This document shows positions 1 through 64,000 of a stretch of DNA of 64,000 nucleotides, piece by piece. The stretch is from positions 3,176 to 67,175 of the forward strand of contig CACPDC010000007.1 in assembly GCA_902632595.1 (NCBI GenBank). Direction: 5' to 3'. The notes beneath the pieces are model-generated. The model searched no databases and was not told where the DNA came from. It saw only the letters and a list, made by a program, of their open reading frames with translations. Numbering within the stretch: position 1 is the first letter of the stretch; each line of letters starts with the position of its first letter. This stretch comes from an uncultured SAR116 cluster alpha proteobacterium (GTDB lineage: Bacteria; Pseudomonadota; Alphaproteobacteria; Puniceispirillales; Puniceispirillaceae). The translations under genes were made by a program, and so were the position numbers.

Positions 1-359
1 TCTAATAGACTAACAACTTGTGATAGAGTATGGCCGGTATCAATTATATCTTCAATAATGAGAACATCTCTGTTTTTCAAATCTGTCTCCACATCTTTGA
101 TGATTCGTAATTGTCCAGAGGTTTTCATTTTATTGCCGTAGCTTGATACAGTCATAAAATCCACCTCAACAGGTAAATCAAGGCATCTTACTAAATCAGC
201 AATAAACACAAAGGATCCTCTTAATAGGCCGATAACAACAAGTTGCTTCGTTTGCTTATAAGTTTTACTGATTTGTTCCGACAATTCACTAATTCGAGAG
301 GCTATCGCTGCTTCAGTTATGAGAATTTCCAGTTTTTCGCCCGTTACAAGTACAGCCAT
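1..359 (-). CDS. hpt: hypoxanthine phosphoribosyltransferase (N-terminal part; gene runs off the window edge)
   Basis: Own minus-strand translation from ATG at 359: MAVLVTGEKLEILITEAAIASRISELSEQI..VVIGLLRGSFVFIADLVR..DVLIIEDIIDTGHTLS. This is the type I PRTase PRPP-binding loop. Absent from the ORF track because there is no stop in the window. Confidence 0.8.
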   Translation of the reverse strand, partial: MAVLVTGEKLEILITEAAIASRISELSEQISKTYKQTKQLVVIGLLRGSFVFIADLVRCLDLPVEVDFMTVSSYGNKMKTSGQLRIIKDVETDLKNRDVLIIEDIIDTGHTLSQVVSLL

Positions 360-531
360 TATTTTAATCTTATGTTATTTTACAAGCAACAATATGCTAG
401 CGTGTTTTAAAAGTAAAAACTAGTAATAATAGAGACAGATTGGTAAAACATTTATTCCAATTTATAATTAAAACTTCGATAAAAAAGCAAAAAAATTCAA
501 ATAATTTTAATTAACTATAAAAGAGATTAAA

Positions 532-1395
532 ATGGCAAAATTAGCGTTTCTTGGTTTAGGAGTGATGGGCTATCCAATGGCCCGTCATCTAGTTATTAAC
601 GAAAATGAAGTTGTGGTTTACAATAGAACTCAGGCTAAGGCCGAGCAATTTTCATCAGAATATGGTGCAAAAATAGCATTCTCTCCAGCTGACGCAGCAA
701 AGAATGCGGACATTGTTTTCGCGTGTGTAGGCGATGACCAAGATATAAAAGATATTACAGTCTCAGAAAATGGTGCGTTTAGTACGATGAAGCCAAAAAG
801 TTTGTTCGTTGATCACACAACAACTTCAGCTGCTATTGCGCGCGAATTATCAGAGGAAGCAAGAGGTAGACAAATAGGGTTCCTTGATGCCCCTGTATCT
901 GGAGGACAGGCTGGCGCAGAAAATGGAAAACTTACTATTATGTGCGGTGGTAGTAAGGAAATATTTGAGAGAGCACATATTATTATGAGTTGCTATGGGG
1001 CGAAAATTACCCTGATGGGGCCATCTGGGTCGGGACAACTTACAAAAATGGTTAACCAAATATGTATAGCGGGTCTAGTGCAAGGTCTGTCGGAGGCTCT
1101 CAATTTTGGTCAAAAGGCAAATCTTGACATGGAGCTTGCCTTAGACGTGATAGCAGGAGGCGCTGCACAATCATGGCAAATGCAGAATCGCGGAAAAACA
1201 ATGTTAGATGACAAATTCGATTTTGGTTTTGCTGTAGATTGGATGCGTAAAGACCTCAGAATATGTATGGATGAAGCAAAAGAAAATGGGGCAGAATTAC
1301 CAATAACAGCAATTGTGGCCCAGTTTTATTCCCGTTTGTCAAACCAAGGTTATGGCAGAAATGACACTTCTTCCCTTATACGCTTATTGCGCTAA
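532..1395 (+). CDS. NAD(P)-dependent beta-hydroxyacid dehydrogenase (3-hydroxyisobutyrate dehydrogenase family)
   Basis: N-terminal Rossmann motif FLGLGVMGYPMARHL, DAPVSGG and KMVNQ family motifs, 287 aa. Confidence 0.8.
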   Translation: MAKLAFLGLGVMGYPMARHLVINENEVVVYNRTQAKAEQFSSEYGAKIAFSPADAAKNADIVFACVGDDQDIKDITVSENGAFSTMKPKSLFVDHTTTSAAIARELSEEARGRQIGFLDAPVSGGQAGAENGKLTIMCGGSKEIFERAHIIMSCYGAKITLMGPSGSGQLTKMVNQICIAGLVQGLSEALNFGQKANLDMELALDVIAGGAAQSWQMQNRGKTMLDDKFDFGFAVDWMRKDLRICMDEAKENGAELPITAIVAQFYSRLSNQGYGRNDTSSLIRLLR

Positions 1396-1513
1396 TTTAC
1401 AATTCTCATAAATGTTTACGGAATTAGAAATAAAAAAATTGGCCTCATACAAGGATCTTTGTTCAAGATAGAACAAATTTAATAGAATAATATTTTTTTC
1501 AACTAGGAGTAAA

Positions 1514-2359
1514 ATGCTTGATTTGTTTCTTAGTGAGACACCTGGTATCGTATTTGTTCTCTTAATTACAGGTGTGTTTTCAGGTTTTGTGGCCGGTCTG
1601 CTTGGAGTTGGTGGTGGTATCATTATGGTTCCATTTACAGCTTTAATATTAATTAAAACTCAACCAGAGGTATCAACAGCGATGCATTCTGCTATCGCTA
1701 CATCTTTAGCTGTAATTATTCCAACATCATTTGTATCTGCAAAAACACATATGTCGTTGGGTAATGTCGATTTTTCTGTCGTGCGAAAATTTGCTTTGTT
1801 TGTAATTATCGGTGGTTTTGGAGGTGCAATTATCGCCCGTTTTTTGGACAATTCCTCATTAAAAATCTTGTTTGGCTCGTTGTGTATTATTTTTGGGCTC
1901 ATTTTTCTTGTTCGGATTATCGTGATACGACATGGTTTACCAAATGTGCTTTTTCGTGCATGTATTGGCGTTATAGTGGGCTTGCTCTCTTCATTAGTTG
2001 GCATTGGAGGAGGCTCATTAATGGTACCAACACTCACAGCGTTTGGCTGGACAATGCATAAGGCAGTTGGAACAGCGGCTGTCATGGGCCTTTTTATTGC
2101 CATTCCTGGAATGACAAGTTTTGCTGTAATGGGTATTGATATGCCAGGAAGACCAACATATTCATTAGGTTTTATTTGGCTTCCAGGGGTACTGTGTCTT
2201 GCAGCCACTTCTTTTTTTATGGCAATGATTGGGGCAAAAACAGCTGATAAAATTAATCGCGATAAGCTTCGAAAGATATTCGGAATAGTATTGTCAATTG
2301 TTGGTTTGCGGTTAGCCTATTCCGGCTTAAGCGCCGGTGGTTTCGGAATTTACTTATAA
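1514..2359 (+). CDS. TauE/SafE (DUF81) family anion exporter membrane protein
   Basis: Polytopic hydrophobic protein with duplicated Gly-rich motifs GLLGVGGGIIMVP and LVGIGGGSLMVP. Confidence 0.8.
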   Translation: MLDLFLSETPGIVFVLLITGVFSGFVAGLLGVGGGIIMVPFTALILIKTQPEVSTAMHSAIATSLAVIIPTSFVSAKTHMSLGNVDFSVVRKFALFVIIGGFGGAIIARFLDNSSLKILFGSLCIIFGLIFLVRIIVIRHGLPNVLFRACIGVIVGLLSSLVGIGGGSLMVPTLTAFGWTMHKAVGTAAVMGLFIAIPGMTSFAVMGIDMPGRPTYSLGFIWLPGVLCLAATSFFMAMIGAKTADKINRDKLRKIFGIVLSIVGLRLAYSGLSAGGFGIYL

Positions 2360-2389
2360 CGCTGTTATTGAATAATTAATAAAGCATAC

Positions 2390-2989
2390 TCAACTGTTTT
2401 TGGGGACCTGTTTTGTTGAAAAATGAGAATACGGACCAGCACTAGTCCCTAACTTAGCTGCTTTTCCTATCTCAACATATCGTTTCGCAGAGATTTCAAT
2501 CATTTTGAACTCCCTTGCGTTTAAATCCCTCATCTTTTTTGCCGGTGAGCCAGCCCAGAGCTCTCCTTTTGGTATTTTCTTTCCAGGAGTGACAAGGGCG
2601 CCGGCTGCAACCATAGAAAAGCTACTAACAAAAGAACCGTCCATTATAATTGAACCCATTCCAATAAAACTATGCGTTTCAAGAGTACAGGCATGCACGA
2701 TTGCGGAATGTCCAATGGTAACAAAATCTCCTATTATGGTAGGAAATTGAGTTGAATCGATATGAATAACAGAATTATCCTGTATATTAGTTCCCTCACC
2801 GATTTTAATATAATTTGCATCTCCTCTAATTGTTGTCTGGTGCCAAATCGAACAATCTTTTCCAATTTCAACTGCCCCAATTATTGCAGCTGATTTTGCA
2901 ATAAAGGCTGTTTCATCAATGGTTGGTGTGTGTCCTAAAAAAGACTCAATGAACATATGGTTTTGGAAAGAATTGTGAATAGATACCAT
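2390..2989 (-). CDS. gamma-class carbonic anhydrase-like hexapeptide-repeat protein (YrdA/PaaY type)
   Basis: Left-handed beta-helix repeats; IWHQTTIRGDANYIKIGEGTNIQDNSVIH. The true start may be the internal Met at 2956. Confidence 0.75.
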   Translation of the reverse strand: MVSIHNSFQNHMFIESFLGHTPTIDETAFIAKSAAIIGAVEIGKDCSIWHQTTIRGDANYIKIGEGTNIQDNSVIHIDSTQFPTIIGDFVTIGHSAIVHACTLETHSFIGMGSIIMDGSFVSSFSMVAAGALVTPGKKIPKGELWAGSPAKKMRDLNAREFKMIEISAKRYVEIGKAAKLGTSAGPYSHFSTKQVPKNS

Positions 2990-3160
2990 GAGATGGATGC
3001 CCCTTTAGATTTTGTTTGATAATTTATTGTTTTAATCATTAGAATAATATGCAAGCTCTAGAAAATTATATACATAAAATTTATTTTATGAGATGGTTTG
3101 GCTTTTAACCTATATTGGCTTAAGTAATGACTATTAATATTTTAATTTATGGAGACTAAA

Positions 3161-3760
3161 ATGGCTTTTGAACTTCCTAATCTTCCTTATGCGCATGATG
3201 CGTTGGCTAACCATGGCATGAGTGCTGAGACGCTTGAATATCATCATGATTTGCATCACAAGGCATATGTTGATAACGGAAATAAGTTGATAGCGGGCAC
3301 TGAGTGGGAAGCTGAGACGCTTGAAAATATTATCAAGGGCACATACGATGCTCAATCGGTTGCACAAAATGGAATATTTAATAACGCATCACAACATTGG
3401 AACCATATACAATTCTGGGAAATGATGGGCCCTTCGAAGTCTGGAATTCCCCCTGAGTTAGAAACCTTAATCAATGAGAGTTTTGGCAGCATGGATGCGT
3501 TCAAGGAAGCCTTCAGTGCTGCTGGTGCCGGTCAATTTGGTTCTGGATGGTGTTGGCTTGTTAAAGACGCAGATGGGAGTTTAAAGGTAACAAAAACGGA
3601 AAATGGAGTTAACCCACTTTGTTTTGGCCAAACAGCATTATTGGGTTGTGATGTGTGGGAACATTCCTATTATATTGATTTCCGAAACAAACGCCCGGCA
3701 TACCTGTCTAACTTTCTGGAAAATCTGGTAAATTGGGAGAATGTTGCGAGTCGATTGTAA
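3161..3760 (+). CDS. sodB: Fe/Mn superoxide dismutase
   Basis: AFELPNLPYAHDAL..LEYHHDLHHKAYV and DVWEHSYYIDF metal-ligand motifs. GGAG at 3151-3154 favours the ATG at 3161 over the ORF-track start at 3149. Confidence 0.9.
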   Translation: MAFELPNLPYAHDALANHGMSAETLEYHHDLHHKAYVDNGNKLIAGTEWEAETLENIIKGTYDAQSVAQNGIFNNASQHWNHIQFWEMMGPSKSGIPPELETLINESFGSMDAFKEAFSAAGAGQFGSGWCWLVKDADGSLKVTKTENGVNPLCFGQTALLGCDVWEHSYYIDFRNKRPAYLSNFLENLVNWENVASRL

Positions 3761-4128
3761 ATTAAAAACAAATCTTAATTGTTACGGGAGCATATTCCGC
3801 TAAAATGTCATTTATAAAGGCTATTTCGTTTTCATTTAGTAATATCTTATGTTTTTATATCATTCAAATATTAGCGAGCTTTTTAAAGGGAATAAGCTTT
3901 GTATTTGAAATTAATAGCTGGATTACTATTAAAAATGGTCAGACAGATTAAATAAGATACCCCAAAGAATATTCAAACGATTTAAATGTTTTCCCACCGG
4001 CATCTGTTGATTGGGAAGACGTTTGAATTACAAGTGACATCTGAAACCATTACACAAATTGTGTATTAAGCAATTAAATGGGGACGGATGCAAGGGTTAC
4101 ATTTGCTCAAATGAATAGGAAATTTAAT

Positions 4129-5352
4129 CTATTTGGTTTTTTGTCGCACCATTTCTGCGATTCTCAAACGAAGTGCATTTAATTTAATAAATCCTTCGGC
4201 GTCACTATGATTATAATCTGCGGTTCCCTCTTCAAAAGTTACAAGATTTTCAGAATAAAGTGAAACTGAGGAGTGTCGCCCCATCATTATGATATTACCC
4301 TTATAAAGTTTTAATTTAACTTCCCCATTAACAGATGCTTGACTATGGTCTATTGCTGCTTGAAGCATTTCTCTTTCAGGTGAAAACCAGAAGCCATTAT
4401 ATATGAGTTCAGCATATTTTGGCATCAGTGAATCTTTCAGGTGAGCTGCACCTTTATCTAAGGTGAGTGACTCCATTGCTCTTCTGGCTTTAAGCAAAAT
4501 CGTTCCTCCAGGTGTTTCATAAATTCCTCTTGATTTCATTCCTACAAACCTATTTTCAACCAAGTCCAATCGACCAATACCATGTTTGCCCCCAAATTCA
4601 TTAAGGAGCGAAAGTAGAGACGCTGGGGACATTTTAATTCCATTTATCGCGACTGGGTCTCCTCCAGCGAATTCAATTTTAATTTCCTCAGCCTGATCAG
4701 GTGCATTCGAAGGGTCTACCGTTCTGCTGAATACATATTCCTCAGCTGGGATATTTGGGTTTTCAAGAACCTTGCCTTCTGCTGAAATGTGAAGAAGATT
4801 GGCATCTACCGAGAATGGAGCTTCTCCTCGTTTATCTTTAGGCACAGAGATTTGATGAGCTTCTGCATAATTTATTAACTTTGTTCTAGAATTAAGATCC
4901 CACTCCCGCCATGGTGAGATTACTTTTATATCAGGTTGTAGCGCATAATAACCGAGCTCAAATCGTACTTGATCATTCCCTTTCCCAGTTGCTCCGTGAG
5001 AAACAGCATTTGCACCTACCTCACGCGCTATTTCAATTTGACGTTTTGCAATTAATGGTCTCGCAATAGAGGTGCCAAGCAAATACTCTCCTTCATATAA
5101 GGCATTAGCGCGAAACATTGGAAAGACATAGTCAGATACAAACTCTTCACGCAAGTCTTCAATAAAGATTTGCTTAACGCCCTGTAGTTCAGCTTTCTCT
5201 CTTACTTGGGTAATATCTTCACCCTGACCAATATCTGCGGTAAATGTTATGACCTCGCATTTATAATTAGTTTGCAACCATTTAAGAATAACAGAAGTAT
5301 CTAAACCCCCAGAATATGCAAGCACGACTTTTTTTATAGATGTATTTGCCAT
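4129..5352 (-). CDS. argG: argininosuccinate synthase
   Basis: [12 protein letters not shown]-pyrophosphatase motif, 407 aa, colinear with ArgG throughout. Confidence 0.92.
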
Positions 5353-5500
5353 TATTACTCCAAAAAAGTTAGTTTGATTTGTTTTCTAGTATTACTAAAA
5401 TGCGTATAGATGACTTTTAGCTTAAGGTCACATATTTTTTGTTGTTTATTTTAAAAATTTGGTAACACGACTAAATTACATAATTTTGGAAGTAATAGTA

Positions 5501-5971
5501 ATGGATGAATTTGCTTATAACAGGGACAAAAAACAGATAAAAAATATCGCCTATTTTTTAGGGTACGCTGGTGCGCTACCTTTTTTAGTGTTATCCCTGA
5601 CTGTTCTTTTAGCAAATGAACCATTTATTATTATTGGCAAATCTGCTTTGCACCTTTATGGAGCTATTATTTTGAGTTTTCTCGGTGGATTGCATTGGGG
5701 AAGGATAGCCTCTCAAAGTCAAATTTCGTCGTCTGATAGATGGGTTTTAATATACTCTGTTTTTCCATCGCTGATTGGTTGGTCATCTTATTTGTTAAAT
5801 AGCGTTTGGAGGGAGTCTGTTTGTATCCTTATAATTGGATTTATTTTAGCTTATTGGATAGACAGGTTTTTTGTAAAATCTGGTAAATGGAGCCAATTTA
5901 TGGGTCCATTGCGATTAAACTTAACCATTGTTGCTTGCATCAGTCTCGGTTTGTCTTATTTGGCAAAATAA
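5501..5971 (+). CDS. DUF3429 family membrane protein
   Basis: Four to five hydrophobic helices with FLGGLHWG motif. ATG at 5501 preferred over the TTG at 5459. Confidence 0.5.
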   Translation: MDEFAYNRDKKQIKNIAYFLGYAGALPFLVLSLTVLLANEPFIIIGKSALHLYGAIILSFLGGLHWGRIASQSQISSSDRWVLIYSVFPSLIGWSSYLLNSVWRESVCILIIGFILAYWIDRFFVKSGKWSQFMGPLRLNLTIVACISLGLSYLAK

Positions 5972-6017
5972 TAACAATTTACTCAATTCAAATATTTTTA
6001 CGCTTGATTGATTTTAG

Positions 6018-6677
6018 CTATTTTCTAAGCATATTCAACAGACGACCAACTGGGCCAGTCAAGACAATTGGACCTTCATTTACAGCAAGAACAATACATT
6101 CCCCATCATCATCGGCTACCGGCTTGTGGACGGCGCCTGTTTCTTGAATAGAAATATCGCCTGGACCGTATGTTCCATATTCGTCAGTAAAACCACCGGA
6201 AAGAACAAGTGTTACTTCATTACCATCGTGTGAATGGCTTGGCACACTTGAACCTGGAGCAATTCTATATAATTTGGCGCTACCAAAATTATCACCAAAA
6301 TCTAAAGCCTGTTCGAAGAGACCAATACCAATACGTTTCCAACTTCTTGGGCTATCTACGTCTTGTATGTAATCTCGCAATGGAAGAGGTAACAAATTAT
6401 TGTCATTACTTACAAATAAATGCGCTTCTTCTTCAGAATTATCAGTTTTGTCAATTTCTGCCATCAATCTTTCGAAGCTCCCTTCTGACAAAGAAACTGG
6501 GTCAGAGTTTTCCATAAGAGCTCCGCCTATTTGTAACAGCATCCGTATTGACTTTGCACTCGCTGGATTCATGGAAATATGAGTTTCAACTAAAACTTCC
6601 AATGCTAAAGGAAGTGTTCCATTAGCATAATCAATTAGCAACGATTCCAACAATGTTAACGTGTTTTGCTTATTCAT
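6018..6677 (-). CDS. chrR: ChrR-like anti-sigma-E factor (N-terminal anti-sigma domain + C-terminal cupin)
   Basis: LLIDYANGTL..VETHIS N-terminal domain and cupin HSHDGNEVTLVLSGGF..VHKP. Immediately downstream of, and nearly abutting, an ECF sigma gene. Confidence 0.7.
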   Translation of the reverse strand: MNKQNTLTLLESLLIDYANGTLPLALEVLVETHISMNPASAKSIRMLLQIGGALMENSDPVSLSEGSFERLMAEIDKTDNSEEEAHLFVSNDNNLLPLPLRDYIQDVDSPRSWKRIGIGLFEQALDFGDNFGSAKLYRIAPGSSVPSHSHDGNEVTLVLSGGFTDEYGTYGPGDISIQETGAVHKPVADDDGECIVLAVNEGPIVLTGPVGRLLNMLRK

Positions 6678-6681
6678 TTAG

Positions 6682-7317
6682 CTAGTCACTACCCCCAAAT
6701 TCATCTAATTGTGTCCGCAATCGATTAATAGCAAGACGTATACGTGATTTCACTGTTCCCAGGGGTAAATCAGTCTCATCAGCTATTTTTTTATGCGACT
6801 TCTCATCATAATACGCAGAAAAAATCAATTTGGCTTGCTCTGGAGGTAAATTTTTTAGCGCTTTCTTGATTTTTTTTTCTTCATCAACTCTTTGCAATAT
6901 GTCATCACTCTTGTCGATGGGTTTTTTATAAAATGATGGATCGTTAAAATCAGGCATCGGCCGATTTTCTTTTCGCAATCTGTCAATACGTTTATTGCGA
7001 GCGATTGTGAAAATCCAAGTGCTTGCTCCTGCACTTTCTGGATTGAAACTTTCAGCTTTACGCCAGACCATTATCATTGCTTCTTGACAAATCTCTTCGG
7101 CGGCAGACTCATCCGAGCCTATTCGCAATAAAAACGACTTTAATCTAGGGGCAAAATGTTCATAAAGAGCCTTGAAGGCAGACTTATCTTTATTTCTGCC
7201 TACTAGGATTAATAGTTGATCCCATTCAGACAAGTTATTCAGATTATCATTAGAGAAGCCAGATCCCATAGACATATCTAACGATGAAATTATTTCTGCG
7301 ACAACCCTAAAATTCAT
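6682..7317 (-). CDS. rpoE: ECF RNA polymerase sigma factor (RpoE/sigma-E type)
   Basis: Region 2 (FKALYEHFAPRLKSFLLR, STWIFTIARNKRIDRLRK) and region 4 (LPLGTVKSRIRLAINRLR). Start codon choice uncertain. Confidence 0.8.
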   Translation of the reverse strand: MNFRVVAEIISSLDMSMGSGFSNDNLNNLSEWDQLLILVGRNKDKSAFKALYEHFAPRLKSFLLRIGSDESAAEEICQEAMIMVWRKAESFNPESAGASTWIFTIARNKRIDRLRKENRPMPDFNDPSFYKKPIDKSDDILQRVDEEKKIKKALKNLPPEQAKLIFSAYYDEKSHKKIADETDLPLGTVKSRIRLAINRLRTQLDEFGGSD

Positions 7318-7552
7318 AAAATTATTTAATTATTTAAAAATAATGTGTTTATTTGATACAAAAATAGCTTTAGTATAGCTCCAGTATCAAAAAAACTCGT
7401 CACTAATCAAATTTTTGACACATTTATTTTAAATAAACCTTTCAATGCCCTTGCGTCATAATTAAAGTTTTGCGATTTATTAGCGGGTAATCCATGGGTC
7501 TTTTTACAATTCGGTAAATATTTATGAAAAAAATTAGTATGTGGTTTGGAAT

Positions 7553-8068
7553 ATGATTAAAAAAACAATCTTTTTATTTAAATTTATTGTGATATGCCTT
7601 TTTTATACAAACCTTATGGCTTCTGAAAAAGTTCAAATAGAGCAATTTAGTGATTGGTCAGTTCTAAGGCAAGAAACAGATGCAGGCAGATTGTGTTACA
7701 TAACTAGTGAACCTATAGAAAAAAAAGGCGATTACGATAAAGAAAATCGCGGAGAAACAAGAGTTTTCGTTACTCACGGACCAGGTAAAGCGGAGCGCGA
7801 TGTCGTTTCAATTGTTGCTGGCTATATGTTTAAAAAACAATCTGAGGTAGAATTAAATGTTGACGGAATTCAACAATCCTTTTTTACCCTCGAGGACAGA
7901 GCTTGGTCCTTCGGACAAGATGAAGATAAAAAAATTATAAGAAATATGAAACGTGGAAATAAACTCACTGTCAAAGGAATATCTAGCAGGGGCAATACAA
8001 CAATAGACATCTATTCTCTATCTGGTTTTACTAAAGCGAAGCAAATGCTAGACAAAATTTGCTCATAA
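7553..8068 (+). CDS. secreted protein, possibly invasion-associated locus B (IalB) family
   Basis: Signal peptide MIKKTIFLFKFIVICLFYTNLMA; FSDWSV..GRLCYITS resembles IalB-type proteins. Weak assignment. Confidence 0.35.
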   Translation: MIKKTIFLFKFIVICLFYTNLMASEKVQIEQFSDWSVLRQETDAGRLCYITSEPIEKKGDYDKENRGETRVFVTHGPGKAERDVVSIVAGYMFKKQSEVELNVDGIQQSFFTLEDRAWSFGQDEDKKIIRNMKRGNKLTVKGISSRGNTTIDIYSLSGFTKAKQMLDKICS

Positions 8069-8134
8069 ATTTAATAGGTAAATTTTTGCATGAATGAGAA
8101 ACACCAAGACTTTTAGTCAGAAACAAATGTATAA

Positions 8135-9223
8135 TTGACCAATTTTGGACCAAATTTGCAAGACTTGACCGGCTTTTCTTTTGCGGAACTTGAACATACC
8201 GTTTGCAGATTTGGCTTGCCGAATTTTCGAGCAAAACAAATATGGAGTTGGATCTGGCGACATGGTCTGACTGATTTTCAGGATATGAATAACATTTCAA
8301 AGCCAATACGCTCGCTACTTGCCGATCATTTCATAATAAACCGACCCACAGTAAGCAGGCGTCAGAAATCAAAAGATGGCACGATAAAATGGCTTATTCG
8401 GCTTTCTGACGGTCAGGAGGTAGAAACAGTTTACATCCCTGAGGAGGAAAGGGGTACATTATGTATCTCAAGTCAAGTGGGATGCACTCTAACTTGCTCT
8501 TTTTGTCACACAGGAACGCAGCGATTAGTGCGTAATTTAGAAGCTGGGGAGATTTGTGGTCAGATTTTACTTGCTTTAGATGAATTGGGTGACTGGCCTG
8601 CTGGAAATAGTAACAGAAGGTTAACAAATGTGGTTCTTATGGGAATGGGGGAGCCGCTATTTAATTATAATAATGTGGCAAAAGCTATTAAAATTGTAAT
8701 GTCTGGTGACGGTATTGGTATATCGAAAAGGCGGATAACTTTGTCCACCTCTGGGATTGTGCCTGAAATTAATCGTTGTGGAGAAGAGTTAGGAGTAAAT
8801 CTTGCTATTAGTCTCCACGCAGTGAATGACGAACTTCGAAATGAGCTTGTTCCTATCAATAAAAAATATAATTTGAAAACTCTTGTGGATGCAGTACGAA
8901 AGTATCCAGGATTATCTAATACTAGAAGAGTAACTTGGGAATATGTGATGCTTGATGGGGTGAATGATAGCCAAGATGATGCAAAGGCTCTTGTAAAATT
9001 GATAAGCGGAATACCGTCTAAAATCAATCTGATTCCCTTTAACCCTTGGCCAGGTGTTTCATATAAAACCTCTCAACCCAAAAAAATAGATAAATTTGCA
9101 GCTATCGTTCTAAAAGCAGGTTATGCATCGCCCATTCGCACTCCAAGAGGTGATGATATACTTGCGGCTTGCGGTCAACTGCGGTCAGACTCTGTTCGAT
9201 TGCGTGCACGGGAGAGGCCATAA
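8135..9223 (+). CDS. rlmN: 23S rRNA/tRNA adenine-C2 methyltransferase RlmN (radical SAM)
   Basis: [12 protein letters not shown]-terminus, radical-SAM cluster [15 protein letters not shown]-terminal catalytic Cys (AACGQL). TTG start. Confidence 0.9.
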
Positions 9224-9375
9224 ATTCAAAAAGTATCAATATTATTGGTAATAAAAATACATATATTCAAAAAACTTTCAGTAATATGAAAAATTGGTGT
9301 TACAAACACTTGCACTACGTCATCAGCCAACATACATTAAGATATAGAAAATTGCAGTGTAAAAGGAGTATTCAC

Positions 9376-10095
9376 ATGCAAGAAAATCGTTACGCTAATG
9401 TATCATCAACTCAGGCAAGTTCAATTGATCTTGGGTTACGGCGGTACATGTTAGGTGTTTATAATCACATGACAACTGCACTTGCTTTAACAGGATTGTT
9501 TGCATTCGCCATGAAATGGGCGGCTTTGACAATACCTGGTGTAGCACAGGTAGTATATGGGTCTCCATTACAATATGTAGTGATGTTTGCACCATTCGCA
9601 CTCGTGATGTATCTGAGCTTTAAAATTCAGAAATTGTCTCCGTCTACTGCGCGAAACATGTTCTACATCTACGCCGCATTGATGGGCTTGTCCCTATCCT
9701 CTATTTTACTAGTGTTTACGGGCGAATCTGTGGCTAGAGCTTTCTTTGTTACAGCGGGAGCGTTTGCAGGTCTGTCTATTTATGGATACACCACAAAACG
9801 TGATTTAACGGCTATGGGTTCGTTTATGATAATTGGTTTGTTCGGTATAATAATCGCTTCTCTCGTCAATATATTTGTTGGCTCTGACGTAATGCAATTT
9901 GCCATATCAGTCATCGGGGTTTTTGTATTTGCAGGTTTGACCGCATGGGACACACAAACTATCAAGTCAATGTATTCTGCGGCCGATAGCGCGCAGGCAT
10001 CAGCAACAAAATCAATTTATGGAGCCTTGAAGCTTTATCTCGACTTTATTAATATGTTTATAATGCTTTTGCATTTATTCGGTAATCGAGAATAG
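9376..10095 (+). CDS. BAX inhibitor-1/YccA family membrane protein
   Basis: LRRYMLGVYNHM start region and seven hydrophobic helices. AAGGAG at 9363-9368 supports the ATG at 9376; the ORF-track extension from 9169 overlaps the rlmN 3' end. Confidence 0.8.
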   Translation: MQENRYANVSSTQASSIDLGLRRYMLGVYNHMTTALALTGLFAFAMKWAALTIPGVAQVVYGSPLQYVVMFAPFALVMYLSFKIQKLSPSTARNMFYIYAALMGLSLSSILLVFTGESVARAFFVTAGAFAGLSIYGYTTKRDLTAMGSFMIIGLFGIIIASLVNIFVGSDVMQFAISVIGVFVFAGLTAWDTQTIKSMYSAADSAQASATKSIYGALKLYLDFINMFIMLLHLFGNRE

Positions 10096-10124
10096 CAAAC
10101 TCCAAAAGCTGGTTAGAATAATGC

Positions 10125-10159
10125 AAAAAGCGCTCTTAATTTTTTAAGAGCGCTTTTTT
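10125..10159 (+). terminator. rho-independent terminator (bidirectional shape)
   Basis: Perfect 10-bp stem GCGCTCTTAA / TTAAGAGCGC with a TTTT loop, A5 run before and T6 run after, directly downstream of the BI-1 gene. Confidence 0.8.
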
Positions 10160-10178
10160 GCATAAAAGGAGAGATTTT

Positions 10179-11159
10179 GTGAGCGAAAGTTTAACAAATT
10201 ATTTATCGTGTTCCCTTGACCAAAATCAATTAGGTATTGCAATTAAAGATACTATTCTATCTCTAGGAGATGCATCAAAACAAATAGCTTTTTCTCTCTC
10301 TAAAAATGGTTTGCCAGATAATCAAATGGGAGTCCCAATTGGTGATACCAATTCAGATGGTGACTTTAAAAAAGCGCTAGATGTTTTTGCAGATGAAGCA
10401 ATTATAGCTGAGATTGCTAACAAGCATGTTGCTGCTTATTTTTCGGAGGAGCAAGACAAAGTTCTGTTGCTCGAACCAGATGGGGCTCTTATTCTTTGCA
10501 CTGACCCATTGGATGGTTCATCAAATATTGACAATAACTTATCTGTTGGCACTATATTTTCAATTCTTCCAAGAATGAATGATAGATTTGAGGCAAAATA
10601 TTTAGAAAATGATGCTCTTCAACCTGGGGTGAGTCAGCTCGCAAGTGGCTTTTTTATATACGGCCCGCAGACGACTTTAATGTTGACAATCGGTAATGGC
10701 GTTGCGGCATTTATCCTTGATAAGGATGAGTTCGTTAAAATGCAGTGGGTACCAAAATTACCACTTCATGGAAGTCAGTTTGCTATTAATATGTCGAATA
10801 CGAGGTTTTGGTCTCAGAAAGCTAGAGATTACATTCAGAAATGTCTAGATGGTTTGGATGGTTCATTCGCTAAAAATTATAATATGAGGTGGTGTGGCTC
10901 TCTTGTTGCCGACTCATGGAGAATTTTCCGGGAGGGAGGAATATTTCTTTACCCTGAGGATAGGAGAAAGAATTATGATACAGGAAGGCTGCGTTTAGTT
11001 TACGAGGCAAACCCAATTGCTTTTCTGGTGGAACAAGCTGGTGGACGAGCGTCGAATGGAAAGAGAGAAATACTGAAGATCAAACCAAGGGCTATACACG
11101 AAAGAGTGCCGCTGATTTTTGGGTCTAAAGGGGATGTCATAAACTACGAGTCTCAGTAA
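10179..11159 (+). CDS. fbp: fructose-1,6-bisphosphatase class 1
   Basis: DPLDGSSNID metal-binding motif, colinear with class I FBPase. GTG at 10179 preceded by AAGGAGAG; the ORF-track TTG at 10158 lies inside the terminator. Confidence 0.85.
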   Translation: MSESLTNYLSCSLDQNQLGIAIKDTILSLGDASKQIAFSLSKNGLPDNQMGVPIGDTNSDGDFKKALDVFADEAIIAEIANKHVAAYFSEEQDKVLLLEPDGALILCTDPLDGSSNIDNNLSVGTIFSILPRMNDRFEAKYLENDALQPGVSQLASGFFIYGPQTTLMLTIGNGVAAFILDKDEFVKMQWVPKLPLHGSQFAINMSNTRFWSQKARDYIQKCLDGLDGSFAKNYNMRWCGSLVADSWRIFREGGIFLYPEDRRKNYDTGRLRLVYEANPIAFLVEQAGGRASNGKREILKIKPRAIHERVPLIFGSKGDVINYESQ

Positions 11160-11209
11160 ACAAAGCGGAAGTTGAACAATAAAAATAATATCAATTAAGA
11201 GGATATGAT

Positions 11210-12271
11210 ATGTTAATTACTTTAAGACAATTGTTAGACCATGCAGCTGAAAATGGATATGGCTTACCTGCGTTTAATATAAATAATTTAGAGCAAGGAC
11301 TTGCTATTTTGATGGCTGCAAAAAAAACTAATTCACCTGTAATTATCCAGGCATCAAGAGGTGCAAGAGCATATGCAGGTGATTTATTGCTTCAAGCATT
11401 GATTAAAGGATTGATAGGAACTTATCCGAGTATTCCTATTTGCATGCATCAGGACCATGGTAACTCAATGGCTACTTGCATGACGGCGATTCAATATGGT
11501 TTTTCGTCTGTAATGATGGATGGTTCTCTTGAGACAGACGGAAAAACCGCTGCTAGTTACGAATATAATGTATCGGTAACTTCTTCTGTTGCCCAGATGG
11601 CACACTATGCAGGTGTTTCTGTTGAAGGCGAACTTGGAATATTGGGTTCCCTTGAGACAGGGGAAGGTGAGAGTGAAGATGGACATGGTGTAGAAGGTAA
11701 AATCGATCAAGCCCAGTTGCTCACGGACCCGGAACAAGCTGTCCAATTTGTTAGAGCAACAAAGGTAGATGCACTAGCTATTGCTATGGGGACAAGCCAT
11801 GGTGCGTATAAATTTTCTCGAAAACCTGATGGAGAGATTTTAGCAATGCACGTTATTGAAGAAATTCATAACAGGCTACCTAACACCCATTTAGTAATGC
11901 ATGGTTCATCTTCCGTACCTCAGGATTTACAGGACATTTTTAATGCCTATGGTGGCGAGATGCCTCAGACATGGGGTGTTCCACTTGCAGAAATAGAACG
12001 TGGAATTAAAAATGGAGTACGGAAGGTCAATATTGACACTGACTGCAGACTTGCAATGGCTGGTATCATTCGAAAGGTTGCACAAGAGCAAAAAGGTGAA
12101 TTTGATTTAAGAAAATTTATGAAGCCAGCTAGAGATGCTATGGAAGCAGTCTGTATCGATAGGTTTGAACGTTTTGGAGCTGCTGGCCAAGCTGATAAAA
12201 TAAAACCATTATCACTTAAGCAGATGTCTGAAAAATATCAGTTAGGAGAATTGGAACCCGTTGTAAGTTAA
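11210..12271 (+). CDS. fba: fructose-bisphosphate aldolase class II
   Basis: LPAFNINNLE, HQDHG, GELG and SHGAYKF motifs of class II (Zn) aldolases, 353 aa. Confidence 0.88.
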   Translation: MLITLRQLLDHAAENGYGLPAFNINNLEQGLAILMAAKKTNSPVIIQASRGARAYAGDLLLQALIKGLIGTYPSIPICMHQDHGNSMATCMTAIQYGFSSVMMDGSLETDGKTAASYEYNVSVTSSVAQMAHYAGVSVEGELGILGSLETGEGESEDGHGVEGKIDQAQLLTDPEQAVQFVRATKVDALAIAMGTSHGAYKFSRKPDGEILAMHVIEEIHNRLPNTHLVMHGSSSVPQDLQDIFNAYGGEMPQTWGVPLAEIERGIKNGVRKVNIDTDCRLAMAGIIRKVAQEQKGEFDLRKFMKPARDAMEAVCIDRFERFGAAGQADKIKPLSLKQMSEKYQLGELEPVVS

Positions 12272-13143
12272 TATGTCTTATTAATATTGTTTATTTTCAC
12301 CAATATCAGAGGGTCGAGGCGTCTATCAAGTAAATTTATTCTCCAGTCCAAATGTGGCCCGGTTGAACGTCCCGTAGAGCCAACAGTCCCTATTTTCTCT
12401 CCTCTTTTTATATTTTCCCCTGTTTTAACAGATATTGTATTAAGGTGCGAGTAAGTGCTAGAGATATAATCGCCATGTGAGATGATTACTGTCCAACCCG
12501 TAAAATATAGTTTCTCTGCCATGACAACATGTCCGGATGCTGTTGCAGCAACGGGCTCACCTAACGGTGCTGCTATATCAATTCCAAAGTGTGGCTGTCT
12601 AGGCTTCCCGTTCAGTATGCGCTGGTCTCCGTAGATGCTCGTTATGGTGCCATAAACGGGCCAGTTAAAACCATTTGTAAAATAGTCTGTTGAATTTCCT
12701 TTGATCGATCGTGCTTTTTTTACCATTTTGAAGTCATTGGCAATTTGTTCTAGAACATGTGTAGGAGGCGTTACCATTTCGGGTGCCAGTCCATCAATTT
12801 TTTGTATTTTGTAATGTCGTTGAGATGGTTGTATTTTTAAAGAAAAAGGGGATCCATCTTTGCAAAGCCCCTCTATAGTTCGCATGGCCAGATCATCTCT
12901 ATGAAATCCGACAACAAAACCGTTCTCCTTATTTACAATGATTGGCTCACCATCAAGGTTTATTTCCGTCGCATAGCTTGAATCGTAAAAGATCAGACCT
13001 CCTTGAATAGCCTCTCCTTTGATAAAATTGACGCATGCAGCAGCCGAGTTATCAGAAAATATAAGGCTTTTGGTGAAAATAATAATGAAAGTTAAAAAAT
13101 TAGTTAAAGTTCGCTTGATGCAATTAAGGCTTATAGTTAACAT
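12268..13143 (-). CDS. M23 family (LytM-type) metallopeptidase
   Basis: HFGIDIAAPLGEPVAATASGHV and GSTGRSTGPHLDW zinc-ligand motifs; N-terminal signal/anchor. Confidence 0.8.
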   Translation of the reverse strand: MLTISLNCIKRTLTNFLTFIIIFTKSLIFSDNSAAACVNFIKGEAIQGGLIFYDSSYATEINLDGEPIIVNKENGFVVGFHRDDLAMRTIEGLCKDGSPFSLKIQPSQRHYKIQKIDGLAPEMVTPPTHVLEQIANDFKMVKKARSIKGNSTDYFTNGFNWPVYGTITSIYGDQRILNGKPRQPHFGIDIAAPLGEPVAATASGHVVMAEKLYFTGWTVIISHGDYISSTYSHLNTISVKTGENIKRGEKIGTVGSTGRSTGPHLDWRINLLDRRLDPLILVKINNINKTY

Positions 13144-13208
13144 ACTAAAAATTTCTGCCTTTTAAGTTTTTGAATAAGTTTCAAAACGATACTACAAGAT
13201 AACATATT

Positions 13209-14147
13209 ATGACTGATTCACACGAAAAAATGATCATAATCGGCGCTGGAGCTGCAGGGTATACTGCGGCGATCTACGCTGCAAGAGCAAATTTATCACC
13301 GGTAGTCCTTGCTGGCCTGCAACCGGGTGGGCAACTTACTATCACTACTGATGTTGAAAACTATCCTGGATTTGCTGATGTTGTCCAGGGACCGTGGTTG
13401 ATGCAGGAAATGCAACAACAGGCTGAAAAAGTGGGTTCCAGAATTATTTATGATATAGCTACATCAATAAATACTGAATTAAATCCAATGCAAGTCATTT
13501 TAGATAGTGGTGAAATTATGACAACCGACACTATTATAATAGCAACTGGTGCGCAAGCACGATGGCTTGGAATTGAAAGTGAAACGATATATAATGGACG
13601 GGGAGTGTCTGCATGTGCAACCTGTGATGGATTTTTTTTTAGAGAACGAGATGTAGTAGTTATTGGGGGTGGCAATACAGCTGTTGAAGAAGCCCTTTAT
13701 CTATCAAACCTATGTAATTCAGTTACATTAATTCATCGGCGTGACACTCTTCGCGCAGAGCAAATCCTCCAAGACCGTCTTTTTAAACAGGCAAATATTT
13801 GTGTTGAATGGAATTATAATGTGACCAAAATATTAGGTAGTGATTCAGGTGTAAATGGAGTTTGTCTAACGTCTACTAAAGACGGCTCTCAGAAAGAGAT
13901 AAGCACGCAAGGTGTTTTTGTTGCTATTGGGCATGACCCAGCAACTAAGCCTTTTAAAAACATACTTGATTTAGACGAAGAAGGATACATCCTCGTAAAA
14001 GCTGGAACAACTCTTACATCAAAAAAAGGCGTTTTCGCTGCTGGTGATTGTGTTGATAAAATATATAGACAAGCGGTAACTGCTGCTGGAATGGGTTGCA
14101 TGGCCGCACTAGATGCTGAAAAATACTTAGCCTCTATTGGCGACTAA
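13209..14147 (+). CDS. trxB: thioredoxin-disulfide reductase
   Basis: GAGAAGYTAAIYAAR FAD motif, redox centre CATCDG, GGGNTAVEEA NADPH motif, 312 aa. Confidence 0.92.
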   Translation: MTDSHEKMIIIGAGAAGYTAAIYAARANLSPVVLAGLQPGGQLTITTDVENYPGFADVVQGPWLMQEMQQQAEKVGSRIIYDIATSINTELNPMQVILDSGEIMTTDTIIIATGAQARWLGIESETIYNGRGVSACATCDGFFFRERDVVVIGGGNTAVEEALYLSNLCNSVTLIHRRDTLRAEQILQDRLFKQANICVEWNYNVTKILGSDSGVNGVCLTSTKDGSQKEISTQGVFVAIGHDPATKPFKNILDLDEEGYILVKAGTTLTSKKGVFAAGDCVDKIYRQAVTAAGMGCMAALDAEKYLASIGD

Positions 14148-14192
14148 ATAAAAAAGTTATGCTAAATTTATAGCCAAAAAAATGCTGAACCT

Positions 14193-15416
14193 TTAAGCTA
14201 TAGCGGGTGTCTCTCGCTTTGGAATTTGAATGAAGAAATTAATGGCACTAGCAAAAATTCCCGCGGATATTGCAATGCTCCACATGGTAAGATAGCTACC
14301 AGAAATATCATAAATATAGCCAGCATACCAAGCACCAAAAAATGAGCCAATCTGATGTGATAAGAATACCATTCCGTATAACATTGTGACATGACTTGGT
14401 CCAAAAAAAACTACCACAAGCCCGCTCGTAAGGGGCACGGTACCAAGCCATAAGAGCCCTATCGCAGCTCCAAAAAGTAAGGCTATAGCAGTGGATGGTG
14501 GCATAAAAACAAATAAGGCGATAACAATCGACCTTAGCAGATAAATACAAGCAAGAAGATTCTTTTTAGAAAATTTTCCTCCTAAATAGCCTGCTGTGAA
14601 AGATCCTATAATATTAAATAAACCAACTAGCGCAAGGGCCCAACTTCCGGTAGTTTTAGTTAAACCAATATCATTTATGTATGTAGGAAGATGCGTTGCA
14701 ATAAACGCCACATGTAATCCGCAAACAAAAAAGCCAGTTGTAAGCAATAAATAATTTTTATCTTTAAAGGCCGTTGATAAAGCTTGTTTTGCTGTAATTG
14801 CATCTGCAAGTTTGACTGATGAAGTGCGTTCCCCTTCTGGGATCCGAAGGCCAAGTGAAAAAATGGTGACAATAGCAATACAGATGGCAAGCACAATATA
14901 GGCTAATTGCCATCCAAAATTTGTCAGAAGGTTTTGGCTAAAGGGTAACATCATAAACTGACCAAAAGAGCCAATTGCAGTTACTAATCCAAGTGCAATA
15001 CCTATTTTTTCCTTTGGGGCTGCTTTAGCCACTGCCCCCAGTGCAACAGACATACCAGCGCTTGCTAGTGCCATTCCGACTAGAAGCTGTCCTATAATTA
15101 AGGTTGTGGGGTTCATAAAACCAGCCATAAGTATCAACCCCGTTATATAAAATACCCCCCCAGCGACACATATACGTGCTGGACCATATTTATCTGCCAT
15201 AGCTCCAAAAACAGGTGCCGCTAGTCCCCAAGTCAAATTTTGAAGCGCAATTGCAAGAGAAAATAAAGTTCTTCCTTCGCCAAGAAAATCACTAATAGGA
15301 AGTAAAAATAAGCCAAAACTTTGGCGTATACCCATACCAACGGAGACAATAGCTCCGCTTGAAATTAAAACAATAATCCAATTTATCTTTGGCGGCCCAG
15401 TCTGCTGAATGGCCAT
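14193..15416 (-). CDS. MFS transporter
   Basis: 12 hydrophobic segments, 407 aa, MFS-like loop GAMADKYGPAR between TM2 and TM3. Confidence 0.75.
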   Translation of the reverse strand: MAIQQTGPPKINWIIVLISSGAIVSVGMGIRQSFGLFLLPISDFLGEGRTLFSLAIALQNLTWGLAAPVFGAMADKYGPARICVAGGVFYITGLILMAGFMNPTTLIIGQLLVGMALASAGMSVALGAVAKAAPKEKIGIALGLVTAIGSFGQFMMLPFSQNLLTNFGWQLAYIVLAICIAIVTIFSLGLRIPEGERTSSVKLADAITAKQALSTAFKDKNYLLLTTGFFVCGLHVAFIATHLPTYINDIGLTKTTGSWALALVGLFNIIGSFTAGYLGGKFSKKNLLACIYLLRSIVIALFVFMPPSTAIALLFGAAIGLLWLGTVPLTSGLVVVFFGPSHVTMLYGMVFLSHQIGSFFGAWYAGYIYDISGSYLTMWSIAISAGIFASAINFFIQIPKRETPAIA

Positions 15417-15518
15417 AATAAAAGCCTTTACTGAAATGAAAATAAACTATGTCACAATCCCAAAATAACTTAAGTATGTCTACCAAAATCACTTATGCTC
15501 TTTTGTAAAGATTTAGTT

Positions 15519-16424
15519 TTACTTAAGTCTCTCAATTGATTCATTTATATTTTGGATTAATGAGGATATGTATTCTGGTATTGTAGTGATGTGACTAACA
15601 TTGTTGCCAAAGGTAATATCTCTAGACGAATTAACAAGCCCTCCTTGGTAACCTATTTTTTCATTAACATATTTTAATCCACAAAGTGCCATTGATGCAT
15701 TTGCTCCCTGTGCTCCAAATCCTGGGATAAGAAATGGGCTAGATGGCAAGACTCTTCTTATAAACATTGCTTCTCTTGGGTTTGTTGCTCCCACAACTAC
15801 TCCAATGGAGGACCACCCTGTTTTCCCATGATGTAAGTTGACGATTGGGGATAGTTTATCCGCTAAATGTTGGTAAATGGGCTTATCATCACTGTTCAAT
15901 TCCTGCAAATCAGATGAGCCAGGATTACTAGTTTTAAGAAGTATAAATAGTCCATTACTCCCTCTTATAGCCTGGTCAATAAAAGGTTCCAATGTGTCCA
16001 ACCCAAGGAATGGATTAACGGTAAGAGCATCACATTGAAAAGCAGCATCTCTTCCAAGCCAAGCACTTGCATAGGCACTAGAAGTTGAGCCAATATCGCC
16101 TCGTTTAGCATCCATTATTACAAGTAACCCAGCACTTCTTGCTACCTTCCCAATACGTTGAAGAACCTCCATTCCTTCTGGACCAAATTTCTCAAATAAA
16201 GCAACTTGAGGTTTTACGGCAGGAACTCTTTTATGGGCTGCTTCAATACAAGATAAGCAAAAAGATTCTACTTTCTCTATAAGTTGTTTTTTATTTGAGC
16301 TCTTAAAACATTCTGGCATTAGAGAAATGTGGGGATCTATGCCAACGCATAAAGGAGTTTGAAACTTTTTTAGCGCTATTGATAGCCTATCCCCGAATGG
16401 TGGCGTATTTACAGTTTCTTTCAT
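15519..16424 (-). CDS. pyrF: orotidine 5'-phosphate decarboxylase (type 2)
   Basis: DAKRGDIGST active-site motif and about 300 aa length, typical of type 2 PyrF. Confidence 0.82.
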   Translation of the reverse strand: MKETVNTPPFGDRLSIALKKFQTPLCVGIDPHISLMPECFKSSNKKQLIEKVESFCLSCIEAAHKRVPAVKPQVALFEKFGPEGMEVLQRIGKVARSAGLLVIMDAKRGDIGSTSSAYASAWLGRDAAFQCDALTVNPFLGLDTLEPFIDQAIRGSNGLFILLKTSNPGSSDLQELNSDDKPIYQHLADKLSPIVNLHHGKTGWSSIGVVVGATNPREAMFIRRVLPSSPFLIPGFGAQGANASMALCGLKYVNEKIGYQGGLVNSSRDITFGNNVSHITTIPEYISSLIQNINESIERLK

Positions 16425-16430
16425 TGAAAA

Positions 16431-16711
16431 TTAATCATCTTTGGTTGTATTTGGCATCTCAATCAAACCAACAGCTTCACGATAATTCGAAAGCAAAATG
16501 TCCTGTTCAGCCAGCACCTCTATATCAAGGCATCGCATTTTAATGATTTGACGCATAATTTTTGGCTCAAAACCTGTAGCACGGGCTTCTGTATATATAT
16601 CTCGAATATCTGCCATAAGTGCGCTTTTTTTTCCTCTAAGCGCTCTATTCGTTCAATAAACTGTGATAATTGATTTGCATTGGTGTTGGCAGTTATTATC
16701 GATTCTGACAT
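16431..16711 (-). pseudogene. gapR: GapR-like UPF0335/DUF2312 nucleoid-associated protein gene, interrupted by a 1-nt frameshift in an A8 run
   Basis: ORF 16520-16711 gives MSESIITANTNANQLSQFIERIERLEEKKA.. and ORF 16431-16616 gives MADIRDIYTEARATGFEPKIMRQIIKMR... Together they are colinear with DUF2312/GapR. The frames meet at T8 (plus strand 16625-16632). Confidence 0.75.
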
Positions 16712-16735
16712 AATTAAGTAACCCTGTGATAATTT

Positions 16736-17044
16736 TTATATATTTTTCTCAAACTGAATTTGCTGTTTGATATTACTCTCAGTCTGATATTTTTCTTTCC
16801 ATTCAGAATAGGGCATTCCATAAACTATCTCCCTCGCTTCATCTTTAGAGAGCAAAACTTCTTTTTCTTTAGCGGCATCTTGATACCAACCCGAGAGGCA
16901 ATTTCTGCAGAATCCCGCCAAATTCATAAGATCAATATTTTGAACATCTGTTCTATTTCTGAGATGAGCCACCAGTCGTCGAAACGCAGCTGCCTGAAAT
17001 TCAACTTCTGTTTGGTCAATTTTTTCATTTATGGTTTTATTCAT
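16736..17044 (-). CDS. DUF1244 domain protein
   Basis: AAFRRLVAHLRNRTDVQNIDLMNLAGFCRNCLSGWY is the DUF1244 core. ATG at 17044 with AGGGAA upstream preferred over the TTG at 17071. Confidence 0.7.
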   Translation of the reverse strand: MNKTINEKIDQTEVEFQAAAFRRLVAHLRNRTDVQNIDLMNLAGFCRNCLSGWYQDAAKEKEVLLSKDEAREIVYGMPYSEWKEKYQTESNIKQQIQFEKNI

Positions 17045-17241
17045 AGCATAATTCCCTAGTATGGTGCGCAAATCTCTTTAAGAACATATTACTACAATAT
17101 CATGTTTTTATAATAATGTGGGTATCTCATTTTAATTTAGTTAAAAATGCAAAAAAATAAAAATTAAAAAAGCGACTTTAAAAACTTTGCCAATACTAAA
17201 AAGTTTTAATATGATTATTTAAGAAAAAATAAGAGGCACGA

Positions 17242-17673
17242 ATGAAAAAAGAGTCCTTCATTTCTGAAACTCAAAGTGCAGACAAGTTTGAGCGTATAAG
17301 GCGCGCACACCAATCTGAGATCGCAGAAGATTACGTAGAGATGATTTCTGATTTAATAGCTGAAACAGGTGAGGCACGGGCAGTGGATTTGGCAACTCGC
17401 TTTGGTGTAACCAGTCCTACAGTGAATGCAACCATTCAGAGGCTACAAAGAGAGGGTTTGGTCGAAAGTAGACCATATAGGTCTATTTTTTTAACACAAG
17501 CAGGTAAAAAATTAGCAGAGGCTAGCCGCTTGAAGCATCAAGTCGTTCGAGATTTTCTCATTGCAATTGGAGTAAATGACGACGTTGCAGAGCAGGATGC
17601 AGAGGGTGTGGAGCATCATGTGAGCGAGCAGACTTTATCAAAATTCAAGGAGTTTCTAAGGATAAAGTCATAA
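17242..17673 (+). CDS. mntR: DtxR/MntR family metal-dependent transcriptional repressor
   Basis: EDYVEMISDLI..ARAVDLATRFGVTSPTVNATIQRLQREGLV winged-helix region plus dimerisation/metal domain, 143 aa. Confidence 0.7.
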   Translation: MKKESFISETQSADKFERIRRAHQSEIAEDYVEMISDLIAETGEARAVDLATRFGVTSPTVNATIQRLQREGLVESRPYRSIFLTQAGKKLAEASRLKHQVVRDFLIAIGVNDDVAEQDAEGVEHHVSEQTLSKFKEFLRIKS

Positions 17674-17728
17674 AAAATTTCCAAAAAATGAATAATATTT
17701 CTTGTTTTACCAACATAAAAATTAATGT

Positions 17729-19222
17729 TTAATTTTTACCCAAATAAAAGTAATAATTTCGATATGTTTCTTTAGCAATTTTATGATTGGATGTTCCTAT
17801 CATGCCAATCCATTCAATTCCCTCTATCGATGGTGCTTCTTGTTGTTTAGCCAGTGCAATAATTGGAGACGGTGTGTTTTTATTATAGCTATATTTAAGT
17901 TCGAAATGATTGCTTGGTCTGTTATCGATATCATGAACTACAATTTGCACGGGTTCGTCATGAAAGTGCCATTTCAAAATAGAGGCTGTAACTCTTCTAT
18001 CAGCAATTATAGTCTTTACGTTGTGTAAGTTAATTTGAATCTCCAGGTCTGACCCAAGTGATTCCCACCCCCTTACTCTTCTTAATGGGTCAGAATCTGG
18101 TGTTAGTTGCCCCATATGACCAGTAATTACCACGCTAATAATGGTAACACTGATAACTGCATTTATAAAAATAGTTACCGCACTGAAAGTTTGTCTTGTG
18201 AAATTACCTAACCACCCTGCCACTAACAAAGTTGCAGCCGGGTAAGCAGCAACAGCCCAATTTGCATTTGCCTCTTTAATATAAGCTTGGATCGATATTA
18301 TTAATAAAATCGGTATAGAAAATGAGAGTAGAAACAAACTATGTTTTTCCCATTTGAATACTGCAGCTAAAAAGCAAATAAGGCTAAGTGGACCAAATAC
18401 AAAAAATTGTGCTTGCCAGAAGTTTTTCAATCCTTCAAATGAAAAAGATGGCTGAGATAAATTGGCATTTTCAGATAGATGCATAATGGTTACTAAACCA
18501 TTATTTAAATTCCATAAAAGATTAGGTGTTAGCACTAATAAACTTCCAATAGTTAATGTCATAAAACACAAAAAACGTTTTGAATAAGAAGACACATGAG
18601 CTGCCATCAGCCATAGGCTTGCACAAACTAAAAAGTATATTCCAGCATATTTAGAAAGGAGTGCAAGTCCTGCAAAAAAACCAATTATAAGATATTTTCT
18701 TGCAGATAAATGGGTTACTGAATTTGATGGTAAAATAAGATATAATGCTATGCACCAAAATAATAACATGGGTGTATCTGTTGAAATGACAGAGCTACCA
18801 AGACCAACTGCCGGCATTAACGCCCATAATAATGCAGATATCCGTCCTATTCTTGATGCTGTCGGAGAATCTTCGTGCAATTTATACGCACATCTCCATA
18901 AAATAAGTGATATTAGAAATTGTATTACCGGAGCAAACATCCTAACGCCAAAACTGGTATGTCCTGTAATCGCGTCGGAAGTCCCTATTATCCATGCTAT
19001 AATTGGTGGCTTTGAATAATATCCAAGTGACAAATCCTGACTCCAGACCCAATATTGAGCCTCATCAACGTAAAGTTCCAGTGGGGTTACAAAAATAGCG
19101 TAGAGACGCGCACTTAATAGAAATACTAAACCTACTAAAGTAAAAATGTCTGCATACCTCCAATCATAGGATGCGTATCGCATACTTGGTTTTGTAAAAT
19201 GTTTTTGGAAACGATCACCCAT
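17729..19222 (-). CDS. GT-C fold glycosyltransferase (family 39/83, ArnT/PMT-like)
   Basis: Polytopic 497-aa protein with N-terminal loop DEAQYWVWSQDLSLGYYSKPP, typical of ArnT/PMT_2 enzymes. Confidence 0.7.
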   Translation of the reverse strand: MGDRFQKHFTKPSMRYASYDWRYADIFTLVGLVFLLSARLYAIFVTPLELYVDEAQYWVWSQDLSLGYYSKPPIIAWIIGTSDAITGHTSFGVRMFAPVIQFLISLILWRCAYKLHEDSPTASRIGRISALLWALMPAVGLGSSVISTDTPMLLFWCIALYLILPSNSVTHLSARKYLIIGFFAGLALLSKYAGIYFLVCASLWLMAAHVSSYSKRFLCFMTLTIGSLLVLTPNLLWNLNNGLVTIMHLSENANLSQPSFSFEGLKNFWQAQFFVFGPLSLICFLAAVFKWEKHSLFLLSFSIPILLIISIQAYIKEANANWAVAAYPAATLLVAGWLGNFTRQTFSAVTIFINAVISVTIISVVITGHMGQLTPDSDPLRRVRGWESLGSDLEIQINLHNVKTIIADRRVTASILKWHFHDEPVQIVVHDIDNRPSNHFELKYSYNKNTPSPIIALAKQQEAPSIEGIEWIGMIGTSNHKIAKETYRNYYFYLGKN

Positions 19223-19409
19223 GATTTTTATCTATGCCTAAAAAGTCTAATATTGTTTTAAAAAAACTAAAATTTTCTATTGAGATTGTGTTTTATACTT
19301 ATAATATAAATTTTCTCATGAATATGAGATAAAATCAAATAGGCTTGTTAAACTAAAATATTTTTATTTTATTGTGTTTTTTTGTAATTATATTGGTTAG
19401 TGAGTTGGC

Positions 19410-19829
19410 ATGGAAAAAGATATTTTAGCCGAAATAGAAGAAATAATAGATGAGTTCTCATTTTTCGACGATTGGGCAGATAGATACCAACATTTAATTG
19501 ACCTTGGTAGGAAACTACCAGGCATTTCATGTGAGTATCAAAACAACGCTTATAAGCTATCAGGCTGTCAGTCCACCGTGTTTTTTGTTGCTAAAAAGAC
19601 GGACGAAAATCTAATCCAATTTAAAGCACAGTCTGATGCCGCAATAGTCCAGGGTCTAGTCGCACTTATACTACGCGTTTACTCAGGACGGTCTGCAGAC
19701 GAGATAATTAATACAAGACCCGACTTTTTAAAACAAATTGGGCTAGATAAGCATCTATCTCCTTCTAGAAAAAATGGTTTGGCAGCGATGATTTCAAAAA
19801 TAAAATCATCGGCGATGGAATTAAAGTAA
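19410..19829 (+). CDS. sufE: SufE family cysteine desulfuration protein
   Basis: DRYQHLIDLG, conserved sulfur-acceptor Cys in LSGCQSTVFF, 139 aa. Confidence 0.75.
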   Translation: MEKDILAEIEEIIDEFSFFDDWADRYQHLIDLGRKLPGISCEYQNNAYKLSGCQSTVFFVAKKTDENLIQFKAQSDAAIVQGLVALILRVYSGRSADEIINTRPDFLKQIGLDKHLSPSRKNGLAAMISKIKSSAMELK

Positions 19830-19907
19830 AACCTTTAATTCTACTTTTAATTCATAACTGAAAAATTTTAAATATATTTTCAGGAATTTATCTTAATGAT
19901 TTAAAAG

Positions 19908-20897
19908 TCAATTTGTTTCTCTTTCAGCTCTAGGCGTGCATCCATAAGTTTCGCGGTAGCATTTTGAAAAATGAGAAGCAGAAATGAAGCCACATGCAAG
20001 AGCTACAGATAAAATTGACATAGATGTTTGACGGAGTAAATAGCGGGCTCTCGCTAGACGAAGATTTAAATAATGTCTAGTTGGTGTTATTTGCAAATAT
20101 TTTTTGAATAGCCTCTCTAGTTGTCTCGTAGATAAATTAGCTTGTTTTGAAAGTTTTGTTTGAGATAAAGGCTCCTCCAAATTAGCCTCCATGTTGGCAA
20201 CCACCATTAAAAGCTTGGGATGGGATACCCCAAGGCGAGAACGTAATTCGATTCGCTGGCGATCATGACTATCTCTTATTCTGTCATGAATAAAAGTTTC
20301 AGATATTTCTGCTGCTAATTGTGCTCCATGCGCTTGTGAAATTAAATGCAACATCATATCGAGTGCCGCTGTTCCCCCACAACAAGTTATGTGAGTACCG
20401 TCAATTTCAAACAAATCATTAGTAATATCCAGATGAGGAAACTCTTCACGCATCGCATCTATGTTTTCCCAATGGATTGTACATTTTTTATCATTTAACA
20501 TTCCTGCCTTTGCTAGAACATAGGTTCCACTGCAAATGGCGCCTACCGCAATACCATTTCTGGCTAATTTTCTTACTATTGCGAGAGTTGTTTTATCGAC
20601 ATGTTTCTCTACGTTGGTTCCGCTGCATATCAGCACAAGCCTGCATTCAAATAGTGCATTAATGTTGCCACTTAAGGATACCTCTAGGCCATTTGAGGCC
20701 TTTACATTTTGGTCAGATGTATGTGCAGTAACCCAACTAAATAGGGGACGCTCTCTCAGTCGATTTGCTGCCCTTAGAGGCTCTACAGCTGCTGAAAATG
20801 CAAGTAAGGAGAAATCTTTTAACATTAAAAACCCAACCGTTACCGTTTCAGTATCAGAATGCGGTTTTAACATGTCTTTAATTGGGTCGACCTTCAA
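19908..20897 (-). CDS. GlxA family transcriptional regulator (DJ-1/PfpI domain + AraC HTH)
   Basis: N-terminal DJ-1-like domain (GAICSGTYVLAKAGML) and C-terminal AraC-type HTH (SILSVALACGFISASHFSKCYRETYG). Confidence 0.8.
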   Translation of the reverse strand: MKVDPIKDMLKPHSDTETVTVGFLMLKDFSLLAFSAAVEPLRAANRLRERPLFSWVTAHTSDQNVKASNGLEVSLSGNINALFECRLVLICSGTNVEKHVDKTTLAIVRKLARNGIAVGAICSGTYVLAKAGMLNDKKCTIHWENIDAMREEFPHLDITNDLFEIDGTHITCCGGTAALDMMLHLISQAHGAQLAAEISETFIHDRIRDSHDRQRIELRSRLGVSHPKLLMVVANMEANLEEPLSQTKLSKQANLSTRQLERLFKKYLQITPTRHYLNLRLARARYLLRQTSMSILSVALACGFISASHFSKCYRETYGCTPRAERETN

Positions 20898-21141
20898 TTG
20901 AAACTCCTAATAAAAAGTTTATACCATTTACCATTATCCTATCCTTTAGTAATGTGAAATCTATATCTTAATTTTTCATGATATTTGGATGAAGAAAAAG
21001 CTTAGGGCGGGTTTTGATTACTTCATGTCGAATGGACGAAATCATAAAATGGACAGGTGTTTACACAGACCGTTAGATTGGGTTTAATTTAGATTTGACT
21101 TAGAATTGTTGATTAACATTAATCCTATTAAAGGAAAAATA

Positions 21142-22809
21142 ATGAGTGATATAGATATTGCAAGAAATGCCATAGTAAAGCCAATATCCGAAATAGCGAG
21201 TAGTCTAAATATTCCGGATCATGCCTTGGTACCTCTTGGACATGATAAAGCAAAAATAGGACTTGAATGGTTAGAACAACAACCAAAACGTGATAACGCG
21301 AAACTTATATTGGTGACTGCAATTAATCCAACCCCAGCAGGAGAAGGGAAAACAACAACTTCGGTTGGTTTAGGAGATGGTTTAAATAGGATCGGGAAAG
21401 AAGCGATTATTTGCCTTCGAGAACCCTCACTTGGGCCATGCTTCGGTGTAAAAGGAGGCGCCGCTGGCGGCGGTTACTCTCAGGTTGTTCCAATGGAAGA
21501 TATCAATCTTCATTTTACAGGAGACTTCCATGCTATTACATCCGCCCACAATTTGCTCTCAGCGATGATCGACAATCATATTTATTGGGGAAACAACCTT
21601 AAAATTGATAGTAGGCGTATTGTTTGGCGGCGTGTTATTGACATAAATGACCGAGCCTTGCGGCAAAATTTAGTTTCTCTAGGTGGTATTTCAAATGGAT
21701 TTCCAAGAGAATCAGGGTTTGATATTACAGTCGCTTCTGAGATAATGGCCATCTTGTGTCTTGCGAACGACCTTGAAGATTTGCAACAGAGACTCGGAAA
21801 TATTATTATTGGGTATCGTCGTGACAAATCCGCTGTTTACTGTAGGGACATTAAAGCGGACGGCGCAATGACTGTTCTATTGAAGAGTGCCATTCAACCG
21901 AATTTAGTTCAAACATTAGAGTCTAACCCTGCGTTGATTCATGGAGGGCCTTTTGCAAATATAGCGCATGGATGTAATTCTGTAATAGCAACAAAAGCGG
22001 CGCTAAAGTTAGCTGATTATGTTGTTACTGAAGCGGGCTTTGGCGCTGATCTTGGCGCTGAGAAGTTTTTTGATATAAAATGTCGTAAAGCTGGTTTAAG
22101 CCCCTCTTGCGTAGTGCTTGTTGCTACCCTGAGGGCCATTAAAATGAATGGAAGTGTTAGCAAAGCTGATTTAGGTAATGAGAATCTGGGGGCTATTAAG
22201 AAAGGAAGCTCTAATCTTCTCAGACATTTGGAGAACTTAAGAAAATTTGGAGTTCCTGTGATAATTGCGATTAATCATTTTTTCACTGACACAGATGATG
22301 AAATAGAACTTTTAAAGGAAATCGTGCACCAAGCCGGTGCGATAGCCGTGGAATGCAGACACTGGGCTAAAGGGTCCGAGGGAACAGAAGAACTTTCAAA
22401 AAAAGTGGTTGAAATATGTGATGAAGGGCAAGTAAATTTTAAATACCTTTATCCAAACTCGATACCACTTATCGAAAAGATAAATAAGATTGCAACTGAA
22501 ATATATCGCGCAGCGAAGGTTGTTGCCGACAAAAAAATTCTTCAACAATTAGCTGAGTGGGAAAAAGATGGTTATGGGGACTTACCTGTTTGTATGGCAA
22601 AAACACAATATTCTTTTTCTTCTGATCCAACATTACTCGGTGCTCCGGAGGGCCATACTATGCCAATAAGAGAGGTTAAGTTGTCTGCAGGAGCTGGTTT
22701 TATAGTTGTAGTTTGTGGAGATATTATGACTATGCCAGGATTACCGCGTATCCCAGCAGCAGAAATGATTGGCATAGGCGGTCAAGGTCAAGTCGAGGGG
22801 CTTTTTTGA
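21142..22809 (+). CDS. fhs: formate--tetrahydrofolate ligase
   Basis: [18 protein letters not shown]-loop, colinear over about 555 aa. AAGGAA at 21131-21136 supports the ATG at 21142. Confidence 0.92.
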
Positions 22810-22888
22810 AAAAGCAAGATGATTATAATTAATTAATACTATTTTTCATACCAGCTAGGTAAGATTTGGTTTATGAACTGCTAGGGCT

Positions 22889-23716
22889 ATGGGTTTTATG
22901 TTAAATAACAAACAAAAAACTGCTGTGATAACCTCATTCAGTAATAACGATATAAAAAAATTACGCTCATTGCATGAACGTAAGTATCGAAAACAGACAG
23001 GTTGGTTTCTTGCAGAAGGTCTACGTATTTGTACAGAGGCATTAAAGCAGGGATTTACTCCACAGATTCTAATTTATGAAGAAGGTCGACACTCAGACCC
23101 TTTAATATCAGACTTAGTTTTTGAATGTGAAAAAGCTGGTGGGAGAGTTTTGCCTGTGAAACGCTCATTACTAGTAAAAGTAAGTAATAAGAATAATCCT
23201 CAAACTGTCGTAGGCGCCTACACACAATTTACAACAAACTTCTTAGACATTAAAACGGAAGATACAAGATGTTGGGTAGCGCTGGACAGGGTTCGTGATC
23301 CCGGAAATTTAGGCACAATTATGAGAACAATGGATGCTGTTGCAGCAGATGGACTTATTCTGATTGATGATTGCACAGATCCATTTTCCGTGGAGTCTGT
23401 ACGTGCCTCAATGGGGGCTATTTTTAGTCTAAAAATTAGCCATTGTACTAGCAACGAATTTTTCTCTTTTAAAAAATTTTTTAACGGACAAATAATTGGA
23501 ACGGCTCTTGACTCAAAAGTTGATTATAGAACGGCTGAATGGAAAAGTCCTTGCATTATTCTTTTGGGAAATGAGCAGTCAGGCTTGTCAGATAAGCTAA
23601 AAGATACATGTGATCAGCTCATAAAGATGCCAATGCTTGGTAGTTCTGATAGCTTGAATCTTGCTGTCGCCTCTGGCATCAGTTTATATGAGTTTCTTCG
23701 TTACCAAGCTGATTAG
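22889..23716 (+). CDS. TrmH/SpoU family RNA 2'-O-methyltransferase
   Basis: SPOUT motifs DRVRDPGNLGTIMRT, LLGNEQSGLS, MPMLGSSDSLNLAVASGISLYE. Confidence 0.8.
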   Translation: MGFMLNNKQKTAVITSFSNNDIKKLRSLHERKYRKQTGWFLAEGLRICTEALKQGFTPQILIYEEGRHSDPLISDLVFECEKAGGRVLPVKRSLLVKVSNKNNPQTVVGAYTQFTTNFLDIKTEDTRCWVALDRVRDPGNLGTIMRTMDAVAADGLILIDDCTDPFSVESVRASMGAIFSLKISHCTSNEFFSFKKFFNGQIIGTALDSKVDYRTAEWKSPCIILLGNEQSGLSDKLKDTCDQLIKMPMLGSSDSLNLAVASGISLYEFLRYQAD

Positions 23717-23756
23717 AATAGATATTAAAAAAAAATAATAAATCTTACTTTTATGT

Positions 23757-24686
23757 CTACAACCCACTCCATCTAGCATATAGCGCTTGTCCAATGGCTC
23801 TAGCCGGTTTCCTTGAAAGTGAATAATCTTCTATAATTGCAATTTCCCCTGACTTTATTTTGCCTCCAAGGGATGCAAAACTGTTTTCCATTGTAGTGTG
23901 AATCGAAATTATTGACATTCTCACAGCATAGATAGTTGCAACCAAAAATAAGGGCGAGGTAGAAATCAGATTTTTGCAGTCAGATAATAAGCGCGGGAGA
24001 TTTTGGTGAAGATGCCACACCTCTCCTCTTGGGCCTCTTCCATATTTTGGAGGGTCTAATATGATACCATCATAGGTATTTTCCCGTCTAATTTCACGCT
24101 GAACAAATTGCGAAGCATCCTCCGTGATAAATCGAATTGGTGCTTTATCTAAGTTACTCAGAGCTCGATTATCAAACGCCAGCTGAATGGCTTTTTTGCT
24201 AGCATCGATGTGAGTAACCTCTGCTCCGGCATTTGCGGCGTGCAAGCTTGCAATTCCGGAATAGGCGAATAGATTTAAAATCTTCGGCGCGCGGTTATTA
24301 ATTTTAATAAATTTTTTTATTTTTTTTTCACACCATTGCCAATGAACAGATTGTTCAGGAAAAAACCCTAAGTGCCTGAAAGGAGTGGGCATAGCAAAAA
24401 AATGAATATCCTCAAATTGCATTTTCCATTTATCTGGTAGTGTGTTTCTTAAACTCCAGCTTCCACCTTTTTCGCTGTCTTTTCCTGATGTGATAAAATG
24501 GCCATCCGCTGACTTCCATTCAGCATTACTGAGTCTTGGTGACCATAAGGCTTGCGCTTCTGGTCTGACAAAACGGTAAGAGCCGAATTTCTCTAATTTT
24601 TGACCATCGCCAGAATCTATTAGTTGATAATCCTGCCACCCGGAGGGATATAAATGTTTTGAAATATTTGATTGCGAAACTCTCAT
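23757..24686 (-). CDS. class I SAM-dependent methyltransferase (RlmI/RlmK-like catalytic domain, no PUA)
   Basis: ILNLFAYSGIASL SAM-binding motif and IILDPPKYGRG motif IV. Confidence 0.65.
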   Translation of the reverse strand: MRVSQSNISKHLYPSGWQDYQLIDSGDGQKLEKFGSYRFVRPEAQALWSPRLSNAEWKSADGHFITSGKDSEKGGSWSLRNTLPDKWKMQFEDIHFFAMPTPFRHLGFFPEQSVHWQWCEKKIKKFIKINNRAPKILNLFAYSGIASLHAANAGAEVTHIDASKKAIQLAFDNRALSNLDKAPIRFITEDASQFVQREIRRENTYDGIILDPPKYGRGPRGEVWHLHQNLPRLLSDCKNLISTSPLFLVATIYAVRMSIISIHTTMENSFASLGGKIKSGEIAIIEDYSLSRKPARAIGQALYARWSGL

Positions 24687-24831
24687 AATTTGTAGTTATG
24701 ACGAACAATATTTAGGTAGACAACCCTTATATTTATGAAAAAATTTGCTTTATTGAACCTTTAATAGGATAAATTAATAAAATTTTTACATTCTAAGCCG
24801 TTTCGCTAAACCAAAAAAATCAGAGACAACA

Positions 24832-25290
24832 ATGGACAAGACTGACAAAAAAATTCTGACTTTATTACAGCAAGACTCAGCGCAGCCTTTATCCGATATA
24901 GCTCGAAAGGTAGGTTTATCTGTAACACCATGTTGGAGGCGAATACAAAAGCTAGAAGAAGACGGCATTATTAGAGGTCGTGTTGCATTACTTGATGCAG
25001 AGAAGCTAGGTTTAGGCATGTCCGTTTTTGTAGCACTAAAAATAACGGAGCACTCCTCAGAATGGCTAAACAATTTTGCTTTAAAAATATCTGAATATGA
25101 TGAAGTTGTGGAGTTTTATCGAATGTCGGGAGATGTTGATTATATGCTTAGAGTTGTGGTGAAAAATATGGCAGCATATGACGCCTTTTATAAAAAATTG
25201 ATATCTGATGTATCCCTAAAAGATGTTAGCTCTTCTTTTGCAATGGAAGAAATTAAATACACTACATCACTTCCTATAAATCGATTATAA
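24832..25290 (+). CDS. lrp: Lrp/AsnC family transcriptional regulator
   Basis: DKTDKKILTLLQQDS..LSDIARKVGLSVTPCWRRIQKLEEDGII HTH plus RAM domain, 152 aa. Confidence 0.88.
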   Translation: MDKTDKKILTLLQQDSAQPLSDIARKVGLSVTPCWRRIQKLEEDGIIRGRVALLDAEKLGLGMSVFVALKITEHSSEWLNNFALKISEYDEVVEFYRMSGDVDYMLRVVVKNMAAYDAFYKKLISDVSLKDVSSSFAMEEIKYTTSLPINRL

Positions 25291-25305
25291 AAACTTTATT
25301 TGAAC

Positions 25306-26316
25306 TTACTTCTCTGCCCAGATAATAGAAGTAAGCTTTTTGACGAAAACCTGTTTTGAAAATCTTTTTTCTTTTATAACCTGTTTTGCTCTTTTCTGAT
25401 ATTTGCTTCTTTCCTGTGGATTTTGTATGAGTGTTTTCAAACAAATTAACATTTCATCGCCGTTAGAAGGTTCAAAAAAAAGTGCATTTTGGCTGCCTTT
25501 GCAAATCCACAAAGGTCCGTTTGTACTAGATGATACAACAGCAACACCAAATTGCATCATTTCAGGCAGTATATAACCAAAAGGCTCGTCAAGAGAGGGG
25601 AGGCAAAAAATATCTAATGAGGGCGCAAATTTTTCTACATCTGTCCAACCAGTAAATCGGACAGGGTTTCCCCTACTTTTTGAAAATGTTCGGAGACTTT
25701 TTGTTAAAGGTCCATCACCAGCAAGAACAAAATCAATTTCAGGGAATTCTTCTTTAATTCTAGCAGCCACGTCAATAAATATTTTAAATCCCTTTTTCTC
25801 AACAAACCGTCCAGCTGCTCCTATCGTTAGCTTTTGTTTTGGTTTAATTTCATTTAAAACTTTTTTTTGTGGTTCAAAATAATGGGGTAAGTGATAGATA
25901 CTATCCTTACATCTGCCAGAGTTTTTGGCTTTCTTAACTGCGTTAGGCGATAAGCAAATTAGGTAGTCCGCATGTTTGAAGTGTTCAGGTTTATCATTAT
26001 GACAAATACCGATTACTTTATCACTATATTTCTTCATAATTTTGCATATAAAACCGTTATGGACAAAAGATATATTAAATGAGTGGTTTTGAAACTGTTT
26101 AATAGGCAACGAAAATCCTCTTCGAATAAGCGTTTTTTGTTGCCACGACATTCTTATATGACGGGGGATGTCTTGGCATTGGTTAAGATTTAACGGCAGT
26201 GGGGAAAAATAAATATTTTCAAGTTGGGGTATAGGAGCAAGAGCGGAAAGATAAGCTTTAAAGGCTTTTTGAATACCCCCTGGTTTATCATCACTTGTAA
26301 CATGTAATATTTTCAT
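25306..26316 (-). CDS. glycosyltransferase family 4 (GT-B, group 1)
   Basis: C-terminal EPFGYILPEMMQFGVAVVSSSTNGP matches the E-x7-E region of GT4 enzymes, 336 aa. Confidence 0.75.
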   Translation of the reverse strand: MKILHVTSDDKPGGIQKAFKAYLSALAPIPQLENIYFSPLPLNLNQCQDIPRHIRMSWQQKTLIRRGFSLPIKQFQNHSFNISFVHNGFICKIMKKYSDKVIGICHNDKPEHFKHADYLICLSPNAVKKAKNSGRCKDSIYHLPHYFEPQKKVLNEIKPKQKLTIGAAGRFVEKKGFKIFIDVAARIKEEFPEIDFVLAGDGPLTKSLRTFSKSRGNPVRFTGWTDVEKFAPSLDIFCLPSLDEPFGYILPEMMQFGVAVVSSSTNGPLWICKGSQNALFFEPSNGDEMLICLKTLIQNPQERSKYQKRAKQVIKEKRFSKQVFVKKLTSIIWAEK

Positions 26317-26334
26317 AAAAACATCTTTTCTAAC

Positions 26335-27240
26335 TCAAGCATATAGCAATACAAGAATGATGGAAATACCAAGCACACCTATACCTATTACCTCAAGCAG
26401 AGTAATTTTTTCTTTTAGAAAAAGCCATGAGAACAAAATTGATATGATTAACTCGATTTGACCGACGGCGCGAACGGCACCAAGATGAAAAATAGCGAAT
26501 GCGAAAAACCAAGCTGCTGTCGAAATAGCTGCAGTTATCCCTATAAAAAAACCAGTCCTCCAATTCTGAAGGCAGAGCATTAATTGAGTAGGCTGTTTAA
26601 AAATAAGATAGCTGCCAAGAATGGCCGTTTGAAGTGAAATTGCAATTGCGGCCGTAAAACTAGCATCTAACATGAGTATATTACCATTTAAAAGGATCGT
26701 TGCTTTGAAGTAAAAAATATTTGCTAACGCAAGACATGCCCCCGAACCAAGTCCTAAAAAATGAGAGGATGAAAAAAACAGATGCGCTTTATTACCATCT
26801 GCAAATTCAACTTTTTGATAGCTTAAAAGCGCAATTCCAAATAAGCCCATAGCAATTGCAAACATAGTTGAGTAGCTCGCAGCATAACCAATTAAAATGG
26901 CCTCTAATAGAGCTGTTTGAAGGATCTCTGTTTTTGAAAGCGCAATTCCAATCGCATAATTTCGATGATTAAACATCATAATTAATAAAATTGTAAAGGC
27001 GATTTGGAGAATAGCTGCGCAGCAAACAAAAACAAAAAATGAGAACGAGATTTCTGGAAGGCTACTGCCAGTTTTAATACATATAGCTACTGTCCACAGC
27101 CAAGCGAATGGTATACCGAAAATGAAACGGCTTAAACTAGCACCCAACTCACCTACACGTGGGATTAACAATTTCTGACAAACAGTGCGCAAGGATTGCG
27201 CAAGTGCAGCGATCAACGCAATAATTGCCCATAATTCCAT
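26335..27240 (-). CDS. DMT superfamily (EamA-like) transporter
   Basis: Ten hydrophobic helices in a 5+5 arrangement, 301 aa. Confidence 0.75.
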   Translation of the reverse strand: MELWAIIALIAALAQSLRTVCQKLLIPRVGELGASLSRFIFGIPFAWLWTVAICIKTGSSLPEISFSFFVFVCCAAILQIAFTILLIMMFNHRNYAIGIALSKTEILQTALLEAILIGYAASYSTMFAIAMGLFGIALLSYQKVEFADGNKAHLFFSSSHFLGLGSGACLALANIFYFKATILLNGNILMLDASFTAAIAISLQTAILGSYLIFKQPTQLMLCLQNWRTGFFIGITAAISTAAWFFAFAIFHLGAVRAVGQIELIISILFSWLFLKEKITLLEVIGIGVLGISIILVLLYA

Positions 27241-27285
27241 TTTTGATTTCTAGTACACTACGTTAAATTAATCTAGGTTAGAGCA

Positions 27286-27876
27286 TTATTTATTTGGCGT
27301 AATTTTTGGGGAAACCGCTACCTCACTTAGGTCTAGCACTTTAGACTTTTTATCCTTTTTAATTGCTATCGCTTCATCCAAGATATTATCAAGATTTTCT
27401 CTAAGAAATTTATTTAAAGTGTCTTCGATGTAGTGTTTAATTTCTTTCGTCAATTTTGTTCCAGATAATGCTTTTTCGTTTTCAATGGGCAAAGAATTGC
27501 ACAAATCTTGGTTTCCTCTTCTCGATATATCCTCTTTTGCACTAGAGATAGCCATTTTTATATCATTCATTACACTGTTAATTTCGGTGACTTTAAATAA
27601 ATTAGGCTTCGACTCTATTTCGCTTTTTTCATCTATTTTTTCTAATAAAACTGCTATTTCTGCGTCTCTTAGGAGTAGTTTAAGCTGATAAATTTGGTTG
27701 ATAATTACCAAATTTAAGTCAAATTTATCGAAAATCTTTGAAAGGGACGAGTTATCAGCACTTAGCTCCTTCCATAAGACATCATTTATAAAACCTGAAT
27801 TCGAGCTAAAAGCCTCTATTGAAGCTATAGTTCTCAAAGTTTTTAAATTATCAAAAATAATTTCATGTTTGCTCAT
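27286..27876 (-). CDS. hypothetical acidic coiled-coil protein, possibly PopZ/DUF2497-like
   Basis: C-terminal IEDTLNKFLRENLDNILDEAI resembles the PopZ C-terminal LKEWLDxNLPxIVE helix. Otherwise low complexity; weak call. Confidence 0.35.
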   Translation of the reverse strand: MSKHEIIFDNLKTLRTIASIEAFSSNSGFINDVLWKELSADNSSLSKIFDKFDLNLVIINQIYQLKLLLRDAEIAVLLEKIDEKSEIESKPNLFKVTEINSVMNDIKMAISSAKEDISRRGNQDLCNSLPIENEKALSGTKLTKEIKHYIEDTLNKFLRENLDNILDEAIAIKKDKKSKVLDLSEVAVSPKITPNK

Positions 27877-28046
27877 TTGTTAATCTCTATCAAAATTACA
27901 AATACGATAATAGTATTAATGCTTTTATTTGACTAGATTAATTTTAATATTTTAAAACATACTACGCCTCTTTTATTGTTAATTGGTTAAGGTTAATTTA
28001 TAACCCGACAAAAGATTTTTAAGAAATATGATTACTAGGAGTATTT

Positions 28047-30149
28047 ATGTCGTTATCATCAAACATTGGTATGTGGCACAAAAAATTGTTTCAAACTAGT
28101 CTTTTTACTCAGAAAATTACACTACTAACTGTTATATTTGCAATTATCTTAGGAATAATAGCTTCATATCTAAATTTTCAGGCCAGATACACAAATTGGC
28201 ATTTGTGGGAACAGAACAAAGCAGAATTTTTCTATAAAGATACTCCTCTATTTACAACTATGGATGCAGGTTATTTTCTTGGGATAGCTGGACACCTTAA
28301 ATCTGGAAAAACCTTAGAAGATTACCAATCCCTGAGAGTATTTCCGACAAAACAAATTCAGGACCCATCGATAAAAAGTCCAGGGCGTTCTGCACCATTG
28401 TTGTCAAAAGTAATAGCGTTTTTCGCCAAAGACGCCTCACCAAAAGAATTGTTGATAGCAGGTAATAAAATGCTTCCTTACACTGCTGCAGTCACTGCAT
28501 TAGCCATTTTTATTGCATTTGGAGTAACGGGTTATTGGATGGAAGGTTCTGTTGCAGCTGCCGGTGGTGGATTATCGATTGTTTATTATTGGAGGTCAGC
28601 TATTGGTAGAATAGATACAGACCAATTAAATTTGGGTCTAATGTATTTTATGTTTGCTATGGTTTTGTGCGCGGGAAGTGCCAAGAAGTTAAGATGGGGA
28701 ATTTTTTTTACTTTTATAGCGGCCCTCTCAGCAAGACTGTTTATGAGTTGGTATGATAAGTCTGAGTTAATAATAATGGCTCTTATTGCTTTTTGCTGGT
28801 TAATTATTGTAAAATCAAAAGACTGGCGGAGACTGATCGTATTTTCCACGGTTTTTATTTTGTTATCAGGCGTAGGTCTGATAAATCCGTTCGCCACAGT
28901 CTACGTGCAAACAGATTTCGGCATTCATAATTTTGTTTTTAATAATGTGATATCTACAGTTTCGGAAGCATCAAGAATAGAGTTTCTTGAAGTTTTGCGC
29001 AGGATGACTGGTTCTATTTTAGTAAGCACTTTATGCCTTCTAGGAATGATAGTTTGGGCTATAAGGCATCCCATAATCGCAATAGCTTACGCACCACTTG
29101 CAGGATTCGCAATGCTCTCCGTAGTATTAGGTAACCGTGCACTTTTTTATTCAGCCCCATTTTTTTGGTTTGGGGGTGCTTATCTCGCTGTGTTGATTAT
29201 GAGAATATGCGTCCATTTAGTTTTTCAACGGTTAGAAGCATTCAAACAAATCATAAGTACATCGGCTTCTGCAACTATCTGTGCAATTCTGATTTTATTT
29301 ATTTGGGTTAATAGCCCAGTCAATCAGTTGGCGCGACCATCAATACCTGTCCCAATTATAAAAGCTTTGGTCGAATTGAAATCTATAGCAGGACAAGAAA
29401 AAAGTGTTTTAGCCAGTTGGTGGGATTATGGATATGCCTCAATGCTGTTTAACGGGCTTCCAACATTTACTGACCCAGGGCAGCATTTAAGTAATTCAAA
29501 TTACTTTATTGCTGATTCATTATTATCGAATAACCAGAGCCACTCAGCAGATACTCTTCGTTTTCTTGGAAGTGGCGGATTAACAACTTTGAAAGAAAAC
29601 ATTGATGATAGAGATACCCTTTTAAAAAAAATAAAATCAAATAGAGATGAGCAAGGTCCTGTTGTATATCTGATGTTAACAGATCAAATGACTAGTTGGA
29701 TGCCATCTATCTCGAAAATAGGAAATTGGGATATTGATTTAGGCGTACCAATTCCTGCAAAAGGCCATAAACAAGGCCAACAATTGTCCTACAATTTTTT
29801 AAATTGCACGGATACCAAAACACCAGGAATAGTAAAATGCAACAACTCGATTATAAATTTGAATGAAGGTAAAATTGATGGAAACCCTGTATTAAATTTA
29901 GTTGCTGAAGCGCATGGAGGGCAATTCGTTGGTAGTAAGGGTTACAAGCAGAGTGAGTTGAACGTATTTCAGATTATGAAGAATGATAAAGGCAAATCGG
30001 CCAAGGTAGCTATTCTTCATAGAGATTTGTTTTTTAGTAGTTTCAATCAAATGTTTCATTTAGGAAGATATGATATAGAGAATTTCAAGTTGGTATACGA
30101 TGGATATCCGAACGTTCGTATCTTTAAATTGCTCCCAAAGTCCGGGTAA
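28047..30149 (+). CDS. pglB: PglB/STT3-type oligosaccharyltransferase homologue
   Basis: About 13 TM helices plus a soluble C-terminal domain. Motifs in order: FTTMDAGYF, IGRIDTDQL (DxD), STVSEA (TIxE/SVSE), SWWDYGY, MPSISKI (MxxI), and a PglB-like C-terminus FNQMFHLGRYD. Confidence 0.8.
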   Translation: MSLSSNIGMWHKKLFQTSLFTQKITLLTVIFAIILGIIASYLNFQARYTNWHLWEQNKAEFFYKDTPLFTTMDAGYFLGIAGHLKSGKTLEDYQSLRVFPTKQIQDPSIKSPGRSAPLLSKVIAFFAKDASPKELLIAGNKMLPYTAAVTALAIFIAFGVTGYWMEGSVAAAGGGLSIVYYWRSAIGRIDTDQLNLGLMYFMFAMVLCAGSAKKLRWGIFFTFIAALSARLFMSWYDKSELIIMALIAFCWLIIVKSKDWRRLIVFSTVFILLSGVGLINPFATVYVQTDFGIHNFVFNNVISTVSEASRIEFLEVLRRMTGSILVSTLCLLGMIVWAIRHPIIAIAYAPLAGFAMLSVVLGNRALFYSAPFFWFGGAYLAVLIMRICVHLVFQRLEAFKQIISTSASATICAILILFIWVNSPVNQLARPSIPVPIIKALVELKSIAGQEKSVLASWWDYGYASMLFNGLPTFTDPGQHLSNSNYFIADSLLSNNQSHSADTLRFLGSGGLTTLKENIDDRDTLLKKIKSNRDEQGPVVYLMLTDQMTSWMPSISKIGNWDIDLGVPIPAKGHKQGQQLSYNFLNCTDTKTPGIVKCNNSIINLNEGKIDGNPVLNLVAEAHGGQFVGSKGYKQSELNVFQIMKNDKGKSAKVAILHRDLFFSSFNQMFHLGRYDIENFKLVYDGYPNVRIFKLLPKSG

Positions 30150-30241
30150 CTTGAAAGTGTGCATTAGGTATTAGTTGAGTGCCACTCATTTAGGAACACT
30201 TTTATGGCTGGTAATAAAATTGCTGGTAGAAATAAATATAT

Positions 30242-30318
30242 GGCCCCGTAGCTCATCAGGATAGAGCGCGAGATTCCTAATCCCGAGGTAACAGGTTCGA
30301 GTCCTGTCGGGGTCACCA
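30242..30318 (+). tRNA. tRNA-Arg (anticodon CCT)
   Basis: Hand-folded cloverleaf: acceptor GGCCCCG/CGGGGTC (one G-U), D arm GCTC/GAGC, anticodon loop TTCCTAA, T arm ACAGG-TTCGAGT-CCTGT, encoded CCA. One A-C mismatch in the anticodon stem. Confidence 0.85.
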
Positions 30319-30349
30319 TTAACAGAAAAGTGAGAATAATTTTGGCATA

Positions 30350-31189
30350 TCAATTATTCGATTTTTCAGGATTTGGAGTAAATACTCGCTGTCCGTCAAT
30401 TTCGAATTGTTGGATAGCTGATTGACCTTTATCTGAAATAAGCCAGTCAATAAATAATTGACCCTGTTCAGACTTTACCGAAGGGCATTTTTTTTTGTCA
30501 ATAAGCATAACCCCATAAGGGTTAAATAATTGGCTGTCCCCCTCTAAAACAATCTTATAATCTAGCTTATTTGAGAACGAATGCCAGCTGGCTCTGTCAA
30601 CAATAGTGTAAGCATTTAGACCAATTGCTATATTCAGTGTCGCTCCCATGCCTGAACCAGTCTCGAAGTACCATTTTCCAGAATCAATCTCTGGATTAAA
30701 AGCAATTTCTTCCCAAATTGTTAGCTCTTTACTATGGGTACCAGAATTATCACTTCGAGATACAAATTTAGCACCAGTCACAATTATTTTTTTAAATGCT
30801 AATCCAATATCTTGGATTCCAACTATGCCTGCAGGGTCATTACTCGAACCTACCAGTATAAAGTCATTGTACATTACATTATAGCGCTTATTAGCAAAGC
30901 CATCAGCGACAAATTTTTCCTCATCTTTTGGACTATGAACAAATAAGACATCACCGTCACAATTACGGGCATTTTTTATAGCAGCACCAGTTCCAACAGC
31001 AACTACGTTCACGTTTATTCCTGTATCTGATCTGAATAATGGCAGAATATAGTCATAGAAGCCAGAATTTTTGGTTGAAGTTGTTGATTGTACTAATATG
31101 GATTTATTTGACGCAAATGCCGATAGTGGAAAGAAAAGTGTTATTGCTAGATAAGTAATAAAGTACAAATTTTTTGAATTATTTTTCAT
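30350..31189 (-). CDS. periplasmic substrate-binding protein, TupA-like (tungstate/oxyanion PBP family)
   Basis: Signal peptide then ILVQSTTSTKNSGFYDYILPLF and AVGTGAAIKNARNGD-like segment, typical of TupA-type binders. The start could also be the ATG at 31207. Confidence 0.6.
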   Translation of the reverse strand: MKNNSKNLYFITYLAITLFFPLSAFASNKSILVQSTTSTKNSGFYDYILPLFRSDTGINVNVVAVGTGAAIKNARNCDGDVLFVHSPKDEEKFVADGFANKRYNVMYNDFILVGSSNDPAGIVGIQDIGLAFKKIIVTGAKFVSRSDNSGTHSKELTIWEEIAFNPEIDSGKWYFETGSGMGATLNIAIGLNAYTIVDRASWHSFSNKLDYKIVLEGDSQLFNPYGVMLIDKKKCPSVKSEQGQLFIDWLISDKGQSAIQQFEIDGQRVFTPNPEKSNN

Positions 31190-31396
31190 AAAGATTACAG
31201 CTAACATTAAGTAGATAATAAAAATTAACTAAAAATATAAAAATATTAAGACAAAACTATGAAATCAAATTTGCAGATGCAAATGATAAAATACTATATT
31301 TTTTTAATTTTTTTTCCTATTACAATCTTTAAATAAAAAAAAATGAATATCTGTATTTTAATACTCACTGAGTGTGAGTAAGAAAAAGTAAACTAA

Positions 31397-32677
31397 ATGA
31401 ATAAAAAAAATTTTTTTAATGTGCAGTCGAATCTAGGTAGTATTGACCATATTCAAGCTGGAATATTTGACATGAATGGCATAATGCGGGGTAAAAGATT
31501 ACCAGCAACCTCATATCAAAAATTAATTGAAAGAGGAATTCAAATCCCATTTTCAGCGCAAAATATAGATATTTATGGTAGTGATATAGAAAGTAGCAAA
31601 TTTGTTTTTAAAAGCGGTGATAAAGATGGTACAGCAATATGGCAAGGTACACCTTTGGTAGTTTTAAATCATTTGCCCAAACCCATTCTTTTAATGCCAT
31701 TAAGCTTAACATCGAATAATGGTGAGCTTTTTGAAGGTTGCCCAAGAGCATTTCTTAAGACTGTATTGCAAAGAATAAGAGATAAACAATTTATATTTAA
31801 GATTGGAATAGAACTCGAATTTTGCATCTTTTCGGGCGATAATCCGAACTCTATTTTTTCAGAACCTCAATTACTATCCTTATTGGAATTAGATTCCATA
31901 GACCATTTACTTCGGGATATTTCTCATATCATGGAGCAACTTAATATTCAGTGGGAGTCCATATTGTCGGAAGCAGGAATAGGCCAAATAGAAATCGTAT
32001 TGGCTCCTTGTGATGATTTGTGTCATTTAGCAGATTGCATCCTTATTCTAAAACATAGTCTAACGGCTTATGCGATCTCAAAAGGCGTATTTATATCTTT
32101 TGAGGCTAAACCAAAAAAACGTATTTTAGGAAATGGGTTGCATTGCCATATATCATTAGAAAATTTTCAGTCTGAAAATCTATTTGCGAAAGACGACAAT
32201 ATTTTTAGAGCAGCAATAGGGTCGATTCTGTCAATATTAGAGTCAGCAATGCTAATTTTAGCACCACTATCTAACTCTTACAGTAGATTACAGGATAATA
32301 GTCATGCTCCAATAAATATTGGTTGGGGCTTTGACAATAGGACAGTTGCTGTGCGCGTTCCAAATGCTTCTCTTTCAGCAAAAAGATTGGAACTGAGAGT
32401 GGCTGGTGCGGATAGCAATCCTTATTTACTTTTTGCCATATTAGTTTCTGCAATATTGGATGGTATTGATGAGATGGTTAAGGCACCAAAACCAGTTTCA
32501 GGTAACGGGTATGAAGCGAATTTAAAAAGTTTGCCCCGCGACCTTAAAACAGCGATAATTCAATTTGAAAAATCAAAAAAAATACGTCAATGCATGCCGA
32601 CAATATTAAGAGAAATGTTCTTAGCAACCAAAAAGCAGGAAATGCGAACAGTGATTTCAGGAGATTTTGATGAGTAA
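31397..32677 (+). CDS. glutamine synthetase family protein (gamma-glutamyl-polyamine synthetase-like, divergent paralogue)
   Basis: GS catalytic motifs IGIELEFCIF, NGLHCHISL, NSYSRL, GFDNRTVAVRVP, RLELRVAGADSNPYL. Confidence 0.75.
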   Translation: MNKKNFFNVQSNLGSIDHIQAGIFDMNGIMRGKRLPATSYQKLIERGIQIPFSAQNIDIYGSDIESSKFVFKSGDKDGTAIWQGTPLVVLNHLPKPILLMPLSLTSNNGELFEGCPRAFLKTVLQRIRDKQFIFKIGIELEFCIFSGDNPNSIFSEPQLLSLLELDSIDHLLRDISHIMEQLNIQWESILSEAGIGQIEIVLAPCDDLCHLADCILILKHSLTAYAISKGVFISFEAKPKKRILGNGLHCHISLENFQSENLFAKDDNIFRAAIGSILSILESAMLILAPLSNSYSRLQDNSHAPINIGWGFDNRTVAVRVPNASLSAKRLELRVAGADSNPYLLFAILVSAILDGIDEMVKAPKPVSGNGYEANLKSLPRDLKTAIIQFEKSKKIRQCMPTILREMFLATKKQEMRTVISGDFDE

Positions 32678-33638
32678 GGACAAAAAAATATACTCAAATC
32701 CTAGCATTCTCTCCGATCAGAGTTGGAAAAATATTGACCCAGAAAAACGTTTTTTTGAGCCAACATACTCTGGTGCAACAAGTTTTTTAAGACGACCTTA
32801 TTCGATTGCTTTTGATAGTGCGGACATTGTTGTAGTTGGAATACCTTTTGATGGTGCCACAACGTATCGCCCGGGTTGCAGATTGGGGCCCAGAGCGGTA
32901 AGGGCTGCTTCTGTTCAATTAGCTGAACTACCGTCTTTTCCATTTGGTGTAGATCCTTTTTCATCATTGAAAGTAATTGATTCAGGTGATTTTTTTCTTA
33001 ATCCACACCAGCCTGAAACAATTATTTCAGGCATCTATGAACAATCCTCAGCTATAATTGGTTCTGGAGCATCTTTGCTCGCAATTGGGGGTGACCATTT
33101 CATTAGCTATCCTCTATTAAAAGCTCATGCAAAGGCTTTCGGGCCAGTTTCTTTACTGCAGTTTGACGCACATTGTGATACCTGGCAATCTGAAGGCGAG
33201 TTTGATCATGGCACTATGTTTCTTCGTGCTATTAAAGAAGGCCTTATAGACGTTGAAAGTTCGATGCAGGTTGGTATTAGAACGCATAACGATATAAATG
33301 TCGGAATAAAACAAATTACTTCCCCTCAGATACATGAAATGGGGACATCCGCTGTTTTAGAGCAGATACAAGCTCATCTTAAAGGTCGGAAAGTTTATTT
33401 GAGTTTTGATATAGATGTATTAGATCCAGCCTTCGCTCCTGGAACAGGAACCCCTGTATCTGGAGGGTTAGCGTCTTGGCAAGTCCTTCAAATACTGCGT
33501 GGTCTCACTTCATTAAACATCATAGGTTTTGATCTTGTTGAAGTGAGCCCGCCATTTGACCATGCAGAAATTACTTCGATAGCCGCCGCAACTATAATCC
33601 ATGATTGGATTTGTTTGAAAGCTCAACAAATGAGTTAA
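32670..33638 (+). CDS. speB: ureohydrolase family enzyme (agmatinase/guanidino-acid hydrolase)
   Basis: Mn-ligand motifs GGDHFISYP, FDAHCDTW, SFDIDVLDPAFAPGTGTP, DLVEVSPPFD. The ATG overlaps the stop of the upstream gene by 8 nt. Confidence 0.85.
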   Translation: MSKDKKIYSNPSILSDQSWKNIDPEKRFFEPTYSGATSFLRRPYSIAFDSADIVVVGIPFDGATTYRPGCRLGPRAVRAASVQLAELPSFPFGVDPFSSLKVIDSGDFFLNPHQPETIISGIYEQSSAIIGSGASLLAIGGDHFISYPLLKAHAKAFGPVSLLQFDAHCDTWQSEGEFDHGTMFLRAIKEGLIDVESSMQVGIRTHNDINVGIKQITSPQIHEMGTSAVLEQIQAHLKGRKVYLSFDIDVLDPAFAPGTGTPVSGGLASWQVLQILRGLTSLNIIGFDLVEVSPPFDHAEITSIAAATIIHDWICLKAQQMS

Positions 33639-34927
33639 ATCTTAAAATAGTCTTTTAATTTAAACCATGTCATGCCAAGAGCGAGAATAGGTGTTCGCAA
33701 CGGGCCGCCTGGAAAAGGCAGATGTTGAATCTTAGCTAATTGGTTGAATCTTTGCTCTCTTCCAGTTATAGCATCGCTGACAATACTTCCTGCTATTTGA
33801 GAAAATGCAACACCATGTCCGGAATATCCCTGCACATAAATTGCTGTATCAGAAATTTTACCAAAATCTGGTAATCGATTGACTGTAATTCCTATTCTCC
33901 CAGACCAAGCCTGCAATATTTTTTTATTAGAAAGATTTGGAAATACAGCTCTCATTCGTTTCTTTAAATCCGCTTCAACATTTATTGGATCTCTATTAAG
34001 ATAACTTGCGCGACCGCCAAAAATCATTCGTTTCTGTTTATCAATACGAAAATAATTCAAGGCTGTGTTTCCATCAGCTATAGCTGCTTTTGATGGAATC
34101 AATCTTTTGATTTCAGAATCACTTAAAGGCTCTGTTGCCATTACAGAAGAAGTGACTTGTGCTATCCTTCTGCGCATTTGTTTAGGAGCGACAGACCCAA
34201 GATAAGCATTGCCGCAAATAACAAGGTTTTTGGATCGTATCACATGCCCTTCTTTTGTGATAAGTTTGTTTTTATTATTTGCAGTTTTTATGGAGCAAAT
34301 GCGGGTTTTAGTATATATTTTCACGCCGGTGTTTTCCGCCGCATTTGAAATGCCTATTAAGTATTTTAGCGGGTGCAAATGTCCGCTGCCAGCATCATAC
34401 AAACCTCCGATATACGCATCTGAGCGTACGTAATCAAACAATAAAGATTTATTTTCTAAGGCGCGTAGCTTAGAATATCCATGAGCCTCAAATGTTTTTT
34501 GATATTCTTCTAAATATCGCATGTGACCTTTATGGATAGCGGTATGTACATATCCCCATTGAATGTCACATTTTATATTATATTTTTTTATTCTTTCATT
34601 AATAAGATTAGGACCCTCAATACCTACTTGCCACATATCCTTTTTAAATTCAGAATCTATATATTTGGAGAGTTTTTCGAAACCCGATGACCAACCTTGA
34701 CAAATCTGCCCTCCATTTCGACCGGAACCACCGTCGCCTATTTTTCCAGCCTCAAAAAGGCAAACATCATACCCTTTTTCACCAAGAGATAAAGCTGTTG
34801 AAATACCTGTAAGTCCGCCCCCAATGATTGCAATATCACATTTGATGTCTTGAGCCACTTGCCCAAGAAATTCAGGAGGAGAAACATCCAATTGATAGAT
34901 TGATTTTGAAATATGGCTATTTGACAT
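33635..34927 (-). CDS. FAD-dependent oxidoreductase (gamma-glutamylputrescine oxidase PuuB-like, DAO family)
   Basis: N-terminal CDIAIIGGGLTGISTALSLGEKGYDVCLFEA dinucleotide fold, 430 aa, DAO-family layout. Confidence 0.75.
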   Translation of the reverse strand: MSNSHISKSIYQLDVSPPEFLGQVAQDIKCDIAIIGGGLTGISTALSLGEKGYDVCLFEAGKIGDGGSGRNGGQICQGWSSGFEKLSKYIDSEFKKDMWQVGIEGPNLINERIKKYNIKCDIQWGYVHTAIHKGHMRYLEEYQKTFEAHGYSKLRALENKSLLFDYVRSDAYIGGLYDAGSGHLHPLKYLIGISNAAENTGVKIYTKTRICSIKTANNKNKLITKEGHVIRSKNLVICGNAYLGSVAPKQMRRRIAQVTSSVMATEPLSDSEIKRLIPSKAAIADGNTALNYFRIDKQKRMIFGGRASYLNRDPINVEADLKKRMRAVFPNLSNKKILQAWSGRIGITVNRLPDFGKISDTAIYVQGYSGHGVAFSQIAGSIVSDAITGREQRFNQLAKIQHLPFPGGPLRTPILALGMTWFKLKDYFKI

Positions 34928-35099
34928 TATTAATAGACTTTTAGCTTGTAAGGGTTCATTTTTCTTTTAAATCATTTTATCTGATAGTGTATAATGTATA
35001 CATTAATAAAACAGCCTTATAAAAATAACTTATTATTAGTAGTATATAATAATTTTATTATTGAGGAAGAGTAAAAAACTTGGAAAAGGATGGTGCCTT

Positions 35100-36455
35100 G
35101 TGCCGATTCAAACAGATATTCAATACTTTGAAGAACAATATCACCTACCACCATTCTCTGATTTTAAATCTCTAAAAAAAGAGGGTACGCGTATTATTAC
35201 CCATGCAGACGGTCATATCATTTATGATAGTGATGGTAACGCTATTTTAGACGCTATGGCAGGTTTATGGTGTGTTAATGTAGGATATGGAAGAGAAGAG
35301 TTGGTAGAAGCAGCCGCACAACAAATGCAAAAGCTGCCATACTACAATAGTTTTTTTAAGACTAGTAATGAGGCTGTAGCAAGGTTATCTGCAAAACTTG
35401 TTTCTATAGCGCCTGAGCATTTAAATCATATAATTTATGCTAATTCAGGCTCAGAAGCAAATGACACCATCATTAGACTTGTACGACATTATTGGAGTTT
35501 AAAGGGGCAACCTCAAAGAAGGGTGATTATCGGTCGAGAATATGGTTACCATGGGTCTACTATAATGGCAGCTAGTATGGGTGGAATGAAAGCAATGCAT
35601 GAACAATCTGCAAACGAAGCAGATTTTGAGCATATAAGGCCCCCCTATGGATTTTTATATCAAGGAAATCAGACAGAGCGCCAATTTGCTGAGAGTTCAG
35701 CTCGCCTTTTAAAAGAGAAAATTTTGGAAATTGGCGCTGATAAAGTCGCCGCATTCGTAGCAGAACCAGTTCAAGGTGCGGGCGGTGTTATTATACCACC
35801 AGACGGTTATTTTGACCATATTCAAAAAATTTGTGCTGAATTCGGTATATTATTTATTGCAGATGAGGTGATAACGGGTTTTGGACGCACTGGAAATTGG
35901 TTTGCAAGCCAAACAATGAATTTAAAGCCTGATGTGGTGACTCTAGCAAAGGGCTTAACATCTGGGTATATGCCAATGTCTGCCGTGCTTGTGAGTGACA
36001 AAATTGCTGATCACTTGATTAATGAAGGAGGGGAATTTTATCACGGGTTTACCTATTCAGGTCACCCTGTTTCCGCTGCAGTTGCGCTAGCTAACCTAGA
36101 CCTTATTGAAAAAGATGGTCTGATTGAGCGTGTAAGGGAAGTCACGGCTCCTTATCTTACAAAAGAAATTAAGCGATTAGATAGCCATCCACTTGTGGGT
36201 GAAACGCGTAGTTTTGGTTTGCTGGCTTGTGTTGAACTTGTCAAACATAAATCTGGACCAGTTCTTTTTGATCCAATTGGTGAGGTGGGTATGAAATGTC
36301 GTGACCATGCAATTAATAGCGGCTTAATGGTTCGCGCAGTGCGTGATGGAATGATTTTATCACCCCCGTTAAGCTTTGAGAAAACTGATATTGATATCAC
36401 ACTTGAAAAATTACAGCAGGCACTAGATGCCACCTATTCTGAACTTATGAAGTGA
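35100..36455 (+). CDS. class III (omega) aminotransferase, putrescine/beta-alanine--pyruvate type
   Basis: GLWCVNVGYGR, SGSEANDT, FIADEVITGFGRTG, LAKGLTSGYMP (PLP Lys). Start ambiguous: GTG at 35100 or TTG at 35061. Confidence 0.85.
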   Translation: MPIQTDIQYFEEQYHLPPFSDFKSLKKEGTRIITHADGHIIYDSDGNAILDAMAGLWCVNVGYGREELVEAAAQQMQKLPYYNSFFKTSNEAVARLSAKLVSIAPEHLNHIIYANSGSEANDTIIRLVRHYWSLKGQPQRRVIIGREYGYHGSTIMAASMGGMKAMHEQSANEADFEHIRPPYGFLYQGNQTERQFAESSARLLKEKILEIGADKVAAFVAEPVQGAGGVIIPPDGYFDHIQKICAEFGILFIADEVITGFGRTGNWFASQTMNLKPDVVTLAKGLTSGYMPMSAVLVSDKIADHLINEGGEFYHGFTYSGHPVSAAVALANLDLIEKDGLIERVREVTAPYLTKEIKRLDSHPLVGETRSFGLLACVELVKHKSGPVLFDPIGEVGMKCRDHAINSGLMVRAVRDGMILSPPLSFEKTDIDITLEKLQQALDATYSELMK

Positions 36456-36465
36456 GTATTTAATT

Positions 36466-37806
36466 ATGACTCAAAAAATAAATAAATGGCTGGCGAAGCG
36501 CAGTATAACAGAGGTCGAATGCTTGGTCCCAGATATTGCTGGTATCCCAAGAGGTAAGATTTTGCCCGCGGAAAAATATAATAAAGTGTTGCAAGGGAAC
36601 GGCCTTCGTCTTCCGGAATATGTATTTGGTCAAACTGTGACAGGTGATTATCATGACTCAGTTGTTTTGAATGCCGCGGTAGGCGATGTGGTTTTAAAAC
36701 CCGATGAAAATGCAGCTTATCTAGTGCCATGGTATTCCGAGCCAACTGCACAGATCATCCACGATGCATATTATTTAGACAATACTGAGGTAACAGTTGC
36801 TCCTCGATCCGTTCTCAAGCGTGTTATTCGTGGACTAAACGATAAAGGTCTTTCAGCAATAGTGGCGCCGGAACTCGAATTTTTTTTGGTATCACAAAGC
36901 TCAGATCCTGACCACCCGTTAAAAACTCCTCCTGGTAGGTCAGGTAGGGCAGAGACAGGCAAGCAGGCTTATGGAATAGATGCCGTAAATGATTTTGATC
37001 CATTTTTTGAAGATGTTTATGATCATTGTGAAGCTATGGGGCTTGACATTGATACATTGGTTCATGAGGGTGGGGCGGCTCAGATGGAAATAAATTTCAA
37101 TCACGGGGAAGCACTAACACTGGCTGATCAGGCACTTATTTTTAAACGAACCGTAAGGCAGACAGCACTAAACCATCATATACACGCAACCTTTATGGCT
37201 AAACCAATGCAATATCAGCCTGGTTCATCGATGCACTTGCACTGTTCAGTCTGCGACTTGCAAGATGGTCGCAACATGTTTTCGAGTGCTGCAGGTGAAG
37301 ATACAGAAATGTTTCGGCATGCTCTCGGAGGATTACAGCGCTATCTAGCTGGGGGTATGGCATTAATGGCGCCTTATGTAAATAGTTACAGAAGATTTAT
37401 CACAACTTATGACGCGCCTGCAAATGTTGCCTGGGGTATAGATAATAGGACTGTGGGGCTTAGGGTGCCTGCTGGTGATTATAAGAGTCGGCGTATTGAA
37501 AACAGAATCCCTGGGGCAGATGCTAACCCTTATTTGTCAATTGCTCTGACTTTCGCTTGCATTCTTCTTGGTATAGAAGAAAAGATAGAACCTGCAAAGC
37601 CAATGGCAAAGGAATCAGATAATTTGTATACTCTTCCAAGAAATCTTGATATGGCACTTGATAGCCTGGACAAGGCAAAAAAATTGAAAGCAGTACTTGG
37701 GCTAGATTTTATATCCGTATTTAATGAAGTAAAACGAGCAGAGGCTGAAGCATTTTTAAAAGTTATTTCTCCATGGGAAAGAGAATATTTACTTCTGAAT
37801 GTTTAA
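36466..37806 (+). CDS. puuA: glutamine synthetase family protein (gamma-glutamylputrescine synthetase PuuA-like)
   Basis: APELEFFLV, SSMHLHCSV, NSYRRF, GIDNRTVGLRVP, RIENRIPGADANPYL, 446 aa. Confidence 0.8.
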   Translation: MTQKINKWLAKRSITEVECLVPDIAGIPRGKILPAEKYNKVLQGNGLRLPEYVFGQTVTGDYHDSVVLNAAVGDVVLKPDENAAYLVPWYSEPTAQIIHDAYYLDNTEVTVAPRSVLKRVIRGLNDKGLSAIVAPELEFFLVSQSSDPDHPLKTPPGRSGRAETGKQAYGIDAVNDFDPFFEDVYDHCEAMGLDIDTLVHEGGAAQMEINFNHGEALTLADQALIFKRTVRQTALNHHIHATFMAKPMQYQPGSSMHLHCSVCDLQDGRNMFSSAAGEDTEMFRHALGGLQRYLAGGMALMAPYVNSYRRFITTYDAPANVAWGIDNRTVGLRVPAGDYKSRRIENRIPGADANPYLSIALTFACILLGIEEKIEPAKPMAKESDNLYTLPRNLDMALDSLDKAKKLKAVLGLDFISVFNEVKRAEAEAFLKVISPWEREYLLLNV

Positions 37807-37831
37807 AAAATAATTAAAAAACCTCAGAAAG

Positions 37832-39634
37832 TTAATTACTTTTTAATTTGGTGGAAATCGAATATTTGCGCTGATACAATTGTTCCAACCGTTCCTCATA
37901 TAACTGACTTATTTTCTGCCGTTTCAAAAGACCAGATGCTGTTAAACATTCATTTTTAGCTGAAAAAGGCTCATCACTTATTACAAAATTTCTTACCTTC
38001 TCAATGCTGCTTAGTCTTGCATTTGCTGTTTTTACTGCCTCCAACATCATATAAGATAGTCTATTTGGGTTTTGTCGTAATTTTTTTGCTAATGATCGAT
38101 TAGGAGTGATTACAGCAGTAATATATGCATGCTGGTTACCATAGGCCATCGCTTGGTCTATGTCTGGGTGTGCTTCTAATACAGTTTCTATTTTTATTGG
38201 TGAAATATTATCACCACTTGAATTAATAATTATATCCTTTTTTCTACCAGTCAGAGTAATATATCCGTCTGGATGGAGCAAGCCAATATCACCGGTCATT
38301 AACCACCCATCACGCAACTTTTTTTTTGTTGCAACTGGATCGTTCCAATATCCCTTCATTACGAGGTCACCTCTAACACAAATTTCGCCAAGTCTTGTAA
38401 GCTTTGCTTCAACGCCTACCAGCAATTTTCCAACTGTCTCGATTTTTATATTCTTTGGTGGGTTGGCGGAGATTACAGGAGATGCCTCGGTCTTTCCATA
38501 TCCCTGCAGGATACAAATATTTAGTGCTAAAAAAAAATAACCAATTTCAGGGTCTAAAGCAGCGCCCCCTGATACAAATGCTTTCAAACGCCCCCCAAGC
38601 CGTTCATTTATTCGACGTCTTAAAGTTAAGTCTAAAAATTTATTCTCAATTTGCTCAAAGAGTGTAAACGGCAGTTTTTGTATTTTTCTTTTTCCGAGAG
38701 AAATAGCTCTATTAAAAATTTTGCGATTTATTACCCCTTTATGTTGGTAAGATGCATGAATTCTCTCTTTTAAAATTTCATATAATCTTGGCACTGCAGT
38801 CATGATCGTTGGTTTGGTCTCTAACATTGCTGAGGCTAAAGTCTCTGGTCTCTGCAACAAATAAATCTCAGCCCGAATATGTATTGGAAAGAATAGACCT
38901 ATAGAGTGTTCATATGCATGACTGAGAGGTAGAATGGATAAAAAAGTTTCCTTACCTGACGCCAAATTAGTCAAAAGTCCTTGTGCTCCTGCTAAAACAG
39001 CCATAATTGAACGATGTGTTAACATAGCCCCTTTTGGTTTTTCATCACCATCGGAACTATAAATGATGCAGCAGACATCATCGGCAGATATTTTTACAGG
39101 CAAGAAAGCAGATTTTTTCATTGCAGTTATTCCCTCTTTTCCTAAATCCTCCCAACTTACAATTGCTAGATTAAGGGAATGGTGAAGCAATTTACTTTGA
39201 TCTATAAAAACCAACAAATAACAATTCGGAGCCTCCTGGGCAGCTGTTTCAGCAAGTGCAGTGAATTCAGAATTTGAGCAGATAATAGCTCTTGCGCCAG
39301 AATGAGATAAAAGATAGGTGATATCAGTTTGATTGTAAGTAGTTAATAAGGGGACAGAAATGGCGCCAAGATACATAATGGCCAGGTCAGCGATTATCCA
39401 TTCAAGTCTATTTTCTGATAAAATTGCTACTCTGGCTCCGGCTGTTATTCCGCGTTGTGAGAGCGCACTTGCTATTATTGTAACCTGTTCGGAAACCTCC
39501 TCCCAGCTATGACTTATCCATTTATATTCTCGTTTAGTCCAAATGAATGTAGTTTTTGGCTTTTGCTTTGCACGATTAAAAAACATCTCGCAAAGAGAAT
39601 CTTCTTTTGGGCCAAGTCCTTGAATCTGGGGCAT
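37832..39634 (-). CDS. AMP-dependent synthetase/ligase (long-chain acyl-CoA synthetase-like)
   Basis: QGYGKTE, TGDIGLLHPDGYITLTGRKKDII and ..PKGAMLTH motifs, 600 aa. The P-loop is non-canonical (YSSDGDEKPKG). Confidence 0.75.
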   Translation of the reverse strand: MPQIQGLGPKEDSLCEMFFNRAKQKPKTTFIWTKREYKWISHSWEEVSEQVTIIASALSQRGITAGARVAILSENRLEWIIADLAIMYLGAISVPLLTTYNQTDITYLLSHSGARAIICSNSEFTALAETAAQEAPNCYLLVFIDQSKLLHHSLNLAIVSWEDLGKEGITAMKKSAFLPVKISADDVCCIIYSSDGDEKPKGAMLTHRSIMAVLAGAQGLLTNLASGKETFLSILPLSHAYEHSIGLFFPIHIRAEIYLLQRPETLASAMLETKPTIMTAVPRLYEILKERIHASYQHKGVINRKIFNRAISLGKRKIQKLPFTLFEQIENKFLDLTLRRRINERLGGRLKAFVSGGAALDPEIGYFFLALNICILQGYGKTEASPVISANPPKNIKIETVGKLLVGVEAKLTRLGEICVRGDLVMKGYWNDPVATKKKLRDGWLMTGDIGLLHPDGYITLTGRKKDIIINSSGDNISPIKIETVLEAHPDIDQAMAYGNQHAYITAVITPNRSLAKKLRQNPNRLSYMMLEAVKTANARLSSIEKVRNFVISDEPFSAKNECLTASGLLKRQKISQLYEERLEQLYQRKYSISTKLKSN

Positions 39635-39817
39635 ATGCTTCTATTTATTTATATGGTTAGTAGAATAACTATGGCGGTTTTTGATTAAATTAGGCAAGGA
39701 AAATTATAAATTATATCTTTGAGTTGAAGACATAAATTTATTTTGAATAATTTTTCAAATTAACAAACACCAATTTTTTTCCAACCGCGGTTTATTATTT
39801 GAGAGGAAGCATTTTCG

Positions 39818-41584
39818 ATGGAAGAAACATTACCCGTTTGGTCATTAACTGATTTTTATGATTCCATTAACTCTCAAAAAATTGAAACTGATTTGCAAAA
39901 GTGGTCCAATGAGGCTCTTAAGTTACAGAATGAATATGATGGTAGAATTGGAAGTCTTTCTGGAAGTGAGCTTGGTAATGTGATATCCCGTTTTGAGCGG
40001 ATAATCAGTGCAGTCAGAAAAATAACTTCATACGCAGATTTGTGTTTTGCATCGGATACAAGTAATCCTGAGTTTGCACAACATTCACAAAATATGAGTG
40101 AGGCTGTAAACACTATTCAGTCAAAACTTATTTTTTTGGAGCTTGAATTAGCTTCCATACCCGAGGAACAGTATCTTGTTACATTAAAAGATGAGGCTTT
40201 AGCGCATTATGAGCCGTGGCTGAGGCTTATTAGGTTAAATGCGGAGTACAATCTTGAACCGAGGCTTGAGAAACTGTTGGTTGAACAATCTCCCACTAAT
40301 CGGCAGGCATGGGTCAGATTATTTGATGAAACCTTCTCAGATCTGCGATTTGATTTTAAAGGCGAACAGCTAACAGAAACTCAAATTCTGAATAAACTAA
40401 CTAAAGCCGATCCTGCTGCAAGAAAAATAGCTGCCACATCACTGTCAAATGTTTTATCAAATAATTTGCGCCTTTTTACATTGGTCACAAACACTATTTC
40501 TAAGCAAAAAGAGACAGAAGATCGCTGGAGAGGTTATAAACGGGTGATTTCTTCTCGCAACCTTGCAAACGATGTGGATGACGAGGTGGTGGACACGCTG
40601 GTTGATACAGTTACGCAAAGAATGCCGGAATTATCTCATAGATATTATAAGTTAAAAGCTAAATGGCTTGGTGGTGAAACAATGCATTGGTGGGATAGAA
40701 ATGCTCCAGTCGCAGGTGATGAGGGACGAAAATACAGCTGGAAAGAAGCATGTGAAATTGTGCAAACTTCTTTTGAGAGATTTGATCCAGAAATGGGAGA
40801 GCTTGCAAAACAGTTTTTTGATAACCCATGGATTGATGCAGAAATAAGAGATGGTAAGGCATCAGGCGCATTTTCCCACCCCTCGGCAACAACAGTTCAT
40901 CCATATATTTTAATGAATTTCGAGGGCTATTCACGAGATGTAATGACATTGGCCCATGAAATGGGTCATGGTGTGCACCAGCTTCTTGCTGCGGAGCAAG
41001 GAGAGTTAATGTCAACAACCCCATTAACACTTGCAGAAACAGCTTCTGTTTTTTCAGAAATGTTGACCTTTAACGCAATTTTAATTGCAGAAAAATCTGA
41101 GCGGACAAAACGTTTTTTGTTAGCTGAAAAAATTGAGGACATGCTAAATACGGTAGTTCGTCAGGTGGCATTCCATAACTTTGAGTATTTGGTACACACT
41201 CATCGTAAGCGAGGAGAATTAAGTTCAGAACAGATTTCACAATTTTGGGTTGATACGCAAAAACAAGCGCTTGGACCAGGAATTATAATTGATAATAGCT
41301 TTAAGCCCTTGTGGTCGTATATTCCCCATTTTGTACATTCACCGTTTTATGTTTATGCCTACGCATTTGGCGATTGTTTAGTAAATGCTTTGTGGCAGGT
41401 TTATCAAGATGGCTCTAATCCAGAATTTAACGTTCATTATAAAACTCTTTTGAGAAATGGAGGGACAGTCAGATTTGATAGAGCGCTGGACCCATTTGCA
41501 TTAAATCCATCTAAGCCTGAATTTTGGAACAAAGGGCTTGATATGATCTCTAGTATGATAGATCAAGTGGAGGATTTACAGTAA
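39818..41584 (+). CDS. pepF: M3 family oligoendopeptidase F
   Basis: Zinc motif TLAHEMGHGVH with downstream ETAS Glu ligand, 588 aa. Confidence 0.85.
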   Translation: MEETLPVWSLTDFYDSINSQKIETDLQKWSNEALKLQNEYDGRIGSLSGSELGNVISRFERIISAVRKITSYADLCFASDTSNPEFAQHSQNMSEAVNTIQSKLIFLELELASIPEEQYLVTLKDEALAHYEPWLRLIRLNAEYNLEPRLEKLLVEQSPTNRQAWVRLFDETFSDLRFDFKGEQLTETQILNKLTKADPAARKIAATSLSNVLSNNLRLFTLVTNTISKQKETEDRWRGYKRVISSRNLANDVDDEVVDTLVDTVTQRMPELSHRYYKLKAKWLGGETMHWWDRNAPVAGDEGRKYSWKEACEIVQTSFERFDPEMGELAKQFFDNPWIDAEIRDGKASGAFSHPSATTVHPYILMNFEGYSRDVMTLAHEMGHGVHQLLAAEQGELMSTTPLTLAETASVFSEMLTFNAILIAEKSERTKRFLLAEKIEDMLNTVVRQVAFHNFEYLVHTHRKRGELSSEQISQFWVDTQKQALGPGIIIDNSFKPLWSYIPHFVHSPFYVYAYAFGDCLVNALWQVYQDGSNPEFNVHYKTLLRNGGTVRFDRALDPFALNPSKPEFWNKGLDMISSMIDQVEDLQ

Positions 41585-42945
41585 TGGGAAGAAGGGAAGA
41601 ACGTTCTACTATTGGTCTCAGATTAAAAAGATATGCTCAAGTGACAGGCGCCATGTCAGGCTTGGCAGCTCGGTTAGCAGGGGAGCGTTATCTTGGATTA
41701 GAATTAGATCGCAGCCAACATGCTAATCAACTTCGTGAAGCATTGGGAAATTTGAAAGGTCCGCTTATGAAGGTTGCGCAAATTTTATCAACCATTCCGG
41801 ATGCTTTACCACAGGAGTATGCTGAGGAACTAGCTGCGTTGCAAGCAGACGCTCCCCCGATGGGATGGTTGTTTGTTAAGCGTCGCATGCGTTCAGAGTT
41901 GGGAAATGAATGGGAAACGAAATTTGATAGTTTTGATAAAAAGGCCTGTTCCGCTGCATCTTTAGGCCAGGTACATCAGGCAATATACAATAATGAAAAA
42001 GTGGCTGTAAAATTGCAATATCCCGATATGGATTCTGCTATTAATGCGGATTTAAATCAGTTGAAGCTCGTATTTTCGCTTTACGAGAGGATTGATTCAG
42101 CAATCTCAACTAAGGATATACACTCAGAACTATCTGACAGGTTACGTGAAGAACTAGATTATAATAGAGAAGCATTGAATATGCAATTATATCGGTTGAT
42201 GCTTGCAGGAGAAAGCGAGGTCATTCTCCCAGAACCTATAGAGGCACTCTCAACTTCTCGCGTTTTGACTATGCGGTGGGTAGAGGGACAAAAACTTATG
42301 ACATATCTCGCAGGCGAACCATCGCAGGAAGATAGAAATATAGTTGCGATTAATATGTTTCGCACATGGTATGTGCCGTTTTATTATTATGGTGTAATTC
42401 ACGGTGATCCACACCTTGGCAATTACTCTATTACTGAGGATTTAAAAATAAATTTGATGGATTTTGGGTCTATTCGAGTGTTTCGCCCTGAATTTGTTGG
42501 AGGGGTTATTGATTTATACAAAGCTCTAAGGGACGGGAATGATGAACTTGCTGTGCATGCTTACTCTCAATGGGGGTTTGACGGCCTTGATAAAGTGTCC
42601 ATCGAAATTCTAAATATATGGGCAAAGTTTATTTATGGCCCTTTGTTAGAGGATAAAATAAGGCCGATCCAAGAGATTAGAGGCGGAAATTATGGTCGTG
42701 AGCTTGCGGGTAAAGTCCATCAGGAGCTCAAAAGGATAGGAGGTATCAAACCGCCAAGGGAATTTGTTTTAATGGATAGGTCGGCTGTCGGTTTAGGGTC
42801 AGTTTTTATGCATTTGAAAGCTGAGGTAAATTGGCATCAGCTATTTCACGGCCTTATTGATGATTTTTCTCTAAAGGAGCTTCAAACACGCCAACAGAAG
42901 GCTATTGAAAAAATAGGTCTTCCTAAAAGCCTTTTATCGGGTTGA
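41584..42945 (+). CDS. ABC1/UbiB family atypical kinase
   Basis: AASLGQVHQA, VAVKLQYPDM and IHGDPHLGNY motifs. The start ATG overlaps the pepF stop (TAATG). Confidence 0.8.
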   Translation: MGRREERSTIGLRLKRYAQVTGAMSGLAARLAGERYLGLELDRSQHANQLREALGNLKGPLMKVAQILSTIPDALPQEYAEELAALQADAPPMGWLFVKRRMRSELGNEWETKFDSFDKKACSAASLGQVHQAIYNNEKVAVKLQYPDMDSAINADLNQLKLVFSLYERIDSAISTKDIHSELSDRLREELDYNREALNMQLYRLMLAGESEVILPEPIEALSTSRVLTMRWVEGQKLMTYLAGEPSQEDRNIVAINMFRTWYVPFYYYGVIHGDPHLGNYSITEDLKINLMDFGSIRVFRPEFVGGVIDLYKALRDGNDELAVHAYSQWGFDGLDKVSIEILNIWAKFIYGPLLEDKIRPIQEIRGGNYGRELAGKVHQELKRIGGIKPPREFVLMDRSAVGLGSVFMHLKAEVNWHQLFHGLIDDFSLKELQTRQQKAIEKIGLPKSLLSG

Positions 42946-42959
42946 TCAGAAGTATTTGA

Positions 42960-44342
42960 CTATTTCATTGTTATTTTAGATAAAAGTTGGTCGAGCGTTT
43001 CTTTGGCATCACCATACAACATTCGAGAATTCTCTTTGAAAAAGAGCGGATTTTCTATACCAGAATATCCACGGCCCTGACCACGTTTTGAAATAATTAC
43101 TTGCTCTGCTTTCCAAACTTCTAAAACAGGCATTCCTGCAATTGGACTATTAGGGTCATCTTGGGCCGCTGGATTAACAATGTCATTAGCGCCAAGAATT
43201 ATTACCATATCAGTGTCTGGAAAATCCTGATTGATCTCGTCCATCTCTAAAACAATATCATAGGGCACTTTTGCTTCTGCGAGAAGCACATTCATATGCC
43301 CAGGTAGTCTACCTGCAACAGGATGTATAGCAAAACGAACAACTTTACCTTTGTCTCTTAACCGCCGTGATATCTCTGACACGGCGCTTTGAGCCTGTGC
43401 AACAGCCATTCCATATCCTGGGACGATCACAATAGTTTGTGCGTCTTCTAAATCTAACGCAACTGTGGAAACATCTGTCGCAATCATGTCTCCTTCCACC
43501 TCTTGGGCAGAACTAGTAGAAGTACCCCAACCACCTAAAATTACTGATATGAAGTTCCTGTTCATTGCTTTACACATTATGTATGATAAAATGGCGCCAG
43601 ACGCTCCAACAAGCGCGCCAGTAACAATTAGTAAGTCATTTCCAAGCAAAAATCCTGTTGCCGCCGCAGCCCAACCCGAATACGAATTCAACATGGACAC
43701 AACAACTGGCATGTCAGCGCCGCCAATTGCCATTACAAGGTGCGCCCCAAAAATCAGGGCTATTAGGGTCATGAGGTAAAGTGTCCAAGAGCCAGCATGA
43801 TCTAAAAACAGTCCCCCAAGCCATAAGCAAATTAATATTGCAACGAGATTTAACCAATTTCTGGCTGGAAGTAGCAAAGCTTTACCGTCAATATTACCTG
43901 ATAATTTGCCGTAAGCGACAACTGATCCTGTTGCAGTGACGGCACCAATGAAAACGCCTATAAAAATTTCAACATCATGTATGATAAGTTCGGAGCCAAC
44001 AAGACCTGTGGGAGGATCAATGTGTGAATTAATGCCGATAAAAACTGCAGCTATTCCTACAAAACTATGTAAGGCTGCAACAAGCTGCGGCATGCCAGTC
44101 ATTTCTACGCGCTGGGCCACATATGCTCCGATAACGGATCCTAGGATTATCATAGGGACTATCCATCCAAATCCAGACACTTGTGGGCCAAATACTGTAG
44201 CGAATACAGCCAAACCCATGCCGATTATTCCAAACCACACAGCTCGTTTTGCTTTTTCCTGATTGGAAAGACCGCCAAGAGACAGTATAAATAATACACT
44301 GGAGGCAATATAGATAGCAGTTACAATATTGGGATTAAGCAT
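42960..44342 (-). CDS. pntB: NAD(P) transhydrogenase subunit beta
   Basis: Membrane domain plus dIII NADP(H) domain ([30 protein letters not shown]), 460 aa. Confidence 0.92.
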
Positions 44343-44353
44343 AGATTAAACCT

Positions 44354-45919
44354 TTAACTTTTCTGAAACATAGCAAGCATTCGTTTTGTTACTAAAAATC
44401 CCCCAACAATATTGATGGTAGCAATAAAAACTGAAATACTTGCAAGTAAAGTTACAACAAAACTGTTAGAGCCTACCTGCAATAAAGCACCAAGAATAAT
44501 AATACCTGAAATAGCATTGGTTACAGCCATCAATGGCGTATGAAGGGCGTGGCTTACGTTCCAAATAACTTGAAATCCCACAAAACAGGCTAACGCAAAA
44601 ACTATGAAATGTTGCATAAAGCTAGCTGGAGCGTAATTACCAACAATTAACATAAATAGCCCACCGGCCGCAAGAAGTCCTAGCTGCTGCTGTCCTGATT
44701 TTCTGATTGCGGCTTGTTCAATTAACGCTTTTTCTTCCTTGGAGATACCGGTATTTTCTGAAGCGGTTGTTGGTTTGCCTATGGCTGATACCTTTGGAGC
44801 TGGTGGTGGAAATGTTAATGTTCCGTTATAGCTAACCAATGCGCCCCGGATAACATCATCCTTAAGATTTATTTTTATTTTTCCGTCATTTTTGGGTGTT
44901 AGATCATCTAGCATATGGCGAATGTTTGTGGAATACAGAGTTGAGCTTTGAGCAGACATTCTACTCGGGAAATCCGTGTATCCTATAATTTTGATACCAT
45001 TATCTGTAGTAATGACTTTATTTGCTTTGGTTAGGTTACAATTACCGCCTTGTTCTGCAGCAAGGTCTACAATAACAGAACCTGGTTTCATTAAATCTAC
45101 CATCTCTTTTGGCCATAATTTTGGAGCTGGTCTTCCCGGTATTAATGCCGTGGTTATAACGATATCGATTTCAGGGGCCTGGTCGCGGAATAGTGCCATT
45201 TCTTTTTCAATGAATTCCGGTGAAGCAGGTTTTGCATAGCCGCCTTCTCCAGAACCATCTTCATCAAACTCAAGCAATAAAAACTCAGCACCCATGGATT
45301 CAATTTGTTCAGCTACTTCTGGCCGGACGTCAAACGAGCGCACGATTGCGCCGAGAGACTGCGCAGCTCCAATCGCAGCAAGTCCAGCCACACCTGCGCC
45401 AATAACCAGAACTTTTGCAGGTGGCATTTTTCCAGCTGCCGTTATCTGCCCAGTAAAGAATCTCCCAAAATGGTTTCCTGCCTCCATAACTGCACGATAG
45501 CCAGCAATATTTGCCATTGAAGAAAGTGCATCCATTTTCTGCGCGCGGCTAATCCGTGGAACCATATCCATAGCAATCTGGTTGACTCCCGAAGAAACAA
45601 TACGCTCCAATAATTCTTGGTTTTGTGCCGGCCAGAAAAAACTGATGATTGTTTTTCCTTTTTTCAGATAGGTTTCCTCTATTTTGCTAATTGCTTGCAC
45701 CTTTATAATTATATCTGACTGTTTCCAGAGACTTGATGCTGTTTTAACAATTTTAACGCCAGCCTCTTTGTAACTGGTGTCTGGAAAACCAGCACCATTT
45801 CCAGCACCTGTTTCAATCATGCATTCAAAGCCTAATTTTTGAAGCTGAAACGCGCTATTTGGTGTCATTGCGACCCTTTTCTCACCTACTTGAAGTTCTC
45901 TGGGAGCACCGATAATCAT
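44354..45919 (-). CDS. pntA: NAD(P) transhydrogenase subunit alpha (fused dI + membrane part)
   Basis: [20 protein letters not shown] start, [18 protein letters not shown] fold, C-terminal TM helices. ATG at 45919 preferred over the TTG at 45967. Confidence 0.9.
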
Positions 45920-46138
45920 AGTATCAAAATCCGTTCCAATTTTTTTCTTGTTAAAGCATAAATTCAAAAATTTTTTGTGTATTGCTAGCTAATTTGCGTT
46001 ACCATGGAAAATACTCATAAATGCCTTGTATAACTAACTGTGTGTTTAAAAATTAAATAAGTTAAAATGTCAAAACAAAACCGCCCTATATTACTAGAAG
46101 ACGGTTTTCATTTTTATATGGCCGTTACACAATAAGGG

Positions 46139-46342
46139 TTAATAACCCTCACGTTCCATTCGCTTGCGCATTAGTTTACGCACTCTGCGTGTTGACTCTG
46201 CGGCTTCGCGAGCACGGCGTTCAGATGGCTTTTCAAAATTACGTCGATTTTTCATCTCGCGAAACATACCTTCGCGTTGCATCTTTTTTTTGAGCACTCT
46301 AAGTGCTTGATCTACATTATTTTCTCTAACAGCAACGTACAC
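46139..46342 (-). CDS. rpsU: 30S ribosomal protein S21
   Basis: [36 protein letters not shown], 67 aa, GTG start. Confidence 0.92.
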
Positions 46343-46495
46343 AGATTTATTATCCTTATATGCTTCTTTGGTTTATTGTCATAAAGTAAGTGGCTTTATA
46401 TATCATGTTTTTCAAATATTTGCAAATATTGTCTTTTATGCTGAATTCACCATATATTAGTATAAAAATGAAAAAACAGAAATTGTGGGAAAGAT

Positions 46496-47191
46496 ATGAT
46501 AGAGACAAATAGCGAAGAAAATAATGAACGTTTTACTTTTGTTCGTGCTTGTTTGGTGCATGTGCCATTTGACGGCTGGACCCAGCGTACTTTAGACCTC
46601 GCTGCTGAAGATTGTAGCTTAAATGATAAGGATGTTTCTAGAATTTTGCCTCGTGGTATTCCACAAGCTATAGAGACTTACGCGCATCTAGCAGATAAAG
46701 ATATGGTCTCTGCCTTTAAATCAAAGATGATGGATACCGAGAATTGTCTTGAGGGAGTAACTGCGAAAATAAAATTTATGATCATTGTTAGATTGCAACA
46801 AGCTCTTCCTCAAAAAGAAGTAGTCAGAAAAACTATTCAGTATCTTTGTAATCCAAGGCACTTGCAGTTTAGTCAAAAGTTACTTTACAAGACTATTGAT
46901 CAGATCTGGCATCAAGCGGGAGACAATTCAAGGGACTTTAGTTTTTTTACTAAACGCGGATTGTTGGGCGCTATTTATAGTTCAACTCTACTATATTATC
47001 TTGCTGATGATTCGGGTTCGATAGAAAATACGTCGGCGTTTCTAGACAGAAGGTTAAAGGAAATATCACTCATCCCCAAGGCCACTAAACCTATCGTAAA
47101 GCAAGCAAAATTTTTGGTTTCGGGTGCTGGTAGTGTTTTCACTTCAATAGCTAAAAATATTTCACAGCAAATGGCTAAGCGCAGATATTAG
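46496..47191 (+). CDS. COQ9 family protein (rpsU-divergently transcribed protein)
   Basis: Divergent from rpsU as in the TIGR 'rpsU-divergently transcribed' family. About 230 aa, helical, with a TetR-like N-terminus. Confidence 0.6.
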   Translation: MIETNSEENNERFTFVRACLVHVPFDGWTQRTLDLAAEDCSLNDKDVSRILPRGIPQAIETYAHLADKDMVSAFKSKMMDTENCLEGVTAKIKFMIIVRLQQALPQKEVVRKTIQYLCNPRHLQFSQKLLYKTIDQIWHQAGDNSRDFSFFTKRGLLGAIYSSTLLYYLADDSGSIENTSAFLDRRLKEISLIPKATKPIVKQAKFLVSGAGSVFTSIAKNISQQMAKRRY

Positions 47192-47300
47192 GTTATAATG
47201 TAAACATCTTTCTACTATTTTAATCCGAATTAGCCTATAACGGGATTATATCGTAAAGATAAATTTGTTAAATGAAGGCAGACTAACGAGGATGAATAAT

Positions 47301-48224
47301 ATGCCCATCAGGGTTCCTGATAATTTACCGGCTCTAGACGATTTAACTGCAGAAGGGGTAGATTTGATTGCTACTGGTCAAGCTACTAAGCAAGATATTC
47401 GACCTCTTAGATTAATAATGCTCAATTTAATGCCAACAAAAAAAACGACTGAGATTCAGTTTGCTAGGTTATTCGGTTGTTCTCCTTTACAGGTTGAACT
47501 TATATTGATGACGACAGAGAGTTATACACCAAAAAACACTGAGCCAGCTTATTTAAGACGTTTCTACAGACGATTAAGTGATGTTGAGGGAGAGTTTTTT
47601 GATGCTTTGATTGTTACAGGGGCACCGATAGAAAAAAAACCATTTGAAGAGGTCAACTATTGGTCAGAATTATTGGATATATTCAATTGGTCAAAAACAC
47701 ATTGCTTTAGACGTCTAGGCATATGCTGGGGCGCCCAAGCACTTTTGTATCATTTCTATGGCTTACCAAAATATCAGATGAAGAGAAAATTATTTGGTAT
47801 TTTTGAGCACTCTATAACTTCTCATTCTGGACGTCTTATGCATGGATTTACGACCACTTTTCCAATGCCAGTTTCGCGTTATACAATGAATAAAAAGCAG
47901 GAACTATTAGGATTGGGTTTGGATATTCTTGCGGAAAGTGCGGAGATCGGGGTGGGTATGGCTCGGGATAAATTGACGGGTGATTTGTTTGTGCTTAATC
48001 ACTTAGAATATGACGCGCAAACTTTAAATGCTGAATATTTGCGGGATAAGAAAGATGGTCTAGACACACCAATGCCTAGGAATTATTTTCCTCAAGATAA
48101 GCCAGAATTAGCTCCTCAAAATTATTGGCGGCCCTTTGCTTATCTTTTATGCGCAAATTGGCTAAATGACCTTTATCAAGACACCTTGTTTGACCTAACG
48201 CAGTTAGAAAATAGAATTTTATAA
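47301..48224 (+). CDS. metA: homoserine O-acyltransferase MetA family
   Basis: MPIRVPDNLPA start, LNLMPTK, ITGAP, active-site GICWGAQA, 307 aa. Confidence 0.88.
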   Translation: MPIRVPDNLPALDDLTAEGVDLIATGQATKQDIRPLRLIMLNLMPTKKTTEIQFARLFGCSPLQVELILMTTESYTPKNTEPAYLRRFYRRLSDVEGEFFDALIVTGAPIEKKPFEEVNYWSELLDIFNWSKTHCFRRLGICWGAQALLYHFYGLPKYQMKRKLFGIFEHSITSHSGRLMHGFTTTFPMPVSRYTMNKKQELLGLGLDILAESAEIGVGMARDKLTGDLFVLNHLEYDAQTLNAEYLRDKKDGLDTPMPRNYFPQDKPELAPQNYWRPFAYLLCANWLNDLYQDTLFDLTQLENRIL

Positions 48225-48268
48225 GCACCCTTATTCGATTTGTTTAGAAAAATAATCTTATTTGCGTG

Positions 48269-49324
48269 TCATTCTTTCCAAGTTACGTGGCCCATTTTCC
48301 TGTTCTTTTTTGCTTTCAACTTTCCATATTCATGAACGTATTTCCCCGCATGTTTATATCCACTTGATATTTCTGCAACTTTCTGACCAAGAATATTTTT
48401 CATGTGCCATACACCATCTATACTTACATCTCCTAAGGGAAGGCCACTAACACTCCTAACAAGCTGATGAAATTGACTTGTCTTACACCCCTCTATTGTC
48501 CAATGAAAAGAGTTATGAGGTCTGGGAGCAATTTCATTAAAAATTAAAGTATTTTCTTTTGTTAAAAAGAATTCGATTGCCAGAAGTCCAACTACTTCCA
48601 AATAGTCTGCTAATAATTTGGCATAACTATTTCCTGTTTCAATAATTCTACTCGGTAGAATGGCTGGCGCAGTCGAGTGAAGAAGAATGCCGTCTTCATG
48701 ATAGTTAATGGTAGGAGGAAAAATTGCTGTTTTACCGGCAACATCTCGTGCTATTAAAATGCTAATTTCCTTTTTGAAATCAATTAAGGTTTCTAGAATC
48801 GCAAGATCGGTGTTTATTTTCTGCCATAAACTCTCTATTTTTGCTCCGCTCTGCGTCCTTATTTGACCTTTACCATCATATCCAAATTTTGCTGTCTTGA
48901 GAATGGCTTTGCCATTCGATAAATCCATCGCGTTAGCTAAGTCACCAATGGATGTTATTTTCCAGAAGGGTGCTGTTGGTATACCCAATAGCCTCGCTGT
49001 TTCTTTCTCATTTAATCTATTTTGAGCTGTTGCAAGGGCCTTTGTTCCTGGACTTGTGAGAAGGTTTCTCGGAGCTATTTGGAGAGCTAGCACGGGTACG
49101 TTTTCAAATTCGCATACTACAGCGTCTACCATGTTATAAAAGTGTTTAAGTTTCTTTTCATCTGTGTATTCTGCATTTGTGACAGAATTGCAGATTTGAC
49201 CCGCGGGTGAGTTTTCCGCATTAGGTGCAAATATATGGCAGGAGATGCCATAGTTTGAGGCCGCTTGAACGGTCATTCTCCCTAATTGGCCACTGCCGAG
49301 AATACCGAGTTTGAATTTTACCAT
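48269..49324 (-). CDS. purK: N5-carboxyaminoimidazole ribonucleotide synthase
   Basis: ILGSGQLGRM start, ATP-grasp core (YDGKGQ, EFF..NEIAPRPHNSFHWT), directly downstream of purE. Confidence 0.88.
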   Translation of the reverse strand: MVKFKLGILGSGQLGRMTVQAASNYGISCHIFAPNAENSPAGQICNSVTNAEYTDEKKLKHFYNMVDAVVCEFENVPVLALQIAPRNLLTSPGTKALATAQNRLNEKETARLLGIPTAPFWKITSIGDLANAMDLSNGKAILKTAKFGYDGKGQIRTQSGAKIESLWQKINTDLAILETLIDFKKEISILIARDVAGKTAIFPPTINYHEDGILLHSTAPAILPSRIIETGNSYAKLLADYLEVVGLLAIEFFLTKENTLIFNEIAPRPHNSFHWTIEGCKTSQFHQLVRSVSGLPLGDVSIDGVWHMKNILGQKVAEISSGYKHAGKYVHEYGKLKAKKNRKMGHVTWKE

Positions 49325-49326
49325 AA

Positions 49327-49815
49327 TTAACTCGGATACAATGCAACTTTTTCACTTTGGACCTGTTTCCATTTGCAAAGCGCATCAAAGATGTTTTTAT
49401 TTTTAAGTGAGAGAATTTGTGCCGCAAATAAAGCGGCATTTTTAGCTCCCGCAATCCCAATAGCGAATGTAGCAACTGGAGTTCCGGCAGGCATTTGGAC
49501 TATAGAATATAGAGAATCTATTCCCTTTAAAGCTTTTGTTTCAATTGGAACCCCTAAAACAGGAATTTGAGTATAAGATGCAACCATCCCTGGAAGATGT
49601 GCTGCACCTCCCGCGCCTGCTATAATAACTTTTATGCCGTTAGAGGATGCTGATTTTGCAAAATTTGACATTCTATTAGGTGTTCTATGTGCAGAAATAA
49701 TTTTTTTTTCATGAGTAATGCCCAGCTCATCTAAAATTGTTGATGCTTCGCACATAATGGGCCAGTCTGATTGACTGCCCATGATAATCGAAATTTCTGG
49801 GGTGCTCTTTCTCAT
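49327..49815 (-). CDS. purE: N5-carboxyaminoimidazole ribonucleotide mutase
   Basis: IIMGSQSDW, SAHRTP, AGGAAHLPGMVAS motifs, 162 aa. Confidence 0.93.
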   Translation of the reverse strand: MRKSTPEISIIMGSQSDWPIMCEASTILDELGITHEKKIISAHRTPNRMSNFAKSASSNGIKVIIAGAGGAAHLPGMVASYTQIPVLGVPIETKALKGIDSLYSIVQMPAGTPVATFAIGIAGAKNAALFAAQILSLKNKNIFDALCKWKQVQSEKVALYPS

Positions 49816-49894
49816 AAATTCTAACCTCTTAACTTACATGTGAGTAGTAAAAATTTTTTGACAATATTAATCAATATATTTTCTACTCACAAAA

Positions 49895-50104
49895 TTAAGC
49901 AATAATGTCAGGAACTATTATAGCTTTAAGTTTAATAATCTCATCTTTTAATCCTAATTTTCTTTTTTTTAATCTTTGTAATTGAAGTTGATCAAATCCC
50001 TTTACCAGCAACATTGAATTTATCACGTCATCTAAATCCCTGTGTTCTGATAATAGGTCTTCAAGTTTTTTATGTATATTGTTAGATTGTGTATCCTGCA
50101 TCAC
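49895..50104 (-). CDS. DUF465 (YdcH-like) small coiled-coil protein
   Basis: 69 aa; L..EHRDLD..I....  LQRLKKRKLGLKDEI pattern typical of DUF465. Confidence 0.55.
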   Translation of the reverse strand: MMQDTQSNNIHKKLEDLLSEHRDLDDVINSMLLVKGFDQLQLQRLKKRKLGLKDEIIKLKAIIVPDIIA

Positions 50105-50196
50105 TTTTTAGCTTTTTACGAAAAAATTTGGTTAAATTTCATAAATTTTTTTATTTCAGCAAAATGCTAGAGCAGTTTGCAAAATTAAACTTAAAT

Positions 50197-50763
50197 TTAT
50201 GGTATTTCAGATAACCTTTCTATCTGTTCTTCGCTTGCTTTGAGCTTTCCGCCAGCTTTTTCAATAGCAGTATTCAAGTCAGACTGCGTGCAAAGACCTA
50301 ACATTGCAGGATGCTTCGCTGTAATGTTGCTAATGTTCCAGTGCGTTCGTTCTCTTATCTTTTTTATAGTTTCTTTTGTTGTGCCAATCAGTTTTCCAAT
50401 CTGAGAATCTGATATTTCTGGATGATGTTTTACAACCCAAGCAATCGCATCTGGCTTATCCCCACGGCGAGCCACAGGGACATAGCGAGGTCCCTTAGTG
50501 CGGGCGGTTGGTTGTGGTAAATTTGTTTTACTTTGGACAAGTTTTGCTTCAGGATCGAGTTCACACCTGTCGATTTCCAATTTACTGAGTTGTCCGTTCA
50601 CAATAGGATCATAGCCCTGGATCCCAACAGCAACTTCACCATCTGCAATTGCTTGCACTTCAAGAATGTGTAGGTCACAAAATTCTCCTATTTGTTCAAA
50701 ACTTAAACCAGTATTGTCTATTAGCCAAACAGCTGTCGCTTTGGGCATGAGCAGTTGTGTCAT
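50197..50763 (-). CDS. DUF1013 domain protein (TrcR-like cell-cycle regulator family)
   Basis: MPKATAVWLIDNTGLSFEQIGEFCDLHILEVQAIADGEVA and the second repeat KPDAIAWVVKHHPEISDSQIGKLIGTTKETI are the DUF1013 hallmark. Confidence 0.7.
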   Translation of the reverse strand: MTQLLMPKATAVWLIDNTGLSFEQIGEFCDLHILEVQAIADGEVAVGIQGYDPIVNGQLSKLEIDRCELDPEAKLVQSKTNLPQPTARTKGPRYVPVARRGDKPDAIAWVVKHHPEISDSQIGKLIGTTKETIKKIRERTHWNISNITAKHPAMLGLCTQSDLNTAIEKAGGKLKASEEQIERLSEIP

Positions 50764-51074
50764 TTAAATATCTCTCTTTATCAAAGTTGATAATAAAAAA
50801 ACAACGAATTCTAAACCGGTCGAATTCATATCCCTCATATATAGAGATGATCGCTAATTTTGCAAAGGCTGCTTTTATTATATAATAGCATTTCAAACTT
50901 TTTAAGTGCTAAGCTGCTTGTGATTAATTTCGAAACTAATATAGGTGTTCAAAATAAAGTGGTTGACCTGTTATTAAAATTTATTTAATGGAGGGCCAAA
51001 TTTATAATAATACTTGATTTTAGTTCCTCAAATATTTGCTACAATTTTTGAAAATCGAGAGATTTTCAAGGACG

Positions 51075-52004
51075 TCATTTTATAACAGTTCTCAAATCAT
51101 ACCAATGCGGTGGTTTAATGGCTATAGGTCCAAGGTTTGATTGCAAGCCTTTTTTTGAATTAACATATAATTTAATAGCATCCATACGGAGAGTTGCGAG
51201 TGCGATATAACTTTCATTTTCTAATTTAACCGAGCTATGACAGCACCCGATTTGTTTTTCGCCTTGATACACAAGCATGTCCTTCCTAAGTGGTGTAGGG
51301 GAGGAAATAGGGATCATTTTTTTCTTAGCTAGTCCTCTATATTTGGTTCTCGCTGTTACTTCCTGTCCAATAAAGCAACCTTTATTGAAGTCAACCGCTG
51401 AAAAAATGTCGAGATTTGTCTCCAACATAAGGGCACGGTTTGGGGTAAGATCTATTTTCCCTAAAGGAACCATGTTACTAATTCGTATTTCATCCCAACT
51501 GGCAAGGTCAGCATTTTTCCAGTTTTGATTTACTTTATCACTAATTTTTCCATTTCTTATGATGTGTAACCCAAGAGCAGAGCAACGTTGGTCTCTGAAA
51601 ATTAACTCATTACCATCTAATTTAGCACTGATTTTGTTAATCTGACTTGAGACAAAGGTTTTTTTTCCTAAATAAAAAAGGTGAGCGGAACTCCAGTTTT
51701 CTAAAATTTTAATAGTTATTAATTTTCTCAATCTATACATCTCAAAACTTTTTTTGAGATCTAAAATTTGGTCCTTTCCGACCTCTAACCAAAAACAATC
51801 AGCCTTTATTCGGAAGACAAGCATATCATGTAAAATTCTTCCCTGTGGCGAGAGAAGACAAGCCATTCGCATTTCCCCCACAGGTAATGTTTTTAACTCC
51901 GCTGTGAGTATATCATTTAGAAATGAGCCGACGTCTCCCCCAGCCAACTCAATCGCAGCACGTTCATGTTTTAAGCAATAAAAAAGGGTCATCATCCGAA
52001 CCAT
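51075..52004 (-). CDS. ygfZ: YgfZ-type folate-binding protein (aminomethyltransferase fold)
   Basis: FLNDILT.., VDFNKGCFIGQEVTAR (KGCYxGQE signature), about 305 aa. Confidence 0.7.
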   Translation of the reverse strand: MVRMMTLFYCLKHERAAIELAGGDVGSFLNDILTAELKTLPVGEMRMACLLSPQGRILHDMLVFRIKADCFWLEVGKDQILDLKKSFEMYRLRKLITIKILENWSSAHLFYLGKKTFVSSQINKISAKLDGNELIFRDQRCSALGLHIIRNGKISDKVNQNWKNADLASWDEIRISNMVPLGKIDLTPNRALMLETNLDIFSAVDFNKGCFIGQEVTARTKYRGLAKKKMIPISSPTPLRKDMLVYQGEKQIGCCHSSVKLENESYIALATLRMDAIKLYVNSKKGLQSNLGPIAIKPPHWYDLRTVIK

Positions 52005-52096
52005 ATTAAAATGTTATAGTAAAAAGCTTGAGGTAATTTTGTCTACTAAATATAGATACCAAAATATCAATAGTATTAGCCTATTCAAAATTATTT

Positions 52097-53341
52097 TTAT
52101 TTTTCCAGAAAGTTAAATCTTATAACGGCAGCAATTACAGGATAGGTGCTTATGACTACAAGTACCAACATTATACCCGTTAAACCAAAACCCTTATCAA
52201 TTATTATGCCAAGTAAAATTGGCGAAATAGCACTTGAGCCAACCGTAACAGGTTGTGCAGTCGCTCTTATTTCTCCAAGCCATTTTGTACCATACTTTTC
52301 TGCAAGAAGAGCATTAGTGTTGCTTGTAATCATCCCAGATGCAACGCCGAACAAGGAAAAAAATAAAATTAAAGCAATGTTTTGCTCTCCGAGCCAGAGG
52401 CATATTATGCCAATCATCAGGGCAGAATGACCAATGAAACTTGTTTTTTTTGCTGACACCCAATCTATTAAAAAACCCGATAAGACAGCACCTAGAATGG
52501 CAGTAAATGCATAAAAGGCGTAATATTTAGACCAGTGAAACAAGGTGACATATTTTTCTTCTGCTAGAAAAATTTGATGAAATAATATACCAGTTATTGT
52601 AAAGGACGGAACAGCAATTATTGGCAGGATAACAATCCAAAATTCCATATTTTTAAATAGGTCTTTGCGCCTGAGATCTGCAATTTTTTCCGTTTTGTTA
52701 ATAAGTTCATCAGAACCATTGATATTTTTTTCTTGAAAGGATGTCTTTTTTGTAAGACGGGACAGAAATGGCACGATCGAAAGAACAAAAATGAAGGGGA
52801 TAATTATCCAGACTTGTCGCCATCCTACGTAAAAAAGTAGAAAAACTATAGCAGGAGGCCCAATGGACTCGGCTATATTTATTCCCAGGCCTGTAATAGC
52901 GAGTGCTCGTCCTCTGGTTGCCTTATATCGTCTTGCAATGGCAACGCTATACACGTGCGTCATCATTCCTTGGCCAAATAGCCGTAATAAATAAAGGCCT
53001 AAAACAAGAGTGAGAACTCCTGATATAAATGAGAAAAATACGCCAGAGAGTGTTAAAGCTATTATGGTAATTAGGCTTAGATGGAAAACAGTTAGTTTAT
53101 CTGCCTGTTTTCCTAACCAGAACAATGTTAAAGCACTTATCATTGTTGCAATTGCATAATATCCACCAAATTCTCCATGGCTAAGTGAAAGTTCGTTTCG
53201 AATTTCTAGTGAAAATAACGAAATAAAAAATGTTTGACCAATAGATGACCAGAAAGACATCATCACGCCGTAAGTCAAAAAACGCCATTCTAGCTTGAGT
53301 AATTCAGTTGTGGATATTTGTGCTGCTGTGGAATGCGGCAT
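52097..53341 (-). CDS. MFS transporter
   Basis: 12 hydrophobic segments with a central loop, 414 aa. Confidence 0.7.
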   Translation of the reverse strand: MPHSTAAQISTTELLKLEWRFLTYGVMMSFWSSIGQTFFISLFSLEIRNELSLSHGEFGGYYAIATMISALTLFWLGKQADKLTVFHLSLITIIALTLSGVFFSFISGVLTLVLGLYLLRLFGQGMMTHVYSVAIARRYKATRGRALAITGLGINIAESIGPPAIVFLLFYVGWRQVWIIIPFIFVLSIVPFLSRLTKKTSFQEKNINGSDELINKTEKIADLRRKDLFKNMEFWIVILPIIAVPSFTITGILFHQIFLAEEKYVTLFHWSKYYAFYAFTAILGAVLSGFLIDWVSAKKTSFIGHSALMIGIICLWLGEQNIALILFFSLFGVASGMITSNTNALLAEKYGTKWLGEIRATAQPVTVGSSAISPILLGIIIDKGFGLTGIMLVLVVISTYPVIAAVIRFNFLEK

Positions 53342-53416
53342 CTAAAATCATTTCTTTTGAAATCCAAAGTTTAAATTCAATTCGTAAAATAAGTATAAAC
53401 CATAATTGAGGAATAT

Positions 53417-54037
53417 ATGAACCGACTTTTAGCTTGTTTTGCCTTTCTAGCTCTTATTTTTTTTATGAGTTTATTTCAGGCTTGCTCTCAACAAACATTA
53501 TCATCATTTGACAACACTAAACCAAAGTTTTCTCTGTTCGAATTTTTTGAGGGTGACAGCCTCGCCTACGGTATCTTTGAGGATAGATTTGGAAATTTAA
53601 GACGTCGTTTCAAGGTCAATATATCCGGGTCCATATCACAACAGACTATAAGCGGAAAGGAAGTTGAACAAATAACGCTTGTGGAAGATTTTGTTTATGA
53701 AGATGGTGAAAAACAACAGCGAATTTGGACTATAAAAAAGGATATTTTAGAAAATGGTTCTGAAATTTATAATGGACAAGCTCAAGACGTAATCGGCACT
53801 GCAGAAGGAAGTGCATCGGGGAGCACATTTTATTGGCAATATGACGTTGATTTAAATATTTTGGACAAAAGTTTTCGAGTAAAATTTAAAGACTGGATAT
53901 ATCAGATGGACGACTACATAGCTATTAACAAAGCAACTGTTAGCAAGTTCGGCATCGAAGTCGGCACTGTAACTCTCGTTTTTGTTCGGGGTGATCCTGC
54001 CTCACTTATAGGGTCATTTGATATTTCGGGGTGGTAA
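53417..54037 (+). CDS. DUF3833 family lipoprotein
   Basis: Lipobox-like LFQAC, then FEFFEGDSLAYGIFEDRFGNLRRRF, typical of DUF3833. Confidence 0.6.
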   Translation: MNRLLACFAFLALIFFMSLFQACSQQTLSSFDNTKPKFSLFEFFEGDSLAYGIFEDRFGNLRRRFKVNISGSISQQTISGKEVEQITLVEDFVYEDGEKQQRIWTIKKDILENGSEIYNGQAQDVIGTAEGSASGSTFYWQYDVDLNILDKSFRVKFKDWIYQMDDYIAINKATVSKFGIEVGTVTLVFVRGDPASLIGSFDISGW

Positions 54038-54056
54038 TTCTAAGCTATTTGAAGAG

Positions 54057-54425
54057 TCAGATAGCTTCTATATCTCGAGTTTGCCAATATTCCTCCCCAT
54101 AATCATGAAATATTTCGCAACCTGCTTTTATTTCGCACGTAGCTTTGAAAAGAACAAATCTGTTGTCTGTTGGGTCTATTTCCCAATCACAATTACCAGG
54201 GCTTGAATGATTGAAGAGCATTCCCACACCCATCATAACTAGGTAATCTGAAGTGCAATCTGGGCTTGTGAAAAGATAATCATTTAGCCTATTATTTTCC
54301 TGTAAGTCATCGTCATCTATTACGATGTATGCACATCTTTCAATTAAATCACCAATTTTTATATTTTGTGTTGCAAAAACTCCAAGTCCGTGAGTTTTAG
54401 AGTCTTTTATTTGATATCTTTGCAT
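54057..54425 (-). CDS. minimal SET-domain protein (putative lysine methyltransferase)
   Basis: GLGVFATQNIKIGDLI (GxG SAM pocket), FNHSSPGNC (NHS motif), CEIFHDYG (catalytic Tyr region). 122 aa. Confidence 0.7.
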   Translation of the reverse strand: MQRYQIKDSKTHGLGVFATQNIKIGDLIERCAYIVIDDDDLQENNRLNDYLFTSPDCTSDYLVMMGVGMLFNHSSPGNCDWEIDPTDNRFVLFKATCEIKAGCEIFHDYGEEYWQTRDIEAI

Positions 54426-54457
54426 TTATTGTAATCGCTATATCATTATTAATATAG

Positions 54458-54533
54458 ATGGTGCTGCTGAATGGATTTGAACCATCGACCTCACCCTTAC
54501 CAAGGGTGTGCTCTACCTACTGAGCTACAGCAG
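54458..54533 (-). tRNA. tRNA-Thr (anticodon GGT)
   Basis: Minus-strand cloverleaf GCTGCTG-TA-GCTC..GAGC-A-CACCC-TTGGTAA-GGGTG-AGGTC-GATGG-TTCAAAT-CCATT-CAGCAGC-ACCA. Confidence 0.9.
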
Positions 54534-54601
54534 CTTTTTGCCGGATCTTTACCCGAATGGGTTCGGGTTTGCAAGCAACTTTCCTAAGTAATTTGTAAAA
54601 C

Positions 54602-56023
54602 TCAAGGTAGTAGCATGAAGCGTAATTTAATAAGCCAATTCATTTTCTCACCAAAAAGAGCTTTTGAATAAAAAGCACTAGCCGCAATTTTTATGGTCTC
54701 TCCATAGGATGGGTATGGAAAACTTAATCTTGCTAATGCGCTAAGTTTTAGCTTATGCGTGATTGCAAAAGTGCAGCATTGAATTAGCTCCCCAGCGTAT
54801 GGTGCAAAAATGGTTGCGCCAATAAGCTTTCCGTTTCGCTTTGCTACAAGTTGAACTAATCCATTAAGACTACCTTCAGTAACACATCTGTCATTTGTCT
54901 CAAATTTTTTTCTGATGCATATAATGTTTTGAGCTCCGAATTCCAACTCTGCGGCTTTTTTGGTATAACCTACTTGCGATAGTTCAGGTTCTATGTAAAT
55001 TGTGGTCGGAATAATTTTGGTATTAATTTTTGCTGGAATCTTTAGCAATATATTCTTTAAAGCTACAGTCGCATGTTCAGAAGCTAGATTGGTATGTCTA
55101 CTTGAAGTTATGACATCACCAATAGCATAAATACGTTTATTGTTAGTCTGAAGGCGAGTATTGGTATTTATTAGACCATTCTTTTCAATTACACCCGCTT
55201 TTTCAAGGCCAATAGCCTTGGTATTAATTAGTCTTCCAGTTGAGACTAGAATATGTGACCCAGTGATCAATTTTTTTTTCGTTTTTATCAATATTTTTTT
55301 ATTCTTGGATACTATTTTATCGATAGATGTTCGTTCATGAAAAATTATTCCCTCTGAGGCTAGCATCTTTCGAATGACTTTTGTGAATTCACTATCTTGT
55401 TTCCATAGAAGACTTTTGGACTCAATAACGCTTACTTGAGCGCCAAGCCTGTTAAATGCCTGCGCTAACTCTATTCCAATCGAACCGCCCCCGATAATAA
55501 TCAAATGTGAGGGTAACTCCGCTAAAGAAAATATAGTTTCATTCGTAAAATATGGTGAATCTTTGAGTCCTTTTATCTCTGGAATTATGGGTTCCGTTCC
55601 AGTTGCAATCACTGCATATTTGAAATTTACTTTAACCGAATTTGAACAAACTTCATTCCTGGCTGTAAATTTTGCATGTTCCCGAATGACATTGACGCCC
55701 AATTTTTTAAACCTTACTTCTGAGTCATGAGGAGAAATTTTATCAATAACCTTGGAAATATTTTTTGTGACTTCATTAAAATTTATGGTTGGTTTTGAAG
55801 ATATAAAGATGCCTTTCTTCTCTAAATTTCGCATGTGATAAACTGCTTTGGCGCTTGAAATCAAAGTTTTGGAAGGGATACACCCGTAATTAAGGCAATC
55901 ACCCCCCATTTTCCCAGATTCAAATAATACTGTCCTTGCTCCCATTTGTGCAGCACCGGACGCCATGGACAATCCAGCCGCACCACCTCCAATTATACAT
56001 ATGTCTGTACTGATTTCTTTCAT
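54602..56023 (-). CDS. pyridine nucleotide-disulfide oxidoreductase (dihydrolipoyl dehydrogenase/mercuric reductase-like)
   Basis: GGGAAG FAD fold, redox-active GGDCLNYGCIPSK, second Rossmann IIGGGSIGIELA, C-terminal dimerisation domain. Confidence 0.8.
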   Translation of the reverse strand: MKEISTDICIIGGGAAGLSMASGAAQMGARTVLFESGKMGGDCLNYGCIPSKTLISSAKAVYHMRNLEKKGIFISSKPTINFNEVTKNISKVIDKISPHDSEVRFKKLGVNVIREHAKFTARNEVCSNSVKVNFKYAVIATGTEPIIPEIKGLKDSPYFTNETIFSLAELPSHLIIIGGGSIGIELAQAFNRLGAQVSVIESKSLLWKQDSEFTKVIRKMLASEGIIFHERTSIDKIVSKNKKILIKTKKKLITGSHILVSTGRLINTKAIGLEKAGVIEKNGLINTNTRLQTNNKRIYAIGDVITSSRHTNLASEHATVALKNILLKIPAKINTKIIPTTIYIEPELSQVGYTKKAAELEFGAQNIICIRKKFETNDRCVTEGSLNGLVQLVAKRNGKLIGATIFAPYAGELIQCCTFAITHKLKLSALARLSFPYPSYGETIKIAASAFYSKALFGEKMNWLIKLRFMLLP

Positions 56024-56029
56024 GATTAT

Positions 56030-56758
56030 TTAACTTTTACTATCATTTTTTGCTCTTAATAAGCGGTAAATTGCTGTTGTCAATATAAGTAGTCCTAATC
56101 CAGTAAGAGGCATCCATATTCTGCTGTCTATTAGGCTTGCCATATTTGGCCATTTACCTTTTGATAGCAATGTGTCCATAGTATTGCCAACCCATACATA
56201 CAATATAGTTCCTGGCATAATGCCAAAGAAAGTAGCGGCAAAATAGCTTTGAAGTGAAATAGTTGTAAATGCAGGGAGGATATTAATCACCCAAAATGGC
56301 ACTACTGGTAATAGGCGCAAGCCTAGTAATAAAAAAAATGAATTATCCTTAAAATCAGGGCGAATAATTGATTGGTGTAATCGCGTTTTATTGTAAAGCC
56401 AATCTGATAGAACTGTGCGTGCTGCCAAGAACAGGAGACAAGCACCAAAACTGGCTGCAAATAATATGATTAAAAGTGCCGACCAACCAAACAGAGCAGA
56501 ACCCAAAACAGTTAAAAATGAAGCGAATGGAAATGAGAAAGCTACAATAAAGAGATATAAAAGAAAATAGATGACTTGAGCTTTTAATAGGTCAGTTTGA
56601 ATAAGAGATTTTAACTTAGTATACTCAAACAATACATTCTCATTAAAAAAAAGAATATATCCTCCCTTACTCAAAAAAATAAATATAACAGCAAAAAATA
56701 TGCTAATTAATAGCCAAGAGCGATATTTTAAAACAATGTTATTTAATTTTTTTTGCAT
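56030..56758 (-). CDS. TVP38/TMEM64 (DedA-related) family membrane protein
   Basis: Polytopic 242-aa protein with RLLPVVPFWVINILPA motif. Sits upstream of the disulfide oxidoreductase, a pairing I recall in proteobacteria. Confidence 0.7.
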   Translation of the reverse strand: MQKKLNNIVLKYRSWLLISIFFAVIFIFLSKGGYILFFNENVLFEYTKLKSLIQTDLLKAQVIYFLLYLFIVAFSFPFASFLTVLGSALFGWSALLIILFAASFGACLLFLAARTVLSDWLYNKTRLHQSIIRPDFKDNSFFLLLGLRLLPVVPFWVINILPAFTTISLQSYFAATFFGIMPGTILYVWVGNTMDTLLSKGKWPNMASLIDSRIWMPLTGLGLLILTTAIYRLLRAKNDSKS

Positions 56759-57013
56759 AGTTAAATATTTGTGATCGAAATTTTAAATTGTCTAGCATGG
56801 TTTAAATTTGTCTAAGGGTGTTTATACTTATTTAAATCAGAAAAAAATTTCTGCCAGTCATTATATTTATCATGTGAAAATAAATAATTATTTTGGTGTG
56901 TAAAAAAATAGTTGCATTGTATTTCTCAGAACCAACTTTGTGTAACCTGTTGGGTATTGAAAAACGATTTTTAAATTTTATGACTTTATATTCTCGTTCG
57001 CAAAGGAAAATAA

Positions 57014-57160
57014 ATGGATAAATCTTCAAAAAAAATAAGTTCAAAAATTAATAATAAACAAGAAAGATCAGCGAAGTCTTTGAGAGCAAATTTACTTAAG
57101 CGGAAATCACAATCAAGAAGTAGATTAGAAATTAAAAATAAGGAAAAACTGAATGGATAA
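57014..57160 (+). CDS. putative 48-aa highly basic small protein
   Basis: Own translation: MDKSSKKISSKINNKQERSAKSLRANLLKRKSQSRSRLEIKNKEKLNG. AAGGAA 4 nt upstream of the ATG. The stop overlaps the murA ATG region. Below the ORF-track length cutoff. Confidence 0.3.
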   Translation: MDKSSKKISSKINNKQERSAKSLRANLLKRKSQSRSRLEIKNKEKLNG

Positions 57161-58406
57161 GCTTGTTATCGATGGAGGATACAGATTGTCTGGAACAATA
57201 AAAATAAGTGGTGCAAAAAATGCTGCGCTACCATTGATAGCGTCTGCTCTCATGTGTGGTGGTATTTTGAGGCTGACCAATGTTCCTTGGCTCGCAGATA
57301 CTTTGTCAATGATGAAATTAATTGAACATTTAGGTCTTCAGACACAAAAAAAAGATGATGAAATTAAAATTTCTGGTGAAGCAAGCTCATTGGATGCTCC
57401 ATATGAGCAAGTTCGAAAAATGCGCGCCTCTATTCTTGTACTAGGCCCGTTGCTAGCTCGATACGGGAATGTAAAAGTTTCACTTCCGGGTGGGTGTGCC
57501 ATTGGAACACGACCAGTAGATTTACATATTTGGGCTATGCAAAAATTGGGTGCAATTGTAGAGGTTGCGGATGGCTACATAAAGGCTCGATGTAGGAAAG
57601 GATTAATTGGAACCAAGATAGTATTCCCTTTTGTATCAGTTGGGGCAACCGAAAATACCATGATGGCCGCTACCTTAGCAAAAGGAAGGACACAGATAAT
57701 AAATGCAGCTAGGGAACCAGAGATAATTGATCTTGGTAATTGTCTGAATTCAATGGGTGCAAAAATTTCCGGTCATGGAACTGACAACATTGTTATAGAA
57801 GGAGTGGCAAGTTTATCATCCGCAAATCATCGTGTTATTGCTGATAGGATTGAAGCAGGAACCTTCGCAATTGCAGCTGCAATAACACAAGGCGACCTGA
57901 CCTTAGTTAACATGGATCCGGTTTATCTCAATGCGTTGTTTGCAGTGCTTGAGCAGACAGGTGCAACGATACAAATCGGTGAAGAGTCGGTAAGAGTGTT
58001 CAGTTCATCTCGTGCTAAACCTGTGGATATTGCTACACAGCCATATCCGGGGTTTCCAACAGATCTCCAGGCCCAGTATATGTCTTTAATGGCAGTTGCA
58101 GATGGAAGCTCAAAAATATCAGAGACAATTTTTGAAAATAGATTTATGCATGTTCCTGAGCTATTGAGGATGAGTGGAGATATCCAAATTGATGGCAGAA
58201 GTTGCATTGTACATGGCAAAGCTAATTTAAAACCGGCCCCTGTAATGGCAACAGATTTGCGCGCCTCTGTTTGTTTGGTCTTAGCGGCATTAGCTACTGA
58301 GGGTAAAACAACTATAAGCCGTATTTATCATTTAGATAGAGGTTATGCTAATCTTGAAGAAAAGTTAAATAAATGTGGCGCGCAAATTGAAAGAAAAATT
58401 GGATAA
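57153..58406 (+). CDS. murA: UDP-N-acetylglucosamine 1-carboxyvinyltransferase
   Basis: ISGAKNAALP, active-site Cys loop LPGGCAIGTRPVDLH, colinear over 417 aa. Confidence 0.94.
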   Translation: MDKLVIDGGYRLSGTIKISGAKNAALPLIASALMCGGILRLTNVPWLADTLSMMKLIEHLGLQTQKKDDEIKISGEASSLDAPYEQVRKMRASILVLGPLLARYGNVKVSLPGGCAIGTRPVDLHIWAMQKLGAIVEVADGYIKARCRKGLIGTKIVFPFVSVGATENTMMAATLAKGRTQIINAAREPEIIDLGNCLNSMGAKISGHGTDNIVIEGVASLSSANHRVIADRIEAGTFAIAAAITQGDLTLVNMDPVYLNALFAVLEQTGATIQIGEESVRVFSSSRAKPVDIATQPYPGFPTDLQAQYMSLMAVADGSSKISETIFENRFMHVPELLRMSGDIQIDGRSCIVHGKANLKPAPVMATDLRASVCLVLAALATEGKTTISRIYHLDRGYANLEEKLNKCGAQIERKIG

Positions 58407-58409
58407 AAA

Positions 58410-58898
58410 ATGGGTGAGGAACCAAATAAAAATTTTGGGAAGCAACTTTTGAACAAAAGAGATGGAGCTCTTTTCTTTAGGGCTAAGAATGAGCAGGATT
58501 TAGCTGTCTTATCGAGTTTATTACAGGATGCCATGATAAATAATTTAGATTTTCAATTTTCAAAGAAGGAAAAAACTTTTTTGTTTGTTGCGAATCGATT
58601 TTGTTGGGAAAATGTTGCGAGTAAAACAAAGGAAAAAGTCTTTCAACGTGTTTTATCAGGTGTGAATATACAGAATGTTACTTCCGTAAAACACAAAAAT
58701 TTTATATCTAAAAATGATGCTCGAACTGCATTATTTTATAATCTACTAACGGTTGGGTATGACCGTCAAAAAAGTCAAATAACGTTGGTCTTTTCGCTAA
58801 ATGCATGTGTGAAATTAGATGTTTCTAAATTAGATATTTTTATTAAAGATGTAGAAGAGCCATATCCAACTCAAAAAATACCTGACCATTTTAAGTAA
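58410..58898 (+). CDS. DUF2948 family protein
   Basis: LFFRAKNEQDLAVLSSLLQDAM start region typical of DUF2948. Position after murA as I recall it in alphaproteobacteria. Confidence 0.6.
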   Translation: MGEEPNKNFGKQLLNKRDGALFFRAKNEQDLAVLSSLLQDAMINNLDFQFSKKEKTFLFVANRFCWENVASKTKEKVFQRVLSGVNIQNVTSVKHKNFISKNDARTALFYNLLTVGYDRQKSQITLVFSLNACVKLDVSKLDIFIKDVEEPYPTQKIPDHFK

Positions 58899-58965
58899 GG
58901 CGAAAACAATAAATTAAATTATTTTATAAGTGATAGATATGAATATACAGAACAGAGAAAAAAAT

Positions 58966-59610
58966 ATGATCTTGGCAGTCCCTAAAGGAAGAATACTCAA
59001 AGAGGTGATGCCAATTTTAAAGCATGCCGGCATCGAACCTGAGCCAGCTTTTTTTGAGGTAACCGATAGACGATTACGTTTTTCTTCTAATTGTAAAAAC
59101 ATAGACATCATTCGTGTTCGAAGTTTTGACGTGGCAACATTCCTTGCATATGGGGCAGCGCACATAGCAATTGCTGGCTCCGACGTGCTGGAGGAATTTA
59201 ATCACCCGGAAATATATGCCCCTGTCGATCTTCAGATTGGCAAATGTAAGTTAGTAGTAGCAGCGAAAGAGGACACGGTATCTTTATCTGATCAAAGACA
59301 GGTGTCTCAACTTTGTGTTGCTACGAAATACCCAAAGATAACGCAACGATACTTTAGGGAAAAAGGGGTGCAAGTGGATTGTATTAAACTCAATGGCGCG
59401 ATGGAAATTGCACCAAATTTGGGTCTATGCAGGCGTATTGTTGATTTAGTAGAGACTGGTTCGACTTTAACTGCAAATGGATTAGTTGAAATTGAAAAAG
59501 TCATGAATGTCTCATCGAGACTTGCCGTCAATAGAGCATCATGGAAAATGAACCCCGAATTAATTGGTAGCTGGATTGAAAAAATAAGGGAAGCAGCTCA
59601 TTTAGAATAA
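58966..59610 (+). CDS. hisG: ATP phosphoribosyltransferase, short (HisZ-dependent) form
   Basis: MILAVPKGRILKE, VRSFDVATFLAYGAAHIAIAGSDVL, VATKYPKITQRYF, IVDLVETGSTLTANGL. About 214 aa, so no C-terminal regulatory domain. Confidence 0.85.
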   Translation: MILAVPKGRILKEVMPILKHAGIEPEPAFFEVTDRRLRFSSNCKNIDIIRVRSFDVATFLAYGAAHIAIAGSDVLEEFNHPEIYAPVDLQIGKCKLVVAAKEDTVSLSDQRQVSQLCVATKYPKITQRYFREKGVQVDCIKLNGAMEIAPNLGLCRRIVDLVETGSTLTANGLVEIEKVMNVSSRLAVNRASWKMNPELIGSWIEKIREAAHLE

Positions 59611-59648
59611 AAATTAGTGTCAATTGATTGATTGTAGATCGAGAAACA

Positions 59649-60155
59649 ATGAATGAAACGCCATCCAAGGATAAGGCAGTTAAGCTAGTTAATAGGAGCA
59701 CCATCAGCCAACTTAAGGTTGAATTGGACCCGAATAAACGTATTACAGCAGAGCAGCAGCACGAACAATCTGTCGCAATTTATGATATTTTGGACGAAAA
59801 TTATTTTGCTTTGAAAAAACATGATGGGCCCTTTTGTCTGAATATGCGAACAGATTCGCGCCATATTTTCTTTGATATTCGTGATGAAAAAGAGCAACCT
59901 TTAATAGGGTTTGTGATGGCATTAGGCCCTTTTCGACGGATAATTAAAGATTATTTTGAAGTTTGCGAGACATATTATGATGCTATCAGAACTAAGTCTC
60001 CTTCTCAGATACAGGCGATTGATATGGGTAGACGTGCCTTACATAATGAAGGCTCAGAACTTCTTATTAGCAGAATAAATAAATACATTAATACGGATAA
60101 AGCCACATCAAGGCGTCTATTTACCTTGATATGTGTTATGATTGCACGCAAATAA
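59649..60155 (+). CDS. UPF0262 family protein
   Basis: EQQHEQSVAIYDILDENYF and PFRRIIKDYF segments match UPF0262. Conserved position upstream of the LMW phosphatase-infA-maf genes. Confidence 0.65.
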   Translation: MNETPSKDKAVKLVNRSTISQLKVELDPNKRITAEQQHEQSVAIYDILDENYFALKKHDGPFCLNMRTDSRHIFFDIRDEKEQPLIGFVMALGPFRRIIKDYFEVCETYYDAIRTKSPSQIQAIDMGRRALHNEGSELLISRINKYINTDKATSRRLFTLICVMIARK

Positions 60156-60164
60156 AGGTAGAAA

Positions 60165-60602
60165 ATGGAAAAACAAATAAGACAGATTTTGTTTTCTTGC
60201 ACATTAAATGCTATTCGTTCTGTTATGGCAGAAGCATTTTTTAATAGAATTGCGCCAGTTGGTTGGCGAGGCGTTTCTTGTGGGGTTATAGCTGGGCCAG
60301 CAGATGGGTTTACTTTTGCAGTTATGGAAGAAAAAGAAATCTCACTTGATATGCATAGGCAGTCACAAATATTTTCTGATTTTAATTCTAACGAAATTGA
60401 TTATGCTGTAACTTTATCAATAGAGGCACAATATCATCTTGATAAATGGGGTAAATCGGTACCGCAAGAGCACTGGATTGTAAAAGAGCCATTCTCCTCA
60501 GACGATAGTAGAGAAAACCAGTTAAAACAATATAGGCTTATTCGTGACGAAATAAGCACACATGTTTATGAACTTGTTAAACGAATTGGCAATAGTACTT
60601 GA
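60165..60602 (+). CDS. low-molecular-weight phosphatase/ArsC-like family protein
   Basis: N-terminal CX5R(S) loop ILFSCTLNAIRSVMAEAFF, 145 aa. Confidence 0.65.
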   Translation: MEKQIRQILFSCTLNAIRSVMAEAFFNRIAPVGWRGVSCGVIAGPADGFTFAVMEEKEISLDMHRQSQIFSDFNSNEIDYAVTLSIEAQYHLDKWGKSVPQEHWIVKEPFSSDDSRENQLKQYRLIRDEISTHVYELVKRIGNST

Positions 60603-60656
60603 CATTCTGACGTTAAAGCTCATTTTGTGGATATGTTAAATTACAGGGATATGTGA

Positions 60657-60875
60657 ATGGCAAAAGAAGGCGTAATTGAATTTTCCGGTACTGTTGCGGA
60701 ATTACTACCAAATGCTATGTTTCGTGTGAAATTGGATAATGAACATGAGGTTTTGGCACACACGAGTGGAAAAATGCGAAAAAACCGAATACGTGTTTTA
60801 GCTGGTGACAGGGTCAATGTTGAAATGACCCCATACGATCTTACAAAAGGTAGAATTACCTTTAGGTTCAAGTAA
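60657..60875 (+). CDS. infA: translation initiation factor IF-1
   Basis: [53 protein letters not shown], 72 aa S1-like fold. Confidence 0.96.
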
Positions 60876-60883
60876 ATTGAATT

Positions 60884-61465
60884 ATGACTGAAGATAGGTT
60901 GATATTAGCGTCTACCTCTCCAAGAAGACTGCAATTACTTAAGCAAATTGGTGTGGAACCCACGTCTGTCTTGGGAGCAGATATAGATGAAATACCCTTA
61001 AAAACAGAAAAGCCTTATGAATTCGCAAAACGTATGGCCTTTGCGAAAGCCACTAAAATATCCAATTCAAACAAAGATAAATATATACTTGCGGCAGATA
61101 CTGTAGTTGCTATAGGCAGACTTATACTTCCTAAAGCTAAAATGGAAGAAGAGGTTAGAAGATCTTTGACCCTCTTAGGGGGAAGAAATCATCGTGTTTA
61201 TGGAGGGATTTGCTTGATACAGCCAGGAGGAAAAGCTTTCCAAAGGCTAGTTGAAACAAGGGTATTTATGCGCAGATTATCAAGTGATGAAGTTTCAAAT
61301 TACGTTTCTTCTGGCGAATGGGAAGGAAAAGCGGGATCATATGCGATACAGGGAAAAGGTGCGCAATATATAAAGAAGATCTCTGGATCCTACACAAATG
61401 TCGTAGGTCTTGACTTATATACAACATCGAAACTCTTGAAAGGGTGTGGATTAATTTTCAGATAA
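60884..61465 (+). CDS. maf: Maf family nucleoside triphosphate pyrophosphatase
   Basis: LILASTSPRRLQLL, AADTVV, GKAGSYAIQG motifs, 193 aa. Confidence 0.87.
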   Translation: MTEDRLILASTSPRRLQLLKQIGVEPTSVLGADIDEIPLKTEKPYEFAKRMAFAKATKISNSNKDKYILAADTVVAIGRLILPKAKMEEEVRRSLTLLGGRNHRVYGGICLIQPGGKAFQRLVETRVFMRRLSSDEVSNYVSSGEWEGKAGSYAIQGKGAQYIKKISGSYTNVVGLDLYTTSKLLKGCGLIFR

Positions 61466-61469
61466 ACAA

Positions 61470-62552
61470 ATGGACAAATTTCAAGAACAACACGTTTCGA
61501 CAGAAATAATGACTGATGACAATTCTTTTCCAAGTAAAGTCGCGATATTCCAAAATAATAATATAGTTGAATTCATATGTGAATTAGGGCCCAATATTCC
61601 CGCAATTGGTTCAGTACATGTGGCAAAAATATGCCAAGTTTTTACGCAACACAGACTTGCAACTGCAGAGCTTGAGAATGGGATTCTGATAAGTATTCGA
61701 CTTTCAAAAAAAAAATTACGCTCTGGGGACCTAGTAATCGTAACGATCACCACTGAGCCGTGGCATGAAAAACCGCCTAGAGCGGTATTAGGTGCTCAGC
61801 TTTCTGGAAGATATATAATTTTGTTACCGGATAATCCGGAAATTAATCGGGTAAGTAAACGAAGCATATCAAAAGATGAATCTGCCCAATCTTTAAAAAA
61901 GGATATTTCAGACCAAGTACCAGAAAGCTTTGGGTTCATTTTACGCCGGCAGGCACTAAAAACTGAAAAAAAGCTTATAAAGAATGAAATAAAAATTCTC
62001 CTTTCAGATTGGAGAAAAAATGCTGATTTTCCTATAAAGTTAAATGTAATTTCTAAACCTAAAAAATTATATTCTGGGATTTCTCTGAATAAGAGAGCAC
62101 AAATAATAGCTCCATCGGCACCATTCAGGATTAAACCACATCTCTCTGATTGGCATACTGTTTTTGAACAGCTTGATGAAGCATGTGACAACAAATTTAT
62201 AACAAAACAACAAGTCGTATGTTGGTTTCAATCAACAAGGGGATTAACAGCTATTGATATTGACTCTGCAGGCTCAAAAATGGCGCCAATCGAGTTATCT
62301 GCGCATATTTCAAAAGTTGTGATGAAGCAAATAAGACTTCGTCAAATTTCGGGGGTGGTTTGTGTAGACATACCCCGAACTTCAAAATCGGATAGGATCA
62401 AATTCCAACAATCTTGTCAAGACCACGCTTTGTATGATATTCGTCACCCAGACATTCATGGAATTGGGCCGGCAGGCTTGCTCGAAATGACGGTAAGTCA
62501 TAGGCACATGCCTCTGGTAGATAGAATGACAATATTAAAGTCCATAATGTAA
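61470..62552 (+). CDS. rng: short RNase E/G family ribonuclease
   Basis: GSVHVAKI (S1-like), LTAIDIDSAG and GVVCVDIP catalytic-core segments. Position after maf, as I recall it in alphaproteobacteria. Confidence 0.65.
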   Translation: MDKFQEQHVSTEIMTDDNSFPSKVAIFQNNNIVEFICELGPNIPAIGSVHVAKICQVFTQHRLATAELENGILISIRLSKKKLRSGDLVIVTITTEPWHEKPPRAVLGAQLSGRYIILLPDNPEINRVSKRSISKDESAQSLKKDISDQVPESFGFILRRQALKTEKKLIKNEIKILLSDWRKNADFPIKLNVISKPKKLYSGISLNKRAQIIAPSAPFRIKPHLSDWHTVFEQLDEACDNKFITKQQVVCWFQSTRGLTAIDIDSAGSKMAPIELSAHISKVVMKQIRLRQISGVVCVDIPRTSKSDRIKFQQSCQDHALYDIRHPDIHGIGPAGLLEMTVSHRHMPLVDRMTILKSIM

Positions 62553-62567
62553 AACGGTTTTTTGAAT

Positions 62568-62795
62568 ATGAGCGCAAAAATAACATCCCTTGAAACTAAA
62601 AGCACGAAAACGATAAAATGCCCAATCTGTCTAGAGAATTCAATTTATCCTCATTCACCATTCTGTTCTCGAAGGTGTTCTCAACTCGACTTAGGAAGAT
62701 GGCTGAATGAAGCCTATGTTATTTCGGCACCAGAGGTAAATGAGGAAACAGATTTAGATGGTCTAATCTTAATCGCAGATGAAGACTTGGCGTAG
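62568..62795 (+). CDS. yacG: DNA gyrase inhibitor YacG (zinc ribbon)
   Basis: CPICLENS..PFCSRRCSQLDLGRWLNEAY four-Cys zinc ribbon plus conserved Trp. Confidence 0.78.
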   Translation: MSAKITSLETKSTKTIKCPICLENSIYPHSPFCSRRCSQLDLGRWLNEAYVISAPEVNEETDLDGLILIADEDLA

Positions 62796-62907
62796 AGATG
62801 AAGCGATATCAAAAAATAAGGATGTGTTAACGGTTTCCGACTAGACAATAGATTAAGTGCTTATTATAAACACGCTATCATGCTTAATCTATTTAAAGAT
62901 AATTTAA

Positions 62908-62983
<76 letters not shown>

Positions 62984-63040
62984 CTTTCTTAAAAGCAAAG
63001 ATTAGGTTTTATGCCTGTCACACCATGTTTCAACATGTGT

Positions 63041-63367
63041 TTAGATTCGCATAAAAATGCAGCATTTAAATGTGATTCCGCGTGGGCAATACTTCTTTGT
63101 GATATATTTTTGAACTCTATTTATGGTTAAATGTTTTACACTGGAGCCGCATTCAAAACATTTATATCCATGAAAATTATAGGGCGGATAAAATGCACGA
63201 CTTTTGTCATCAAGCATCCATAACTTATTGCAACTGCATATCCCAAATCGGCTTTCTGAAATTTTGAGAGGATTACGGTACTTTATATCAGGTAAATAAT
63301 TTTTGTTTATAGCTGATATTCTAAACTTTGGCTTCATTCGTTTTCTTAATCCGGTCTTGAAAAACAC
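63041..63367 (-). CDS. hypothetical Cys-rich basic protein
   Basis: ORF only: GICSCNKLW..HGYKCFECGS..KCC. No family recognised. GTG start; an internal ATG at 63337 is possible. Confidence 0.3.
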   Translation of the reverse strand: MFFKTGLRKRMKPKFRISAINKNYLPDIKYRNPLKISESRFGICSCNKLWMLDDKSRAFYPPYNFHGYKCFECGSSVKHLTINRVQKYITKKYCPRGITFKCCIFMRI

Positions 63368-63565
63368 ATAAAATTAAAATGATTTAATGAGGTTTGGCCA
63401 AATAGATTGTTCTATACAACTCTCATTAGGCTTAAATTTATCACTAGCTCTAAATTCCACCCCTAACGAAACCATATTCTTCTAACTTTGCCAATCCATC
63501 AACCCTGCAAGGTCCGTGGTCACAGGTCCACGGTACATGGACCCCGTTATCAAGTAAAAAGAGTT

Positions 63566-63901
63566 TTAGTTTACCGCTTTTAGCTTCCCACGCCAACTTA
63601 ATGATTGTTGATTTAGTTGGTTTAGGTTTGCCTTACCATTTATAATGTCTTCGCAAAGCTCAACCGCAAGTTTTGCTTGTTCATTTGTGAGATTCCTGTA
63701 AGCAGGGCGTTTCAGATGCTCATACCAAACACCCCCACATATCGTATCTAATACAATTCGCTGAAAACAGTGGTCTTCATAGACTGGCCAATCAAGACTC
63801 CTCTTTTTAGCTAACGATGGAAGCACCTCTTTTGTGAGGTGTATGTAGACCTGGATTATGTCTGGCGGTTCTTTTATTTCTTCGCTCATCACAGTGGCCA
63901 T
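63566..63901 (-). CDS. conserved hypothetical protein
   Basis: 111-aa ORF with WPVYEDHCFQRIVLDTICGGVWYEHL. I recall this segment from uncharacterised bacterial proteins but cannot name a family. Confidence 0.4.
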   Translation of the reverse strand: MATVMSEEIKEPPDIIQVYIHLTKEVLPSLAKKRSLDWPVYEDHCFQRIVLDTICGGVWYEHLKRPAYRNLTNEQAKLAVELCEDIINGKANLNQLNQQSLSWRGKLKAVN

Positions 63902-64000
63902 TTAAAGGTATGTTTTTTATGTCCATACGTAGTTTTTAAATGTTGGGCATCAAGGAAAATGACAAAAGTTTTGAGATAAACAACTTTTATGTCATATACT

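What the first reader, a model, noticed from the sequence alone, without database searches (positions are those of the whole stretch)
28047..30149. Complete Campylobacter-type N-oligosaccharyltransferase (PglB/STT3) homologue on an alphaproteobacterial-looking backbone
The 700-aa product has about 13 predicted TM helices followed by a soluble C-terminal domain. It carries, in the correct order, every signature of bacterial PglB. These are 'EFFYKDTPLFTTMDAGYF' (compare C. lari 'EFFFNDQLMITTNDGYAF', catalytic D56) and 'IGRIDTDQL' (compare 'SGYYDTDML', D154/D156). Also present are EL5 'STVSEA' (TIxE/SVSE motif, E319), 'SWWDYGY' (WWDYG sequon-binding motif), 'MPSISKI' (bacterial MxxI motif) and a PglB-like C-terminus 'FNQMFHLGRYD'. 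PglB-dependent N-glycosylation is established for Campylobacterota and some Desulfovibrio-type bacteria. The flanking genes here (ChrR/sigma-E, GapR, DUF1013, UPF0262-infA-maf-rng-yacG) are alphaproteobacterial hallmarks. The comparison strings come from my memory of the C. lari sequence, not from a search.
Basis: partly seen in the sequence, partly recalled or inferred. Interest (0 to 1): 0.72.

Follow-up and report, generated by a model that had tools for sequence, protein, structure and literature searches.

The report
PglB-like N-glycosylation enzyme in SAR116 bacteria
The gene encodes an intact but very divergent relative of the Campylobacter enzyme that attaches sugar chains to protein asparagines, and it belongs to an undescribed family common in SAR116 marine Alphaproteobacteria, where this type of protein glycosylation has not been reported.

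Summary
The 700-aa ORF at 28047..30149 (+) is real. It is a full-length member of the STT3/PglB/AglB oligosaccharyltransferase superfamily. C. lari PglB is the best match by sequence profile (E 1e-28) and by fold (AlphaFold pLDDT 88; Foldseek TM 0.72, E 2e-24). Every catalytic or substrate-contact residue of PglB that I could map is present and invariant across the family: D73, R183, D190/D192, E307, R364, WWDYGY 458-463.

The gene is resident, not foreign. Its GC matches the window, dN/dS is about 0.09, and about 40 species-level SAR116/Puniceispirillaceae genomes carry orthologues that form one clade.

The MxxI equivalent is M548-T-S-W551, not 'MPSISKI'; Trp replaces Ile in 36 of 37 family members. 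The model also shows 11, not 13, membrane helices.

There is no pgl gene cluster. Linkage to glycan genes is loose: a GT4 glycosyltransferase and an EamA transporter here, and an adjacent nucleotide-sugar epimerase or a nearby Wzy_C protein in other subclades.

The most likely function is periplasmic transfer of an undecaprenyl-PP-linked glycan to Asn. No activity, donor or acceptor has been shown. No paper I could search links PglB to Alphaproteobacteria, although JGI's automatic annotation already names some members. I rate it a new variant of a known kind.

The parts
28047..30149 (+). Gene for a 700-aa STT3/PglB-family oligosaccharyltransferase (GT-C fold). It is the subject of the finding.
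   Evidence: ORF. PF21436, E 2e-12. PDB PglB, E 1e-12 for the single sequence and 1e-28 for the family profile. AlphaFold pLDDT 88.3; Foldseek against 5ogl_A gives TM 0.72, E 2e-24. dN/dS 0.08-0.10.
28122..29312 (+). Membrane domain, aa 26-422. Predicted 11 TM helices: 26-56; 132-159, 164-181; 192-211, 215-235, 239-257, 260-274; 324-340, 342-361, 363-392, 397-422. Long external loops: EL1 (57-131) and the EL5 equivalent (275-323).
   Evidence: DSSP of the AlphaFold model. Hydropathy. Motif spacing compared with ClPglB. PF02516 does not match.
28263..28265 (+). D73, equivalent to ClPglB D56 (binds the acceptor Asn amide and the metal ion).
   Evidence: Aligned. D in 37/37 alpha and 34/34 other bacterial relatives. 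Role taken from PMC7226087.
28593..28622 (+). R183-S-A-I-G-R-I-D190-T-D192. R183 = ClPglB R147; D190/D192 = D154/D156 (the DxD metal site).
   Evidence: Invariant in alignment A1 and in all 71 sequences. Coordinates verified.
28956..28967 (+). T304-V-S-E307, the EL5 TIxE-type motif. E307 = ClPglB E319 (catalytic; binds the Asn amide and the metal).
   Evidence: T304 and E307 are invariant. Coordinates verified.
29001..29003 (+). R319, in the column of ClPglB R331 (binds the acidic residue at sequon position -2). Present here but variable in the family.
   Evidence: the alpha column holds R13, S9, N3, G3, Q2 and others. Role from PMC7226087.
29136..29138 (+). R364 = ClPglB R375 (binds the pyrophosphate of the lipid-linked oligosaccharide).
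   Evidence: Invariant. Role.
29319..30146 (+). C-terminal periplasmic alpha/beta domain, aa 425-700.
   Evidence: AlphaFold secondary structure. Matches the C. jejuni PglB C-terminal domain 3aag by sequence (E 6e-10 single, 1e-14 profile) and by fold.
29418..29435 (+). W458-W-D-Y-G-Y463. The WWD part forms the pocket for the +2 Ser/Thr hydroxyl. Y463 = ClPglB Y468, which contacts the C2 N-acetyl group of the reducing-end sugar.
   Evidence: Identical to ClPglB 463-468. Invariant in all 71 sequences. Roles.
29688..29699 (+). M548-T-S-W551, the family's counterpart of the bacterial MxxI / eukaryotic-archaeal DK motif. W551 occupies the column of ClPglB I572.
   Evidence: Ungapped register. Column table: alpha W 36/37; other bacterial relatives K 34/34; C. 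lari I. Coordinates verified.
29805..29840 (+). C587 and C598, an invariant cysteine pair in the periplasmic domain. I infer a disulfide, which would fit a periplasmic location.
   Evidence: Invariant in A1 and A2. The disulfide itself is inference.
25306..27876 (-). Divergently transcribed neighbours: a 196-aa ORF with no family (27286..27876), an EamA/DMT transporter (26335..27240) and a GT4-type glycosyltransferase (25306..26316). Possible glycan-pathway partners; membership is uncertain.
   Evidence: Pfam and NCBIfam. Synteny with the OST is kept only in relatives of at least about 46% OST identity. EamA or GT homologues appear sporadically near the OST in distant loci.

Best explanation
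The gene encodes a functional single-subunit oligosaccharyltransferase of the STT3/PglB/AglB superfamily. It sits in the inner membrane of a SAR116 (Puniceispirillaceae-type) marine alphaproteobacterium.

Proposed mechanism, by homology with PglB:
- The 11-helix membrane domain binds an undecaprenyl-pyrophosphate-linked glycan. R364 sits on the pyrophosphate, and Y463 on the C2 N-acetyl group of the reducing-end sugar.
- D73, D190, D192 and E307 hold a divalent cation, and D73 and E307 activate the carboxamide of an acceptor Asn.
- W458-W459-D460 of the periplasmic domain bind the hydroxyl of Ser/Thr at +2. W551 closes that pocket where Campylobacter has Ile and eukaryotes have Lys.
- The glycan is then transferred en bloc to Asn of exported proteins in the periplasm.
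- In this particular protein R319 may still favour an acidic residue at -2.

Shown here: homology, fold, conservation of the active site, purifying selection, and residence in the lineage.

Inferred, not shown: enzymatic activity, the lipid carrier, the glycan, the sequon, and the acceptor proteins.

The donor glycan is probably borrowed from a general envelope-glycan pathway, because the gene is not inside a dedicated pgl cluster.
For: - Pfam PF21436 is above its cut-off in the window protein and in 50/50 family members.
- The family profile against PDB gives C. lari PglB E 1.2e-28, far ahead of human STT3B at 8e-4.
- AlphaFold pLDDT is 88.3 and pTM 0.86. Foldseek ranks PglB 5ogl/6gxc/3rce first (TM 0.69-0.72, E 1e-22 to 1e-24), then yeast and human STT3 and archaeal AglB.
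- ClPglB residues D56, R147, D154, D156, E319, R375, W463, W464, D465, G467 and Y468 are 100% conserved in 37 alpha sequences and 34 other bacterial relatives. Their roles are taken from PMC7226087.
- dN/dS is 0.08-0.10 against five relatives. Gene GC is 0.369 against 0.375 for the window.
- About 40 species-level SAR116/alphaproteobacterial genomes carry it, and they form one clade.
- A nucleotide-sugar epimerase gene lies immediately adjacent on the same strand in 10 of 42 assessable loci, on either side of the OST. A Wzy_C gene lies within 2.5 kb in 10 loci.
- An invariant Cys pair sits in the C-terminal domain.
Against: - There is no biochemical or glycoproteomic evidence for any member.
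- No pglC/pglA/pglK-type cluster occurs in the 64-kb window or next to the distant homologues examined.
- The protein scores far below NCBI's PglB equivalog cut-off (80 against 1300 bits).
- The membrane domain is too divergent for PF02516.
- The Ser/Thr-pocket residue is Trp. I found no characterised OST with Trp at this position, so acceptor specificity could differ.
- The EL5 Tyr293 of ClPglB has no clear counterpart in the alignment.
- The residue proximities in the active site were read from alignments. I could not inspect the model coordinates.
Confidence: 0.7

Rival explanations
1. The enzyme mainly hydrolyses the lipid-linked oligosaccharide and releases free oligosaccharides into the periplasm, for example as osmolytes in seawater. 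Protein N-glycosylation would be minor or absent.
For: From my own knowledge, not tested here: C. jejuni PglB releases free oligosaccharides with the same active site, in an osmolarity-dependent way. The organism is marine. No dedicated acceptor or pgl cluster is linked to the gene.
Against: The peptide-binding elements are invariant under strong purifying selection: the WWD motif, the M548..W551 helix, and D73/E307, which hold the Asn amide. That is hard to explain if no peptide is bound. However, the WWDYG motif is also reported to be needed for hydrolysis in Campylobacter, so this argument is not decisive.
Confidence: 0.12
2. It is a neo-functionalised GT-C enzyme. It keeps the STT3 catalytic core but transfers the glycan to a different acceptor: a non-canonical sequon, another amino acid, or a non-protein envelope component.
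For: There is a family-specific Trp at the pocket position that is Ile or Lys in all characterised OSTs. The membrane domain is divergent and has two fewer helices. The -2 reader position is variable. A Wzy_C (O-antigen-ligase-type) protein recurs nearby.
Against: All residues that bind the Asn carboxamide and the +2 hydroxyl are invariant. The top 21 structural neighbours are N-OSTs or PglB domains; other GT-C enzymes (AftA, DPY19, ArnT) start at rank 22 with E >= 4e-5. The 11-helix form and the short D-to-E spacing are shared with Deferribacter-type homologues. The Deferribacter desulfuricans enzyme is listed among characterised OTases, citing Mills 2016, in PMC6025236.
Confidence: 0.1
3. 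The gene is a recent horizontal acquisition from Campylobacterota, or an assembly or contamination artefact, and not a true alphaproteobacterial gene.
For: PglB is classically a Campylobacterota enzyme. One SAR116 single-cell genome (L003) shows a mosaic identity pattern around the gene.
Against: GC equals the backbone. The same gene sits in the same syntenic position in several independent SAR116 genomes. Family members diverge down to 29% identity within alphaproteobacterial genomes and form one clade that excludes C. lari. Identity to C. lari PglB is only about 18%.
Confidence: 0.02
4. It is an inactive relic that keeps the fold but has lost its function.
For: It is an orphan with no pgl cluster. 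It scores low against the curated PglB and STT3 models.
Against: dN/dS is about 0.09. The reading frame is intact in more than 100 homologues, and every catalytic residue is invariant.
Confidence: 0.02

Closest known systems
Campylobacter lari / C. jejuni PglB (undecaprenyl-diphosphooligosaccharide-protein glycotransferase; PDB 3RCE, 5OGL, 6GXC, 3AAG)
   Same: - Best match by sequence profile and by fold over the full length.
- Same domain order: a membrane domain followed by a periplasmic domain.
- Matching residues: D56, R147, D154xD156, T316..E319, R375, WWDYGY, and (in this protein) R331. The C-terminal FNQMF/YIQMF segment also aligns.
   Different: - About 18% identity.
- 80 bits against the 1300-bit equivalog cut-off.
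- Trp instead of Ile572 in the MxxI motif.
- 48 fewer residues, equal to two fewer TM helices, between the DxD motif and EL5, and a longer EL1.
- No surrounding pgl cluster.
- The host is a free-living marine alphaproteobacterium.
PglB-type OST homologues of Deferribacter, Thermodesulfobacteria, Desulfurellales/Hippea and SAR324. The Deferribacter desulfuricans enzyme is listed among characterised OTases, citing Mills et al. 2016, in PMC6025236.
   Same: - Nearest non-alpha relatives by sequence, 23-27% identity.
- Same short spacing between DxD and the EL5 Glu, which implies the same 11-helix topology.
- Same invariant catalytic set.
   Different: - These have Lys (34/34) where the alpha family has Trp, so they are M/LxxK and DK-like.
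- They form a separate clade in a rough NJ tree.
- They come mostly from thermophilic or anaerobic lineages.
Eukaryotic STT3 and archaeal AglB (catalytic subunits of OST)
   Same: Same superfamily and fold (TM 0.53-0.61). Same D, DxD/E, E and WWDYG logic.
   Different: The sequence relation is much weaker (profile E 8e-4 or worse; no AglB hit). They carry a DK motif with Lys. They have 13 TM helices, use dolichol-linked donors, and in eukaryotes form multi-subunit complexes.

Membership tests
STT3/PglB/AglB oligosaccharyltransferase superfamily (CAZy GT66, GT-C fold) | Significant match to the family's curated core-domain model | tested here: met
   PF21436 at 48.1 bits against a cut-off of 23. 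50/50 family members match.
STT3/PglB/AglB oligosaccharyltransferase superfamily (CAZy GT66, GT-C fold) | Multi-pass membrane domain followed by a soluble extracytoplasmic domain, with the OST fold | tested here: met
   AlphaFold pLDDT 88. The top 21 Foldseek hits are all PglB, STT3 or AglB entries or PglB domains, with TM up to 0.72.
STT3/PglB/AglB oligosaccharyltransferase superfamily (CAZy GT66, GT-C fold) | Catalytic acidic residues: the EL1 Asp, the DxD/E motif, and the EL5 Glu | tested here: met
   D73, D190/D192 and E307 align to ClPglB D56, D154/D156 and E319. They are invariant in 71 sequences.
STT3/PglB/AglB oligosaccharyltransferase superfamily (CAZy GT66, GT-C fold) | WWDYG motif | tested here: met
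   W458-W-D-Y-G462 is identical and invariant.
STT3/PglB/AglB oligosaccharyltransferase superfamily (CAZy GT66, GT-C fold) | 13 transmembrane helices | tested here: not met
   The model and the spacing indicate 11 helices (3+4+4). ClPglB has two more between EL2 and EL5. This was read from the secondary structure, not from coordinates, so confidence is moderate.
STT3/PglB/AglB oligosaccharyltransferase superfamily (CAZy GT66, GT-C fold) | Match to the classical STT3 N-terminal (membrane) Pfam model PF02516 | tested here: not met
   No hit at E <= 1 for the window protein. Only 2/50 members hit, weakly (E 4e-4).
Campylobacter-type PglB (NCBIfam NF050801 equivalog) | Score above the curated equivalog cut-off | tested here: not met
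   79.7 bits against a cut-off of 1300. Only aa 294-506 align in the best stretch.
Campylobacter-type PglB (NCBIfam NF050801 equivalog) | MxxI motif, with Ile contacting the +2 Thr | tested here: not met
   The homologous positions read M548-T-S-W551. Trp is present in 36/37 alpha members.
Campylobacter-type PglB (NCBIfam NF050801 equivalog) | Arg that reads the acidic -2 residue of D/E-X-N-X-S/T (ClPglB R331) | tested here: inconclusive
   R319 is present in the window protein, but the column is variable in the family (R13, S9, N3, G3, Q2 and others). EL5 alignment is less certain than for the other motifs.
Campylobacter-type PglB (NCBIfam NF050801 equivalog) | Embedded in a pgl gene cluster (pglC, A, J, H, I, K, D, E, F) | tested here: not met
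   No such cluster is in the window or in the contexts of relatives. Only a generic GT4, an EamA transporter and a PMT_2 protein occur here, and an epimerase or Wzy_C elsewhere. Scattered pgl genes elsewhere in the genome cannot be excluded.
Campylobacter-type PglB (NCBIfam NF050801 equivalog) | Demonstrated transfer of an Und-PP-linked glycan to Asn | not testable with these tools
   Needs heterologous reconstitution or glycoproteomics.

The most novel reading that the evidence does not exclude
SAR116 is one of the abundant bacterioplankton lineages of the surface ocean. On this reading it runs a general N-linked protein glycosylation system built on a previously unrecognised class of minimal OST. 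That OST would have 11 TM helices, and its Trp-for-Ile/Lys substitution in the Ser/Thr pocket would give it an acceptor specificity different from every characterised OST.
Probability: 0.25. Interest if true: 0.8.

Novelty: new variant of a known kind. Interest (0 to 1): 0.6.

Why it matters
In the papers I could search, OST-dependent N-glycosylation in bacteria is treated as a trait of Campylobacterota, some Desulfovibrio, and a few vent bacteria.

A conserved, selected and apparently active OST family across SAR116 would extend that trait to free-living marine Alphaproteobacteria. It would imply N-glycoproteins on the envelopes of very abundant ocean bacteria. That bears on phage and grazer recognition, and on the glycoprotein fraction of marine organic matter.

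For glycoengineering, the family offers single-subunit OSTs with a smaller membrane core, a novel Trp pocket residue and a naturally variable -2 reader position. These are the features that determine sequon specificity.

The alphaproteobacterial host does not by itself say anything about the origin of eukaryotic STT3. The family is much closer to PglB than to STT3.

Tried and rejected
- Exact-protein context look-up for the window protein found nothing on record. I used the 82%-identical relative instead.
- The promoter and terminator scan of 27200..30500 gave counts at the shuffle expectation (12 against 12.9; 2 against 2.0). No regulatory claim is made.
- I tested whether the window's neighbours (GT4, EamA, the 196-aa ORF, PBP, PMT_2) are functionally linked to the OST. 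Synteny holds only in relatives with at least about 46% OST identity, so it may just reflect shared genome order.
- Pfam scans of 30 other window ORFs found only housekeeping genes and no pglC/pglK/pglA-like genes.
- The antisense ORF at 28586..28897 (103 aa) lies inside the OST gene. I treat it as spurious.
I repeated it with 50 members.
- Seven literature searches paired PglB, STT3 or AglB with Alphaproteobacteria, SAR116 or Puniceispirillum, and with 11 TM helices. None found a relevant paper. The only SAR116 hit concerns O-oligosaccharyltransferases of SAR11 and Prochlorococcus. Mills et al. 2016 is not in the held library.
- I could not read the AlphaFold coordinates. Spatial proximity of W551 to the WWD motif is therefore inferred from alignment register and secondary structure only.
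Full report
**1. Observation.**
The ORF at 28047..30149 (+) is present exactly as described. It starts with ATG, ends with TAA and encodes 700 aa. Its GC content (0.369) matches the window (0.375). A 103-aa antisense ORF inside it (28586..28897) is almost certainly spurious.

**2. Family assignment.**
- Pfam gives one significant hit: PF21436, the STT3/PglB/AglB core domain (aa 453-564, 48 bits against a cut-off of 23). The classical STT3 membrane-domain model PF02516 does not hit.
- NCBI's PglB equivalog model matches only partially, at 79.7 bits against a cut-off of 1300. The protein is therefore not a PglB equivalog.
- Against PDB sequences the only real hits are C. lari PglB (3RCE, 5OGL, 6GXC; E about 1e-12) and the C. 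jejuni PglB C-terminal domain.
- With a profile of 112 full-length family members (alignment A1), C. lari PglB improves to E 1.2e-28. Human STT3B reaches only 8e-4, and no archaeal AglB passes 0.01.
- An AlphaFold2 model built on A1 is confident (pLDDT 88.3, pTM 0.86).
- Foldseek against the PDB ranks the three C. lari PglB structures first (TM 0.69-0.72, E 1e-22 to 1e-24). Yeast and human STT3 follow (TM 0.56-0.61), then A. fulgidus AglB (0.50-0.56). Other GT-C enzymes (AftA, DPY19, ArnT) come only after that.

**3. Residue-level test.**
I rebuilt the C. lari PglB sequence from the HMMER output. Its numbering reproduces the literature positions D56, R147, D154, D156, Y293, E319, R331, R375, W463, Y468, H485 and I572. 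I then aligned it with 37 alphaproteobacterial sequences (including the window) and 34 other bacterial relatives.

The columns for D56, R147, D154, D156, E319, R375, W463, W464, D465, G467 and Y468 are 100% conserved in both groups. In the window protein they correspond to D73, R183, D190, D192, E307, R364, W458, W459, D460, G462 and Y463.

The roles of these residues come from the review PMC7226087:
- D56 and E319 bind the acceptor Asn amide.
- Together with R147, D154 and D156 they form the metal site.
- The WWD motif binds the +2 Ser/Thr hydroxyl.
- R375 binds the pyrophosphate.
- Y468 binds the C2 N-acetyl group of the first sugar.

The MxxI equivalent is M548-T-S-W551, not 'MPSISKI'. The register is ungapped and unambiguous: window Y541..M548..W551-M552-P553 against ClPglB Y562..M569..I572-M573-P574.

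This pocket position is Trp in 36/37 alpha sequences, Lys in 34/34 of the other bacterial relatives, and Ile in C. lari. The review notes that a fairly bulky residue is needed here: Ile in PglB, Lys in the DK motif. I found no characterised OST with Trp at this position.

R319 occupies the column of R331, which reads the acidic -2 residue. That column is variable in the family (R13, S9, N3, G3, Q2 and others), so any -2 rule would be member-specific.

**4. Topology.**
The model's helices are:
- 26-56
- EL1, 57-131
- 132-159 and 164-181
- D190xD192
- 192-211, 215-235, 239-257 and 260-274
- EL5, with T304..E307
- 324-340, 342-361, 363-392 and 397-422
- the periplasmic domain

This gives 3+4+4 = 11 helices, consistent with hydropathy. 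C. lari PglB has six hydrophobic segments (TM4-TM9) and 163 residues between D156 and E319. The alpha family has a median of 115 residues there, and the other non-Campylobacter relatives have 125.

An odd helix count keeps the C-terminal domain periplasmic. The 11-helix form is therefore shared with the Deferribacter, Thermodesulfobacteria, Desulfurellales and SAR324 homologues and is not unique to this family. I found no mention of it in the searchable literature. I could not inspect coordinates, so confidence here is moderate.

**5. Who carries it.**
- The protein search returned more than 190 homologues from 100% down to 35% identity. Almost all come from marine metagenomes and MAGs.
- A scan of one genome per GTDB species found 228 loci. 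About 40 of the top 80 are SAR116, Puniceispirillaceae or 'Alphaproteobacteria' genomes at 29-73% identity.
- The next tier, at 23-27% identity, is SAR324, Desulfurellales/Hippea, Deferribacter, Thermodesulfatator, Thermodesulfobacterium, Caldimicrobium and a Myxococcota MAG.
- In a rough NJ tree without support values, the alpha sequences form a single clade. It is separate from that group and from C. lari.
- In a library of 1.84 billion cluster representatives, the family profile finds 364 proteins at E <= 1e-30 and 2688 at E <= 1e-3.
- The window itself is from a low-GC SAR116 lineage. Its flanking genes are up to 99% identical in protein sequence to those of SAR116 single-cell genomes.
- dN/dS against five relatives is 0.08-0.10. 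dS is near or beyond saturation for the more distant ones.

Recent transfer, contamination and pseudogene explanations are therefore rejected.

**6. Context.**
In the window and its close relatives the OST gene is divergently adjacent to a three-gene unit on the minus strand: a 196-aa ORF without family, an EamA transporter and a GT4 glycosyltransferase. A PMT_2 (ArnT-like GT-C) gene lies about 9 kb upstream. This arrangement is kept only among relatives with at least about 46% OST identity, so it is weak evidence for a functional link.

An unbiased clustering of neighbours across 45 alpha loci, with Pfam and NCBIfam identification, shows three recurring neighbours:
- An extended-SDR nucleotide-sugar epimerase/dehydratase (PF01370; GalE/TviC-like, below the equivalog cut-offs). 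It lies immediately adjacent on the same strand in 10 of 42 assessable loci, upstream in 7 and downstream in 3.
- A Wzy_C (O-antigen-ligase-type) protein within 2.5 kb in 10 loci.
- A convergent acyl-CoA ligase adjacent in 7 loci.

Another subclade has GFO/DegT, UDP-glucose dehydrogenase, a nucleotidyltransferase and a phosphomutase within 10 kb. No locus shows a pgl-type cluster, and the rest of the window is housekeeping.

The picture is an 'orphan' OST loosely tied to envelope-glycan metabolism. This resembles the scattered pgl genes of Helicobacter pullorum (PMC6025236).

**7. Mechanism and rivals.**
The best-supported explanation is an active single-subunit OST that transfers an Und-PP-linked glycan with a 2-acetamido reducing-end sugar to Asn in periplasmic proteins. 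The steps are inferred from PglB.

What is shown: homology, fold, an invariant active site, selection, and lineage residence.

What is not shown: activity, donor, sequon, and acceptors.

The main rivals are:
- A role mostly in releasing free oligosaccharides. This is known for C. jejuni PglB from my own knowledge and was not tested here.
- A shifted acceptor specificity caused by the Trp pocket and the divergent membrane domain.

**8. Novelty.**
Characterised bacterial N-OSTs in the papers I could read are from Campylobacter, Helicobacter pullorum, Desulfovibrio, Nitratiruptor, Sulfurovum and Deferribacter. Seven full-text searches found no paper that links PglB, STT3 or AglB with Alphaproteobacteria, SAR116 or Puniceispirillum.

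NCBI annotates the family as 'hypothetical protein'. JGI/IMG's automatic pipeline already labels several members as undecaprenyl- or dolichyl-diphosphooligosaccharide-protein glycotransferase. The homology is thus machine-recognised but, as far as I can tell, undescribed. The library lacks most subscription-journal papers, so an existing description cannot be ruled out.

I rate it a new variant of a known kind: a distinct alphaproteobacterial clade of PglB-like OSTs with an MxxW pocket motif and a reduced membrane core. Interest is 0.6.

Noticed in passing
window 28122..29312 (aa 26-422); also loci L043-L081: The OST membrane domain appears to have 11 rather than 13 TM helices. Two helices are missing between the DxD motif and EL5: 115 residues here against 163 in C. 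lari PglB. The short form is shared by homologues in Deferribacter, Thermodesulfobacteria, Desulfurellales/Hippea and SAR324. I found no mention of it in the literature I searched.
   Followed up: partly
L003 (SAR116 SAG AH-287-O21) against window 18000..40100: The identity pattern is mosaic. Proteins upstream of the OST are 91-99% identical to the window's (FTHFS 95, AsnC 99, GT4 91, EamA 94). The 196-aa ORF drops to 62% and the OST to 72%, and downstream genes are 77-89%. This suggests a recombination boundary near 27.3 kb, or allelic replacement of the OST region.
   Followed up: partly
loci L011, L012, L015, L019, L020, L021, L024, L026, L032, L037: In other SAR116 subclades a GalE/TviC-like nucleotide-sugar epimerase gene lies directly adjacent to the OST gene on the same strand (4-43 nt overlap to a 76-nt gap), sometimes upstream and sometimes downstream. 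That pattern argues for functional coupling rather than inherited gene order.
   Followed up: partly
L010, L014, L015, L017, L018, L021, L022, L023, L082, L084: A protein of about 425 aa with a Wzy_C (O-antigen ligase / O-OTase-type) domain lies within 2.5 kb of the OST gene. In L082 and L084 the order is FGGY kinase, OST, acyl-CoA ligase, Wzy_C. N- and O-type glycan transferases may be co-located.
   Followed up: no
window 27286..27876 (-): A 196-aa hydrophilic ORF is divergently transcribed from the OST gene across a 170-bp AT-rich spacer. It has no Pfam or NCBIfam match. It evolves much faster than its neighbours (39-62% identity where flanking genes are 75-94%).
   Followed up: no
L028, L029, L031, L036, L038, L039: In the most divergent alpha subclade the OST gene follows a GHMP-kinase gene, 70-106 bp upstream on the same strand. 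By its sequence I judge it IspE-like; Pfam gives only GHMP kinase. A TPR-protein gene lies about 1 kb upstream.
   Followed up: no
window 17729..19222 (-): A second GT-C enzyme (PMT_2 domain, ArnT-like, 497 aa) lies about 9 kb upstream of the OST. Its synteny with the OST is kept only in close relatives.
   Followed up: no
window 31397..37806: Downstream of the OST lies a cluster with two glutamine-synthetase-like genes, an arginase-family gene, a FAD oxidase and a class-III aminotransferase. It looks like a polyamine or gamma-glutamyl-amine catabolic module and seems unrelated to the finding.
   Followed up: no
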